The position numbers and the translations under genes are program-made. Below the pieces are notes generated by a model. The model saw only the letters and a list, made by a program, of their open reading frames with translations. It was not told the origin of the DNA and made no database searches. From positions 121,892,001 through 121,956,000 of the forward strand of contig NW_026262581.1 in the NCBI RefSeq assembly GCF_021869535.1: a stretch of 64,000 bases of DNA. The letters are read 5' to 3'. Below are positions 1-64,000 of this stretch, one piece after another. The DNA comes from Mytilus californianus. Taxonomy: Eukaryota. How positions within the stretch are numbered: the first letter of the stretch is position 1; every line of letters starts with the position of its first letter.

Positions 1-3000
1 ATTAAAATGTGTATAATAGATATATATATATATGTATTACAGGGCTCACACTACTTCAGAATCATAGGGAGAAATGACTTCTCTTTTTGAAACTGATAGG
101 GAGAAGTGGTAAAATTTGAAAGAGAAGTGCTTGTTCGCTTACGGCACTATAATGTTTGGTTTTTACTATAATATTAAGGGCCATATTTATCCTTTCTATT
201 TATTTTTTATATTGTTCAATTCAAATCTGAGTATACAATTAAAGTAACAGTTGTTTCAGTTTATGTCATGTATGTCTTTCATAAATAATCATTAATAGTT
301 GCACAATTATATTAGTCCTCAAGATTGTCAGAAACTACCAACTAAATATCTAGCACTAAAAAGAACTTTTGTTATATCAAAATGGAAAAGAATGTATCAT
401 ATATCAATTAAAATTCAATTAAAAAACTATTCTGTTTATCATGTTTATGAAACTCATTGTCAAATAAGGACCTCAAAAATTGTGAATGTTTTAATGCTGT
501 CATAATTGACTTTATGATAAAGACCACCACTATCAGTATTCTCCTCTGGTGCTCATCTTTTTTGTTCAATCCCTGCCTTGGTCAAACCAAAAATACAGAT
601 ATTAAAACCAGTATTTGGTGCTTCTCCATCAATGAAAACAATCTTTCAATTTTTAGGGTGGAGTAACTGCATATTAATTACTGAGTACTATTGGTTTAAT
701 GTTTCATTATGTAAGTTTACAAAGATTCTGCAATTAACTTTACAAAATTTTTTTTTTTAATTTTTATTTTAAAGTGGGGAATAACATGACTTAGTATCAG
801 GTGTTGTGTATAATTTATGTTTAAAATATCCTTTGTCATTTTTACCCTTGAAAATGTCATGTAAAAAGATATGTATATACCTTCAAACTTATTGTTTATT
901 ATTGTCATATCTGATTTACTTTCTAAATTTTGTTCATACTTTGTATTCACTGTAAATATAATCATTTCACAAAGAACAAGAGAATTTGTTTCATCCATTT
1001 TTCATCTAGTCTTTATGTACAACTGTAAGTTAACATCTGCTCATATACAAAATAAGTAAATACTGTGTATTTTATACAGCAAGTCTCGTCATTCATTTTT
1101 ACATTATATATGAACAAAGTGGAAATGTAAGATTCCTTCTCTCAAAGGTGATCTCCATAATATTTTTAAATACCAATGTATATTTTAAGACTGTCTTATT
1201 ACACTGATGCAAGGTTATTTCCATAGTTATATATTATGCAACAAATCAATTTTGTTTAGAGCTCTGTTGGATTGTTTAAACAAAACACATCACATTTTTC
1301 CCCTGAAATCAGCAGATTTTATTTATAAATCATGTTATGAAATATTGATTTCTTACCTTAACAAATTACAATTTGGTAATCTTTTTATTGATAACAATAG
1401 GACTAAAATAGTAGATGCACAGATGTACAGTTATCATATTCCAATATTTTAAGACCTTGAATACAGAAAAAATATTGTTAACAAGTTATTGTACCTAAAA
1501 GAATAGAAATTTTCTTGTAGTTGTTTGTGTGAGTTGGTGATTGTGGAAAATGACCTGATACACAATATAGATGTATACATTGTTAGTTAGAATTTCAGGA
1601 AAACAATTCAAAAGCCCATAAATATTAAGGAAAACATGTCAAGAAATGATAAACTGCATTTAAAACACATACAATTAGGATTTTTGTAGTATAATACTTA
1701 CAAATTTTTAACATAATTTATCCTATTTCTATTGAATAAATATTTTCTGAATAGATGAACATTGCAGATATTGAGATCCATTAATGTTTTAATATAAGTG
1801 TACAATCTGTGACAATAGTATTTCATAATATTTAAAGTAATGAAACTGGGTGATTTTATGGAAAAGGGTTTTATTTACAATTGTTTTATTCAGACTACTA
1901 AATAATTTTTCAGCATGTTCAGCATAAGAGAGGTGAAAGATACCAAAGGGACATTTAAACTCTTTAAGTCGAAAAACAATCTGACAAAGCCTTGGTATTC
2001 CCTTACTGCTGCTGCTAATATCAGAATAACTGTTTGACTGGTGTAATTTTTATTTCACCTGCAATTGAAATTACATAATTTATATGTATTTTAAACAAAC
2101 TATTCATGTTAGTCCTCAGCAGAAAACCTGTATTATGGTCAGCTTGGTACATTTTTCAGTACAGACCTAACTTGGGTAGAATTATTCATATATATTCAAT
2201 ATTTGTTATTTTAGATATGATTTTTAAAAATGTGTTGTACTGCTCATTCATATTTAGTGTTTCAGATCTCATAGACATTGTTTATTATTGTTATATGTAT
2301 ATAAGATTAACTTGGTAATTAATTGGTTTAAGGAGTGACAAATGGGAGGAAAGGTAGAAAAAGTGAAAGGAGTGACTGATGGAAAAAGGTGTAAATAAAT
2401 ATCATATATTACTGTAAAATATTCACTGTGAAATCATACAGTTCTTTTATTTATTGACACTGGGCTGTTGGTTTCCTATAAATCCAAATATTGTGATAAA
2501 ATTTACTTTTTGTTGAATATTCAGAGATTCAATGGATTTGTGTGATTTAGATGTATCTTTTCACAGACTTGATAACATGGAATAAAAACCATGAAGTAAA
2601 TGTGTATAGTTGCTGTAATATGTGTAAATGGAACATCAAATTTCCTCAAACCATGAATGGTGGTCTTTTAAAAGCATTTTTGTGTATTGACTGAGAACTA
2701 ATTAAATTAGCCTGAATATGCCTTGATTCATACTTAGAACCTTTTATCCAGAATAGATGTTTATATTTTATTTTCAAAAATGGTTTGTCAAATGTATTCA
2801 TTTAAATAGTTAGGCAGCAAATCTGTCTGCAAAAGGTGTTGAATTGTTTTGTGAAGTTTATGTGTACCACAGTATGAGAACTTCGCTGGCTATTTTTTTG
2901 TCAGCATTTGACAAATTATTAAGGTTTTCTTGTTACATTATTTAAAAGTATGGTGTAAGATAGAAAGTATGTGTATAGATGAACTATTGTTGATTTAATA

Positions 3001-3097
3001 TGTTATCATTGTCATTTTAAGAATATCAATATATATAATAAAAAGCCTTGGAATATAATGATTATGATTATTAAATTGGCCACTTTGTTTGAAAAAG

Positions 3098-3300
3098 AAA
3101 AGAGAATGGAAACAGGGAATGTGTCAAAGAGACAACAACCCGACCAAAGAGCAGAAAAAAGCCCTAGGTCACCAATGGGTCTTTAGCAAGAAAAACCCAC
3201 ATCCAGATGTTGGCTTCAGCTGGCCCTAAACAAAAATGTATACTAGTTCACCAAAAAGGACTTACACTTAACTCCAAATCATGCAATTGAAACAAAATTT
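3098..3300 (+). mobile_element. SINE-like interspersed repeat fragment carried in each 3.2-kb unit (also ~6300, ~9515, ~12680; reverse-strand piece at 17720-17790)
   Basis: Motif GAGAATGGAAAC..GGAATGTGTCAAAGAGACAACAACCCGACC...CACCAATGGGTCTT...CAGCTGGCCC; its reverse complement occurs independently at about 17720-17790. Family identity is recalled from mussel repeats and not verified. Confidence 0.6.
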
Positions 3301-4659
3301 TAAAAACACTTACATCAAACTTCAGTTCCATTTACAGGAAGTTTGGTAGCCATAAGTTATTACAGAAATGTTTTGGCTCATAATAATGATGAATTTCTTG
3401 TGCACTTAACATCCATTGAATGGAATTACTTTTCTACACATCCTGACGTAACTCATAAATAAGGGATGGTTAATGACTATTACAAATAACAATGATCAAA
3501 CATGTCAGTCATCTGTGACACAGACGTACATATGTCCAAATATATAAACCAACCTGTTCAGGAGACCATCAAGCTTTGCATTTATGGATCTTATTTTTGC
3601 AAATGTTTACTATGTTTAAGTAGAGTTTTTGTAATTATTAATAAAGCAGAATATAGAAATATCACACCAACCTTTAAAAGTCAACTCTGAATGCAGAGAT
3701 TTGGAGATGATGTGTTTTGTAAGATAAATAATGGTTTGTAGTAGCTAAACTTTGAAATTAGCTTAAAGCAAAATAATTAAAGTTATGTCCCTTTGACCGT
3801 AGTAGTCATCTCTTATAGAAAGGTCTATTTTGAACTTTCACTATTTGATTTTGCTTTTCTGTGTTCTTAGTTGGTATTTTGTGACTAGCGAGGTTTCTTT
3901 CTCTATCTTATTTACTCCATACACAATGGGGTAAGATGGGGTTGATGTTAGTTTCTCGAGTTCATTATTTTGATATACCGGTAAACCAAATAAAGAGAAA
4001 AAGTTTAACTGTAACTTCCTTATAACTGTTTGATGTTATTTTGGATTCTTAAGGCCTTCATTCAGAAAAATGTTATTGAACTTTTAGCATTTAATAAGTT
4101 TAAGCTATATTTGTAATAAACAGCTTGTGGTTGTTGAAGCAGATTGTCCCGGCTGTTAACCCATGTTTGGGGAGCAAAATACTTACTTTTTGTTACATCG
4201 AACATAATACTTTAATCCTTCTAAGTCATCTTGCTTTGGTATTGACAACATACGTGATAGTTTGTGTATGAAATATAGGAGAAGCCTTTGGTGTCAATAA
4301 ACATGGTACCACTGTGTGTAGATTCCATTGGATAACTATTTTTATCTTTTTATATCTGAACTTGTGATGTGAATTTCCAAAAAGTATACTAATACTCCCT
4401 TATTGAAGGTGGAAAATATATGTCTGTAACTTGTTTTGGAAATCTCTTGTATTTTCCAAAATACATCTAACTGAATTCGTTTAAGTTTAAAGACGTCAAT
4501 TTTTTTGTGTTTTAATTAAAGCTTGTTTATCTTTTGAAGTTTCACTGGCAATCCCCAGTCCAATTAGAAACTATTGGAATGCAGCATACTTTTATCGTTG
4601 AAAATTAGTGCCACAATATGTTATTAAATACATGTATTGTTTTTGGCGCATATTTTTAT

Positions 4660-5145
4660 GAATGTAGGACAGAAAGTCACAGGACAAAAAATCACAGACA
4701 AAAAGTTACGGACAAAAAGTCACAATTCAGTTTTGAGATTATTTTGCTTTGAATAAGAAAACACTTATTTTTAAAAACATGAATTGTACTTTTATTGAAT
4801 TATTATATATAAAGCAACTTTGTAAACAAAATTTATTCTGAAAAAAACTCCAATAATGCTCATATAATTGTGATGAAAACAATTTGTCAAAGTGGCTTGG
4901 TACTTAAATGGCTTCATGGTGACAAGGAATATATCCTTTGCAAGATTAAAATTTGATAAATCTTCATTTATCAACGCTTATGAACAATTTCCTTAACTGT
5001 AAAATGAATATATGTAAAAAAAAAAAAAAAAAAGAAAAGAAATTATTTCAAGAACTTTCTCTCATATATTCAAAGAATTTTATTCGTGACTTTTTGTCCT
5101 TTTAAATTTGTGACTTTCTCTCCTGTGACTTTTTGTCCGTTTACC
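4660..5145. mobile_element. Foldback-type MITE with TIRs built of GGACAAAAAGTCACA subrepeats (copy 1)
   Basis: The left arm has tandem GGACA(G/A)AAAGTCACA and the right arm has tandem TGTGACTTTTTGTCC. The element is absent from array copy 4. Confidence 0.75.
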
Positions 5146-7869
5146 TTTCTGATCACTCTGCAGGCCAGCCTGAAGTAAACGGTCGAAGGGCTTGTTCAGT
5201 ATAAATGGCAGACATCTTTTTTCTAACCTATTTTTTCTGTTGCTTGTTATTCTTTCTCATCCTGAGAAAACAGTTCGATCTGTATTTAATTCTTAGAACT
5301 CAATAAGTATTTAATAATCTAGGTTTCTTTGCATTTAGAAAGAGGACTTTTTCATGTTAAAGCGTGCCTTGATTTTAAAGTATTAATCCTATCTTCAATG
5401 ACACTTATGATTAGAGATCGTATGCCGTTATTTAGCCTTAGAGCCATAATGATTTTTCTCTGAAAATCAGATTACTATTGTTGACGCTGGAGACATTTTA
5501 TGTTATTCTTATATGTATATCAAAATAACTGGGTAATAAATTGGTCCAAGGAGTGAAAAATGGGAGGAAAGGTAGCAAAAGTGGTAGGAGTGACTGATGG
5601 AAAAAGGTTTAAATAAATATTCACTGTCAAATCATAAAATTCTTTTATTTATTGACACTGGGCTGTTGGTTTCTTATAAATCCAAATATTGTGATAAAAT
5701 TTACTTTTTGTTGAATATTCAGAGATTCGATGGATTTGTGGGATTTAAATGTATCTTTTCACAGACTTGATTACATGGAATAAAAACCATGAAGTAAATG
5801 TGTATAGTTGCTGTAATATGTGTAAATGGAACGTCAAAATTTCCTCAAACCATGAATGAAAGCCTTTTAAAAGCATTATTTGTGTATTGACTGAGAACTA
5901 ATAAAATTAGCCTGAATCTGCCTTGATTCATACTAAGAACCTTTTATCCAGAATAGATGTTTTTATTTTATTTTCAAAAATGGTTTGTCAAATGTATTTA
6001 TTTAAATAGTTAGGTAGCAAATCTGTCTTAAAAGGTATTGAACTGTTTTGTGAAGTTTATGTGTACCAAAGTATGAGAACTTCGCTGGTTATTTTTTTGT
6101 CAGCATTTGACGAATTATTAAGGTTTTCTTGTAACATTATTTAGAAGTATGGTGTAAGATAGAAAGTATGTGTATAGATGAACTATTGTTAATTTAATAT
6201 GTTATCATTGTCATTTTAATGAATATCAATATATATAATAAAAAGCCTTTGAATATAATGATTATGATTATTACATTGGCCACTTTGTTTGAAAAAGAAA
6301 AGAGAATGGAAACAGGGAATGTGTCAAAGAGACAACAACCCGACCAAAGAGCAGAAAAAAGCCCTAGGCCACCAATGGGTCTTTAGCAAGAAAATCCCAC
6401 ATCCAGATGTTGGCTTCAGCTGGCCCTAAACAAAAATGTATACTAGTTCACCAAAAAGGACGCTACACTTAACTCCAAATCATGCAATTGAAACAAAATT
6501 TTAAAAACACTTACATCAAACTTCAGTTCCATTTACAGGAAGTTTGGTAGCCATAAGTTATTACAGAAATGTTTTGGCTCATAATAATGATGAATTTCTT
6601 GTGCACTTAACATCCATTGAATGGAATTACTTTTCTACACATCCTGACATAACTCATAAATAAGGGATGGTTAATGACTATTACAAATAACAATGATCAA
6701 ACATGTCAGTCATCTGTGACACAGACGTACATATGTCCAAATATATAAACCAACCTGTTCAGGAGACCATCAAGCTTTGCATTTATGGATCTTATTTTTG
6801 CAAATGTTTACTATGTTTAAGTAGAGTTTTTGTAATTATTAATAAAGCAGAATATAGAAATATCACACCAACCTTTAAAAGTCAACTCTGAATGCAGAGA
6901 TTTGGAGATGATGTGTTTTGTAAGATAAATAATGGTTTGTAGTAGCTAAACTTTGAAATTAGCTTAAAGCAAAATAATTAAAGTTATGTCCCTTTGACCG
7001 TAGTAGTCATCTCTTATAGAAAGGTCTATTTTGAACTTTCCCTATTTGATTTTGCTTTTCTGTGTTCTTGTTGGTATTTTGTGACTAGCGAGGTTTCTTT
7101 CTCTATCTTATTTACTCCATACACAATGGGGTAAGATGGGGTTGATGTTAGTTTCTCGAGTTCATTATTTTGATATACCGGTAAACCAAATAAAGAGAAA
7201 AAGTTTAACTGTAACTTCCTTATAACTGTTTGATGTTATTTTGGATTCTTAAGGCCTTCATTCAGAAAAATGTTATTGTACTTTTTGCATTTAATAAGTT
7301 TAAGCTATATTTGTAATAAACAGCTTGTGGTTGTTGAAGCAGATTGTCCCGGCTGTTAACCCATGTTTGGGGAGCAAAATACTTACTTTTTGTTACATCG
7401 AACATAATACTTTAATCCTTCTAAGTCATCTTGCTTTGGTATTGACAACATACGTGATAGTTTGTGTATGAAATATAGGAGAAGCCTTTGGTGTCAATAA
7501 ACATGGTACCACTGTGTGTAGATTCCATTGGATAACTATTTTTATTTTTTTTATCTTTTTATATCTGAACTTGTGATGTGAATTTCCAAAAAGTATACTA
7601 ATACTCCCTTATTGAAGGTGGAAAATATATGTCTGTAACTTGTTTTGGAAATCTCTTGTATTTTCCAAAATACATCTAACTGAATTCGTTTAAGTTTAAA
7701 GACGTCAATTTTTTTGTGTTTTAATTAAAGCTTGTTTATCTTTTGAAGTTTCACTGGCAATCCCCAGTCCAATTAGAAACTATTGGAATGCAGCATACTT
7801 TTATCGTTGAAAATTAGTGCCACAATATGTTATTAAATACATGTATTGTTTTTGGCGCCTATTTTTTAT

Positions 7870-8347
7870 GAGTGTAGGACAGAAAGTCACAGGACAAAAA
7901 GTCACAGACAAAAAAGTACGGACAAAAAGTCACCATTCAGTTTTGAGATTATTTTTCTTTGAATAAGAAAACACTTATTTTTAAAAACATGAATTGTACT
8001 TGTATTGAATTATTATATATAAAGCAACTTTGTAAACAAAATTTATTCTGAAAAAAAACCCCAATAATGCTCATATAATTGTGATGAAAACAATTTGTCA
8101 AAGTGGCTTGGTACTTAAATGGCTTCATGGTGACAAGGAATATATCCTTTGCAAGATTAGAATTTGATAAATCTTCATTTATCAACGCTTATGAACAATT
8201 TCCTTAACTGTAAAATGAATATATGTAAAAAAAAAGAAAAGAAATTATTTCAAGAACTTTCTCTCATATATTCAAAGAATTTTATTCGTGACTTTTTGTC
8301 CTATTAAATTTGTGACTTTCTCTCCTGTGACTTTTTGTCCGTTTACC
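7870..8347. mobile_element. Foldback-type MITE (copy 2)
   Basis: Same element in the second array unit. Confidence 0.75.
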
Positions 8348-11069
8348 TTTCTGATCACTCTGCAACCTGAAGTAAACGGTCGAAGGGCTTGTTCAGTATA
8401 CATTTTTGTTTTTGTAAATGGCAGTTATCTTTTTTCTGACCTATTTTTTCTGTTGCTTGTTATTCTTTCTCATCCTCGAGAAAACAGTTCGATCTGTATT
8501 TAATTCTTAGAACTCAATAAGTATTTAATAATCTAGGTTTCTTTGCATTTAGAAAGAGGACTTTTTCATGTTAAAGCGTGCCTTGATTTTAAAGTATTAA
8601 TCCTATCTTCAATGACACTTATGATTAGAGATCGTATGCCGTTATTTAGCCTTAGAGCCATAATGATTTTTCTCTGAAAATCAGATTACTATTGTTGACG
8701 CTGGAGACATTTTATGTTATTCTTATATGTATATCAAAATAACTGGGTAATAAATTGGTCCAAGGAGTGACAAATGGGAGGAAAGGTAGCAAAAGTGGTA
8801 GGAGTGACTGATTGAAAAAGGTTTAAATAAATATTCACTGTCAAATCATACAGTTCTTTTATTTATTGACACTGGGCTGTTGGTTTCTTATAAATCCAAA
8901 TATTGTGATAAAATTTACTTTTTGTTGAATATTCAGAGATTCAATGGATTTGTGGGATTTAAATGTATCTTTTCACAGACTTGATTACATGGAATAAAAA
9001 CCATGAAGTAAATGTGTATAGTTGCTGTAATATGTGTAAATGGAACGTCAAAATTTCCTCAAACCATGAATGAAAGCCTTTTAAAAGCATTATTTGTGTA
9101 TTGACTGAGAACTAATAAAATTAGCCTGAATCTGCCTTGATTCATACTAAGAACCTTTTATCCAGAATAGATGTTTATATTTTATTTTCAAAAATGGTTT
9201 GTCAAATGTATTTATTTAAATAGTTAGGTAGCAAGTCTGTCTTTAAAAGGTATTGAACTGTTTTGTGAAGTTTATGTGTACCAAAGTATGAGAATTTCGC
9301 TGGTTATATTTTTGTCAGCATTTGACGAATTATTAAGGTTTTCCTGTTACATTATTTAGAAGTATGGTGTAAGATAGAAAGTATGTGTATAGATGAACTA
9401 TTGTTAAATTAATATGTTATCATTGTCATTTTAATGAATATCAATATATATAATAAAAAGCCTTGGAATATAATGATAATGATTATTACATTGGCCACTT
9501 TGTTTGAAAAAGAAAAGAGAATGGAAACAGGGAATTGCAAAGAGACAACAACCTGACCAAAGAGCAGAAAAAAGCCCTTGGCCACCAATGGGTCTTTAGC
9601 AAGAAAATCCTGCATCCGGATGTTGGCTTCAGCTGGCCCTTAACAAAAATGTATACTATTTCACCAAAAAGGACGTTACACTAAACTCCAAATCATGCAA
9701 TTGAAACAAAATTTTAAAAACACTTACATCAAACTTCAGTTCCATTTACAGGAAGTTTGGTAGCCATAAGTTATTACAGAAATGTTTTGACTCATAATAA
9801 TGATGAATTTCCTGTGCACTTAACATCCATTGAATGGAATTACTTTTCTACACATCCTGACATAACTCATAAATAAGGGATGGTTAATGACTATTACAAA
9901 TAACAATGATCAAACATGTCAGTCATCTGTGACACAGACGTACATATGTCCAAATATATAAACCAACCTGTTCAGGAGACCATCAAGCTTTGCATTTATG
10001 GATCTTATTTTTGCAAATGTTTACTATGTTTAAGTAGAGTTTTTGTAATTATTAATAAAGCAGATTATAGAAATATCACACCAACCTTTAAAAGTCAACT
10101 CTGAATGCAGAGATTTGGAGATGATGTGTTTTGTAAGGTAAATAATGGTTTGTAGTAGCTAAACTTTGAAATTAGCTTAAAGCAAAATAATTAAAGTTAT
10201 GTCCCTTTGACCGTAGTAGTCATCTCTTATAGAAAGGTCTATTTTGAATTTTCCCTATTTGATTTTGCTTTTCTGTGTTCTTGTTGGTATTTTGTGACTA
10301 GTGAGGTTTCTTATTCTATCTTATTTACTCCATACACAATATGGTAAGATGGGGTTGATGTTAGTTTCTCAAGTTCATTATTTTGATATAAACCAAATAA
10401 AGATAAGTTTAACTGTAATTTCCTTATAACTGTTTGATGTTATTTTGGATTCTTAAGGCCTTCATTCAGAAAATGTTATTGTACTTTTTGCATTTAATAA
10501 GTTTAAGCTATATTTGTAATAAACAGCTTGTGGTTGTTGAAGCAGATTGTCCCGGCTGTTAACCCATGTTTGGGGAGCAAAATACTTACTTTTTGTTACA
10601 TCGAACATAATACTTTAATCCTTCTAAGTCATCTTGCTTTGGTATTGACAACATACGTGATAGTTTGTGTATGAAATATAGGAGAAGCCTTTGGTGTCAA
10701 TAAACATGGTACCACTGTGTGTAGATTCCATTGGATAACTATTTTTATTTTTTTTATCTATTTATATCTGAACTTGTGATGTGAATTTCCAAAAAGTATA
10801 CTTATACTCCCTTATTGAAGATGGAACATATATGTCTGTAACTTGTTTTGGAAATCTCTTGTATTTTCCAAAATACATCTAACTGAATTCGTTTAAGTTT
10901 AAAGACGTCAATTTTTTTGGTGTTTTAATTAAAACTTGTTTATCTTTTGAAGTTTCACTGGCAATCCCCAGTCCAATTAGAAACTATTGGAATGCAGCAT
11001 ACTTTTATCGTCGAAAATAAGTGCCACAATATGTTAAACATATATTGTTTTTTGGCGCCTATTTTTGAT

Positions 11070-11580
11070 GAATGTAGGACAGAAAGTCACAGGACAAAAA
11101 GTCACAGACAAAAAGTTACGGACAAAAAGTCACAATTCAGTTTTGAGATTATTTTTCATTGAATAAGAAAACACTTATCTTTAAAAACATGAATTGTATT
11201 TTTATTGAATTATTATATATAAAGCAACTTTGTAAACAAAATTTATTCTGAAAAAAAAACAATAATGCTCATATAATTTTGATGAAAACAATTTGTCAAA
11301 GTGGCTTGGTACCTAAATGGCTTCATGGTGACAAGGAATATATCCTTTGCATGATTAAAATTTGATAAATCTTCATTTATCAACGCTTATGAACAATTTC
11401 CTTAACTGTAAAATGAATATATGTAAAAAAAAAAAAAAAAAAAAAGAAAAGAAATTATTTCAATACTTTCTCTCATATATTCAAAGAATTTTTAAAAAAT
11501 TATTCGTGACTTTTTGTCCTATTAAATTTGTGACTTTCTCTCATGTGATTTTTTGTCCTTTGACTTTTTGTCCGTTTACC
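11070..11580. mobile_element. Foldback-type MITE (copy 3) flanked by an 8-bp TSD-like repeat TTT(T/C)TGAT
   Basis: Flanks are TTTTTGAT (11062-11069) and TTTCTGAT (11581-11588). A single TTTCTGAT is present at the empty site 12895-12902. Confidence 0.8.
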
Positions 11581-13879
11581 TTTCTGATCACTCTGCAGCC
11601 TGAAGTAAACGGTCGAAGGGCTTGTTCAGTGTAAATGGCAGTTATTTTTTTTCTAACCTTTTTTTCTGTTGCTTGTTATTCTTTCTCGTCCTCGAGAAAA
11701 CAGTTCTGTATTTAATTCTTAGAACTCAACAAGTATTTAATAATCTAGGTTTCTTCGCATTCAGATAGAGGATTTTTTCATGGTAAAGCGTGCCTTGATT
11801 TAAAGTATTAATCCTATCTTCAATTACACTTATGATTAGAGATCGTATACCGTTATTTAGCCTTAGAGCCATAATGATTTTTCTCTGAAAATCAGATTAC
11901 TATTGTTGACGCTGGAGACATTTTATGTTATTCTTATATGTATATCAAAATAACTGGGTAATAAATTGGTCCAAGGAGTGACAAATGGGAGGAAAGGTAG
12001 CAAAAGTGGTAGGAGTGACTGATTGAAAAAGGTTTAAATAAATATTCACTGTCAAATCATACAGTTCTTTTATTTATTGACACTGGGCTGTTGGTTTCTT
12101 ATAAATCCAAATATTGTGATAAAATTTACTTTTTGTTGAATATTCAGAGATTCGATGGATTTGTGGGATTTAAATGTATCTTTTCACAGACTTGATTACA
12201 TGGAATAAAAACCATGAAGTAAATGTGTATAGTTGCTGTAATATGTGTAAATGGAACGTCAAAATTTCCTCAAACCATGAATGAAAGCCTTTTAAAAGCA
12301 TTATTTGTGTATTGACTGAGAACTAATAAAATTAGCCTGAATCTGCCTTGATTCATACTTAGAACCTTTTATCCAGAATAGATGTTTATATTTTATTTTC
12401 AAAAAAGGTTTGTCAAATGTATTTATTTAAATAGTTAGGCAGCAAATCTGTCTTTAAAAGGTATTGAATTGTTTTGTGAAGTTTATGTGTACCAAAGTAT
12501 GAGAACTTCGCTGGTTATATTTTTGTCAGCATTTGACGAATTGTTAATGTTTTCCTGTTACATTATTTAGAGAGTATGTGTATAGATGAACTATTGTTAA
12601 TTTAATATGTTATCATTATCATTTTAATGAATATCAATATATATATCAATATATATAATAAAAAACCTTGGAGGAATATTACCCGACCAAGGCCACCAAT
12701 GGGTCTTCAGCAAGATAATCCCGCCAGGAGGCGGGCTTCAGCTGGCCCCTAAACAATAATGTATACTAGTTCAGCAAAAAGGACGCCACACTTAACTCCA
12801 AATCATGAAATTAGAAACTATTGGAATGCAGCATACTTTTACCGTCGAAAATTAGTGCCACAAAATGTTAATACATGTATTGTTTTGGCGCCTATTTCTG
12901 ATGACTCTGCAGCCTGAAGTAAATGGTCGAAGGACTTGATCAGTATAAACGGCAGTTATTTTTTTTCTTACCTTTTTTTCTGTTGCTTGTTATTCTTTTT
13001 CGCCATCGAGAAAACAGTTCTGTATTTAATTCTAAGAACTCAACAAGTATTTAATGATCTAGGTTTCTAGAATTGTCAATAGTTCCTTTAATGCATTTAG
13101 AAAGAGGACTTTTTCATGTAAAAGCGTGCTTTGATTTTAAAGTATTAATCTACGATTCAATCCTATCTTCAATGACACTTATGATTAGAGATCGTATGCC
13201 GTTATTTAGTCTTAGAGCCATCGTTCTCTGAAAATCAGATTACTATTGTTGACGCTGGAGACAATTGTATCTTTCGAAATATTTTTAAATGGCGGCAGCA
13301 CCATGACGAGCGTCTGACTGGGTTTTTTTAGTTTTCTTCTGTATTGTCCAACGGTTCCTGGATCTAAGTTGCTTTTTTAATTTGTTGTCTATGGTCACAA
13401 GCTAGCTCCTATATTTGTTTCATATTAGACGATTTTAGCTATTCTATTTAGACCCGTTTTGCTTCTGAAATGATACTGCTAGATTGCGAGAGATGAAGGC
13501 CTCGTAAAATGTCTGGGTTAACTGTAACTACTTTACATTGTCTCGCGATCGGTTGTAATGTTTTTATGCTTGCATCTACAATTTTGGAAGAAATTTCAAA
13601 GTTTCTGTAGAAATCGTATACAGCTGACATCTGCATCACCAGGATTTTTTTTTACACTGGACTTATGGCATATATGAAAATACATCTTTCTTTAGAAAAT
13701 AAAACTACTGTACCAATCGAATTCATTTCTGGTCATATATTAAGAAAGTCTTTGCATTTCAGATGCGTGGCTTTCTTGTTGATTACCGATGGCAGTTTAG
13801 CCTTTGACACTATAAAAAATTTACCATTGAAAAACATTAATTTTGTGATAACCGATTAAAACAAAATCTAATAAGTGTT

Positions 13880-14470
13880 ATATTCCAACGGACAGTCTGT
13901 ATTCCGACGAGTACTTATTGTGCCACCTACTGACTGACTTGTTTGTATACTCCTTTATATATATATATGAGGCAGAATTCATACAGAACCTACTCAAAGA
14001 CAAAAAGAAAAAAACATTGCAAAGTTCTTTCATTTCACTTTCATATATTATTGATGTCTTGTCACTCAATAACCTACATTTCAGTGAGTGCTTGCATCTC
14101 CTAAATCCCATTGAACTTGATATTAAGGATACTACGGAAACTAGAAGGTCTGTTTCATATCTTGATCTTTTCCTCGATATTGACACGGATGGACGACTTC
14201 AAAATAGAACCTATGACAAACGTTATGGTTTCAATTAATAAATTACGTTCGTGAATGTTAAACTATACATACTTCATGAGCAGAGGTGTGCTTTTGACAC
14301 AAAAACTGCTCCAACAAAGTTATGAGGAAAAACGAACTAAATCGATAGTACTTAATGTTACGGTCACCATCACGACTTTGGATGACCGATACGATTTGTC
14401 TACGTCTCAACTCGATGACCAATACGATTTGGCTGTGTCTCAACTCACTAGCGACATGTTTTCGAGTCTT
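13880..14470 (+). pseudogene. Degenerate Penelope-like (PLE) reverse transcriptase fragment
   Basis: Decayed motifs: FQRTVCIPTSTYC (like QIVGIPMGTNCAP), LTDLFVYS..YEAEFIQ, SYIIDVLSLNN (like RYIDDVLS), ELDIKDTTE..SYLDL..YDKR, and RGVLLTQKLLQQSY. Frameshifts, stops, an internal deletion and a 33-bp tandem duplication at about 14381-14447. Confidence 0.8.
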
Positions 14471-15070
14471 ACATCGTTAGATACCAGATACTATTTTTTA
14501 TAACAGACCATACGGAATTTAAAAAAAAAAATCAGTTCCTGAAAGTTTTCAAATCGGTGCTAGTTGCCAAAAAACATAAAATCACATATTCAGAGCGTTT
14601 TATTTTAAACTAGTACCTTTATTTGAGAGATGTTAATCAGCTTGAAGCTAATACAGCAAGAAACAATATTGCAACTATGTTTTACAAAACACGACTCTGA
14701 AAAGTCCTGAGATCTCTTTCAAATTTTGGATGTATTTGTTTGTTGGTTTTTTTTCACGGACATGTGGCACTTTTTTTAAAGGTATTTTCACATTGCTGCA
14801 GCTCGTGGCTTTTTGAACAAATCTATGAGGTGTTAAATGAAATTGAAAAGCATTTTAAATACATGTTCAGCTCTTTTTAAGTGCAGAGCATCTCAAAAGT
14901 AAAGGTTGATTCAGTATAGTTTATTCTGATTTATATTTCCTATGTGTTTTTATTTGTTGTATAAGCGTATGACACCCAACGACACGTGTTCTAAAAGAAC
15001 GCGCGAGATCAAAAGTATGCCGACGGCATCTATTAATCATACAAGTAACAGTAATCTAATTTAACCATGT

Positions 15071-15999
15071 TTACACAGTATCAGGTTCTTCGTTCCATTG
15101 CCGTACATTGTCTTCAGTCTTTGGACTGTTAATACTGCTGTTAAAAATTTTAGGCACATGCTTTGTTTCTGGTTTTTCAGAGTTTTCAGTGTTTGTCGGA
15201 TCCCACGTTATTGTAAATTCTGATTGTGCATCTTCTTCTCCCAAGTCACTGTCAGTGCCATAGTATGATTCCGTCATAGAATCATCGTCGTGTAGTGAAA
15301 GGAGAGAATTACACACAGAGTACGACTCCGGAGAGAGTGTGAATGAAAATTTGATACCCCGAATATAGTCCTCACCTTCCGTTTCACAGTTTTGAAATGC
15401 ATCTGAATAATATTCACTCTGCTTCATAACAGCTTCGTTTAAAGCAATGTAAAATTTCATTGGTGTTTTGATTTGCAATTCAAGAAGTAATAAATCGTCA
15501 TCCATTGTAGAAGCAAGTGCTGTTTCCTCCTCAATAATGTCATAACATTGTAGGTAACTGGAATATTCAGAGGAAAAGAGCGGGACTTCTCCTATCACAT
15601 GCCGAATGTTCACTGGTAAATGAGATCGATCGTCTAAGACGTCTTTAATTTGAAATAATCCATCATTCGTTACCGATTTGTTAACTTTGTAAAATTTTCC
15701 ATTTTGTGAAATTGGTAAATACATTTCTTTGTCTTTTTCGTCTGTGCAAACCAAATATTTGGAAGGCGGGGATCTTCTCGTTAAAGATCCAGCAACATCA
15801 GTTCGTTTTATTTGCAGAATTTCACCAGAAGAGATTTGTTTTCTTTCTGTCTGTTTTTCTCCTTGTTCGCTGTCTGTTAAACACAAACAACTGATACTGT
15901 TTGCTACCAAAACTTGGTCTGTATCCTTTTCTGCTACTGACTCTAGTGTGGTACCAGGTAAGTACTTTTCTGTAGGATTATTCAATAAAGTAAACCAAC
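15071..15999 (-). CDS. CABIT-domain protein A (GAREM/THEMIS-like), coding exon 2 (terminal)
   Basis: Acceptor tttccatttAG at 16001-16000. Phase-1 join gives YSG|WFTLL. Contains KYLVCTDEKDKEMYLPISQNGKFY and LPVNIR, matching the CABIT core Cys motif. Acidic Ser/Tyr-rich tail; stop TAA at 15073-15071. Confidence 0.85.
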
Positions 16000-17060
16000 C
16001 TAAATGGAAAAAAATGAGCATCAATTGTGAGATGGATATAGACATATAGAATAAATGATAACATAGGAAATAAGATATGACATGGGTCCAAGCACTAAAC
16101 ATTATACATTGTATTTTTGGTTCCTCTTTTAGTTGAATACAATACAGTGTTTTATAGAATTTTCTTTGTGTCCGCAATAGTGTATGTGTTGACTGAAAGG
16201 GGTGGCAATAGAGTAGGGGTAGACTGAAAAGGGGGGGGGGGGGGGGGGGGTACTACTGTAAGTCAAAAAACTTGTTTATAGTCTAATAGTCTAAAAGTGA
16301 GTCAGTTTTAACATTCATTTTCATTTTATATTTTCAATAATATTTATTAACCAAATTGCATCCCTTGTCCCCCGCTCCTACGCCAGTTGTCTGGTCACCT
16401 GTATTTTGATTTATGATTCTCTGTTCGTCTTTTCGTCCTTTTTCTTCGTACGAGGTGAGATTGTCTGCATCTTTTCACCATATGTGTTTCACTCATGTGA
16501 ATTTTGGAAAACTGTGCAAGTCAGGTTTCCTAACTATGAGGACATTAAGTATACGCACAGGACCTTCTATAGAAACCGTCACGACTGGGAAAAGCTATAA
16601 AAAATTCCAGTTGGTGTATTCACAATACATAAAATAAGACAACAGGAATCCAATAATACAACAGGCCACATCAGTCAACCACCATGACTCCTCCAAAATA
16701 AACGTACAAACAAAGACCAACAACAAAAAACAACGCATAATTCAGATGGCCTGACTTGGTACACTACAGGCATAAATGTTATGTAGAGGGGTTAACTTGT
16801 TTTACGTGTGCACGAACCTTCCCGTTGACGTCGTAGAACCTGAACACACAATAAATAAAAACAGTATAATACAGCTGCCAAGAGGATGACCATTAACTTG
16901 AATAAGGCAATAAAGAATTAAGTAAACAAAAATACACATTTTCTAGACAATTTCACAACGCTATCTCCTGATCAGCCGCAGCCCCACAAACCAAAGGATA
17001 AGGAAACAATACAATAACGCCGCAATGATACAGACATCTGTTATTATAGGTTTTACTTAC

Positions 17061-17412
17061 CACTATAGTCCTGTGGTATGACAACATGTCTGCCAGTCTG
17101 CTGGAGTTCTCCTTTCTCGGAGTCTAGTCTCATGACCGCAGCTTTCACCTTCTTTGCTGATCTGTGGCTGTGAAGCAGCAAAGGCTGAGATAGGTCAAAG
17201 TGTAAAAGATTCCAATCTAGACTACAGGACTCAACACTACACCTGACAGCACAAGGAAGTCTAAAGTTATTTGTTATATGATTCAAAGTATAAGAATGTG
17301 TACTCCATTTGAAGTCTAACGTTTTATTGGATGTTTGTAACCTACGCTTGCCTCCTTTGAATTTTCTGGTTTTTATCACTCTTTCGGCACCGTAATGATC
17401 ATCTTCTTCCAT
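17061..17412 (-). CDS. CABIT-domain protein A, coding exon 1
   Basis: ATG at 17412. FKWSTHSYTLNHITNNFRLPCAVR...VVIPQDYSG resembles the GAREM N-terminus (WS..L..L...YRLPQI; IEIPVHYAG). Donor G|GTAAGT at 17060. Joined CDS is 1281 nt, 426 aa. Confidence 0.85.
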
Positions 17413-18689
17413 TTTTTCAATGAATTTATTGATAATGTGTTTACTTAGTTATAATTCCGGTCACACAGTAGATATATACACACTCATAAACCTACACATC
17501 TTTAATGTCGCCATATTTAAATGTTTTCTAAAGAAAAATGTTTTTAAATATGACGGATGAGTAAATTTCAATAAAAACGAATTAGAATTAAGATAATATC
17601 AACATTTTTACCTATCTCTTAAAGAATACAAAATATATTCTATTGAATAACTTCTTAGGTATGATATCCTGCAGCTGTTTACATAAAGCTGCATAAATGA
17701 AAAGTTGTATACAAATTTTGCTGTTGTCTGTTCTGTGGTCGGGTTGTTGTCTCTTTGACACATTCCACATTTCCATTCTCAATTTTAAACTTCACATGTT
17801 TCTTAGTAATAAACTATAAGAATGCACGTTTTTCTTTAAGGTCTACTTGAAGAAACCGACCTGTGCGATTTGTGTGTTAAGACTGTATATATCATTGAAA
17901 TATTTCTTTAAACCTAACAATTTTGTGTTGCAGATAAAAAAAAAGGTTTGTTTATAATTAAATTGTCATACACGTCAACATAGGTGTCTAAGCTAGCTCT
18001 GACAGCCCTGTCAATCGGACAGAAAACGTCACTACTGTACAAATTGTAACACCTGACTGAGATGTTTCTTTACATGTTTAATGACTTGAAACAACAAGAA
18101 AGGATTCGTATGCGGCTTGAATTTCTTAATGTATGACTATAATGGCTAGATGTTGATGTGATATGGTTTAAATTCCATCATACGAAACGGTTTATGTCGA
18201 ATTAGGCTATTTATCACCGTAAATTGTATTCAAATGTCACATATATGGAAAATACGGATATTTTGCAACCCGCAATGACCTGTAAGTTGGGTCATTCATT
18301 TGAAAAAGATAGTTCCAAGACCAGAATGCATTTCTTTATACAATATTGATAAAGATAATACAAAGCTCAACAAAATGCAGAAAAAATCTTTGAAGCCAGT
18401 CGACGTACTGTTACTTTTAAAAACAGGTGTAGAATATCTAGAGAAAAAGTTCAGCAAACAAACTAACAGAAAATGTAACTGTGCGCTGGTGGTAGACTTC
18501 AAGTCCCCGTGGGTACTATTTGAGCGATGGTCACATTATTATACAGTCTTTTATATACAACACTGATATAAAGTTTATATAAGACACTGTTGGATATTTG
18601 GGGTCTTAGAATCTCCTAATAGCAAAAAATTTGAACAGAATCAAACTCAATCTGGTGTCCTCATTTGTAGCTTAGGGCAGAGAGGGCAG

Positions 18690-18832
18690 TGCCTAAAAAC
18701 TATGCTAGGTTCGGTGTGAGCCAAGGCTCCGTGTTGAAGACCGTACTGTGACCTATAATGGTTTACTTTTATAAATTTTGACTTGGATGGAGAGTTGTCT
18801 CATTGGCACTCATACCACATCTTCTTATATCT
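18690..18832 (+). mobile_element. SINE-like repeat ending GTCTCATTGGCA(C/A)TCATACCACATCTTCTT
   Basis: The same 3' end recurs at 24150-24302 (-), 35850-36072 (+), about 54240-54300 (-, partial) and about 63775-63810. Confidence 0.6.
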
Positions 18833-19753
18833 ATATAGGTTGTAGTATACTGATAAATATTTTTTAGTAAAACATCAGCTGGTTATAATTATTGAAGGTA
18901 AATTTATATCACCTTCTGTAGGGTGATTGTCAAAAAAAGGATAAGTTGCACAAAAAGTAACTTGTATACAAATTATATATATTTTATATACCACTCCTAT
19001 ATGACTTTTCCTGCACATCTTCGTCATATCCTAACCTAAATACTATAATAAGTATTCGCAAAGCAAAGGGTGGTAAACCTGGCATTTTTGTGGACCGTAT
19101 TATTTTTTACAAAAGTTTACAAAAAGGTCAAACTGGAGAAAGTCTTTCAAACTCATGTTGTCCAATATTTACCAAGTATAAATATTTTAACGCATGAAGG
19201 ACGTTTGAAGTGCCTTATAAATCAAATTTCCTACAAGATTGTAATTAGTACATTTGAGTAATATAACTGGGATTATCAGGTTCAATGATCAAGTACAATC
19301 AAAAATGAACTTTTCTTTTTTTTACAAATTTTAATGAAGTCTGATGATTTATGAATGATAAAATTCAGATTCGTCAAATGTCCTAATTAAAGGTAGTATA
19401 AATTCTGGGCGATTTTGAATCAATTTTAGAGTTTCAAAAGTAAGGGTGAGAAACCAGTTTATCTATGAAGTGTTATGTCAATAAAAAATCTGATGGACAA
19501 GTTCTTGTTCGTTTGTGTATTAATGAATGGGATTTAAAAATAATTACTGAACCAAAATAACTGCCACAATGGGATAGTACACACAAGACTGAATCAGTGC
19601 GTTTCAATACACGGAAAACAAATAATTTACACTTCACTAACATATGTGAAGAGATTTGTCCACTGTCCGGAAACATTTTGTTTAAAAAAGAAAGTGATCG
19701 CATGTTTTCTATGACAATACATAAATATAATGTTATGACGAACTTCTTCTAAA

Positions 19754-20090
19754 ATGTCGGGATCTGTAAGGAAGAAGACTCGCTTACGCCAAGCTGTGGC
19801 TAGACAAGAAAGTATTCGTGAGGAGCCTAAGAAAGCACAATGGAGCAACCAGGAGTATACAACAGAAGAGATATTAAAACAGTTCAGTCTACCTCAGATT
19901 GTGAAATGTAACCAGGATTCTGTGAGGATTACATCTGACTCTCCACTGCCTATAAACTTTGGCAACCCACTGGTTTTTTATGACAAAAGAACCATTCGGA
20001 AACTGCTGGCCAAAAATATCGGTATTGATGCAGTGTCAAACAAATACATTGAGAGTAATGAAACTATTGTTATACCTGCTGATTATGAAG
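19754..20090 (+). CDS. CABIT-domain protein B (GAREM/THEMIS-like), coding exon 1
   Basis: ATG at 19754 in aaaATGT context. AQWSNQEYTTEEILKQFSLPQIVKC...IVIPADYEG. Donor G|GTATGG at 20091 (phase 1). Confidence 0.87.
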
Positions 20091-20398
20091 GTATGGTGTT
20101 TCTTTATAAAATATATTGTATCATATTTTCTTCCGGTATTGTAGAAAAACATTGATATACAATAAATGTATTAAAATAAATTATATTACAATCTGAATAG
20201 ACATTATACTTGTTATGTAAAAAATAAAAGATAGGAAGTCCAAATAATACAATATTTAACATTTGATTTGAAAAGTAATTTAATTTTCCATCCCTCTCTT
20301 GATATAAGTGTTTTCTTGTTCAACTGTTTAAATGAAACCAAGATATGCTTTGATGATATATTTCTTTCCACATATCTTCAAATTCAAGAATTTTTCAG

Positions 20399-21192
20399 GT
20401 TTATTTCTAAGATTGCAGTCAAGAACATGCAAAGATAATACATGCTTCAGGAGTATTGAAGCAATGGCTAAAAATAATGTGCGAGCTTTCCTAAACATGA
20501 CAAAATTTACAGCCTTCCGCATTGGTGAAAATGTTGCCACAAACGATTATACCAAAGTAGATTACACTCCTGGCAGCGTGTTCATCGTCGACAGTGTTTG
20601 TACTGGAACTACCAGGTCAAGAAAGGATATTGTTCAACATAGTTATCTAAAATGTAAGGACGAAAAGGATGTTCAGATTTTAATTCCCTTCCATCATCCT
20701 GGGGAATTTTCCGAGGTATTGACGAACAATAACAGAATGTCTGTCAACAGTAAATATCTTATTGAAAATCAAAAGTTTCCTATGGTAGTGCGCTTCATCA
20801 GTAGTAAACAAAAGCCTAGACTGAAATCTTTTTCTGGATTATTCACTCTCATAGACTCGTTTGAAGAATCAACTGTAATAGGATGTGTTTTAAACCCATC
20901 AGGATTTACAATGTTTGAACTGCCTGTATCTTCACCGTTGTCATTCCATTTAGCATTAAATAATCAGGATATGAACCAGCATCCTGTTGTCAAAAACGCA
21001 CTGAAACTTTGCGAGGCCAAACATAAACTATATGCAAAAGACATGAAGTACAAGTTTAAATTCTCCCATAGAATTGTTCAGCTTTCTGGAAAGAAATATT
21101 CAACAGTATCAGAAGATGGTGAAGATGACGGTCCAAAAAGTTCTCTAGATAGCGCGAGGTTCGATGTTGCTACAACTTATCTGTATATTTGA
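20399..21192 (+). CDS. CABIT-domain protein B, coding exon 2 (terminal)
   Basis: Acceptor tttttcAG at 20397-20398. The join gives YEG|LFLRL. Contains SYLKCKDEKDVQILIPFHHPGEF and FPMVVRF; ends ATTYLYI-stop. Joined CDS is 1131 nt, 376 aa. Confidence 0.87.
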
Positions 21193-22959
21193 TGAATGGA
21201 CATACCGAAATTCATTTTACTGGATTGTAATTCAAATGAAAATTACTAGTAAATCAAAGGCACACTTTGAAAAGGATTTAAAATATGTTTACATCTACCG
21301 ATTTCACAAATTCTATCTTTAGTTATCTTTATGATGATTTTGCGTCATGGATTAATATACATAACTTCTTTTCCGTGTATGAAGTTTCGTGATATGTCAA
21401 TGTTATGTTCCTGGAAATTATAAATTCATGACTGAATTGTAGCTCCATGTTAGTTTGTGGTGGATATATTGTTTACTTTAAATCGTCATTTATTGAATAA
21501 AAGTTCAATGTACCACCATTGACGTTTTGTTCTGCATATGTCATTGCATTGGTCTTCCTGAACAGTTTATTTCATCTACTAGTTTTTTCCCCTAGATTGG
21601 CAATGTATATTGATAGATATTGTATCGTGCGTCAGATTGACGACAAGGGATTACGCTTCTGTGTTTTCTTTTTTAAATTATTAATATGATAGCATTAGTT
21701 TTTCACTCAATTACATATTGACACCCACACTATCAAATAAATAACATAAAGTTGCGGTATTTCCACATGTTGTAAGTCAAAATATGCATTCGTACGGTTA
21801 TGCAGACCAGTGATGTATACTTTTAAAAGGGGAGCAAACGGTTTGAGCTATAAACATATTCATAGATTAAGAGAAATTTAATTTTTACTTGAATTCTATT
21901 AAACTGTTGATATACTTCGTATTGTAACGTTTTTATATGTTACATCAGTGGGTTTTATTATCATTGTATAAGATTACTTATTCTCATTTACCGTTATAAA
22001 GTAATTCATTACAATCTATTTTTATCGCCTTCAATGAGAGGTTAAATGTCAAATTAATCATGTTAATCTGGTGCCCCGTTGCTCTGTTTATACAGGTGCA
22101 GTCCGGTTGACCTCAGCTCCTGGCTCCGGTTGACCTCTGCTCCGGGCTCCGGGCTCCTGTTGTCCCAGCTCCGGTTGATTATTTCTTTGTAAGGAGTCAT
22201 TTAACCATATTTGTAATCGGGCTACTGAGGGCAAATAAAGTGGTATAAAAGAGAGAAATAGCTGTAAAGAGGGAGTTACGATTTTGTGTATACGAGAGAG
22301 GTGTACGTAGGAGATTTCGGAGTATGCCACCGTATTGTTGAGCCTGCAGTTTAGATGTTGTAAATTTTATCACTGTTACTTTGGATTTTGAATAATACAG
22401 TATTGAACTTTTAATCGACTTTGTATTTATGTTCACTTACAAGACTTCGTTCAGACTACCAGGATCTATTTATTTTATTTATGTGACCAGGCTTCCCTAT
22501 ATCACGCTACCAGTTGAATTAGGGTAATCCTGTAAAAGTGTATCATTGGCATCTGTCGTCCGTGTACGAGTGAAAGGTACGACCCGAAACTTATACACCC
22601 AACAACACAGCACAAACACCAACACACGGATACGCACTTTAGTTTAACACTTTACTTAACTTTTCGTCACAGTATATCATAAAATCCGCGTGCATTGTTC
22701 TGCGATCTTGTTATATCCTTTTTCATATATAGTTTGTTCTGTTCTAAAGAAACACTTAATTCACAATATTTTAACTACGAAACACTTAATTCACACTATT
22801 ATAACTACGAAACACTTTTTTTTATTCTTAAATAAATAATTTTATTATTTGTGCACTATACGTATAAGAAGTTCCGCACAAAGGGTCGGTTTTGACTCTA
22901 ATCATAATTTGGCGTCCCTCGTCCATTTATCTTACACATGTTCATCATCTCCCTTGAAT

Positions 22960-23310
22960 CTCCTGGGCCACTTATATTCTTAAATGGAAGGAAGGATGTA
23001 TGGTTAGTCGATTATTTGAAACAAATTGTTAACTTCGTACAAAAAAAGAATGCCAACATAACACCAAATATTGATACTGTATTCCTGTTAGTAAATCTGC
23101 ATATGTCTGCGATGATAAACTGGAGGCCCAAATGTGTTCTGCATATGTCTGCTATGATAAACTGGAGGCCCAAATGTGTTCAAACTTTTTAGAAAGACCA
23201 CAGACAAGGATTCCTCCCTTTGTGTTGATCGAGTGGTCATTGTTCCAACAATGATTTGGTGTCTGTCGTGGTCATGATTTATAGCGTCTAGGGTATATTC
23301 AATGAGCAAA
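22960..23310 (-). pseudogene. Highly decayed PLE-type RT remnant containing a 42-bp tandem duplication (23097-23180)
   Basis: RHQIIVGTMTTRSTQREESLSVVFLKSL weakly resembles the PLE motif Q..GTAMGT..AP.YA.L.MGFLE. The 42-bp duplication is directly visible. Confidence 0.35.
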
Positions 23311-23689
23311 GTCCATCATACAACGACGACTGCTGCATTCCAGGCTGCTGGTTTTAGACAGATACTACTAATACTTAAAAAAAAAACTGTAAACATCAGT
23401 TGGAAAGGACGTTACTCGTCGGATTTGTACTATGCACAAAACAACTAACAAAAAGACAAAATGACAAACTAACCGATCTTAAAGTTCTCTCAGTTTCTAA
23501 AAACTAGTTGAAACCCAAATAAAACAAATGCATATACCACATTTCTCCAGACTAAAAACTAAAATATCAAACAGTCGTCTCAAACGGTGGTCCTCCTTAG
23601 TCTAAAGACGTAAGCAATCTGAGAAATGCACGACCTTAAATACAAGTTTCGACGGGATGTAGGACCATAAGTGTTGATTACTGAAAAGC

Positions 23690-24060
23690 AAGACATGCTG
23701 ATATCATTGTACATACTTAGTATGTTCAGAAAAGTGGAATTTTGAACAGCATGTTTTTTGCTAGATTCTGAATAGCATACATTTGATGGATACCAAGCGA
23801 TTTGGTATTCTTATTGTATTGAAATGCGTAATATTTTCTTGATTTCAAGTAAAATGGAGTTCGTGTTGTTCTAAACAGGCATACATTTGCTAGATACAAA
23901 GTGAGTTGGTATTCGTGTTGTTCTGAAAAGCATACATTTTCTGTTTTAAGTGGGCGGGGTTCATGTTGTTCTAGACAGCAGCATATATTTGCTAGATACA
24001 AAAACAGTTGGTGGTTGTGTTGTTTTGAAAAGCGCATATTTGCTGGACACCAGGTGTTTT
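23690..24060. repeat. Degenerate ~50-bp minisatellite (TTCGTGTTGTTCT..AAGCATACATTTGCTAGATAC)
   Basis: About 6-7 diverged copies of GTGTTGTTCT...GCATA(C/T)ATTTGCT. Confidence 0.6.
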
Positions 24061-24149
24061 CCAATCTTTGATTTCGGTTATAATGTTACTATTTCGTATG
24101 TGAACTGCTGTTTGTCTTTCCGTCGTTTTCTTTTTGTTAATGGTGTATA

Positions 24150-24302
24150 AAAATAAGAAGATGTAGTATGATTGCCAATGAGACAAACTCTCCACCAGAG
24201 ACCAAATGACAATTATAGGTCACAGTACTACCTTCAACAATGAGCAAAACTCATGCCGCATAGTAAGATATAAAAGGCCCCGAAATGACAAATGTAAAAC
24301 AA
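24150..24302 (-). mobile_element. SINE-like repeat copy
   Basis: Reverse complement of the repeat at 35850-36072. Confidence 0.65.
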
Positions 24303-24314
24303 GTCGTGATCTGC

Positions 24315-26127
24315 TTTTTTAGCTCACCTGACCTGAAAGGTCAAGTGAGCTTTTCTCATCACTTTGCGTCCGTCGTCCGTCGTCCTGCGTCCGTCGTCCG
24401 TCGTCCGTAAACTTTTACAAAAATCTTCTCCTCTGAAACTACTGGGCCAAATTTAACCAAACTTGGCCACAATCATCATTGGGGTATTTAGTTTTAAAAA
24501 TGTGTGGCGTGACCCGGTCAACCAACCAAGATGGCCGCCACGGCTAAAAATAGAACATAGGGGTAAAATGCAGTTTTTAGCTTATAACTCAAAAACCAAA
24601 GCATTAAGAGCAAATCTGACATGGGGTAAAATTGTTCATCAGGTCAAGATCTATCTGCCCTGAAATTTTCAGATGAATCGGACAACCCGTTATTGGGTTG
24701 CTGCCCCTGAATTGGTAATTTTAAGGAAATTTTGCTGTTTTTGGTTATTATCTTGAATATTATTATAGATAGAGATAAACTGTAAACAGCAGTAATGTTC
24801 AGCAAAGTAAGATTTACTAATTAGTCAATATAACCGAAATGGTCAGTTGACCCCTTTAGGAGTAATTGCCTTTTATAGTCAATTTTTAACCATTTTTCGT
24901 AAATCTTAGTAATCTTTTACAAAAATCTTCTCCTCTGAAACAACTGGGCCAAATTAAACCAAACTTGGCCACAATCATCATTGGGGTATCTAGTTTAAAA
25001 AATGTGTGGCGTGACCCGGCCAACCAACCAAGATGGCCGCCACAGCTAAAAATAAAACATAGGGGTAAAATGCAGTTTTTGGCTTATAACTCAAAAACCA
25101 AAGCATTTAGAGCAAATCTGACATGAAGTAAAATTGTTTATCAGGTCAAGATCTATCTGCCCTGAAATTTTCAGATGAATCGAACAACCTGTTGTTGGGT
25201 TGCTGCCCCTGAATTGGTAATTTTAAGGAAATTTTGCTGTTTTTGGTTATTATCTTGAATATTATTATAGATAGAGATAAACTGTAAACAGCAATAATGT
25301 TCAGCAAAGTAAGATTTACAAATAAGTCAATATAACCGAAATGGTCAGTTGACCCCTTTAGGAGTAATTGCCCTTTATAGTCAATTTTTAACCATTTTTC
25401 GTAAATCTTAGTAATCTTTTACAAAAATCTTCTCCTCTGAAACAACTGGGCCAAAATAAACCAAACTTCGCCACAATCATCATTTGGTTATCTAGTTTTG
25501 AAAATGTGTGGCGTGACCTGGTCAACCAACCAAGATGGCCGCCACGGCTAAAAATAGAACATAGGGGTAAAATTCAGTTTTTGGCTTTTAACTCAAAAAC
25601 CAAAGCATTTAAAGCAAATCTGACAGAAGTAAAATTGTTTATCAGGTCAAGATCTATCTGCCCTGAAATTTTCAGATGAATCGGACAACCCGTTGTTGGG
25701 TTGCTGCCCCTGAATTGGTAATTTTAAGGTGATTTTGCTGTTTTTGGTTATTATCTTGAATATTATTATAGATAGAGATAAACTGTAAAAAACAATAAAT
25801 GTCGGCAAAGTAAGATCTACAAATAAGTCAACATGACCGAAATTGTCAGTTGACCCCTTTAGGAGTTATTGCCCTTTATAGTCAATTTTTAACCATTTTT
25901 TCGTAAATCTTAGTAATCTTTTACAAAAATCTTCTCCTCTGAAACTACTGGGCCAAGTTAATTATAGATAGAGATAATTGTAAGCAGGAAAAATGTTCAG
26001 TAAATTAAGATGTACAAACACATCACCATCACCAAAACACAATTTTGTCATGAATCCATCTGCGTCCTTTGTTTAATATTCACATAGACCAAGGTGAGCG
26101 ACACAGGCTCTTTAGAGCCTCTAGTTT
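24315..26127 (+). mobile_element. HINE/Helentron-associated non-autonomous element (pearl/MgE/DINE-1-like architecture) with 3.x tandem 502-bp cores
   Basis: 5' TTTTTTAGCTCACCT sub-TIR followed by a (GTCC/GTC)n microsatellite. Cores start at 24412, 24914, 25416 and 25918. The 3' end has AGGTGAGC, the hairpin AGGCTC-TTTA-GAGCCT and a T-run. Confidence 0.8.
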
Positions 26128-26499
26128 CACAACTTATTGTTTTTAAACCCATCTTGGTACCATCAGCCGCCACTTGCCTCTCAAGAAAGTGGATGGCTAT
26201 CCCCCCCCTGAAATCTTCAACCTAAAATTAGAAATAAAAAGACAATAAGAAATAGAAATGTACTTTATTTTGATATATCTATAATCACTGGTTGCAAATG
26301 ATTCTTTCAATCTCTTTTACATCCCACTTTCTGAATACCAATTTCCCAAACCGCTGAAAAGACTATATGGTAGGAGATACAAGAAATCGAAATCAATGAA
26401 ACAGAGCTCCTATTATTTACAGGTAATACTTTAGAGACTATTAATATATCTCTATTATTGTGCTTTTTTTTGTTACGAAACACAAACATAAATTCCATC

Positions 26500-28028
26500 T
26501 CATAGATATTTAAGAAGGTTTTGGATTTCCTTTTCCCTCGATTGAGGTGCATACATCGTGTCATAAACCGTGATTGTCTTTCCATTGCTGTTTGATACAC
26601 ATAGTTTACTCTGATCTACTGAGAAACATATAGCAAACGGTCCATTTATAGCATCCTCTTTTGACAAAGGTACATCCAAACTGATGCCGTCTGAAGATAA
26701 ACGATGAATATTATTGGATCGATGGCCAGCGACATAAATGTTGCCACGAGTGTCTGTAACAATATTTCTAGGACTAGCTAAGTTTGATACATCTTGACAA
26801 AACACATGGCGCCCATCCGGTTTCATGCAATAAACATAAGTACAATCCGAATAATAAAAATCCCCATTTTCTCTGGGATGTATATAAAATACACTCATGC
26901 TAGGTACAGTTATTTCACTTAATTTAATACCGTCGGTATCCAATATTTGCAAGCTGTTCTTCCCACCAACAATAATTTTCTTGCCAATTGCTGCGATTCC
27001 ATAAACTCGCCAATTGAATTTGACCATTTTACCTGCTACCATACTGTTGGTGTTGATAAACTGAATTGCATACAAGATTGGCAAAGTTGCAACAGCTTTT
27101 CCTTCTCTTTCGCGGGTGATTGCTACGTCCCAAGGTTCACCAGTCAGTTTACAATCTTGCAAGTATTTTCCCTCTAGAGTGCAGATGATTATATTGCATT
27201 TACCGCCACCACACAACAGCAAACGATTGTCGTCTGTAGCTGCTATACCAGTTATCATAACATCTTGCTTTACGTTTACATCAAATTTATAACTAAAATC
27301 AAATCCTTGTATGAAAGACTCCCTCTGTTCTACTTCTTTGATATGTTTTTCATCCATGTTGAACGATGTTTTGGTATCTGATGATAATGATATAGACCCA
27401 AATGAACCAAGACTATCTAAGATGTCTCCGTTTTCTTGAAATACTAATGATATCGTGCCAGTTCGAGATTTCATATGTAGAATTCTTTCTTCAATACCTG
27501 TAATGTGTTCTTTTATAATATGGGCAGCTAGAAAGGTGTGTCTGTCTGAACCATGCTGTTTTTCAAATTCTATTTGTTCTTTATGAGACTTCACTAAGTC
27601 TTCGGTTTGTTGAAGTTTTCTTGATTCTCTTTCTAGCTTGGATTTTCCGGATTGTTTTAGGTTTGTCAGTTTGTCATACAATTCTTTTTCAATTACGTTC
27701 ATGCGTTCTGTTACCTTTTGTCTAAGTCTAGATACCGTATTCCGAATAGCTATATCCTGGTCTTCTACTTGTTTTATATTTTGCAGCTTCTTCTGCCGTA
27801 TTCCATCTAGCGACTTGTGTATATTTTCTAGCTGTGACAGAAGATCGCTGATACTTCTTGATTCTTTGGCACCCTTAGCAGCAATATCTATTGGAATAAT
27901 GTTTGCACATGCACGGTGATTATGGGTCATACAGTTTTGACAACATATAGCGTCGTGGAACAAGCAGTGATATTCAAGTCTCTGATTGGTATGTTTTTTG
28001 CAGAACTGGCTTGATGATTTCATCAAAG
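26500..28028 (-). CDS. RING-less TRIM-like protein, terminal exon: B-box2, coiled coil, NHL-type beta-propeller
   Basis: Acceptor tctttttcAG at 28030-28029. B-box CKKH..LEYHCLFHDAICCQNCMTHNHRAC, a long heptad region, and NHL-like blades GEPWDVAIT, SPRNIVTDTRGNIYVAG and GPFAICFS. Stop at 26500. Confidence 0.9.
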
Positions 28029-29102
28029 CTGAAAAAGAATGCAATAAAAAATAAGATGTACACATTTGTATATGACACGACAAACTTACCATAAGCGTAA
28101 AGAAATAAAGTCATGATGAAAAAATCGTACTTCAAATAATTATAATTGAACTCAGCATATTTCAAATATTTACTGTCATAAAAAACCTGTTTTTAGTTCT
28201 TATTTATGCTAACAGTTTAAGGAAAGAATAATAAAAAAAGTAACTCGCTAAACTTACTGTATCAAGCCATTTTTATATTGGAACCGAGTCTATACCCGTC
28301 TACCTTGTGAAATATTTCTATCAATATTGTTTTGTTGTATATTGTATGTAAATTTTTAAGGACTGGACTTTAAGTTAATGCGACATTTTAATTTTTTGAA
28401 GTTCAATACAATGGAATTTAAGAGGATTTGGTTTTATGTTAATTGGAGCTCTGCCAGTATTCAAAATTAAGTTTAAATACTTTTTAAATTCATATACAAT
28501 CGTATACTTTTGTTTGCAATTGACATTTTTTGTAATACTTTGCTCGTGTGAAATAATTTTTAGTTCTTTGCTCTTATCTACATCTCGGTTTGAAAATTTC
28601 ATCTTTTTTACACGTAGGACTTTTTAGAAAAATGTAAAAACAAAATTCAAACAAATACCCCCTCAGCCCAAAGAAGATAATAAAACAGAACTGTGAAAAA
28701 TGTCTTTAGTACGGTAAAAGATTCTTTATACTTTTAGTACATATAATTATATGTAACATCTATAGGGTGGCAATGGTAACATTTTTAAGCCAGATGCATG
28801 GAAAGGGCCATTCAGAATCATTACTGAAATCCAGGATAGGATAAGACAACGACAATTGAAAAAATCAATACAAATATCGAAAACAAAAACCATTAAAAGC
28901 TCACACCTATGACACCATAAGCTGAAGCGAAGAAAACACAAATTATATGTTTGTTTGTATATTGTAGAGGACCTTTTGAACATGTGTGAGACGTGCATAG
29001 CAATATGAATAAACTGGGTGCGACCGTTGTCTATTGCGCTTACACTTTTCTTTATTGTATGACAGGAAATAGTTTGTTATGAGAAGTATAAATGGCTCTT
29101 AC

Positions 29103-29277
29103 CTGGGACAGGAGTCGTCTTTGCTAAATCGATGTCAACAATACGATGTGACAACAAAGCTTTCATTGACCTATGAGAATCATAGCAGGAGGTACACAGT
29201 GCTTCATCACACTCAGTACACCATTTTACTGCAGGAACGTCAAGGCCTTTCCTGTGACAGGGTTCACAAGATGTCAT
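29103..29277 (-). CDS. RING-less TRIM-like protein, B-box1 exon
   Basis: CEPC..WCTECDEALCTSCYDSHRSMKALLSH is a B-box type 1. Donor G|GTAAGA at 29102 (phase 1) joins in frame to 28028 (PVP-A-LMK). Total CDS is 1704 nt, 567 aa. An acceptor tttgtAG lies 3 nt upstream of the ATG. Confidence 0.88.
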
Positions 29278-29384
29278 TGTCTACAAATAAAATACATTTA
29301 TTACATGGGTATGACAAAAGCATAGTACTTGACGATATTTTCTGAGTCTGAGTATGAGTCAAGTATCGTGGTGCAATTCACCAG

Positions 29385-29950
29385 GGCCCCCGCAAAGTCG
29401 GTGCCATATAGTAATCACTGTGTATGTCTGTCCGTCGGCAGTTTTATGTCGCACATAAGTCAATATTGCTCTCCAACCGATTCTCATATATTGTATGCAC
29501 AGTCTTTAAATATATAAAAGAATCTCTTTCGATTTTTGTGAAAATGGGTCAAAAAATTATGGAAAAAGTGTTTTTTAAAGCAATTTACAGAAACATCATT
29601 TGTGCTAGAATTTTTAACAAACATTGATACATAATTATAATATGTGCTTACCAAGTAGATTCTCGTTGTCAAATATGTATAGCAAAAATGTTTTGGGAAG
29701 AAAATTGTAAAATAATTGGTATTAAAACTTGTTTTTCGCTATAAAAAAATCTTATTTTTTAGAAACATCTATTTGTGCTAGGATTTCAACCAAAATTGAT
29801 TAATAGACATTCGGCAAAATTGATTATCGGTGACAAATTTGAAGTAACTAAAAACATGATTTGTTTAAACTGTTTTTGATTAAACAAAATCGCAAATTTC
29901 GGGAAACATCTTTTTGTCAGTTTCTCTTCGACTTTTTCTTTCAGTTTTGA
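29385..29950 (+). mobile_element. Probable decayed HINE-type element
   Basis: 5' CCCCCGCAAAGTCGG hairpin-like start, GTCTGTCCGTC microsatellite, and repeated AGAAACATC..TTTGTGCTAG cores. No clear 3' end. Confidence 0.4.
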
Positions 29951-31151
29951 ATGATTCATTGGTATCCTCCGCCTCTGTTTCTAGGATTTAAACGAATAAT
30001 TATATATAGGTATGACATGCTATTCCAAATTGATTGCTGTTGTCAAAACAAAACGGGAAAAAGTTTTTGTTACAAAATCACAAATTGTAAGAAACAACTT
30101 TGTGTGCAAGGACAGCACGAAAATTGATATGAAGTTATGTGAGTTGCAATTTCAAATTGATTCCAAGTGTCATACTATTAACTTGAACTACTAGTATATG
30201 GTATACGGGGAGTTTGGTAGATACCCTTTGGACATTAAATTAAAGACATATATGGTATGCTAATTGCCCGGCTTTGGCTATAACCTTTGTCCTTTTTGGT
30301 TTATAGCCTTTCATTTTTTTATCAAGTTCTAGATTCTCAACTAGTTTAGCATCAATCATCACTGAAGAGAAATGTATTGTCGAAATACGCATTTAAAGGA
30401 GTAAAATTGGTACCGTTAATATCATTATTGGTATAAATTAGTATCTGCTTACGAGACTCAGTTATCTTCTATCGCATACACACTATTAAAATCCCTATCT
30501 ACTGTCATTAATGTACTAAGTAAGGTTAGAAATATACTTGATGAATGTGTTTTTCAAATATTTGGAATAAAAAATTCCAGACAGTAGCCGCAATGACCAT
30601 GGGATGATACCAAACTTGTGAGAATTTTGATATTATATGGAACTTAACATGACTAATAGTTTGAAAACTAAACGCTGGGTTAAAACCAAAATAGGAAAAA
30701 AAGAACCTAGTTGTTCAAAAATGATAAAAAAAGATATATGAAGTACTCCTGAAAATGCCAGTATTGAAACATTGTTGTGAGAAAAACAATTCAAGACTTT
30801 CCCGTGTAATCATTAATTTTACAATTCCTCGGAGCCTCGAATCTATATAAATTATTTGTCTGTTTTTAGATTTAAAGATTATATTGTCCTCTTAAATGTT
30901 ATGATAAAACCACTAACAATTGTTCACCCATGTCATTCGTTTCTCATCAAATTCTTAAATTTCTTTAATCCGTAGAACTGAAAAAAGACAAGTCACCCCC
31001 ACTCCGATCTACCTAAGATGATAATAATTAAAATAAAAAACAGAACTAACCCTTAACCTAAAACCGCCTACAAAAGATCATCCCTATATTTGCAACAATA
31101 TATACCTTTCTCTATACAATTCAAACAGATTGTCCACTTTTCGGTTATCAT

Positions 31152-32110
31152 TTTACTCAGATTCAGATTCAGATTCTTTATCAAAGATAACTAATATTAC
31201 ATAAGTGTTCTCCATTACAAATCATATGATAATATACAAAACAACATTTCAAAGTTTTACATGTAGTATATAATAATACAACTGTACACATAATTTTTAA
31301 AAGAATTGTTTCTTGTTTCTAATGCATCCCTTATAAATATGTATAAATAATTACATTCAATAATATTTTGTGGATTTAAAAGTTTAGAAACTAAAAAATA
31401 ATTATTATGTGAATCTTTCAAATCTAAAGCATAAGATTGGAAAAAATAGATTGCCTTATATCTTTACATTTATGATTAGATATAAAAAAAATGTTCTTCT
31501 GTCTCTACTTCAGCGCAGAATTCGCAAAAACGTTCTGCTCTTGGAATTTTGGGTTTATTATATCTACCCCGCTCTATATTTAAACAATGAGCACTGATAC
31601 GTAGTTGTGTAATTTTTTTTTATATTTTTGGTAAGATTGGTTCCAAAATAGAAGGGAACAAAATTTGAAACAAAAAAATACTGAAAAGCATCAGTTTTGC
31701 TGTCCACAGCGCTAGCCCCAGATTGATTTTGTGTAGTTGTGAGTCAGATTGCTGATTATAATATCTTATAAGACTATTTTTAAAAACACCATTATCTGTC
31801 AAATCTTTTGCATCAAGTTTAAGTACTTTAAATATTTTATTTAGGGTAGAAAACCAGCATTTTTAGTTTTCTTGAGATAGTTCTTGATCTGCAGTAAATG
31901 CACTATATAATATTCTATCTCTATTTATTTTAATTGTCTCATATAATAATTATACATCAAATATAATGAGAAAATCAACATTGGACTCCTGCTACATTCT
32001 AGTCTACTAGCCATGCTTGGTGACTGTCTTTTGACCCCAAGGATTATATTTCAATATTTACTCAACATATATGTTAATAGTGAATATCGAAAATCTCCCA
32101 TTGGCAAACT
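31152..32110 (-). mobile_element. Old 3' fragment of an RTEX-like LINE
   Basis: The minus strand encodes ITQLRISAHCLNIERGRYNKPKIPRAERFCEFCAEVETEEHF (C-terminal Cys/His motif like that of 47062-47400) and ILGVKRQSPSMASRLECSRSPM. An (AATCTG)n tail lies at 31152-31172. Confidence 0.75.
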
Positions 32111-35100
32111 AAAGACCAAGAACACGTGCAGCGTCTGCAATTGTATATCATGTACTTTCATACTTACTTTCAGTATGGTTCCCCTCAATATGTATATCAA
32201 CGCTTCGATCCTTTCCTAACGTGCAGGGTTACAATATTGTTTGGTTTCCATATCTCGCCGAAATAAAGAGTGAACATATCAAATTGCAGATTAGGTATAG
32301 AGAAGTCGACATTCCCCAATGTGTACTTAATTCGATATCAACTCTATAAGTAAACATTAATTGTAATTGTTTTCAATGGCTTTTTAAAAACGTTGTCTGA
32401 ATGTGCAATGTGTCAAATGCAGACTGCCGTGACACACATATTTCAAATCTAATACTGTGGACCCTTGAAATTTTGTTAAAATCGAATTGGCTGAACTCAA
32501 AATATTTTGATTTTAAATGAGTTATCATATTAAGATAAATTCCAAGACATTTTTGGTGACTTTAAGGTTAGATGTAAACTCTAAATGTGATACATTGTTA
32601 TATTCTTGCAGACGAATAAAGATTCACGCCAAAGAATTGTCTTCAGGACTAAGACAGTGTAGAATAAACCACGCGTCTTACTTCAGTTAACACCCATTGC
32701 AATCCAATTTAGTTTATATGATCGTTTCTGAAGGAAGTGTGTATATTTATTCTGATGTTATTTCACTTTTAGAGCAGTCAGTAACCACAGAAATATAAAG
32801 TTTTTAGGGATCTCAGATATTTTATATATCTACAATTTCATTTCAATAGACACAAAGGCGCTCAGTGAGGAATGGACCCTCTTTCTCTATTTCATCTAAA
32901 GAAAAATAGATATTCTTTAATATTTAACCTGTTTTTACCTATTTGATGTGTTCTTGCTCGTATCCATACGATATTGAAATATCAGTATAGTCCTCTATAT
33001 ATATTGAACTCTGCGAGTGCCAAAACTGACTGCTTGGTGTAGAATCGCCCTGTTTATTTTTTTTTTGCGCAGCCTTACTGTTCGAAGTTGGCCGATTCAC
33101 ACTAACCTTTTTCTAAGAATTAACTCAAGGATTTGATCCTTGATTGAATTACACAATCCTTTCTGTGAACGTATAAGTCGGCCATGATATATATAAGTTC
33201 ATTTCCATCTGGGACCAATATCATGTTAAGTCCCAGTTTTAATGATGCACGATTGAACCAGAGACATAATTATAATACAATATTTCAGTATTCGGATATG
33301 CCTGGATAGTAAACTGCACATTGCTAAAATAAATACCATAGAAATATTGATGCTAACGTTAAATACGTTAATAATGTAATACAAATAGACAGGAAATACG
33401 AAATAAAAATTAAAAAAAATTAATCTGCTAAACGAGTCCTTGTGATTTTTACCATGATCTGGATTTCAAATGTTTAGAGTTGAGCAGAGACATACAATAC
33501 AATATTTTATCATGCCTCTGGTTTGAGCGCTCCTGATAAAAGTAAATCAAGAAAAGCGCATCGGATCTGTGACTAGTACAACATAGTAGTCTCAGTTCGG
33601 ATGCACGAAATTTATAAAAAATCTTAAAATTTACTTTGCACTTTAATATAACCTTGAAAACAACAGTAACGAACTACCTAATATGAAAGGGAAAAAAAGA
33701 TACGAATGACAGTGTTTACTACTCTCAGAGACATTCTTGCTCTGCTAATTGACTAAGTTTTAATTTGGGAGTGTTAAATTTACATCTCTTAGTTAGGGCA
33801 GAGAGTGTATATATGTCTCTGGTTAGGGTATCTCCAACATGAGTTGAATTGAAGTCACTGACACAAACCCATTTACTTGAGACAGAAACTGAGTTTTATC
33901 TAAGTAATAAGTAATACTATGATAATTATTTTCAATAAGGATTTTTACAGTTAGGCTATAAAAATCCTTGTGTTCAACTTCAAAGACTCCAATAACATTT
34001 TGATCATTTTTAACAATAATTTTTTGCATTCGAAGGGAGACAATACATCATAAAATGTAGCATTTCAAGGGGAGACTACCATAAACAAAACTCTAGGTTT
34101 CCAGCAGCATTGATCCTGTAGTTTTTCAAAAACTGAAACAGTAAGAGGTAAGTTTATGACTGCAACAAACATCATCCATTTTACAGTGCTTCAGAATGAT
34201 AGTGTAATATACAGCAACCGGAAACTGAGTGTCATTATGATATCTCAAACAGAAAGTGAAAGTATGAGTTATGTCTTATGATTCATCCAGTTCATTGACT
34301 GAAATTGTAATATATGTGCACAAATAACACAGTAAATATACTGTGTCCTAACACAGATAACATATGGTAGTTGTTAAACACTTATCTTCCAGAACTACCA
34401 AAAAAACCCATTATGTTGATACAAAGTCAAAGACAGTCTCTGAGATAGTTTTGAAATTTAAATTGACCCCCCCCCCCCCCACTTATACTGGGTGTAACCT
34501 ACAACTAACAGGCATATTGAACTTTCTTTTTCTTCTCTTTATTCCTGCAAGGAGTAGACCTCATTATACTTAAGTGTTTCAAAATTCAGCTCTGCAAAAT
34601 TGAAAAAATAAATAAATAGATAACATGGATAAACTAAATAGTTTAGATTTAGTGATCGTGCAGCTTCTGTTTTATCTTGCAGAAGGTTTCAATCTCTTAC
34701 AAAGCATGGTAAAAGGATAGAATTGCTGTATACTTCTATTGATACTCTGCTCTGTAGTATGATATATGGCCACCCCTTCAGGCCTTCTTCTACTGTCCCT
34801 AGGTGTGTTCCTGTATTTCATGCCAGGTTATTCTCCACTGAATGGTTCTTGATTTTGTTTCTGAATACAAATTGCTGGTTCATTGCCTGAACTTGGTCAG
34901 GGGTATAGAAATATAGGGAGTCTTTCCATGCCTGCCTCCGTCTGTCCCTTCTTGTAAGTGCTTTCATGCATTCAATTCTTGCCAGATTTTTATTCAATGT
35001 ATATCAAATACTTATATCACCAAACCAACTTGTTTGGGATGAGTTAAAAAGTAGTGTTCTGTGCTAATGAACTATTTTAAAGAAGTTATGCACTTTTGAA

Positions 35101-35849
35101 AGCACTCTTACCCCTACATTTCATGTCAGATTATTATGAAATATATAAACTATTTATCATATTAACGGTTATATGATAGGTCTTTGATGAGCTCAATCTG
35201 CACAAATTAATTATTTTTACAGGAGTTATTTATGCCCTTTGGAAATATAAATTATATCTGATAAATCAAAGTGTAAGCAGTCTCTATCATGCCTACATTT
35301 CTTGTAGGAGATATATATATATGTAAATGTTTAAAAGAACCAAAACAAATTTTGAGTAATTGCCATTTGACCGATAAGGTATGTGCATCAGGGGAGGATA
35401 TTGGAATGCATTTTTATTCTTATTATAGGAGTAATGCCCCTTGGAAAGTTTAAGTGTCTGTATGTATGGTCTTTAAAACAAAATTATATTTTTATCAAAC
35501 ATTGTCAAAAGGTCAATATTAGAAATGCTTTGGACAAGTTCCAAAACCAGTGCTGATCAATTACTTTAACAGGAGTAATGTCCCTTGAAAATATAAATTC
35601 TATCATAGTTACAATCATAATGGAAAATTGCATTGTAAGTGCTATCAAGCCTTCATTTTGTACATTACTCTTTAACAGGCTTGTCAGAATTTTATGAAAT
35701 GTTTATCATGTTTATATGTATCAGCAAAGACTTAGATCAGTTAAAAAAATCAGTGTTGATCAACTATCTTTACAGGAATTATTTCCCTTTGAAATGTAAA
35801 TCCCTGCTGCTGTATATCATATTTGTTTTTTTGTTCATTGTTTTGTACA

Positions 35850-36072
35850 TAAATTAGGCAATTAGTTTTCTTGTTTGAATTGTTTTACATTTGTCATTTT
35901 GAGGCTGAATTATTTTACATTTTTCATTTTGGGGCCTTTTATAGCTGACTATGTGGTATGGGTTTTGCTCATTGTTGAAAGCTGTACAGTGACTAATAGT
36001 TGTTAACTTCTATATCATCTGGTCTCTGGTGGAGTGTTGTCTCATTGGCAATTATACCACATCTTCTTACTT
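35850..36072 (+). mobile_element. SINE-like repeat copy
   Basis: GGGCCTTTTATAGCTGACTATG..GCTCATTGTTGAA...GTCTCATTGGCAATTATACCACATCTTCTT. Confidence 0.65.
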
Positions 36073-36261
36073 AAAAAAAAATGCATTATTAAGGATTTCA
36101 TGCCTACATTCCTTTAAATTGAACTTTTATGTCATTAATGTCTTGGACAAGTTCGATAATCAGTGCCAATCAACTATTTTTATAGGAGTTATGGCTCATG
36201 GAAATAAAATTGATATGGAAAATTACATTGTAAGCTATCACATATCTACACTTCTTTATAG

Positions 36262-36992
36262 TTTTTATACGCCCGTTTACGGGATGTATTATGGTATACC
36301 ATTGACCGTCTGTATGTCCGTCTGTCCGTCTGTCTGTCTGTCCGTCTGTCCGTCCGTCGTCAACATGTCGGACATTAACTCAAAAAAGCTTCAACCAATA
36401 TGCATGAAACTTGGGTGAATTGTTTATATCTATTGACGTGAGCTCCCTTTCGTTTTTTATAAATTTCAGATTTACCGTTTTCGAGTTTTGGGGTTTTATT
36501 CATTAAAAAAGGGGGGATTTTCCAGTTTTCCGACAATAACTAAAAAATGCTTTCAGCAGTTCTCATGAAACTTTGATGAATTGTTTATATCTGTTGATGT
36601 AAGCTCCCTTTAGAATTTTATAAATTTTAGATTTTACATTTCTGAGTTATGGGATTTTATTCATTAAAAAAGGGGGGATTTTCCATTTTTTGGACAAAAA
36701 CTCAAAAATGCTTTCAGCAGTTCTCATGAAACTTTGGTGCATTATTTATAGCTATTGATTACTAAGTATTGCACAACAGCAATAAATCTTTAATTGAATA
36801 TAAATTCAATTCATATAACCAATTTCAAGTTCTGTGACTACATTTATTCAGAAACCTTATAATATCTCAAATATTTAATTATAATCCAAATTCAGACCTG
36901 TATCAAGCTTGAATATTGTGTCCTTTTTTGCCCCAACTGTTCAGGGTTGGACCTCTGTGGGCGTATCCAGCTGCGCTCAGGGAAGCAGTTTA
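36262..36992 (+). mobile_element. HINE-type element, family A ((GTCT/GTCC)n, ~160-bp cores)
   Basis: 5' TTTTTATACGCCCG pairs with 3' GGGCGTAT; terminal hairpin CTGC..GCAG. Homologous to 55385-56343. Confidence 0.8.
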
Positions 36993-37095
36993 TTAAATGA
37001 TTAAAAGAACAAATTAAAATACATTGGATTAAACTACTAAATATTTATCATACTTAGGAAGCGCTATAATACCTGGTTTATAGTAGGGTGTTTGA

Positions 37096-38812
37096 CTTCT
37101 TCTTCTTCTTTCGTTAATCAGCAACGGAAAAATACCATCACGCTGATGCTGTGTCATCAAGTGCAGGTGCTGTACAAGTTGTGATCAACAAAACCGAAAA
37201 AAAAAATAAATATATACAAGTTTAAACTTGTGGTCGGTGCAGGATAAAAACAAGGATGATCTTTACAGCATCACTGTATCACTGTGTCTCTGGTCTCAGG
37301 ATGGAAGTGTGACCAGAGGTTTTCCTTGAAAGTGTCCGAGTCTTTGTCAGTTGCGATGTTTCCTGGTAGATGGTTCCAGTCTCGGATTGTTCTCGGGTAG
37401 AAGCTGAATTCGTATTTGGAGGTGTTGCATTGTGGCTGCATGATGCTGACTGTGTGGCTATAACATGTTTTCCTGTTGTTGAAGGGGTAGTATTTGGGAA
37501 TTTCTGTGGCTACTTGGTGGTACAGTATTTTCTGAAATAATATTAAGCAATTTGCTGTTCTTCTTGTTTCAAGGGTAGGCCAATTCAAAGATTGTATAAT
37601 TGGGGTTATAGAGCCGGGTTGGTAGTTGTAGTTCTTGGTTACAAATCTTGCCGCCCTGTGTTGTACCATTTCTATACGTTTGATGTCCTTCTTTCAATGG
37701 GGGTCCCATACTGAGCTACTGTATTCCAGATGTGGTCTTACCAGAGCAATGTAAGCGTGTTGTTTAATTTCTTGAGGGCATCTCTATAAATTTCTTCTTA
37801 TAAAATTCAGTTGTTGTGAAGCTTTGTTAATTTTTGAGGTAATGTGATGGTTCCAATTGAGCTTGCTGTCTAGCTCCACCCCTAGGTATGAGTTATGTTC
37901 TTTTAGTTCCAGCTTTGTAGAATGTAAGAAGTATGGTCTTATAATTCTATTACGGATGTTATGTGTTGTCTGTAGAACGTAGCATTTCTTTGGATTAAAT
38001 GACATTTTCCAATCAATAGACCACTTTTCTAATTCAGTTAAGTCTTTCTGTAATATTTCTGTATCATTATGAGTTTTGATGTCTCTATATAATAAGCAAT
38101 CATCTGCAAAGAGTCTTATGCTGGTATCAGTTGTTAAATTATCCCCAATGTCATTGATGTATAGCAGAAATAGAAGAGGGCCAAGTACAGTATTGTACGG
38201 TTGCAGGTTGTGATTTATAGCCATCTAGGAGTACTGTCTGTTTTCTATTTTGGAGCCAGTTATCTATCCAATTTACTGTGTACTTATCAATATCCTTGTT
38301 TCTGAGTTTGTGTACAAGATGGCGATGTGGCACGGTATCGAAGGCCTTACCAAAGTCCAGTATCAGTATATCTGCTTGGCTTTTATTATCTCTTATTCTA
38401 GCTAGATCTTCCGTGGTGTTGATAAGCTGTTGTTCGCACGAGTGGTTTTCCTGAATCCATACTGGTATGATGACAGGAGTTTGTTGTCATCCAGGTAGTT
38501 CATAATGCTACTAAAGATGATGTGCTCCATAATTTTGCAAGGGACAGATGTAAGAGAGACAGGACGGTAATTTGCTGGATCTGTTTTATCGCCCTTTTTA
38601 AAAATCGGGATGACATTACCGATGAGCCAGTCTGATGGTACTGTTCCTAATTTGATGGATTTATTAAATATTACCTTCAAGTATGGTGCTATTTGTTCTG
38701 CTGTCTCTTTCAGGATTCTGCAGGGAATCAGATCAGGTCCTGTTGCTTTGTTAGGATTTATATTTTTCAGCTGTTTGATAATTCCAGGTAACGACATATT
38801 TATTGGTTTCAT
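37096..38812 (-). mobile_element. 5'-truncated, frameshifted CR1/L2-group LINE (RT domain and 3' end)
   Basis: KATGPDLIP, NYRPVSLTSVPCKIMEH, DFGKAFDTVPH, VLGPLLFLLYIND, LFADDCLLY, YLGVELDSKLNW and QHRAARFV occur in three frames with a stop and a deletion of the GVPQG motif. An (AAG)5 tail lies at 37096-37111. Confidence 0.92.
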
Positions 38813-39740
38813 GACATATTTATTGGTTTACTCATGTACTACCAATGACTACCAACATGATCAAGGGTCAACACCTGATGTTTTGATATAAAAGTCTCAA
38901 ACTATTGTTTGTTTATGTTTTGTCATTTGACTTCTTGGCCAACACATTCTAATACTGGTAAGGAAGCATAATTAACATAAGGAAAAACATCATTCAAAAT
39001 CTTAATTTTGCTTTCATGTATGAAAATTAAACATATGCTTTCATGCAATATCCTTACATTAGTGTGTAACAACATCTAATGTGACACACTCCAAGGGTGA
39101 CTGGAGTTTAGAAATATGGTCACTTGGTCTTCTACCAACAGACCCTTGCCAAAGTGGTGCGTCCAGTTGGCTGTGCATGATGTATAATTCATAGTCACGT
39201 CAGGGCTGAACAGGGAAGTTTAATCTTATGCCTTTTGTAGAGAGAGTGCCACACACTCTACATGTTAAACTACCTTTGCAACAACTCTTTGAGACAGGTC
39301 AGTAGGTGGCCTCTTGAAAAACAAAATTTCTGTCCTTATCTAACACACTCTAATTTTCCAGTGCCATTCCAAATTTCCCACCCTCATCCCAGTCAACCCC
39401 TACCTTGCGGAACCTAATTTGTTCTCGTCTTAGACATGCATGAAATATTTGACACCCTCTGTCTATGATCATGATGATATTTGTGTACCTTAGTTGATTT
39501 GACATGCATGTAAGGTAATTTCCAAGGGGAATATATTTATGGGGAATTTGTTTGGGAGACATTGAAACAGCATCCAGTTAAAATCATTTCTTGTTAAAAG
39601 TACTATTAAGGTTTGCTTTAGTAAGAATGATACAGGTCATAATGAGGTGAATTAGTTTCATTTGCATATATGTAGAAAAATCTGGATTGAAATATTTAAC
39701 AACCAAATTATCAATTTAGAATGACATCATGTATAATGAA

Positions 39741-40715
39741 TTGTTTCGCCGAGTGCAGCTGGATACGACCGCAGAGGTCCAACCCTGAACAGTTGGGGCA
39801 AAAATGGACACAATATTCGTGCTTGATACAGGTCTGAATTTGGATTGTAATTAAATATTTGACACAGAATAACTGTAGTCAAAGGACTTAGAATTGGTTA
39901 TATGATTTGAATTTATATTCAATTTTTTTGCTTTTGTGCAATACACTATGCTGTTGCGAATTGCCCCCCCCCCCCCCTAAAACTTTTTTTTTACCCCCCT
40001 TTTTTTGCTTTTGTGTAATACACTAATGCTGTTGCAAATTGACCCCCCCCTCCCCCTCAAGATATGGTCATAATCTCAATTCGAATTTCCAATGGAGTTT
40101 GCAACCATAATTACCCATTTAAAAATACATCATAAAAGCCTTATAATAGAAAATGACATACGTAATCATGGCTAAAATCAATATTCCTTAATCAGCATTT
40201 TTAATAGTAACTTCTAAAAATAAATTGACAGCTAATCACCTCAAGACAATACAACATTTCTTGATACATAATTTAAAAGCAGTGTAAGGGAGGTAATCCA
40301 AAAATAACATTGTATTTTTAAATAATTGTCCATTAACCAGGAAACTCTTGTTTTTCCACCTTTTTTGCCCCTTATTCCTAAACGGTTTGAGCCATAACCC
40401 CCCAAAGCCAATCCTAACCATCCCTTTGTGGTATGGAAACTTGTGGTCTAATTTCAGAGAGATCCATACACCTTTCCACAAGTTATTGTCTGGAAACTAG
40501 AAAAATGCTTATTTGGGCCCCTTTTTGGCCCCTCATTCCTAAACTGTTAGGACCATAACCCCCAAAATCAATCCCAACCTTCCTTTTGTGGTTATAAAGC
40601 TTGTGTTTAAATTTCATAGATTTCTATTAACATATACTAAAGTTATTGTCTGGAAACCAAATGTCTTCAGACAACGCAGACGACGATGAGGACGTGATAC
40701 CAATATACGAGGGCA
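39741..40715 (-). mobile_element. HINE-type element, family B, reverse orientation
   Basis: Reverse complement of the 3' module (CCTCTGCGGTCGTATCCAGCTGCACTCGGCGAAACA) and of the 5' (GTC)n/CCGAAGAC region of 43591-44556. Confidence 0.78.
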
Positions 40716-43587
40716 AATAAAAATCTGCTAGTCTACGAATGTTGTTAGTTACAAGCCACTTAACTTCACATTTGTGCAACCTCTTTAAAATACAGATCCT
40801 GTGTTCAAGTTTTGCTGAAAACACTCCATTCTACTTTCTGTTCTATAGAGCTTTCTGGATTTTCTGGTTTTTGTAGGCTGAAAATTTAATTGGCTGATGT
40901 CAAATTTACCAGAACAGAAAGTAAAATAGAGTGTTGTCAGATCCATGTAAGCAAAACTTCAACACAGGTTCTGGATTTTAATTAGATTTGCATTTGTAAT
41001 ACCCAAAATGAATTCTGGTATTCATCTTTAGACAGAACCTGTTCTTGTTAAATCGTTTTTTGGGAGGATTTGATTCAGCAAGACACCAATCACAGGACAT
41101 TTGCCCATCTTTCTGTGGAAGAATTAAGAAAATTTTAGCTTATTTGGTACAAATGTGCTGAAACTATTTTGATATAATGGAATTTGACCTGAACCTCCTG
41201 AAAGTCAGTGACCCTGGATTTATATTAATTATTTATATATATTTTGATTGGCTTTATTTTGATGTATCCATTTGAGACTAAGTATTATTGTCAATCCTAC
41301 AGAAACTTAGAAACTTTCAAGAAAAGAAAAATGTGTTCATATCAATTTTAGGTTTCTAGGATTGTTGTCTCATTTATTTTTTCTTCTTTATTTTAAATAA
41401 TGCCTCACTGGAAGTTTCATATGATATATTTTGACTGCTTTTGTTTTATTACATTGACAATTGCACATTAAAATGAATTAAAATAATAATTGTGAGATAA
41501 TTGTATGAATTTAATGACAGTTTTATTTCTCATAATTGTCACAAAATGGTCTGGTGAATTACAATGGCTTTTTAGAAGGCAGTTATTAAGTGTGAGTGGT
41601 AGGATAACATTACATATAGTTATGACTTAAAAGCTAAAATGTTGCCTACGACTGACAAATAAAATGGCTGAAATAGCAGGAAGCTAGCAATAGAGCTGTT
41701 AAAAGGAAACAGGAAATGCCAGACTCCATTAGTATTCATTACAAGGAACATAGAGAACTTCTGTGATTGATGATCTTGAGTTATTTGAAGGGCTTCTATT
41801 TAGCTTTAACTTTGTTTGACAGATTGTACAAAAATGTCTTTTTCCTGAGAAATTGATTTTTTGTATCTCAATTAGGATAAAGGGAAGCAACTAAATTGGA
41901 AATGTTGAATTGATGAAATTGATTCTAAAGCTGTAATTAATACTTTTCTGAAACTTGTCCATTTTCATTAGTTGCTGGAATTATAATCTAATTAACTAAA
42001 ATGTTATTGTTTTTCAATTGAGTTTCATAATGATCTTTAAAGATGGAAAAAAAATTGTAATTGGTAACAGTTGAGAAGCAATATGTTAGCTTTTATCGCT
42101 GGAGAGTCCTTCTCACCAGCACTTCCAGTCTATGATTTTGTGCTACAGGGATTTAGTGGGAAACATAATGATCTGATTACATAGAAAACACCTGCCAACA
42201 CTTGTGTTGGTTGGAAAACAATTCTGCTCATTGTAATTAGATTTGTACAGAAAAGTTTTTGTTTTGAATTCATAGAACAGAATATTTTTGATTTACGTCT
42301 CTGCTGTAAACTTTCTATTCAAAAACAGGACAAAGGAGGAGATGCATAAGGATTGTGAGAAATTGATTTTTCTCAAATATTTCATTTTGTTGTTTCAACC
42401 AAATTTGCATTGATGCCAATAGAATGTTTTTTGTTGAGTTTTAATATGTATGTGTTGACTCTAAATTAAAATTTACTTACTTAATAGTAAATTGTTATTA
42501 GTTAAATAGATAAATTCAAGGTTCACATATATACCTATGAAATGCACGAAAATGAGTACTCCAAGAATAATAATTAATCCTAGTATTACATAATCATGTG
42601 ATTTTTGCTATAAATTAATGGATAGATCTGTGCAAAGTTTAAACTCAGAGGAATTCCTTTAAATATTCACTAAGATTTGAAGGATGAATGCTGGCATAAA
42701 GTAAACTCTTCTAAAGGAACTAACAAAATGCATAGTTCGACTAATTTGTGAGTGGAAAAAATCAAGTCCTTGCTAGTACCATGTAGATATTTGTAAGAGC
42801 GGTATTATTTATATGCAATTACTTTGATTAACAGTTCTTTCATGTCTAAATATAGATTGTTTCAGATCCATGATATCACATTAAAAGTAATTTTACCATA
42901 TTAGAAAAGCCACTTCCAAGTGATTTTCATATAAATACATCTAATTATTGTCAATTTTTTCTGAACTGCAAATATAGAATGCATGCAAGAACCAACTAAA
43001 TAATTAATCAAAGTAATTGAGTATATGAACAATATACCTCTCATACAAACATCCACTTGGTACTTGTGTAGGCTGGATATATCAATACATATGGACATCT
43101 TCTACTTTAGACTATATATCTCACTTTTGACACTGAGGTATATATTTTTTGCCTTTTCTGTGTGTGGAGATTCTGGTACTTTGCCAAGTAATAGCAACTT
43201 AAAGAAGTAAAATCAGGCTTACGATCAGTGCAATTTGGGGGAAAATTCATTGTTTTCCAAAGAATTTTTCGTGTATAGAAAACATAAAACAGTTAAATAT
43301 TACTGATTGTGAGCTTGATATTACTTCTATTAGTTGCTCTTACCTAACTAAGTACCAAAATGTCCTTGACACCAGTATTGTTTTCAGTTCAATAATTTTA
43401 AGTCCGGTCATGGATGTTCTTTCCTTTAAAAACGTGCCACTAAAATATTGTGAAATTATAAGTGTATCTATTTTTTTTATTTCTTTGGGAAAAAGTTTAC
43501 ACATATGGCCAGTAGTTATAAAGGTTAATACAAAAAATGTACTTGCCATATGAAAACTACCTGAAAAATGAAATGTTAAGATCCAAT

Positions 43588-44556
43588 TATTATACGACCG
43601 CAAAAATTTTTTTGGGATCGTATAATGGTATGGTGTCGTCGTCGTCGTCCGAAGACACATTTGGTTTCCGCACAATAATTTTAGTTTAAGTGAATGGATC
43701 TCTATGAAATTTTTTAAGAAGGTTTAATACCATAATAGGGAGGTTGGGATTGATTTTGGGGATGATGGTCCAAACCGTTTAGGAATTAGGGGCCCAAAAG
43801 GGCCAAAAACAAGCATTTTTCTAGTTTCAAGATAATAACTTGTGAATAAGTATTTTGATTGCTCTGAAATTGTACCACAATGTTAATACCACAAGTAGAA
43901 GGTTGGGATTCATTTGGGGGTTATGGTGCCAACAGTTTAGGAATTAAGGGCCAAAAACAAGCATTTTTGTAGTTTCAAGACAATAACTTGTGTGTGAGTG
44001 TATGGATCTCTCTGACATTGTACCACAAGGTTCCATATCACAAAGGGAAGTCTGGGATTGAGTTTGGGGGTAATTGTCCCATACATGCAGAAATGAGGGG
44101 CCAAAAAAGGGCCAAAAAGAAGCATTTTTCTAGTTTCCAGACAATAACTTGTGTTTAAGTGAATGGATCTCTCTGAAATTGTACTACAAGGTTCCATACT
44201 ACAAAGGAAAGGCTGGGATTGAGTTTGGAGGTAATTACTCCAAGGAGGGATTCAAAAATGGTGGGGTTCCAATTTTTTTAAGGGCTTCATATTTTGTTTT
44301 CAAAATTTTTACAAATTTCAAATTTTTGAAAAGTTTCAAGAAAAAAGAAGAAACCTTAAATTTCACAGTATTGCGCAATAGATTTGTAAGATCTTTGACC
44401 ACATTTATTTTGTGTCAGAAACCTATATTGTATCAAAAATTTGATCACAATCCAAATTCAGACAGTATCAAGCTTGAATATTGTGTCCAAATTTGCCCCA
44501 ACTGTTCAGGGTTCGACCTCTGCGGTTGTATCAGGCTGCGCTCAGCGAAGCATTTT
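43588..44556 (+). mobile_element. HINE-type element, family B ((GTC)n, ~150-160-bp cores)
   Basis: 5' TATACGACCGC pairs with 3' GCGGT(T/C)GTAT. About 3.5 cores GGAATTAGGGGCCAAAA..GACAATAACTT; terminal CTGCGCTCAGCGAAGCA followed by a T-run. Confidence 0.8.
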
Positions 44557-46883
44557 ATAAATTATGTATTGGGAAGTCATTTATTATGTGTGGAATTAGG
44601 GAAAAATCATTTTAATTGATAGTTATTTCTTGGTTATATTTGTTCACAAATACCTGTACAGGATATATGTATTTTGTTGAGCACTATGGTATCTTCTGCC
44701 TCTATTTGTTTTAAATCGCTGTTCTCCTATACCCAAAATCTACACACATTTGTAACTCATGAATAACAATGAATCCACAGTAGTTATACTGTACTGTATA
44801 CTCATCTAGAGACTTTTTTAAATTGATGAAACTTATTGTTGTCTTTAATGTCTATTAGTTTTAATGGAATCTTTTTGCTACATTCATTGACATTTATATA
44901 TTTAAATGGCATTGAATGCTTTCTGAAAGAGAGTAAAATCATGCTTTACACAGCAAATTTCAAAATTCCTAGACAAACTTTTTAGTCCTCTGTTTCCATT
45001 GTTTATAAATAGAAAAAAATAACAATAATATGAAACCTAACTTCAATGATTGGGTTTTCCCTATAGAAATGTATTGAGCTATATTATTACAATAAATCAG
45101 TGGAGACATCATTCACAAAGTCTTCTACCATACAAGATAATAATTACAATGTTATTATGCATATTGTTGTAACTGTAGTAAGAATCCTGGTGACATTCCT
45201 TCATGCATAATTTGTCGTACATTTTCTCCTTACAGGAGAAATTGAATGATTTGGATGGATATTCTTGGTTGACATAAAGGTAAAGTTAAGTGTGAAGTTA
45301 TTGCTATATTGACTACGCCTGTTGTACCAGTTCAACCATAACTATATAACAACATCTAAGAGAGTAATTGTAAATGTTCATAGTTAATATGTAATGATTC
45401 ATGCATCACCCACTTTGAAGTTTGTAGTGTAATTTAGGACAAAGATTTGATGATCTGTCAAAATATATGTAGGTGTAGAGAAGTTTTTTTTGGAGAGACC
45501 TTGATTTAGATAACAGGTAAGTCTATGGATTTTTGCTAATTAAGATCAAACTGAACATATTTCTTATTAACTAATGCACATTGCTGCATTAGTATGCAAA
45601 ACATGTTCACATAAGGTTGCATTATTGCACAGTTTGATGCACTAAGTTTTATACTATAAATCAGTACACAATATTTTTACAAAAAATCTTCATTACTTCA
45701 ACTCATCAATTACGTACTAAAAGGATATTTAGCAATGCAAATGAAATAAAAGTTAGTCATTAATATAAAAAAAAAATCCAGCTTAAGAATGAAAACTATC
45801 TTTAAAGTAAAAAATAGCAGCTCTTAGTGTAAATAACAAACGGTATACTTTCAGTAGAAGTAAACAAGTTTTATATTGTGCTTTTGGCAGTGTCAAGGTA
45901 CTGAAACACCTAGTCAAATTTATCATTAAATCATTTATTATAAATGGCTATGCATCTAAACATATTTAAATGCAAATTAATGAAATGTGATTTTAGAAAT
46001 GATCCTCTTAGAAATAAACTTGTCACAGGTTTCTAGTTTAATTTTGTTGCAACATGTACTACATTTTCTATGTAAAGGCTTACAAAGGATAGAAATTGTT
46101 TATTGTCATTTTAAAATTATGAAGTTTGGTTTTATAAAAAGATTATATATCATTTGAAAAGTAGATGAAAGATGTCTTTGGGAAACTTACTTTAATATGT
46201 TCTTGTGTGCTTTCTTTGCATGTGAGTTTATTGTAAACTCACATTCCACTATTTTTAACATTTTTAATTTGAAACAAACACGGAACAAACATGGTATATA
46301 TGATTTTCTCTTCTGGAAATTAACTTGACCTAGTACTTGTTTAATTTGGAAAAAATCTGAGGTAGTTTGAAAGGTGAGCAGTCTCTGCTCCCTTGGTGGC
46401 CCTTAGGTATAAAACAATTTGTAATATGTCATAATCAAGGAAATAATAAATGTAGGACTGGATTGTGACCATGATTAGTGGCACCTGCAGTAGCTAATGG
46501 CAAATATAAGTATAGTTGCATTCAGGGAAGTTAAAGGATGTTTTTTGATGGAGAAATACAGTTTAGTCCTATAATTTGTGGAAGTGATGATTAACATAAA
46601 TGGTCAAGCATCAGTCAGCAAATGATCAAATTTTTTTTCATTGTTTTCTGTTTATTTTCCTCATCTGAACACAGAGAACATGTTAGTTAGCTAGATTGTT
46701 TATTCTGACACAGTTGCATTCGTTACCAGTCTCCTTTTTTACTCTAAACTTTACATAAATTTATGTGTATGTGGGTGTGTGCATTTCTGTGAGAATAATA
46801 TTTAGAAGACTAGTAAGTTAGCAATTGTAATGTTTTCATTTAAGGATGGAATGAGACATCCTGGTAATTAAATGTTATTACAA

Positions 46884-49073
46884 GAGACAAGACAAGACAA
46901 GACAATTTTATTCTTTAAAACCATTGTATACACATTGGTACAAAGAATGAAATAATAATACATAGTATACAAAATAAATTGTGCACATGACAAGATATGA
47001 ATGTTACAATTACTATACAAGATCATTTAGTTATTATAATAGAAAAACAGATAGACAAAGGCTAACCAGGAAGACCTGCTAATGAATTTATAACCTTTAT
47101 AAATTTACATATATTTTTTAACTTATTTCTATGTGTTGTTTGTAATAATTTACAAAATTTAATTACATTTACTCTGTTACAATAACAATTATCCAAAAAC
47201 AGTTTTCTTGAGTCGTCTAGGGATCTACAATTCAGAAGAAAGTGAAATTCGTCACCTAATTCTTGACATTGACATAAATTACAATATCTCCTTTCTCTAT
47301 CTAAACCTATCCATCTACCAGTTTCAATTGGTAATCTATGATTACCAGTTCTAAATCTACAAAATATAACCCTATCTCTATCTGGTAATATATCTAAATA
47401 TTTTTCGAATTCAAACTTATCCTTATATAATCTGTACGATAAACCTTTTGACGAATTACATATATCTGAACGCCAGTTTTGTTGAAATTGGTCAAATAAC
47501 TTCTGTTTTAAACTATTATTTAGCCATTTTGTGTTAAAGCCAGTTTGTGCTAACCAGATATTACTATAGCCACATGTTTCAAGAATATTTTTTATAAAAA
47601 TAACCCATTCAGACGTACAATTATTCTGTGAATATTTAAAAAACATAAAGTTATACAAAATGTGTGACAACTTATTTTCTTTGCCGTGAACAATTCTACA
47701 CCAATAATTTACCATACGCAGTTTAATGTAGACTGCCATGGGATAGACACCAAGTTCGCCATAAACCATAAAGTTTGGGGTCGACTTCTTCAAGTTCAGT
47801 AGTAGCTTGCAAAATTTCAAATGTACTCTCTCTATAATATCTATATTACTGAACCCCCAAATTTCACACCCATAAAGTAAAATAGGCTTCACTATCTTAT
47901 CGAACAAATCATACTGACATCTCATAGAAAGGTTATGAACTCTCCCCTTTTTAAGTACATCGTACATAGCTCGATATGCCTTAGTAACTAATATCTTTTT
48001 AGTACTTGCAAAGCTACCTGTCCTCGAAAAAGTCAATCCCAAATATGGAATTTCTTTGACAACTTCTAATTCAATATTATTAAAATAAAAATGAGGATTT
48101 TGCGATAAACGTCCACTAGAAAAAATCATAATTTTCGTTTTACTAGAATTTACACTAAGTTTCCAAAGTTTACAATATTCACTAAATGTATTGAGTTGAG
48201 ACTGAAGAGATTCAACTGATTCAGCAAATAGAACAGTATCGTCTGCATATAATAAAGCAAAAAGCTTAATATAAATATTCATCTCATTCTCAATTTCTTC
48301 AGATATACAGCTTAGTCCCAAAACATCATGCATTTGTAAAAAAGATTCCAAATCATTCAGATATAGGGAGAATAAAAAAGGAGAGAGATTTTCTCCTTGT
48401 CTTACACCAATATTACAAGGAAAATAGTCAGATGATTGACCATTATATACAATTCTTGATTTAATACCACTATACATATTGAATATTACGTTATAAATTT
48501 TACCATTAATTTCGTGTCCAAGCAATTTCTGATACAATCCATTTCTCCATACACTATCAAAGGCTTTAGCGAAGTCAATAAAAGCACAATACATTTTTTT
48601 CTTTTTACTTTTCATTAAGCTAAATAACATGTAAATAACAAATAAATTATCTGTAGTACTATATCCATTTCTAAATCCTGACTGATTTTCACAAATTATC
48701 TGATAATCATCAGAAAAATTGTTTAATCTTGTATTCAAAACAGAGGTAAATAATTTACCAAAGCAACTAATAATAGTGATAGGCCTAAAGTTTTTGGGAT
48801 CCAATTTGTCACCCTTGTTTTTATATAATGGTATAATATTTCCCAATAACCAAATCTCGGGAATAATGCCACTGTCAAATATAATATTAAACAGCTTTAC
48901 TAATATACTAGATAGAATATGAAATGAATGCTTCAAATACTCATTTATAATAACATCGTCACCAGAGGCTTTATTATTTTTCAGATTTTTAACTGCTTTT
49001 TCAATTTCATCTACATTTATGGGTACATTCAATGACATATTTAATCTACCAATGTCGTTTTGGTTGTTTACGT
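46884..49073 (-). mobile_element. Young 5'-truncated non-LTR retrotransposon, probably RTEX clade
   Basis: AATAAA plus (TTGTC)4 tail at 46884-46911. Candidate 6-bp TSD TTACAA at 46878-46883 and 49074-49079. The RT ORF is uninterrupted. Confidence 0.9.
47062..49073 (-). CDS. ORF2 remnant: reverse transcriptase plus C-terminal Cys/His domain, no endonuclease
   Basis: NKASGDD, NFRPITIISCFGKLF, FIDFAKAFDSV, GVRQGENLSPFLFSLYLNDL, LLYADD, YLGL, and HRLPIETGRW..R.C..C..GDEFHFLLNC. The first ~12 codons of the tracked ORF come from flanking DNA. Confidence 0.85.
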
Positions 49074-50853
49074 TTACAAAGGATAACAAAATCATATAGA
49101 TTTTTTGCAATCAACTATTTATTGACAATTGAAAATGATGCCTTTGGGGAGTTATTTAACAGTATCATGTGTTTTGATCATATCTGAATGTCACAATGGT
49201 ACTAAAGACTTGTTATAAATGTCAGAATTGTCCAAACACTAGTAATGATTGTGATGTTGAAATATAAAGGTAAGGTGTCAGTTTTGTTGCATATAAATAT
49301 GACATGTAAAATGATGTTTCTTATTCTAGACTCTTACTAGCCTATAGTATCATATCATAGTTATCTTTTTAAAAAAGTCAAGTACAAATGCATCAAATAA
49401 AAATGAAGTAGCATGAATCTTATATATAAAATTTTAAAAATCTCCAATATATGTTTGATCGTCAATATCTGTAAACATATCAACTACTGTGTTTTAACTT
49501 TTATCCTAGAATAACTTTATCACTGGTTCTCCAAGTTTGCCCTTATTAGAGCTCCTACATGTATAATCAGTGATTTTGATATGACATTCATTACTTCCTT
49601 ATATTTTGTACATATATAAACTTTGACATGTTTGATAAACATTTTTTAAAGTTCTGTTTGATAAGTGCAAAATCAGGAAGGAAAATATTTTGAAGTATTT
49701 CCAACATGTGACATTGACCAGCTAGTAGTACATGGCCTGCTTTGATCTTTCTCTATTGTAGTAAGCTTGAACTTTCCTCTCTGTATCTGCCATTGTAACT
49801 TGTAGTCATTTTATGCTGTAATAGACACAGCTTCAGTTATATTCATGCCTCAAGACCTGGACCATTATATCATTAATGGTTTTCCAGTTTTCAACAGTTT
49901 TATAACATCAATAATCCCTTTCAAAGATAACTGGTAAAATCAGCATAGCAAATAAAAGTTTTATAATGCTGTTAAATGATATAAATGATGTCTAGTCAAG
50001 TATGATGATGTTGTACAATCAATCTGGCTTCAGTGACAGGGTTAATTAGAAGGAAGAAACATTTCTGATTACAACTTGCATCTGATAGCTTCTCTTTGAT
50101 GTGGAATTGATCATTTGTTCTGCAGTGAAAAATGTAAGGTTCTATTAATGAAGAAATTGTGATGTAAAGCTCAACTTGTTGAACTTTTTTGTTTGTTCAG
50201 AAATAAAAAAAACTAATAAATTATGCATATTTGAAGACATTTTGTTTTATACTTTTGCTTGTATCTAATTGCTTTTATGTTAAATGAGTTGTCCTTCATT
50301 AGTAGGCCACTCTGACCTTAATTTCATGCTTAAATTATAAAGTTTTATTAAGCATTATTAGCACTCACGATGGCCAGATAATTATGACGTTCTTATTAGT
50401 TTTTTTTCACCATTTGTCATTTTCTCAAAAATCTTATCCATGGCCTCTGTACGAGTATAGAGATGAAAAGTATAGATTGTAAGTTTTCTTCTGTCTGAGT
50501 TTATGAATATTCAGTTGATTTTATGAACAGTTTGTTGTTTTATGATCAGTAGCAGATTGAGCTTAGTTTTGGTACTGGGGTACTATAGAATGGAAAATGT
50601 TTTTCCCTGTAAATTAAATAATTTAAGATAACATCATGATAGTATCTCCTTCTTTATAAAGATCAGTAAATGAGTTGAGACAAAAAAAAAAAAAAAAAGA
50701 AATATGGGTCCCAATTTGGCCCTAAAAAATGTGAATTAAATTAAACTCTGCAAAAAAGTCATATTTACTGTACACTGAGTAGATCTATTACATAGATATC
50801 ACATGTAAGTTTCAACTTTTATTTACCAGTAGAAAATGCCATGAAAATGAATG

Positions 50854-53800
50854 TTTCCCCTCCACCTTTCAGCTCTCCTTGCAGGTATGGAGCTTATGTT
50901 GATATATAATTGTCTGATATGTAGTTTCTGACCATACCCCTCCTAGTTTCTGATTGTGCCCCTTCGCCTTCAGCTGTCCTTGCAGGTTTGGAGCTTATAT
51001 TGATATATAATTGTCTGAAAGGTAGTTTCTAATGGTGCCCCTCCACCTTCAGCTGTCCTTGCAGGTATGGAGCTTATATTGTTATATAATTGTCTGATAG
51101 GTAGTTTCTGATGGTGCCCCTCTACCTTCAGCTGTCCTTGCAGGTATGGAGCTTATGTTGATATTTAATTGTCTGATATGTAGTTTCTGATCATGCCCCT
51201 CCTAGCTTCTGATTGTGCCCCTCCACCTTCAGCTGTCCTTGCAGGTATGGAGCTTATATTGATATATAATTGTCTGAAAGGTAGTTTCTGATCATGCCCC
51301 TCCACCTTCAGCTGTCCTTGCAGGTTTGGAGCTTATATTGATATATAATTGTCTGAAAGGTAGTTTCTGATCATGCCCCTCCACCTTCAGCTTTCCTTGC
51401 AGGTATGGAGCTTATATTGATATATAATTGTCTGAAAGGTAGTTTCTGATTGTGCCCCTCCACCTTCAGCTTTCCTTGCAGGTATGGAGCGTATATTGAT
51501 ATATAATTGTCTAATAGGTAGTTTCTGATCGTGCGCCTCCACCTTCAGCTGTCCTTGTAGGTATGGAGCTTATATTGATATATAATTGTCTGAAAGGTAG
51601 TTTCTGATCGTGCCCCTCCACCTTCAGCTCTCCTTGCAGGTATGGAGCTTATATTGATATATAATTGTCTGATAGGTAGTTTCTGATCATGCCTCTCCAC
51701 CTTCAGCTATCCTTGCAGGTATGTAGATTATATTGATATATAATTGTCTAATATGTAGTTTCTGATCATGCCCCTCCACCTTCAGCTGTCCTTGCAGGTA
51801 TGGAGCTTATATTGATATATAATTGTTTGATAGGTAGTTTCTGAAGGTTTCCCTCCACCTTCAGCAGTCCTTGCAGGTATGGAGCTTATACATGTATTGA
51901 TATATAATTGTCTGATAGGTAGTTTCTGATCAAGCCCCTCCACCATTAGCTGTCTTTGCAGGTAGGGAGCTTATATTGATATATAATTATCTGATAGGTA
52001 GTTTCTGATCGTGCCCTTTCTCCTTCAGATGTCCTGTCAGGTATGGAGCTTATATTGATATATAATTGTCTGATAGGTAGTTTCTGAAGGTTTCCCTCCA
52101 CCTTCAGCTGTCCTTGCAGGTATGGGGCTTATATTGATAAATAATTGTCTGAAAGGTAGTTTCTAATCTTGCCCCTCCACCTTCAGCTGTCCTTGCAGGT
52201 ATGGAGCTTATATTGATATATAATTGTCTGATTGGTAGTTTCTGATGGTGTCCCTCCACCTACAGCTTTCCCTGCAGGTATGGAGCTTATATTGATATAT
52301 AATTGTCTGATAGGTAGTTTCTGATGGTGCCCCTCCACCTTCAGCTGTCCTTGCAGGTATTGAGCTTATATTGATATATAATTGTCTGAAAGGTAGTTTC
52401 TGATCGTGCCCCTCAACCTTCAGCTGTCCTTGCAGGTATGGAGCTTATATTGATATATAATTGTCTGATAGGTAGTTTCTGATCATGCCTCTCCACCTTC
52501 AGCTGTCTTTGCAGGTATGGAGCTTCTATTGATATATAATTGTCTAATAGGTAGTTTCTGATCGTGCCCTCTACCTTCAGCTGTCCTTGCAGGTATGGAG
52601 CTTATATTAATACTGTAAATTCAGAAATTATTGCGTGCATTTATTATTGCGATTTTGTCATTTTAGACTAGAATGTGATTTCAATTTTTATGATATTGAT
52701 AAAAATCTTGTTTAATTCATATAAAAAAATTCGAAAATGAGAGTTTAAATTATTGCGATTATAACCCTGTCGCATTTGTAGCAATAATAAAAACATCGCA
52801 ATAATTTCTGAATTTACAGTATATAATTGTCTGATAAGTAATTTCTGATCGTGCCCCTACACCTTTAGCTGTCCTTGCAGGTATGGAGCTTATATTGATA
52901 TATAATTGTCTGGTAGGTAGTTTCTGATCAAGCCCCTCCACCATTAGCTGTCCTTTCAGGTATGGAGCTTATAGTGATATATAATTGTCTGATAGGTAGT
53001 TTCTGAAGGTGCCTCTCCACCTTCAGCTGTCCTTGTAGGTATGGAGCTTATATTGATATATAATTGTCTGATATGTAGTTTCTGATCATGCACCTCCTAG
53101 CTTCTGATTGTGCCCCTCCACCTTCAGCTGTCCTTGCAGGTATGGAGCTTATATTGATATGTAATTGTCTGATAGGTAGTTTCTGATTGTGCCCCTCCAC
53201 CTTCAGCTGTCCTTGCAGGTTTGGAGCTTATATTGATATATAATTGTCTGATAGGTAGTTTCTGATTGTGCCCCTCCACCTTCAGCTGTCTTTGCAGGTA
53301 TGGAACTTATGTTGATATATAATTGTCTAATAGGTAGTTTCTGATGGTGCCCCTCCACCTTCAACTGTCCTTGCAGGTATGGAGCTTATATTGATATATA
53401 ATTGTCTGATTGGTAGTTTCTGATTGTGCCCCTCCACCTTCAGCTGTCCTTGTAGGTATGGAGCTTATATTGATATATAATTGTCTGATTGGTAGTTTCT
53501 GATCGTGCCCTTCCACCTTCAGCTGTCCTTGTAGGTATGGAGCTTATATTGATATATAATTGTCTGATATGTAGTTTCTGATCATGCCCCTCCTAGCTTC
53601 TGATTGTGCCCCTCCACCTTCAGCTGTCCTTGCAGGTATGGAGCTTATATTGATATGTAATTGTCTGATAGGTAGTTTCTGATTGTGCCCCTCCACCTTC
53701 AGCTGTCTTTGCAGGTATGGAGCTTATATTGATATGTAATTGTCTGATAGGTAGTTTCTGATGGTGCCCCTCCACCTTCAGCTGTCCTTGTAGGTATGGA

Positions 53801-54160
53801 GCTTATATTGATATATAATTGTCTGATTGGTAGTTTCTGATCGTGCCTCTCCACCTTCAGCTATCCTTGTAGGTATGGAGCTTATATTGATATATAATTG
53901 TCTGATAGGTAGTTTCTGATTGTGCCCCTCCACCTTCAGCTATCCTTGTAGGTATGGAGCTTATATTGAAATATAATTGTCTGATAGGTAGTTTCTGATC
54001 GTGCCTCTCCACCTTCAGCTATCCTTGTAGGTATAGAGCTTATATTGATATATAATTGTCTGATAGGTAGTTTCTGATCGTGCCTCTCCACCTTCAGCTA
54101 TCCTTGTAGGTATGGAGCTTATATTGATATATAATTGTCTGATAGATAGTTTCTGATTGT
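50854..54160. repeat. 79-bp minisatellite, ~38-39 copies
   Basis: Unit GTGCCCCTCCACCTTCAGCTGTCCTTGCAGGTATGGAGCTTATATTGATATATAATTGTCTGATAGGTAGTTTCTGATC, e.g. at 51481 and 51560. Occasional ~100-bp variants carry a 21-bp insert. Confidence 0.97.
52613..52819. mobile_element. 207-bp TA-flanked MITE (Tc1/mariner-type TSD) inserted in the 79-bp array
   Basis: TIR CTGTAAATTCAGAAATTATTGCG / CGCAATAATTTCTGAATTTACAG. TA is duplicated relative to the empty units. Confidence 0.9.
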
Positions 54161-55384
54161 TTAATGTTTTGCTTTTGATCTATTAACTGTAGGTGGTTTG
54201 TGAATTTTATACTATATTTATAATAATGAATAGATTTTGTATGATTGCTGATTAAACAACTATCCACCAGAGACCAAATGACGTAGATGTACACAGAACA
54301 ATTATAAAATGTAAATGTAGACTGCTCTCTCACAAGAAAAACACCCTATAACTCTGAAAGATAAAGACATGCACCACAAGAACAGGACATATCATAATGC
54401 CATCTTGGACAAAACTGAGGAAATAAATAGATTTTTACCCATATTCATATTTAGAAAAAAAAAGATGACTTAATTTCTTTGATGTGTTTTACTCTGCAAT
54501 TCTGCCTCTTTTATTTCTCTATTTGGATTTATTTATAGAATTATCAGCCAGAATTTCATTGAGTCAGTATAAAGCATTTACCAAATAGAACTATGTGGAC
54601 ATTGATTTTTTTAGAACCTGGAGCATACTGCATGCACAATATTGGATAATAAAATATGTAATTTATTTTCTGTTTGGCTGATATCTCTCTTGATGCATAT
54701 AGATAATTACCCCCTTTGACATACACGCCAACTGTTAAGTGCTTAGTTCATTCTCTGTGGTCTTTGAAGTTAGCTGACTTATGCTTGTTGTTCTATTACA
54801 TCTTGCACTGTAATATCATTCAGTTCAGAACTGTCCAAATTGAAAAGTATGGCTTCTGATTCAGATATTATAAGAAATAATTTGTTAAAGATACTAAAAG
54901 TATAGGAAGTAATTATTCCTCAATCTGAATACAGTGATATACTGGTTTACCTCTGATCTTTGCACTTGAATTTCAAAATGAAAAAAATTAAAATAAATCT
55001 ACCATCATTGTTATAAAGCCCATAGGGATTCTACAATGTACCCATATAGAAACAGATACCAAATAACGTACTTTGGATGTTTATAAGACGTTAGTCTGTT
55101 AGACATCGGTATTTATATTTTAGAATTTTTGTCTTACATGCTGGCATCAGAGCTTCAAACTTCTTGAATTTAGTGCAAAACTGCAAAAACTGTCAGAATA
55201 GCCTCATTTTGCATTAATATTTAGATATGAGCAAAGGCTTTCTCCAGAAATATATTTTGCTTCAATTTTTATTTTACAAACTTTATTGTAGCAAAATAAA
55301 ATTCAAATGTGTGTAGAATATCTTTTGGGGTTAAGCCTTTGCTCATACGTATTTTGTTTTAGTTTAAATATGTCAATTTTTACA

Positions 55385-56343
55385 TTTTTATACGTCCGTT
55401 TACAGGACGTATTATGGTATACCGTTGACCGTCTGTCCGTCCGTCTGTCTGTTCCGTCCGTCCGTCGTCAACATGTCGGACATTAATTCAAAAACGCTTT
55501 AACAAATATTCATGAAACTTTGGTGAATTGTTTATATCTATTGACGTGAGCTCCCTTTCGTATTTTATAAATTTCGGATTTACCGTTTCCGAGTTTTGGG
55601 GTTTTATTCATTAAAAAAGGGGGATTTTCCAGTTTTCGGACAATAACTCAAAAATAATTTCACCAATTTGCATGAAACTTTTGTGAATTGTTCATATCTA
55701 TTGACGTGAGCTCCCTTTTGTTTTTTATAAATTAAGGATTTACCGTTTCCGAGTTTTGGGGTTTTATTCATTAAAAAAGGGGGGATTTTCCAGTTTTCAG
55801 ACAATAACTCAAAAACAATTTCACCAATTTGCAAGAAACTTTGGTGAATTGTTTGTTTCTATCGACATGAGTTCCCTTTTGATTTTTATAAATTTCAGAC
55901 TATACGTTTCCGATTTATTGGGTTTAATTCATTACAAAAAGGGGGATTTTCCAGTTTTTTGACAATAACTCAAAAATGCTTTCAGCATTTTTTTATGAAA
56001 CTTTGGTAAATTGTTTATATCTATTTTTGTAAGCTCCCTTTTGATTTTTATAAATTTTTGATTTTATATTTCCGAGTTATAAGATTTTATTTGTTTATAG
56101 TCTGACAACAGATTTACTAAGTTTTACGCAACAGCATAGTGTATTGCACAACAGCTAGAAATCTTTCATATAACCAATTTCAAGGTCTTTGACTACATTA
56201 ATTCAGAAACCTATAATATATCAAATATTTAGTATATCAAATTCAGACCTGTATCAAGCTTGAATATTGTGTCCATTTTTGCCCCAACTGTTCAGGGTTG
56301 GACCTCTGTGGGCGTATCCAGCTGCGCTCAGCGAAGCAGTTTA
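55385..56343 (+). mobile_element. HINE-type element, family A
   Basis: 5' hairpin ATACGTCC-GTTTACA-GGACGTAT, then (GTCC/GTCT)n, ~160-bp cores (55476, 55637, 55797, 55959), and 3' GGGCGTATCCAGCTGCGCTCAGCGAAGCAG. Confidence 0.82.
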
Positions 56344-56431
56344 TTGTGACATCATTTTGACATCACTAGTTTTCTGCACTAAAGTGTCCATATTATATTA
56401 ACTTGTTCATTTATCAATACAATTACAATCA

Positions 56432-57566
56432 TTTTATACGAACACCAAAAAATTTTGCGGTCGTATATTGGTATCACTTCGTCGTCGTCCGAAGACAATT
56501 GGTTTCCGGACAATAACTTTAGTATAATTAAATAGAAATCTATGAAATTTAAACACAAGGTTTATAACCACAAAAGGAAGGTTGATATTGATTTTGGGGG
56601 TTATGGTCCTAACAGTTTTAGGAATTAGGGGCCAAAAAGGGGCCCAAATAAGCATTTTTCTAGTTTCCAGACAATAACTTGTTGAACGGTGTATGGATCT
56701 CTATGAAATTATACCACAAGTTTCCATACCACAAAGGGATGGTTAGGATTTGCTTTGGGGGGTTATGGCTCAAACCGTTTAGGAATTAGGGGCAAAATTA
56801 TACCACAAGTTTTCATACCACAAAGGAATGGTTAGGATTTGCTTTTGGGGGTTATGGCTCAAACCATTTAGGAATTAGGGGCAAAAAAGGGGGAAAACAA
56901 GGGTGTCCTGGTTAATGGACAGTAACTTTAGTACAAAACATAATGTAAAGCAGTGTAAGGGAGGTAATTCAAACACATCATTTGAATTACCTCCCTTACA
57001 CTGCTTTTAAATTATGTATAAAGAAATGGTTAATGGACAATTACTTAAGACAATTTAAAAGCAGTGTAAGGGAGGTAATCCAAACACAATGTTTTGATTA
57101 CCTCCCTTACACTGCTTTTAAATTATGTATAAAGAAATGCATATTTATAAAGGAAGACCAGTAAAAATATCTACAAATGTTGCATATTTTTTTTTTCAAA
57201 AAAATCCATATGAAAGATTTGACATCATATTTTAAATTCTATTATAAAATAGATTAAGTTAGCACTATGGTAAATTTAAATGGGTAATTATGGGTAAACT
57301 CCATTGGAAATTTGAATTGAGATTATGACCATATCTTGAGGGAAGAAATTTTTTTGGGGGAAAAAGGGGGGGGAGGTGAAAAAAAAGCAAAAAATTGAAT
57401 ATAAATTCAAATCATATAACCAATTCTAAGTTCTTTGACTGCAGTTATTCTGTGTCGGAAACCTATTATGTGTCAAATATTTAATTACAATCCAAATTCA
57501 AACCTGTATCAAGCGCAAATATTGTGTCCATTTTTTCCCCAACTGTTCATGGTTGGCGAAGCAATT
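56432..57566 (+). mobile_element. HINE-type element, family B, with internal palindromes and a partly deleted 3' end
   Basis: 5' TTTTATACGA..GCGGTCGTATATTGG, (GTC)nCCGAAGAC, family-B cores, and a 3' module ending GGCGAAGCAATTT. Confidence 0.78.
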
Positions 57567-58853
57567 TATTATAGGTTTGAATGGTGTTCTTTATTTTTGC
57601 AATTTCAGGGGCCAAAAAAAGGCTCCTGTCATACCTCCTTCTTTGAAATTTAAAGAGTTTAAACTTTTAGATACATGCTGCCAAGTTTCTTTTATCCTGA
57701 GATTGTCTTGACATAACATACATATGTATGCATAAGTACAGCCTGATAAATTGGATTTATCCTCACTGCTTTTGCTGATCATAGTTACTAGATAGAACAG
57801 AAAACAGAATATTTGATACATGATAGTGTTTAACCTTCTGGGCAATACCATTTATTATGGAATCTCGAAGAATTTCTTTTTTTTTAGTAATCATGAATTA
57901 TGAATGATTTGAAGTAAAATATGATATTTCATCATGTAGCTATTTTGTTGGCTATTTTACATGTAATGCTTTTAAGTTCTCCTCTGTAATAGATATTAAA
58001 AGAAACAAGATATTCCATTTAGTGTTTCCAATGTATAGACTTCAAAAATAACATCTTCTCAAGCTGTTACTTATATAATTATGTCATTGTTTGTTGTATA
58101 ATAGGAAAAATATTATGAAATTAAAGAAAATCAAGGATACTTTTCTATTTTATTAAAATAATATTGGAATATGTTTGATTTTTTCCGTGAAAGCATGATA
58201 TGGGAATTTAATGACTGTATTGAAGTGACAATAGTGGAATTGTCTTTACTATTGATCATACGTATTGATTGGTGAGATTAACATTCACCATGTATATGTA
58301 CTGAGGTTTATTTTACAGTTATTTTATGATTCATTGCAGCTAATTGTCACAAGCAGTGAGCATACCATGATATTACATATTGTTATGAATATTTGGTAAA
58401 AACATTAAATATTGTAACTATTTATATTTCTGCATAGCAATACAAAATGTCTTCCACTCACGGAAAACACAAATTGCTCCCGGAGGAGTTCATTTAGCAT
58501 TGGAATCATACGCTTGTTAATTTGTCCTCTGCCGACTTGAGTAGAAAAGTAAATTGCAGTTTCTGGTTTTGAGAGCACTTCAATATTTTATTGCCATCAG
58601 AATGTGAAAAGAAATATCGAGCTAGAGTTGTGTTTTGCAGTACAATGTGCCATTCTTTGAAGATTATTAAAGCCAGATAATTCTAATGAAATATCAATAA
58701 TTGAATGAGATTTGTATATCTATGTAGAAAGAAACATTTACAGGTGAGTTAGCTTCTTTATATTCTTAATGAGATCCAAATAGTTTATTGGAAATGAAAA
58801 AAAAATATATACATTGAATTTCTCCAAAAGACTTCAGTACAACTGCATAGATA

Positions 58854-59060
58854 CTGTAAATTCAAAAATTATTGCGAGCTTTTTATTAATGGGAATAATG
58901 CGACTGTGTAAAAGTATCGCAATAAAAAGAAATCGCATTCTGATATCTAATACATATGTCAGTATGCAAATTTTCTAAAATCACAATAATTAATCTCGCA
59001 TGTTTGTCATTCTTCAAAAATCGCAATAATAAATGCACGCAATAATTTCTGATTTTACAG
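58854..59060. mobile_element. 207-bp TA-flanked MITE, same family as 52613-52819, opposite orientation
   Basis: TA-CTGTAAATTCAAAAATTATTGCG ... CGCAATAATTTCTGATTTTACAG-TA. Confidence 0.88.
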
Positions 59061-59514
59061 TACGAACAACTTTATACAAAATTGTAAGTTGTTGAAAGAA
59101 AAAAATTTTATATCAGTACTCACTGTACAAAAATTTTGTGTTTTTTTAAAGAGATTTAACTCTTTATTTAGAACCCTAGGAGCCTGTGAGTAAGTGGTAA
59201 AAATGTAAAAGGTCTGTATCTGTTTCTACTCTTTGTGGAACTTGCATTTGAACCTTTGAAATATTCAGGTTGTGGTTGTGGACATTTTATTGAAACAAGG
59301 AAATCACATTATTTCATATGAAAATTCAGAATTGTGCAAAAATGAGCTCAACAGTTCAAGATTGTATGTAATGCAATGGATGTTTTTTCAATTCTAAGGA
59401 TTCAACAGACTTTGTAGAGAAAATTTGGATCATAAGAAAATAGGCTCCAGACTAACGGAATGAATCTCTTTTATGTATGATCATATCTACTTAAACACTT
59501 GATAGGGCTTACAT

Positions 59515-60723
59515 TTGGTTCTTGCCAGCAGTGAACTAGTTGGTGTGTTTAGTCTTGGTACTTGCCAGCAATGTATTAGTTGAGGTGTTCAGTCTTTGAA
59601 CTAGCCATCAGTGTAAAAGTTGATGTGTTTAGTCTTGGTACTGGCCAGCAGTGTAATAGTTGATGTTTTCAAACTTGGTACTTATGAGCAGTGTAATTAG
59701 TTGATGTGTTCTTTTATGGTTCTGGCCAGCAGTGTAATAGTTGAGGTGTTCAGCCTTGGTACTTGCCAGCAGTAAAATAATTGATGTGTTCAGTCTTGGT
59801 ACTTGTTAGCAGTGTAATAATTTAGGTGTTCAGTCTAAGTACTTGCCAGTAATGTATTAGTTGAGGTGTTCAGTCTTGGTTCTGTACAGCAGTGTTACAG
59901 TTCATGTGTTCAGTGTTTGGTACTGGCCATCAGTGTTACAGTTGCTGTTTATTCTTGGTGCTTGCCAACAATGTAATAGTTGATGTGTTCAGTCTTGGTA
60001 CTTGCCAGCAGTGTAATAGTTGATGTATTCAGTATTGGTACTTGCCAGTATTGTAATAATTGATGTGTTCAATGTTTGCACTTACCATCAGTGAAATAAT
60101 TGATGTGTTCAGGCTTTGTCTTTGTCAGCAATGTAATAATTGATGTTTTCAGTCTTGGTACTTATCAGCAGTGTAACATTAGTTGATGTTGTCAGTCTTG
60201 GTAGTTGCAAGCAGTGTAATATTTGATGTGCTCAGTCTTGGTACTTGCCAGTAGTTCAGTATCAAAACTTATTAGCTGTTTAATTAGATGATGTATTCAT
60301 TGGTACTTGCCAGCAGTGTAATAGTTGATGTGTTCTGTTATGATTCTGGCCAGCAGTGTAATAGTTGATGTGTTCAGTCATGGTACTTGCCAGCAGTGTA
60401 ATAATTGATGTGTTCTGTTATGATTCTGGCCAGCAGTGTAATAATTGATGTGTTCAGTCATGGTACTTGCCAGCAGTGTAAAAAGTAGTTGATTTGTTCA
60501 GTCTTGGTACTTGCCAGCAGTGTACTGGTTGATGTGTTCAGTCTTGGTACTTTCCAACAGTTTAATAGTCTATGTGTTCAGACTTGGTACTTGCCAGCAG
60601 TGTAACAGTTGATGTGTTCAGTATTTGAACTTGCCAGCAGTAAAATAATTGATGTGTTCAGTCTTGGTACTTGTCAATAGTGTAATAATTGATGTGTTTA
60701 GTCTTGGTTCTTGCCAGCAGTAT
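59515..60723. repeat. 40-bp minisatellite, left block (~30 copies)
   Basis: Unit AGTTGATGTGTTCAGTCTTGGTACTTGCCAGCAGTGTAAT; phase visible at 59981, 60021, 60061 and 60101. Confidence 0.95.
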
Positions 60724-61728
60724 TGTCTCGCTTGCGACAAAAGTCGCAGAATGCGAGACATAGGGATTACTATCCGACTAACGTTAACCATTGGTATAAA
60801 GCTGTATATTTCAGAAGGTAGAAAACCTGGAATGCGTCACATCTTGTATTCACATACCTTATGTTACGAAGTTTCCTTCTGTCATATGTTCATTGTCCTT
60901 GACCTTATTTTCATGGTTCAACGACTGCTTGAAAAGAAATTATAGTTTTTTGTCATGCGAATTTCTAACTTATTATGAGTAATAGGATAAATATATTTGG
61001 TATATGGGTTCGTTGCAATATTAACATGTTCGTCAGACAGGTTCTCATGGATCAGTGATCAAGGTTAAAATTACATGATAAGAATGTTTCTCAGATACTA
61101 TATAAGCAGTAAGTCAACTTTATTTGGTGTATGGAATGATTGTAAGGGTTTCATATGACATAGACCTCATTTTTATGGTTCATTTGTCAATGTTAAGTTA
61201 ATGTGCTTTGTTTTTCAAGTACTATAAGCAAAAGGTCAACTATATTTGGTGTATGGAATGGTTGTAAGATGAACATGATGGTCTAGCCAGTATTATCTGA
61301 CCTTGACCTCATTTCCATGGTTTAATGGTCTATGTTAAGTTTTTGTGTTTTGGTCTGTGTTTCAAGTATTAATACCAATAGGTCACCTATATTTTGTGTA
61401 TGGAATAATTGTAAGGATAACATGCCTATCTGACAGGAATGATCTGACCTTGAGCTCATTTTCATGGTTCATTGGCCAATGTTTAGTTTTTGTGTTTTGG
61501 TCTGTTTTTCAATTACCATCAGCAATAGGTCAACAATATTTTGTGTACAGAATAATTGAAAAGTTTACATGTCTATCTAACAGGTTTTATCTGACCTTGA
61601 CTTCATTGTCATGGATCTTTAAAAATTTTAAGTTTATGTGATATTTGTATTAAAACCTTTATCTTTAAGATTTCAACATAAAATCAATGGTCAGTAAAGC
61701 AGGTGAGACATTCAGCATGTGTGCTCTT
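60724..61728 (+). mobile_element. HINE-type element (third family) inserted in the 40-bp array
   Basis: 5' nested hairpin TGTCTCGC-TTGCGAC-AAAA-GTCGCAG-AAT-GCGAGACA, internal ~150-190-bp cores (TGACCTTGACCTCATTTTCATGG), and 3' sub-TIR GGTGAGACA plus CAGCATGTGTGCT. Confidence 0.75.
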
Positions 61729-62428
61729 ATACTTATTGATGTGTTCATTCTTGGTACTTGCCACCAGTGTAATAATTGATGTGTTTAGTCTTGGTACTTG
61801 TCAGCAGTAAAATAATTGATGTGTTCTGTCTTGGTACTTGCCAGTAGTGTATAATTTAAGTGTTTAGTCTTGCTACTTGACAGCATTAAAATAATTGATG
61901 TGTTCTGTCTTCTTACTTGCCAGTAGTGTATAATTTAAGTGTTTAGTCTTGCTACTTGACAGCATTAAAATAATTGATGTGTTCTGTCTTGGTACTTACC
62001 AGTAGTGTATTATTTAAGTGTTTAGTCTTGGTACTTGTCAGCAGTAAAATAATTGATGTGTTCTGTCTTGGTACTTGCCAGTAGTGTATAATTTAAGTGT
62101 TTAGTCTTGCTACTTGACAGCATTAAAATAATTGATGTGTTCTGTCTTCTTACTTGCCAGTAGTGTATGATTTAAGTGTTCAGTCTTGCTACTTGACAGC
62201 ATTAAAATAATTGATGTGTTCTGTCTTGGTACTTACCAGTAGTGTATTATTTAAGTGTTTAGTCTTGGTACTTGTCAGCAGTAAAATAGTTGATGTGTTC
62301 TTTCTTGGTACTTGCTAGTAGTGTATTATTTAAGTGTTTAGTCTTGGTACTTGTCAGCAGTGTAATAATTGATATGTTCTGTCTTGGTACTTGCCTGAAG
62401 TGTAATAATTAATTTGTTTAGTCTTGGT
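61729..62428. repeat. 40-bp minisatellite, right block with 79-bp dimer and 237-bp higher-order repeat
   Basis: Alternating ~40-bp and ~39-bp variants. The block starting at 61833 recurs at 62070. Confidence 0.92.
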
Positions 62429-64000
62429 TACACCAAACAAAACAGACATTATGCTAAATACACAGTAGTAAGAGAAACAAAAAAGATTTGCAGCTTTTTG
62501 GAAAGAATACTTGAAGATACATGTATTTCACAAATTTTCAATGAAAAATGTAACACTTCACATATATGTCAAATAGTGAACCAATTATTATCATTCTTGT
62601 AAAGTTGAAAATTATACAGTAATATATCAATATTTAATGTTATTTTGTCATATTATTTCTTCAGTTAACTAATACTTAACAGGTACAAGACAGTATTTAT
62701 ATTCAGGAGATTTAACAGTATTGCACTTGAAAGATTTGGGGCATCAAATTCTGTTCATGAATTGAGTTCACTGTCAGTTCACTTACAGAGCTAGTAAACA
62801 GACACTTGTAACCATCAAATCAAGCATGGGTGGTTGCCACCTAATACCCCTTATGACAAACTCCTAGGTAGAAGGAATATGGTTAATATAAAAATGTGAA
62901 CTAATAAATGGAAGAATTTTAAATGCCACAGAAGAGAGTCATATACTAGTGCATGAAACAAAATTGTGGTTTAACAAACCACCTATAAAACACTCTCAAA
63001 GAGTTGTGACAAGGCTGTCTTTGTCATGCTGATATCGTGGACATTTAAATTCTCAAGTAACATCGGTCTTGGATGATACAAGTTGATAATATTGATATGG
63101 TTAAAAAAACAGGATTCAGAATTCATCAAGTACCATTAGCAGTTGTCAGAATGTTTCAGAATTATGTTCTGCTTAAATAGGAAATACTGACTACACTGAG
63201 TAAATTTTAACTGCACAATAATTGTTAAATGCAAAGAATTTGAAATTGAGGAATTGTAAAAGTGAAGTGGCCCCTTTTGTTTAATTAAGTAAAAGTTGTG
63301 AAGATATCCCCAATGATTAGACGTTTATATTCTGTAGAAGAATTCACTGCCAGAATCAATTACCTAATTGATATTCAAAATGAGAAATACTGAGCAATTT
63401 TGGTGACAAATTCAGAATGTTTATAACCTTTCTGGAGAAAAATATGGAGAAATTACTGAAGCTAATTGCATGGTTTCAGGAAATGTATTTGTTCTTTGTA
63501 CTTTTGATCATAGTTGTCAATTTTTTTTGCTTGACAATCTTGATTAGTTTTGAACAGTAAGATTATTTGTTTTCAATGTTTTTATTTTGTTCGTCATGTA
63601 AGCTAATGGTAGAACAGAGTTATATGTTACTGTAACAGTTGTTTGGGTTTTTCTGTTGTAAGATTTAAAAAAAAAAAAGAAAATAAATCAATTTGGAAAA
63701 AAATGTAACAGATTGCTTTTAACTATATGCAGACACCTTTTATGAAATACAAGCTTTCAAAAGAAAAGTAAAGTTGTCTCATTGGCAATCTTAACACATC
63801 TCCTTATTTTTATAAATAAAGATAATGAGGTCATATTGGACTATGTCCTTTTATAGTATAAATGGTCAGTCGTGTTTTTACACATCCATCCGTACTGGTA
63901 TGATACTCTGTTTGGCTTATCTTTAATACAGGATCTGTCAGACTTTGACATTCTAGATCTGCCATTTATCTCAAACAAGAATGATTTAATATATCATACA

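Follow-up and report, generated by a model that had tools for sequence, protein, structure and literature searches.

To our knowledge, CABIT domains have been described in hardly any proteins other than vertebrate THEMIS and GAREM, and there is still debate about what they do biochemically. In GAREM one N-terminal CABIT domain precedes a disordered tail; the protein also has a C-terminal SAM domain, and a proline-rich region and YxN sites for Grb2/SHP2. Gene pairs are usually called bidirectional when less than 1 kb separates their transcript ends. The two CABIT domains of THEMIS are packed against each other and bind Grb2 jointly (PMC13381594), and in the structure of its CABIT2 an SH3-like part is inserted into an all-beta core (bioRxiv 10.1101/2024.10.01.616165). 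Here we describe two genes, A and B, each encoding a protein with one CABIT domain, that lie head to head in a 64,000-nucleotide stretch of Mytilus californianus DNA (the window).

Gene structure, transcription and selection

The features of the two genes are listed in Table 1. The first-pass annotation had proposed two 2-exon genes that diverge from a 2.34-kb spacer (2341 bases from ATG to ATG), and the coordinates, the splice sites and the opposite strands of stranded RNA reads, which indicate divergent transcription, all agree with it. Both predicted junctions are present in RNA reads and in spliced contigs: the gene A junction (15999/17061) in 13 raw RNA-seq reads with 10 different starts, the gene B junction (20090/20399) in 2 raw reads, and both in spliced contigs of runs X1, X11 and X6. 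As it had also stated, both introns are in phase 1 and interrupt the same Gly, a GGT codon directly after DY[S/E]. The sequence motifs that it listed are present, with three of its spacings off by one residue (WS...Y, Y....I and DEKD.....P).

Table 1. Features of the A–B locus (position 1 is the first base of the window; a slash marks a splice site).
Feature	Positions	Strand	Remarks
Gene A coding exon 2, incl. stop codon	15071–15999	-	stop 15071–15073; acceptor ...TTTAG/GT; SH3-like head, remaining CABIT core, disordered acidic tail
Gene A C-terminus EPDTV	15074–15088	-	
Gene A tail motif SEF..W	~15203–15223	-	
Gene A conserved Cys codon (C202)	15746–15748	-	
Gene A intron	16000–17060	-	1061 nt, phase 1, GT..AG; poly-C run near 16231–16252
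Gene A coding exon 1	17061–17412	-	ORF and donor site; ATG at 17412; 117 codons plus first base of split Gly; ends ...GACTATAGTG/GTAAGT; N-terminal part of CABIT core with WS...Y....I...F.LP..V and IP.DY.G
Gene A 5' UTR	17413–17702	-	as far as transcript contigs extend (5' limits 17521 in X1, 17571 in X11, 17702 in X6); 90% identity to M. trossulus
Spacer between transcript ends, candidate shared regulatory region	17703–19345		~1.64 kb without unique transcript cover
Dispersed-repeat fragment	17720–17787		very high RNA depth, loose ends; insertion relative to M. trossulus
Second dispersed-repeat fragment	18709–18834		very high RNA depth; in spacer part unalignable to M. trossulus
Gene B 5' UTR	19346–19753	+	as far as transcript contigs extend (starts 19521 in X1, 19569 in X11, 19346 in X6)
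Gene B coding exon 1	19754–20090	+	ORF and donor site; ATG at 19754; 112 codons plus first base of split Gly; donor G/GTATGG
Gene B intron	20091–20398	+	308 nt, phase 1, GT..AG
Gene B coding exon 2, incl. stop codon	20399–21192	+	acceptor TTTCAG/GT; SH3-like head, remaining CABIT core, TTYLYI C-terminus; stop 21190–21192
Gene B SH3-like head	~20425–20739	+	
Gene B conserved Cys codon (C198)	20653–20655	+	
Gene B C-terminus TTYLYI	21172–21189	+	

The start codons are those of the M. edulis orthologue P0001 (gene A) and the M. coruscus orthologue P0009 (gene B), to which the exon 2 products are 92% and 97% identical, respectively. The gene A protein is 426 aa long and consists of one CABIT domain and an acidic, disordered tail of ~100 residues (pLDDT < 50 in the orthologue model), in which the motif D/E-A-x-SEF-x-[IF]-x-W and a terminal [D/E]-x-V are conserved among gene A orthologues. 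The gene B protein is 376 aa long and is essentially a bare CABIT domain; its orthologues share the C-terminal sequence T-x-Y-x-Y-[ILV], which in the model is a beta-strand (residues 368–375) packed back onto the fold.

Both genes are transcribed in all three contig runs, with A:B contig depths of 34.8:19.8, 32.9:16.4 and 34.4:18.1 (~2:1), and in the single run of raw reads A greatly exceeds B (depth 2–10 versus 0–1.6). Comparison with M. trossulus, with counts taken exon by exon and then summed, gave dN/dS values of 0.12 for A and 0.14 for B, indicating purifying selection. A and B are real, expressed genes.

CABIT identity and predicted structure

The window exons were searched separately, with the orthologues P0001 and P0009 (92% and 97% identical) as proxies for the full-length proteins. 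All four exons individually match the Pfam CABIT family PF12736: exon 1 of gene A with E = 7e-5 (22.8 bits) and exon 2 with E = 6e-8 (32.8 bits), exon 1 of gene B with E = 1e-3 (19 bits) and exon 2 with E = 7e-7 (29.4 bits). In both genes exon 2 alone exceeds the gathering score of 24 bits, and the full-length orthologues score 70.2 bits (P0001, A) and 59.9 bits (P0009, B). There is one CABIT domain per protein and no SAM match in the A and B orthologues at E ≤ 1 or in the window exons at E ≤ 10, so that the earlier description of single-CABIT proteins without SAM stands. The four exon translations contain no PxxP, YxN is likewise absent from A and B, and neither a signal peptide nor an enzymatic domain was detected in either protein. 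No other CABIT gene was found in the window by tblastn, and Rfam gave no match over positions 14000–22500.

Among sequences of solved structures, THEMIS was the only match to profile A3 (E = 1.5e-5), collinear with both its CABIT1 and its CABIT2; a narrow profile of A and B reached THEMIS at just E 0.2–0.35, so the wider A3 was needed. The motifs IP.[DS]Y.G.F and Cys...LP....G.F of A and B align to both THEMIS domains. The model of the B orthologue (pLDDT 80.5) has an all-beta core with an SH3-like insert at residues 122–226, and this predicted architecture is that described for THEMIS CABIT2; the model of the A orthologue is mediocre (pLDDT 60.9). Foldseek searches of the PDB with both orthologue models found nothing at E ≤ 1e-3 in a library (to 2026-04-08) that apparently holds no THEMIS entries, and VIA-align matches among 48,161 representative chains were limited to the SH3-like part. 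The apparent lack of THEMIS entries in the fold libraries would explain why no whole-domain structural match was obtained.

The Cys of the YL.C.DEKD motif (C202 in A, C198 in B) is invariant in A orthologues, in pteriomorph B orthologues and in the A-clade alignment, is present in at least 90% of the rows of the wider alignment A3, and lies on a strand within the SH3-like part of the B orthologue model. In gapless local HMMER alignments it falls 3 residues from THEMIS C152 and C413, and its equivalence to these residues is plausible.

Ancestry of the two genes

Proteins A and B are 25–26% identical, with BLASTP E values of 1e-13 (exon 1) and 5e-16 (exon 2). Orthologues of A were found in Solemya, Potamilus, Patella, Haliotis, Lymnaea and Octopus, and orthologues of B in heterodont and unionid bivalves (Mactra and Potamilus) and in three gastropod groups; no B-type protein was found in cephalopods, though A- and C-type proteins exist there. 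The Pinctada copy of A looks frame-broken. SH-aLRT support in the tree is 97 for the A orthogroup (15 rows), 100 for the B orthogroup (20 rows) and 99 for the C orthogroup. A and B each mirror the species tree, and the grouping of B with the long C orthogroup is slightly better than its grouping with A. On these sequence comparisons A and B are anciently separated paralogues, each with its own mollusc-wide orthogroup, and represent two of at least five old molluscan single-CABIT orthogroups. Since each orthogroup is mollusc-wide, the duplication that separated A from B should be older than the bivalve–gastropod split.

The first-pass annotation had deduced an old inverted duplication from the shared motifs and intron position. 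The paralogues are indeed old, and they fall into separate orthogroups; the phase-1 intron in the DYxG glycine, however, is found throughout the family, in genes of the A, B and B2 types from bivalves (heterodonts included), gastropods and one cephalopod. Such a family-wide intron is no evidence that one inverted duplication gave rise to both A and B. The further suggestion that the pair might be lineage-specific fails, as each orthogroup spans bivalves and gastropods and the AU test rejects a young A+B clade. In an AU test with Mactra, Potamilus and gastropod B orthologues included, a pteriomorph-only A+B clade costs 211 log-likelihood units (p = 3.9e-5); this broader sampling of B overturned the outcome of a first AU test, in which only pteriomorph B sequences were used and such a clade was not rejected (p = 0.10). 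The data neither favour nor reject a sister relationship between the A and B orthogroups (p = 0.25).

Head-to-head arrangement and spacer

The orientation of A and B is kept in mussels, oysters, pearl oysters and scallops, and the flanking genes differ where seen. The genes are head to head in Mytilus (2.6 kb apart in M. trossulus), Crassostrea (2.9 kb in C. virginica), Pinctada (~3 kb) and Mizuhopecten (9.3 kb), and no partner gene was found within 10 kb in Mactra, Potamilus or Solemya, nor in Haliotis, Patella or Octopus. In Potamilus A and B are on different scaffolds. Adjacency is therefore not essential for either gene.

RNA depth in the spacer is zero except at the two repeats. Two blocks (17787–18413 and 19087–19738, the latter reaching into the 5' UTR of gene B) are 88–89% identical to M. 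trossulus (blastn against L004), and for the spacer between the genes the identity is 88–90%. The corresponding values are 72–80% for the B intron and 67–74% for the 3' UTRs, and the A intron does not align. A spacer block of ~0.7 kb is unalignable to M. trossulus, and a gap in the alignment at 17712–17786 lies at the first repeat. The slower evolution of the spacer, compared with introns, 3' UTRs and synonymous sites, points to shared cis-regulatory sequence, and suggests that the spacer is a constrained common regulatory region.

Interpretation

We think it likely that A and B are functional, anciently separated paralogues of the CABIT-adaptor family, head to head in pteriomorphs, with a spacer that points to shared regulation. 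That they are pseudogenes or mis-modelled reading frames without a protein product is scarcely credible in view of their intact frames, the canonical splice sites in use, the low dN/dS values (0.12–0.14) and orthologues of identical length in other Mytilus species. A young, bivalve-specific inverted duplication followed by fast divergence, with the shared intron as the mark of that event, would agree with the occurrence of the pair in Pteriomorphia only and with the AU test on the first, poorer sample; the non-pteriomorph B orthologues, the tree in which both orthogroups mirror the species tree and the broader AU test refute it. The finding of the intron in gastropod, cephalopod and heterodont genes of the A, B and B2 types also speaks against it, and we regard it as very improbable. 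A weightier alternative, which we nonetheless think unlikely, is that the two genes are uncoupled neighbours with separate promoters, left over from an old inverted tandem duplication that has stayed unbroken in pteriomorphs. The ~1.6 kb between transcript ends, with two repeat insertions and the ~0.7-kb unalignable block within it, the 9.3-kb spacer of the scallop, the variation of the A:B ratio between runs and the separation of the pair in other molluscs with neither gene lost are all as such neighbours would predict. Against this reading stand an orientation kept in mussels, oysters, pearl oysters and scallops despite differing flanks where seen, and a Mytilus spacer better conserved than introns, UTRs and synonymous sites.

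The first-pass annotation had suggested a divided THEMIS. In this reading one bidirectional promoter would drive the expression of both A and B, and their heterodimer would mimic the CABIT1–CABIT2 tandem as one adaptor unit. Conservation of the divergent pair across about four pteriomorph orders, the constrained common spacer, the presence of both transcripts in all three contig runs in similar ratio, and the joint binding of Grb2 by the packed THEMIS domains (PMC13381594) would fit such a unit. We nevertheless give it a low probability: both proteins lack PxxP or proline-rich sequence and YxN, B is slightly nearer to the long C orthogroup than to A, and there are mild hints against it in the separation of the genes in Potamilus, Mactra, Haliotis, Patella, Solemya and Octopus, in the failure to find a B-type protein in cephalopods where A- and C-type are present, and in the great excess of A over B in the raw-read run. 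There is likewise a slim chance that A and B are a co-regulated, heterodimeric two-chain equivalent of the THEMIS module, with the A tail (SEF..W and [D/E]-x-V as a PDZ-type ligand) anchoring the pair to a membrane-proximal scaffold; if so, they would form an invertebrate split THEMIS-type signalling hub without Grb2-binding proline motifs or SAM.

A and B may be cytosolic scaffolds for protein–protein interaction, judged by homology only, and by analogy with THEMIS and GAREM their role would probably be in phosphotyrosine, phosphatase or adaptor signalling. Since proline-rich, YxN and SAM elements are absent, their contacts would have to be of another kind, which for A might be its tail motifs and possibly a PDZ partner bound through the C-terminal valine. 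The conserved A tail motifs supply concrete binding hypotheses, and these small proteins, B above all, could be simple models of the CABIT domain alone.

Comparison with known systems

The first-pass annotation had put the pair forward as undescribed, which overstates the case. The CABIT domain has already been recognised by database pipelines, and our result is an annotation-level one: UniProt/NCBI entries of Mytilus edulis, M. coruscus, M. trossulus, Crassostrea virginica (LOC111118896) and Mizuhopecten yessoensis (LOC110457546/LOC110457548) are labelled "CABIT domain-containing protein", and they are orthologues or near-identical alleles of A and B (92% identity for A and 97% for B to the Mytilus proteins P0001 and P0009, at the same lengths of 426 and 376 aa). 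These entries are automatic annotation and mention neither function, nor orthogroup assignment, nor the conserved pair. A literature search on CABIT in Crassostrea or Mytilus found nothing relevant, and no paper on A or B orthologues was found.

GAREM1/GAREM2 (FAM59A/B), the vertebrate Grb2-associated regulators of ERK, resemble A in their single N-terminal CABIT domain and disordered tail and are cytosolic, whereas A and B lack the C-terminal SAM domain, the proline-rich region and the YxN Grb2-SH2 sites and are much shorter (376–426 aa versus ~875). Among the relatives checked, a weak SAM match was seen only in Lingula P0084, which belongs to another branch of the tree. With THEMIS/THEMIS2 (9i3p, 9iaz, 9uou), A and B share the domain family and the predicted core with SH3-like head, but they have one CABIT domain per chain rather than two in tandem and lack the proline-rich sequence for Grb2 SH3C that follows CABIT2 in THEMIS. 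Like conserved bidirectional gene pairs, A and B are divergent, with a deeply conserved orientation and a constrained intergenic region; they differ from the classic pairs in that their transcript ends are ~1.6 kb apart (taking contig ends as start sites) and in that the partners are paralogues of each other.

Gene models and transcription

Genes A and B lie head to head (Table), with start codons 2341 bases apart, and both introns are in phase 1, each splitting the GGT codon of a glycine directly after DY[S/E]. The models comprise 117 + 1 + 308 residues for A and 112 + 1 + 263 residues for B, lengths equal to those of the Mytilus edulis orthologue of A (P0001, 426 aa; 92% identity to A exon 2) and the M. 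coruscus orthologue of B (P0009, 376 aa; 97% identity to B exon 2). The exons of the window were analysed singly, and these two orthologues were used as stand-ins for full-length A and B in searches, folds and alignments. A tblastn search of the 64 kb with the peptides of the four exons gave no additional CABIT gene. The intron of gene A contains a run of about 22 C (minus strand) at about 16231–16252.

Table. Exons of genes A and B and repeat fragments of the A–B spacer (window positions; a slash marks the splice site)
Feature	Position	Strand or location	Note
Gene A exon 1	ATG 17412, end 17061	minus	donor G/GTAAGT
Gene A exon 2	15999 to stop codon 15071–15073	minus	acceptor TTTAG/GT
Gene B exon 1	ATG 19754, end 20090	plus	donor G/GTATGG
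Gene B exon 2	20399 to stop codon 21190–21192	plus	acceptor TTTCAG/GT
Dispersed-repeat fragment	17720–17787	A–B spacer	very high RNA depth
Second dispersed-repeat fragment	18709–18834	A–B spacer	very high RNA depth

RNA evidence was collected over positions 15300–21250 (5951 bases), a stretch partly covered in 20 runs from 12 studies, and the runs used here are X21 (raw, stranded), X1, X11 (RNA-seq library) and X6 (contigs). Both splice junctions predicted in the first-pass annotation are backed by raw reads and spliced contigs: that of A (15999/17061) by 13 raw reads with 10 start points in X21 and that of B (20090/20399) by two raw reads, with spliced contigs for each in X1, X11 and X6. In X21 the first mate is on the plus strand in all gene A reads and on the minus strand in all gene B reads, so the two RNAs run in opposite directions. 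Transcript contigs extend upstream to 17521–17702 for A and to 19346–19569 for B, and about 1.64 kb between these ends has no unique transcript cover. Contig depths of A and B in three runs were 34.8:19.8, 32.9:16.4 and 34.4:18.1, and raw-read depth in X21 was about 2–10 for A versus about 0–1.6 for B.

CABIT identity and predicted structure

Each of the four exons matches the Pfam CABIT model (PF12736) singly, which bears out the assignment made from the sequence. Exon 2 alone scores 32.8 bits for A (E = 6.4e-8) and 29.4 bits for B (E = 7.1e-7) against a cut-off of 24, exon 1 alone gives E = 7e-5 (A) and 1e-3 (B), and the full-length orthologues P0001 and P0009 reach 70.2 and 59.9 bits, respectively, with no further domain. 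A and B are 25–26% identical to one another (E = 5e-16 and 1e-13). When a wider profile of B-type and related proteins (A3) was compared with the sequences of all solved structures, THEMIS was the sole match (E = 1.5e-5, in four collinear pieces). In that alignment IP.DY.G.F stands opposite LPMNFPGLF of CABIT1 and IPTSYKGKF of CABIT2, and the Cys...LP....G.F block is placed around THEMIS C152 and C413; in gapless alignments the molluscan cysteine falls three residues after that of THEMIS, an offset that a putative difference in loop length would explain.

The predicted structure of the B orthologue is good (pLDDT 80.5, pTM 0.75) and consists almost wholly of beta structure apart from a helix at 308–325. 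The conserved C-terminal TTYLYI is a confidently predicted strand at 368–375; in this model the C-terminus therefore belongs to the predicted fold instead of being a free tyrosine motif. For the A orthologue the model is poorer (pLDDT 60.9): residues 36–324 are structured and 325–426 form a disordered tail. Foldseek matched neither model to the PDB in a library running to April 2026 from which the THEMIS entries are seemingly absent.

Family history and gene arrangement

A search of 1.84 billion representative proteins with an A+B profile gave 476 clusters at E ≤ 1e-3, 311 of them at E ≤ 1e-10; the best 150 of the 476 have one CABIT match each, which almost every full-length one carries at the N-terminus or close to it. 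Orthogroups were resolved from named members and two trees. Orthogroup A (SH-aLRT 97) includes pteriomorphs, Solemya, Potamilus, Patella, Haliotis, Bulinus, Lymnaea and Octopus; orthogroup B (SH-aLRT 100), whose branching order agrees with the species tree, includes pteriomorphs, Mactra, Potamilus, Haliotis, caenogastropods and heterobranchs; and orthogroup C (SH-aLRT 99) consists of proteins of 640–1350 aa from cephalopods, gastropods and bivalves, one of them a Mytilus protein of 1346 aa. There are two further molluscan clades, B2 and D, as well as chelicerate, annelid and brachiopod clades. A and B belong to two of at least five mollusc-wide CABIT orthogroups. B and C group together with support of 86, and a tree constrained to make A and B sister orthogroups gave p = 0.25. 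A clade of pteriomorph A and B alone was not rejected by an AU test on a first, poorer sample (p = 0.10) and was rejected on the full sample (log-likelihood difference 211, p = 3.9e-5), so the A/B duplication predates the bivalve–gastropod split, and the two genes are old paralogues, as had been proposed.

The divergent arrangement, seen at first in this window only, recurs in M. trossulus (spacer 2.6 kb), Crassostrea virginica (2.9 kb), Pinctada imbricata (about 3 kb) and Mizuhopecten yessoensis (9.3 kb), and the visible flanking genes vary (an inositol phosphatase gene in oyster, a B-box gene in Mytilus). No partner gene was found within 10 kb in Haliotis, Octopus, Solemya, Potamilus, Patella or Mactra; a TauD gene intervenes in Haliotis, a MIF gene lies upstream in Mactra, and Potamilus has A and B on separate scaffolds. 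In Haliotis asinina the contigs carrying A and B are equal in length (67,096,918 bases). Because A and B are paralogous, their adjacency can be read as what is left of an old local (inverted) duplication, and the simplest reading is that this remnant persists in Pteriomorphia and has been lost or stretched in other groups. It is also possible that A and B were juxtaposed secondarily in the pteriomorph stem. The intron does not speak specifically for the local-duplication reading: A-type genes of Crassostrea, M. trossulus, Haliotis, Octopus and Solemya carry the same phase-1 intron within the DYxG glycine, as do the B-type genes in Crassostrea, Pinctada, Mizuhopecten and M. trossulus and one B2-type gene of Mactra, and many gene-model fragments among the representative proteins start or stop exactly at this site. 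It is ancestral to the CABIT family, and the earlier argument that it marks a single inverted duplication yielding A and B falls away.

The A copy of Pinctada imbricata (locus L003, 6058–7756) looks frame-broken and is a pseudogene or has been misassembled: the annotated 319-aa product begins within the SH3-like region, a piece farther upstream (6944–7300) is in another frame, and the end is shortened to ...SWN in place of the usual WNE.PD.V. In Mactra antiquata a B2-type (395 aa) and a D-type (440 aa) paralogue lie tail to tail, 9 kb apart with an RA-domain gene in between (L008; CM103817.1, 48.68 Mb), and the B-type gene (L011) is on the same chromosome, 33 Mb away; the proximity of B2 and D indicates that local clustering of CABIT genes takes more than one form in bivalves.

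Selection on the genes and their spacer

Substitutions relative to the M. trossulus orthologues, counted exon by exon and added up, gave dS 0.34, dN 0.041 and a ratio of 0.12 for gene A, and dS 0.28, dN 0.040 and a ratio of 0.14 for gene B; purifying selection acts on both. Three spacer segments (17414–17711, 17787–18413 and 19087–19738) are 88–90% identical to M. trossulus, whereas identity is 72–80% in the B intron and 67–74% in the 3' UTRs and flanks, the A intron does not align, and synonymous sites differ by 19–28%. Constraint on the 5' UTRs and on about 0.9 kb of untranscribed spacer thus exceeds that on neighbouring neutral-looking sequence, a pattern that a shared regulatory region would be expected to show. 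Positions 18414–19086 are without a counterpart in M. trossulus, and the repeat at 17712–17786 is a lineage-specific insertion relative to that species. Over the two spacer repeats RNA depth is in the hundreds in raw reads and 20,000–110,000 when contig depths are summed. Each repeat is flanked by loose ends, and Rfam gave no match at either.

Other features of the window

An ORF of 530 aa at 26500–28092 (minus strand) has weak matches to a B-box zinc finger (E = 1e-3) and to beta-propeller repeats and resembles the TRIM/NHL type; in M. trossulus a B-box gene (567 aa, minus strand; locus L004, 13106–16449) lies just downstream of gene B. The 682-aa ORF at 47062–49110 (minus strand), with a strong reverse-transcriptase match (RVT_1, E = 4e-38), is a retroelement copy. 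Repeated weak tblastn matches to the basic N-terminus of A (29 aa, E 0.001–0.08) at 51500–54100, spaced about 80–340 nt apart in sequence of strong AT skew (−0.17 to −0.26), are probably a tandem or low-complexity repeat rather than a CABIT relative.

Conserved motifs and comparison with THEMIS and GAREM

Immediately after the CABIT domain, E-F...W is invariant in 15/15 A-clade sequences, from mussels to Octopus, inside D/E-A-x-SEF-x-[IF]-x-W. The C-terminal residue is valine in 13 of the 15, ten of which have an acidic residue at −2, and it looks like a candidate PDZ-type ligand; the EF...W motif and the C-terminus are both candidate short linear motifs. The tails of orthogroup A span about 100 to about 800 residues despite this conservation. 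Pteriomorph A proteins additionally have PK[IV]FNSSI and WNE.PD[TV]V in common, and all B-type proteins have a C-terminal PSA...R...Y/F-x-Y-[ILVM].

A and B are confirmed as genuine single-CABIT genes without a SAM domain, old paralogues in a conserved divergent pair. The first-pass annotation had also named them the best candidate for an undescribed system in the window, a description that is overstated, since databases already label their orthologues as CABIT proteins; we found no paper on mollusc CABIT proteins in the literature. Judged by homology, their products are most likely non-enzymatic interaction scaffolds. A putative A–B heterodimer mimicking the tandem CABIT1–CABIT2 of THEMIS is possible, with mild evidence against it. 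No PxxP or YxN occurs in any exon translation of A or B, and no SAM domain was found in their exons or orthologues; they thus differ from THEMIS and GAREM in having none of the Grb2- and SHP-binding elements that define those proteins. Among the long relatives checked, SAM is matched only in a Lingula protein (P0084), weakly, which places the GAREM-like architecture of CABIT plus SAM outside the A/B/C group.
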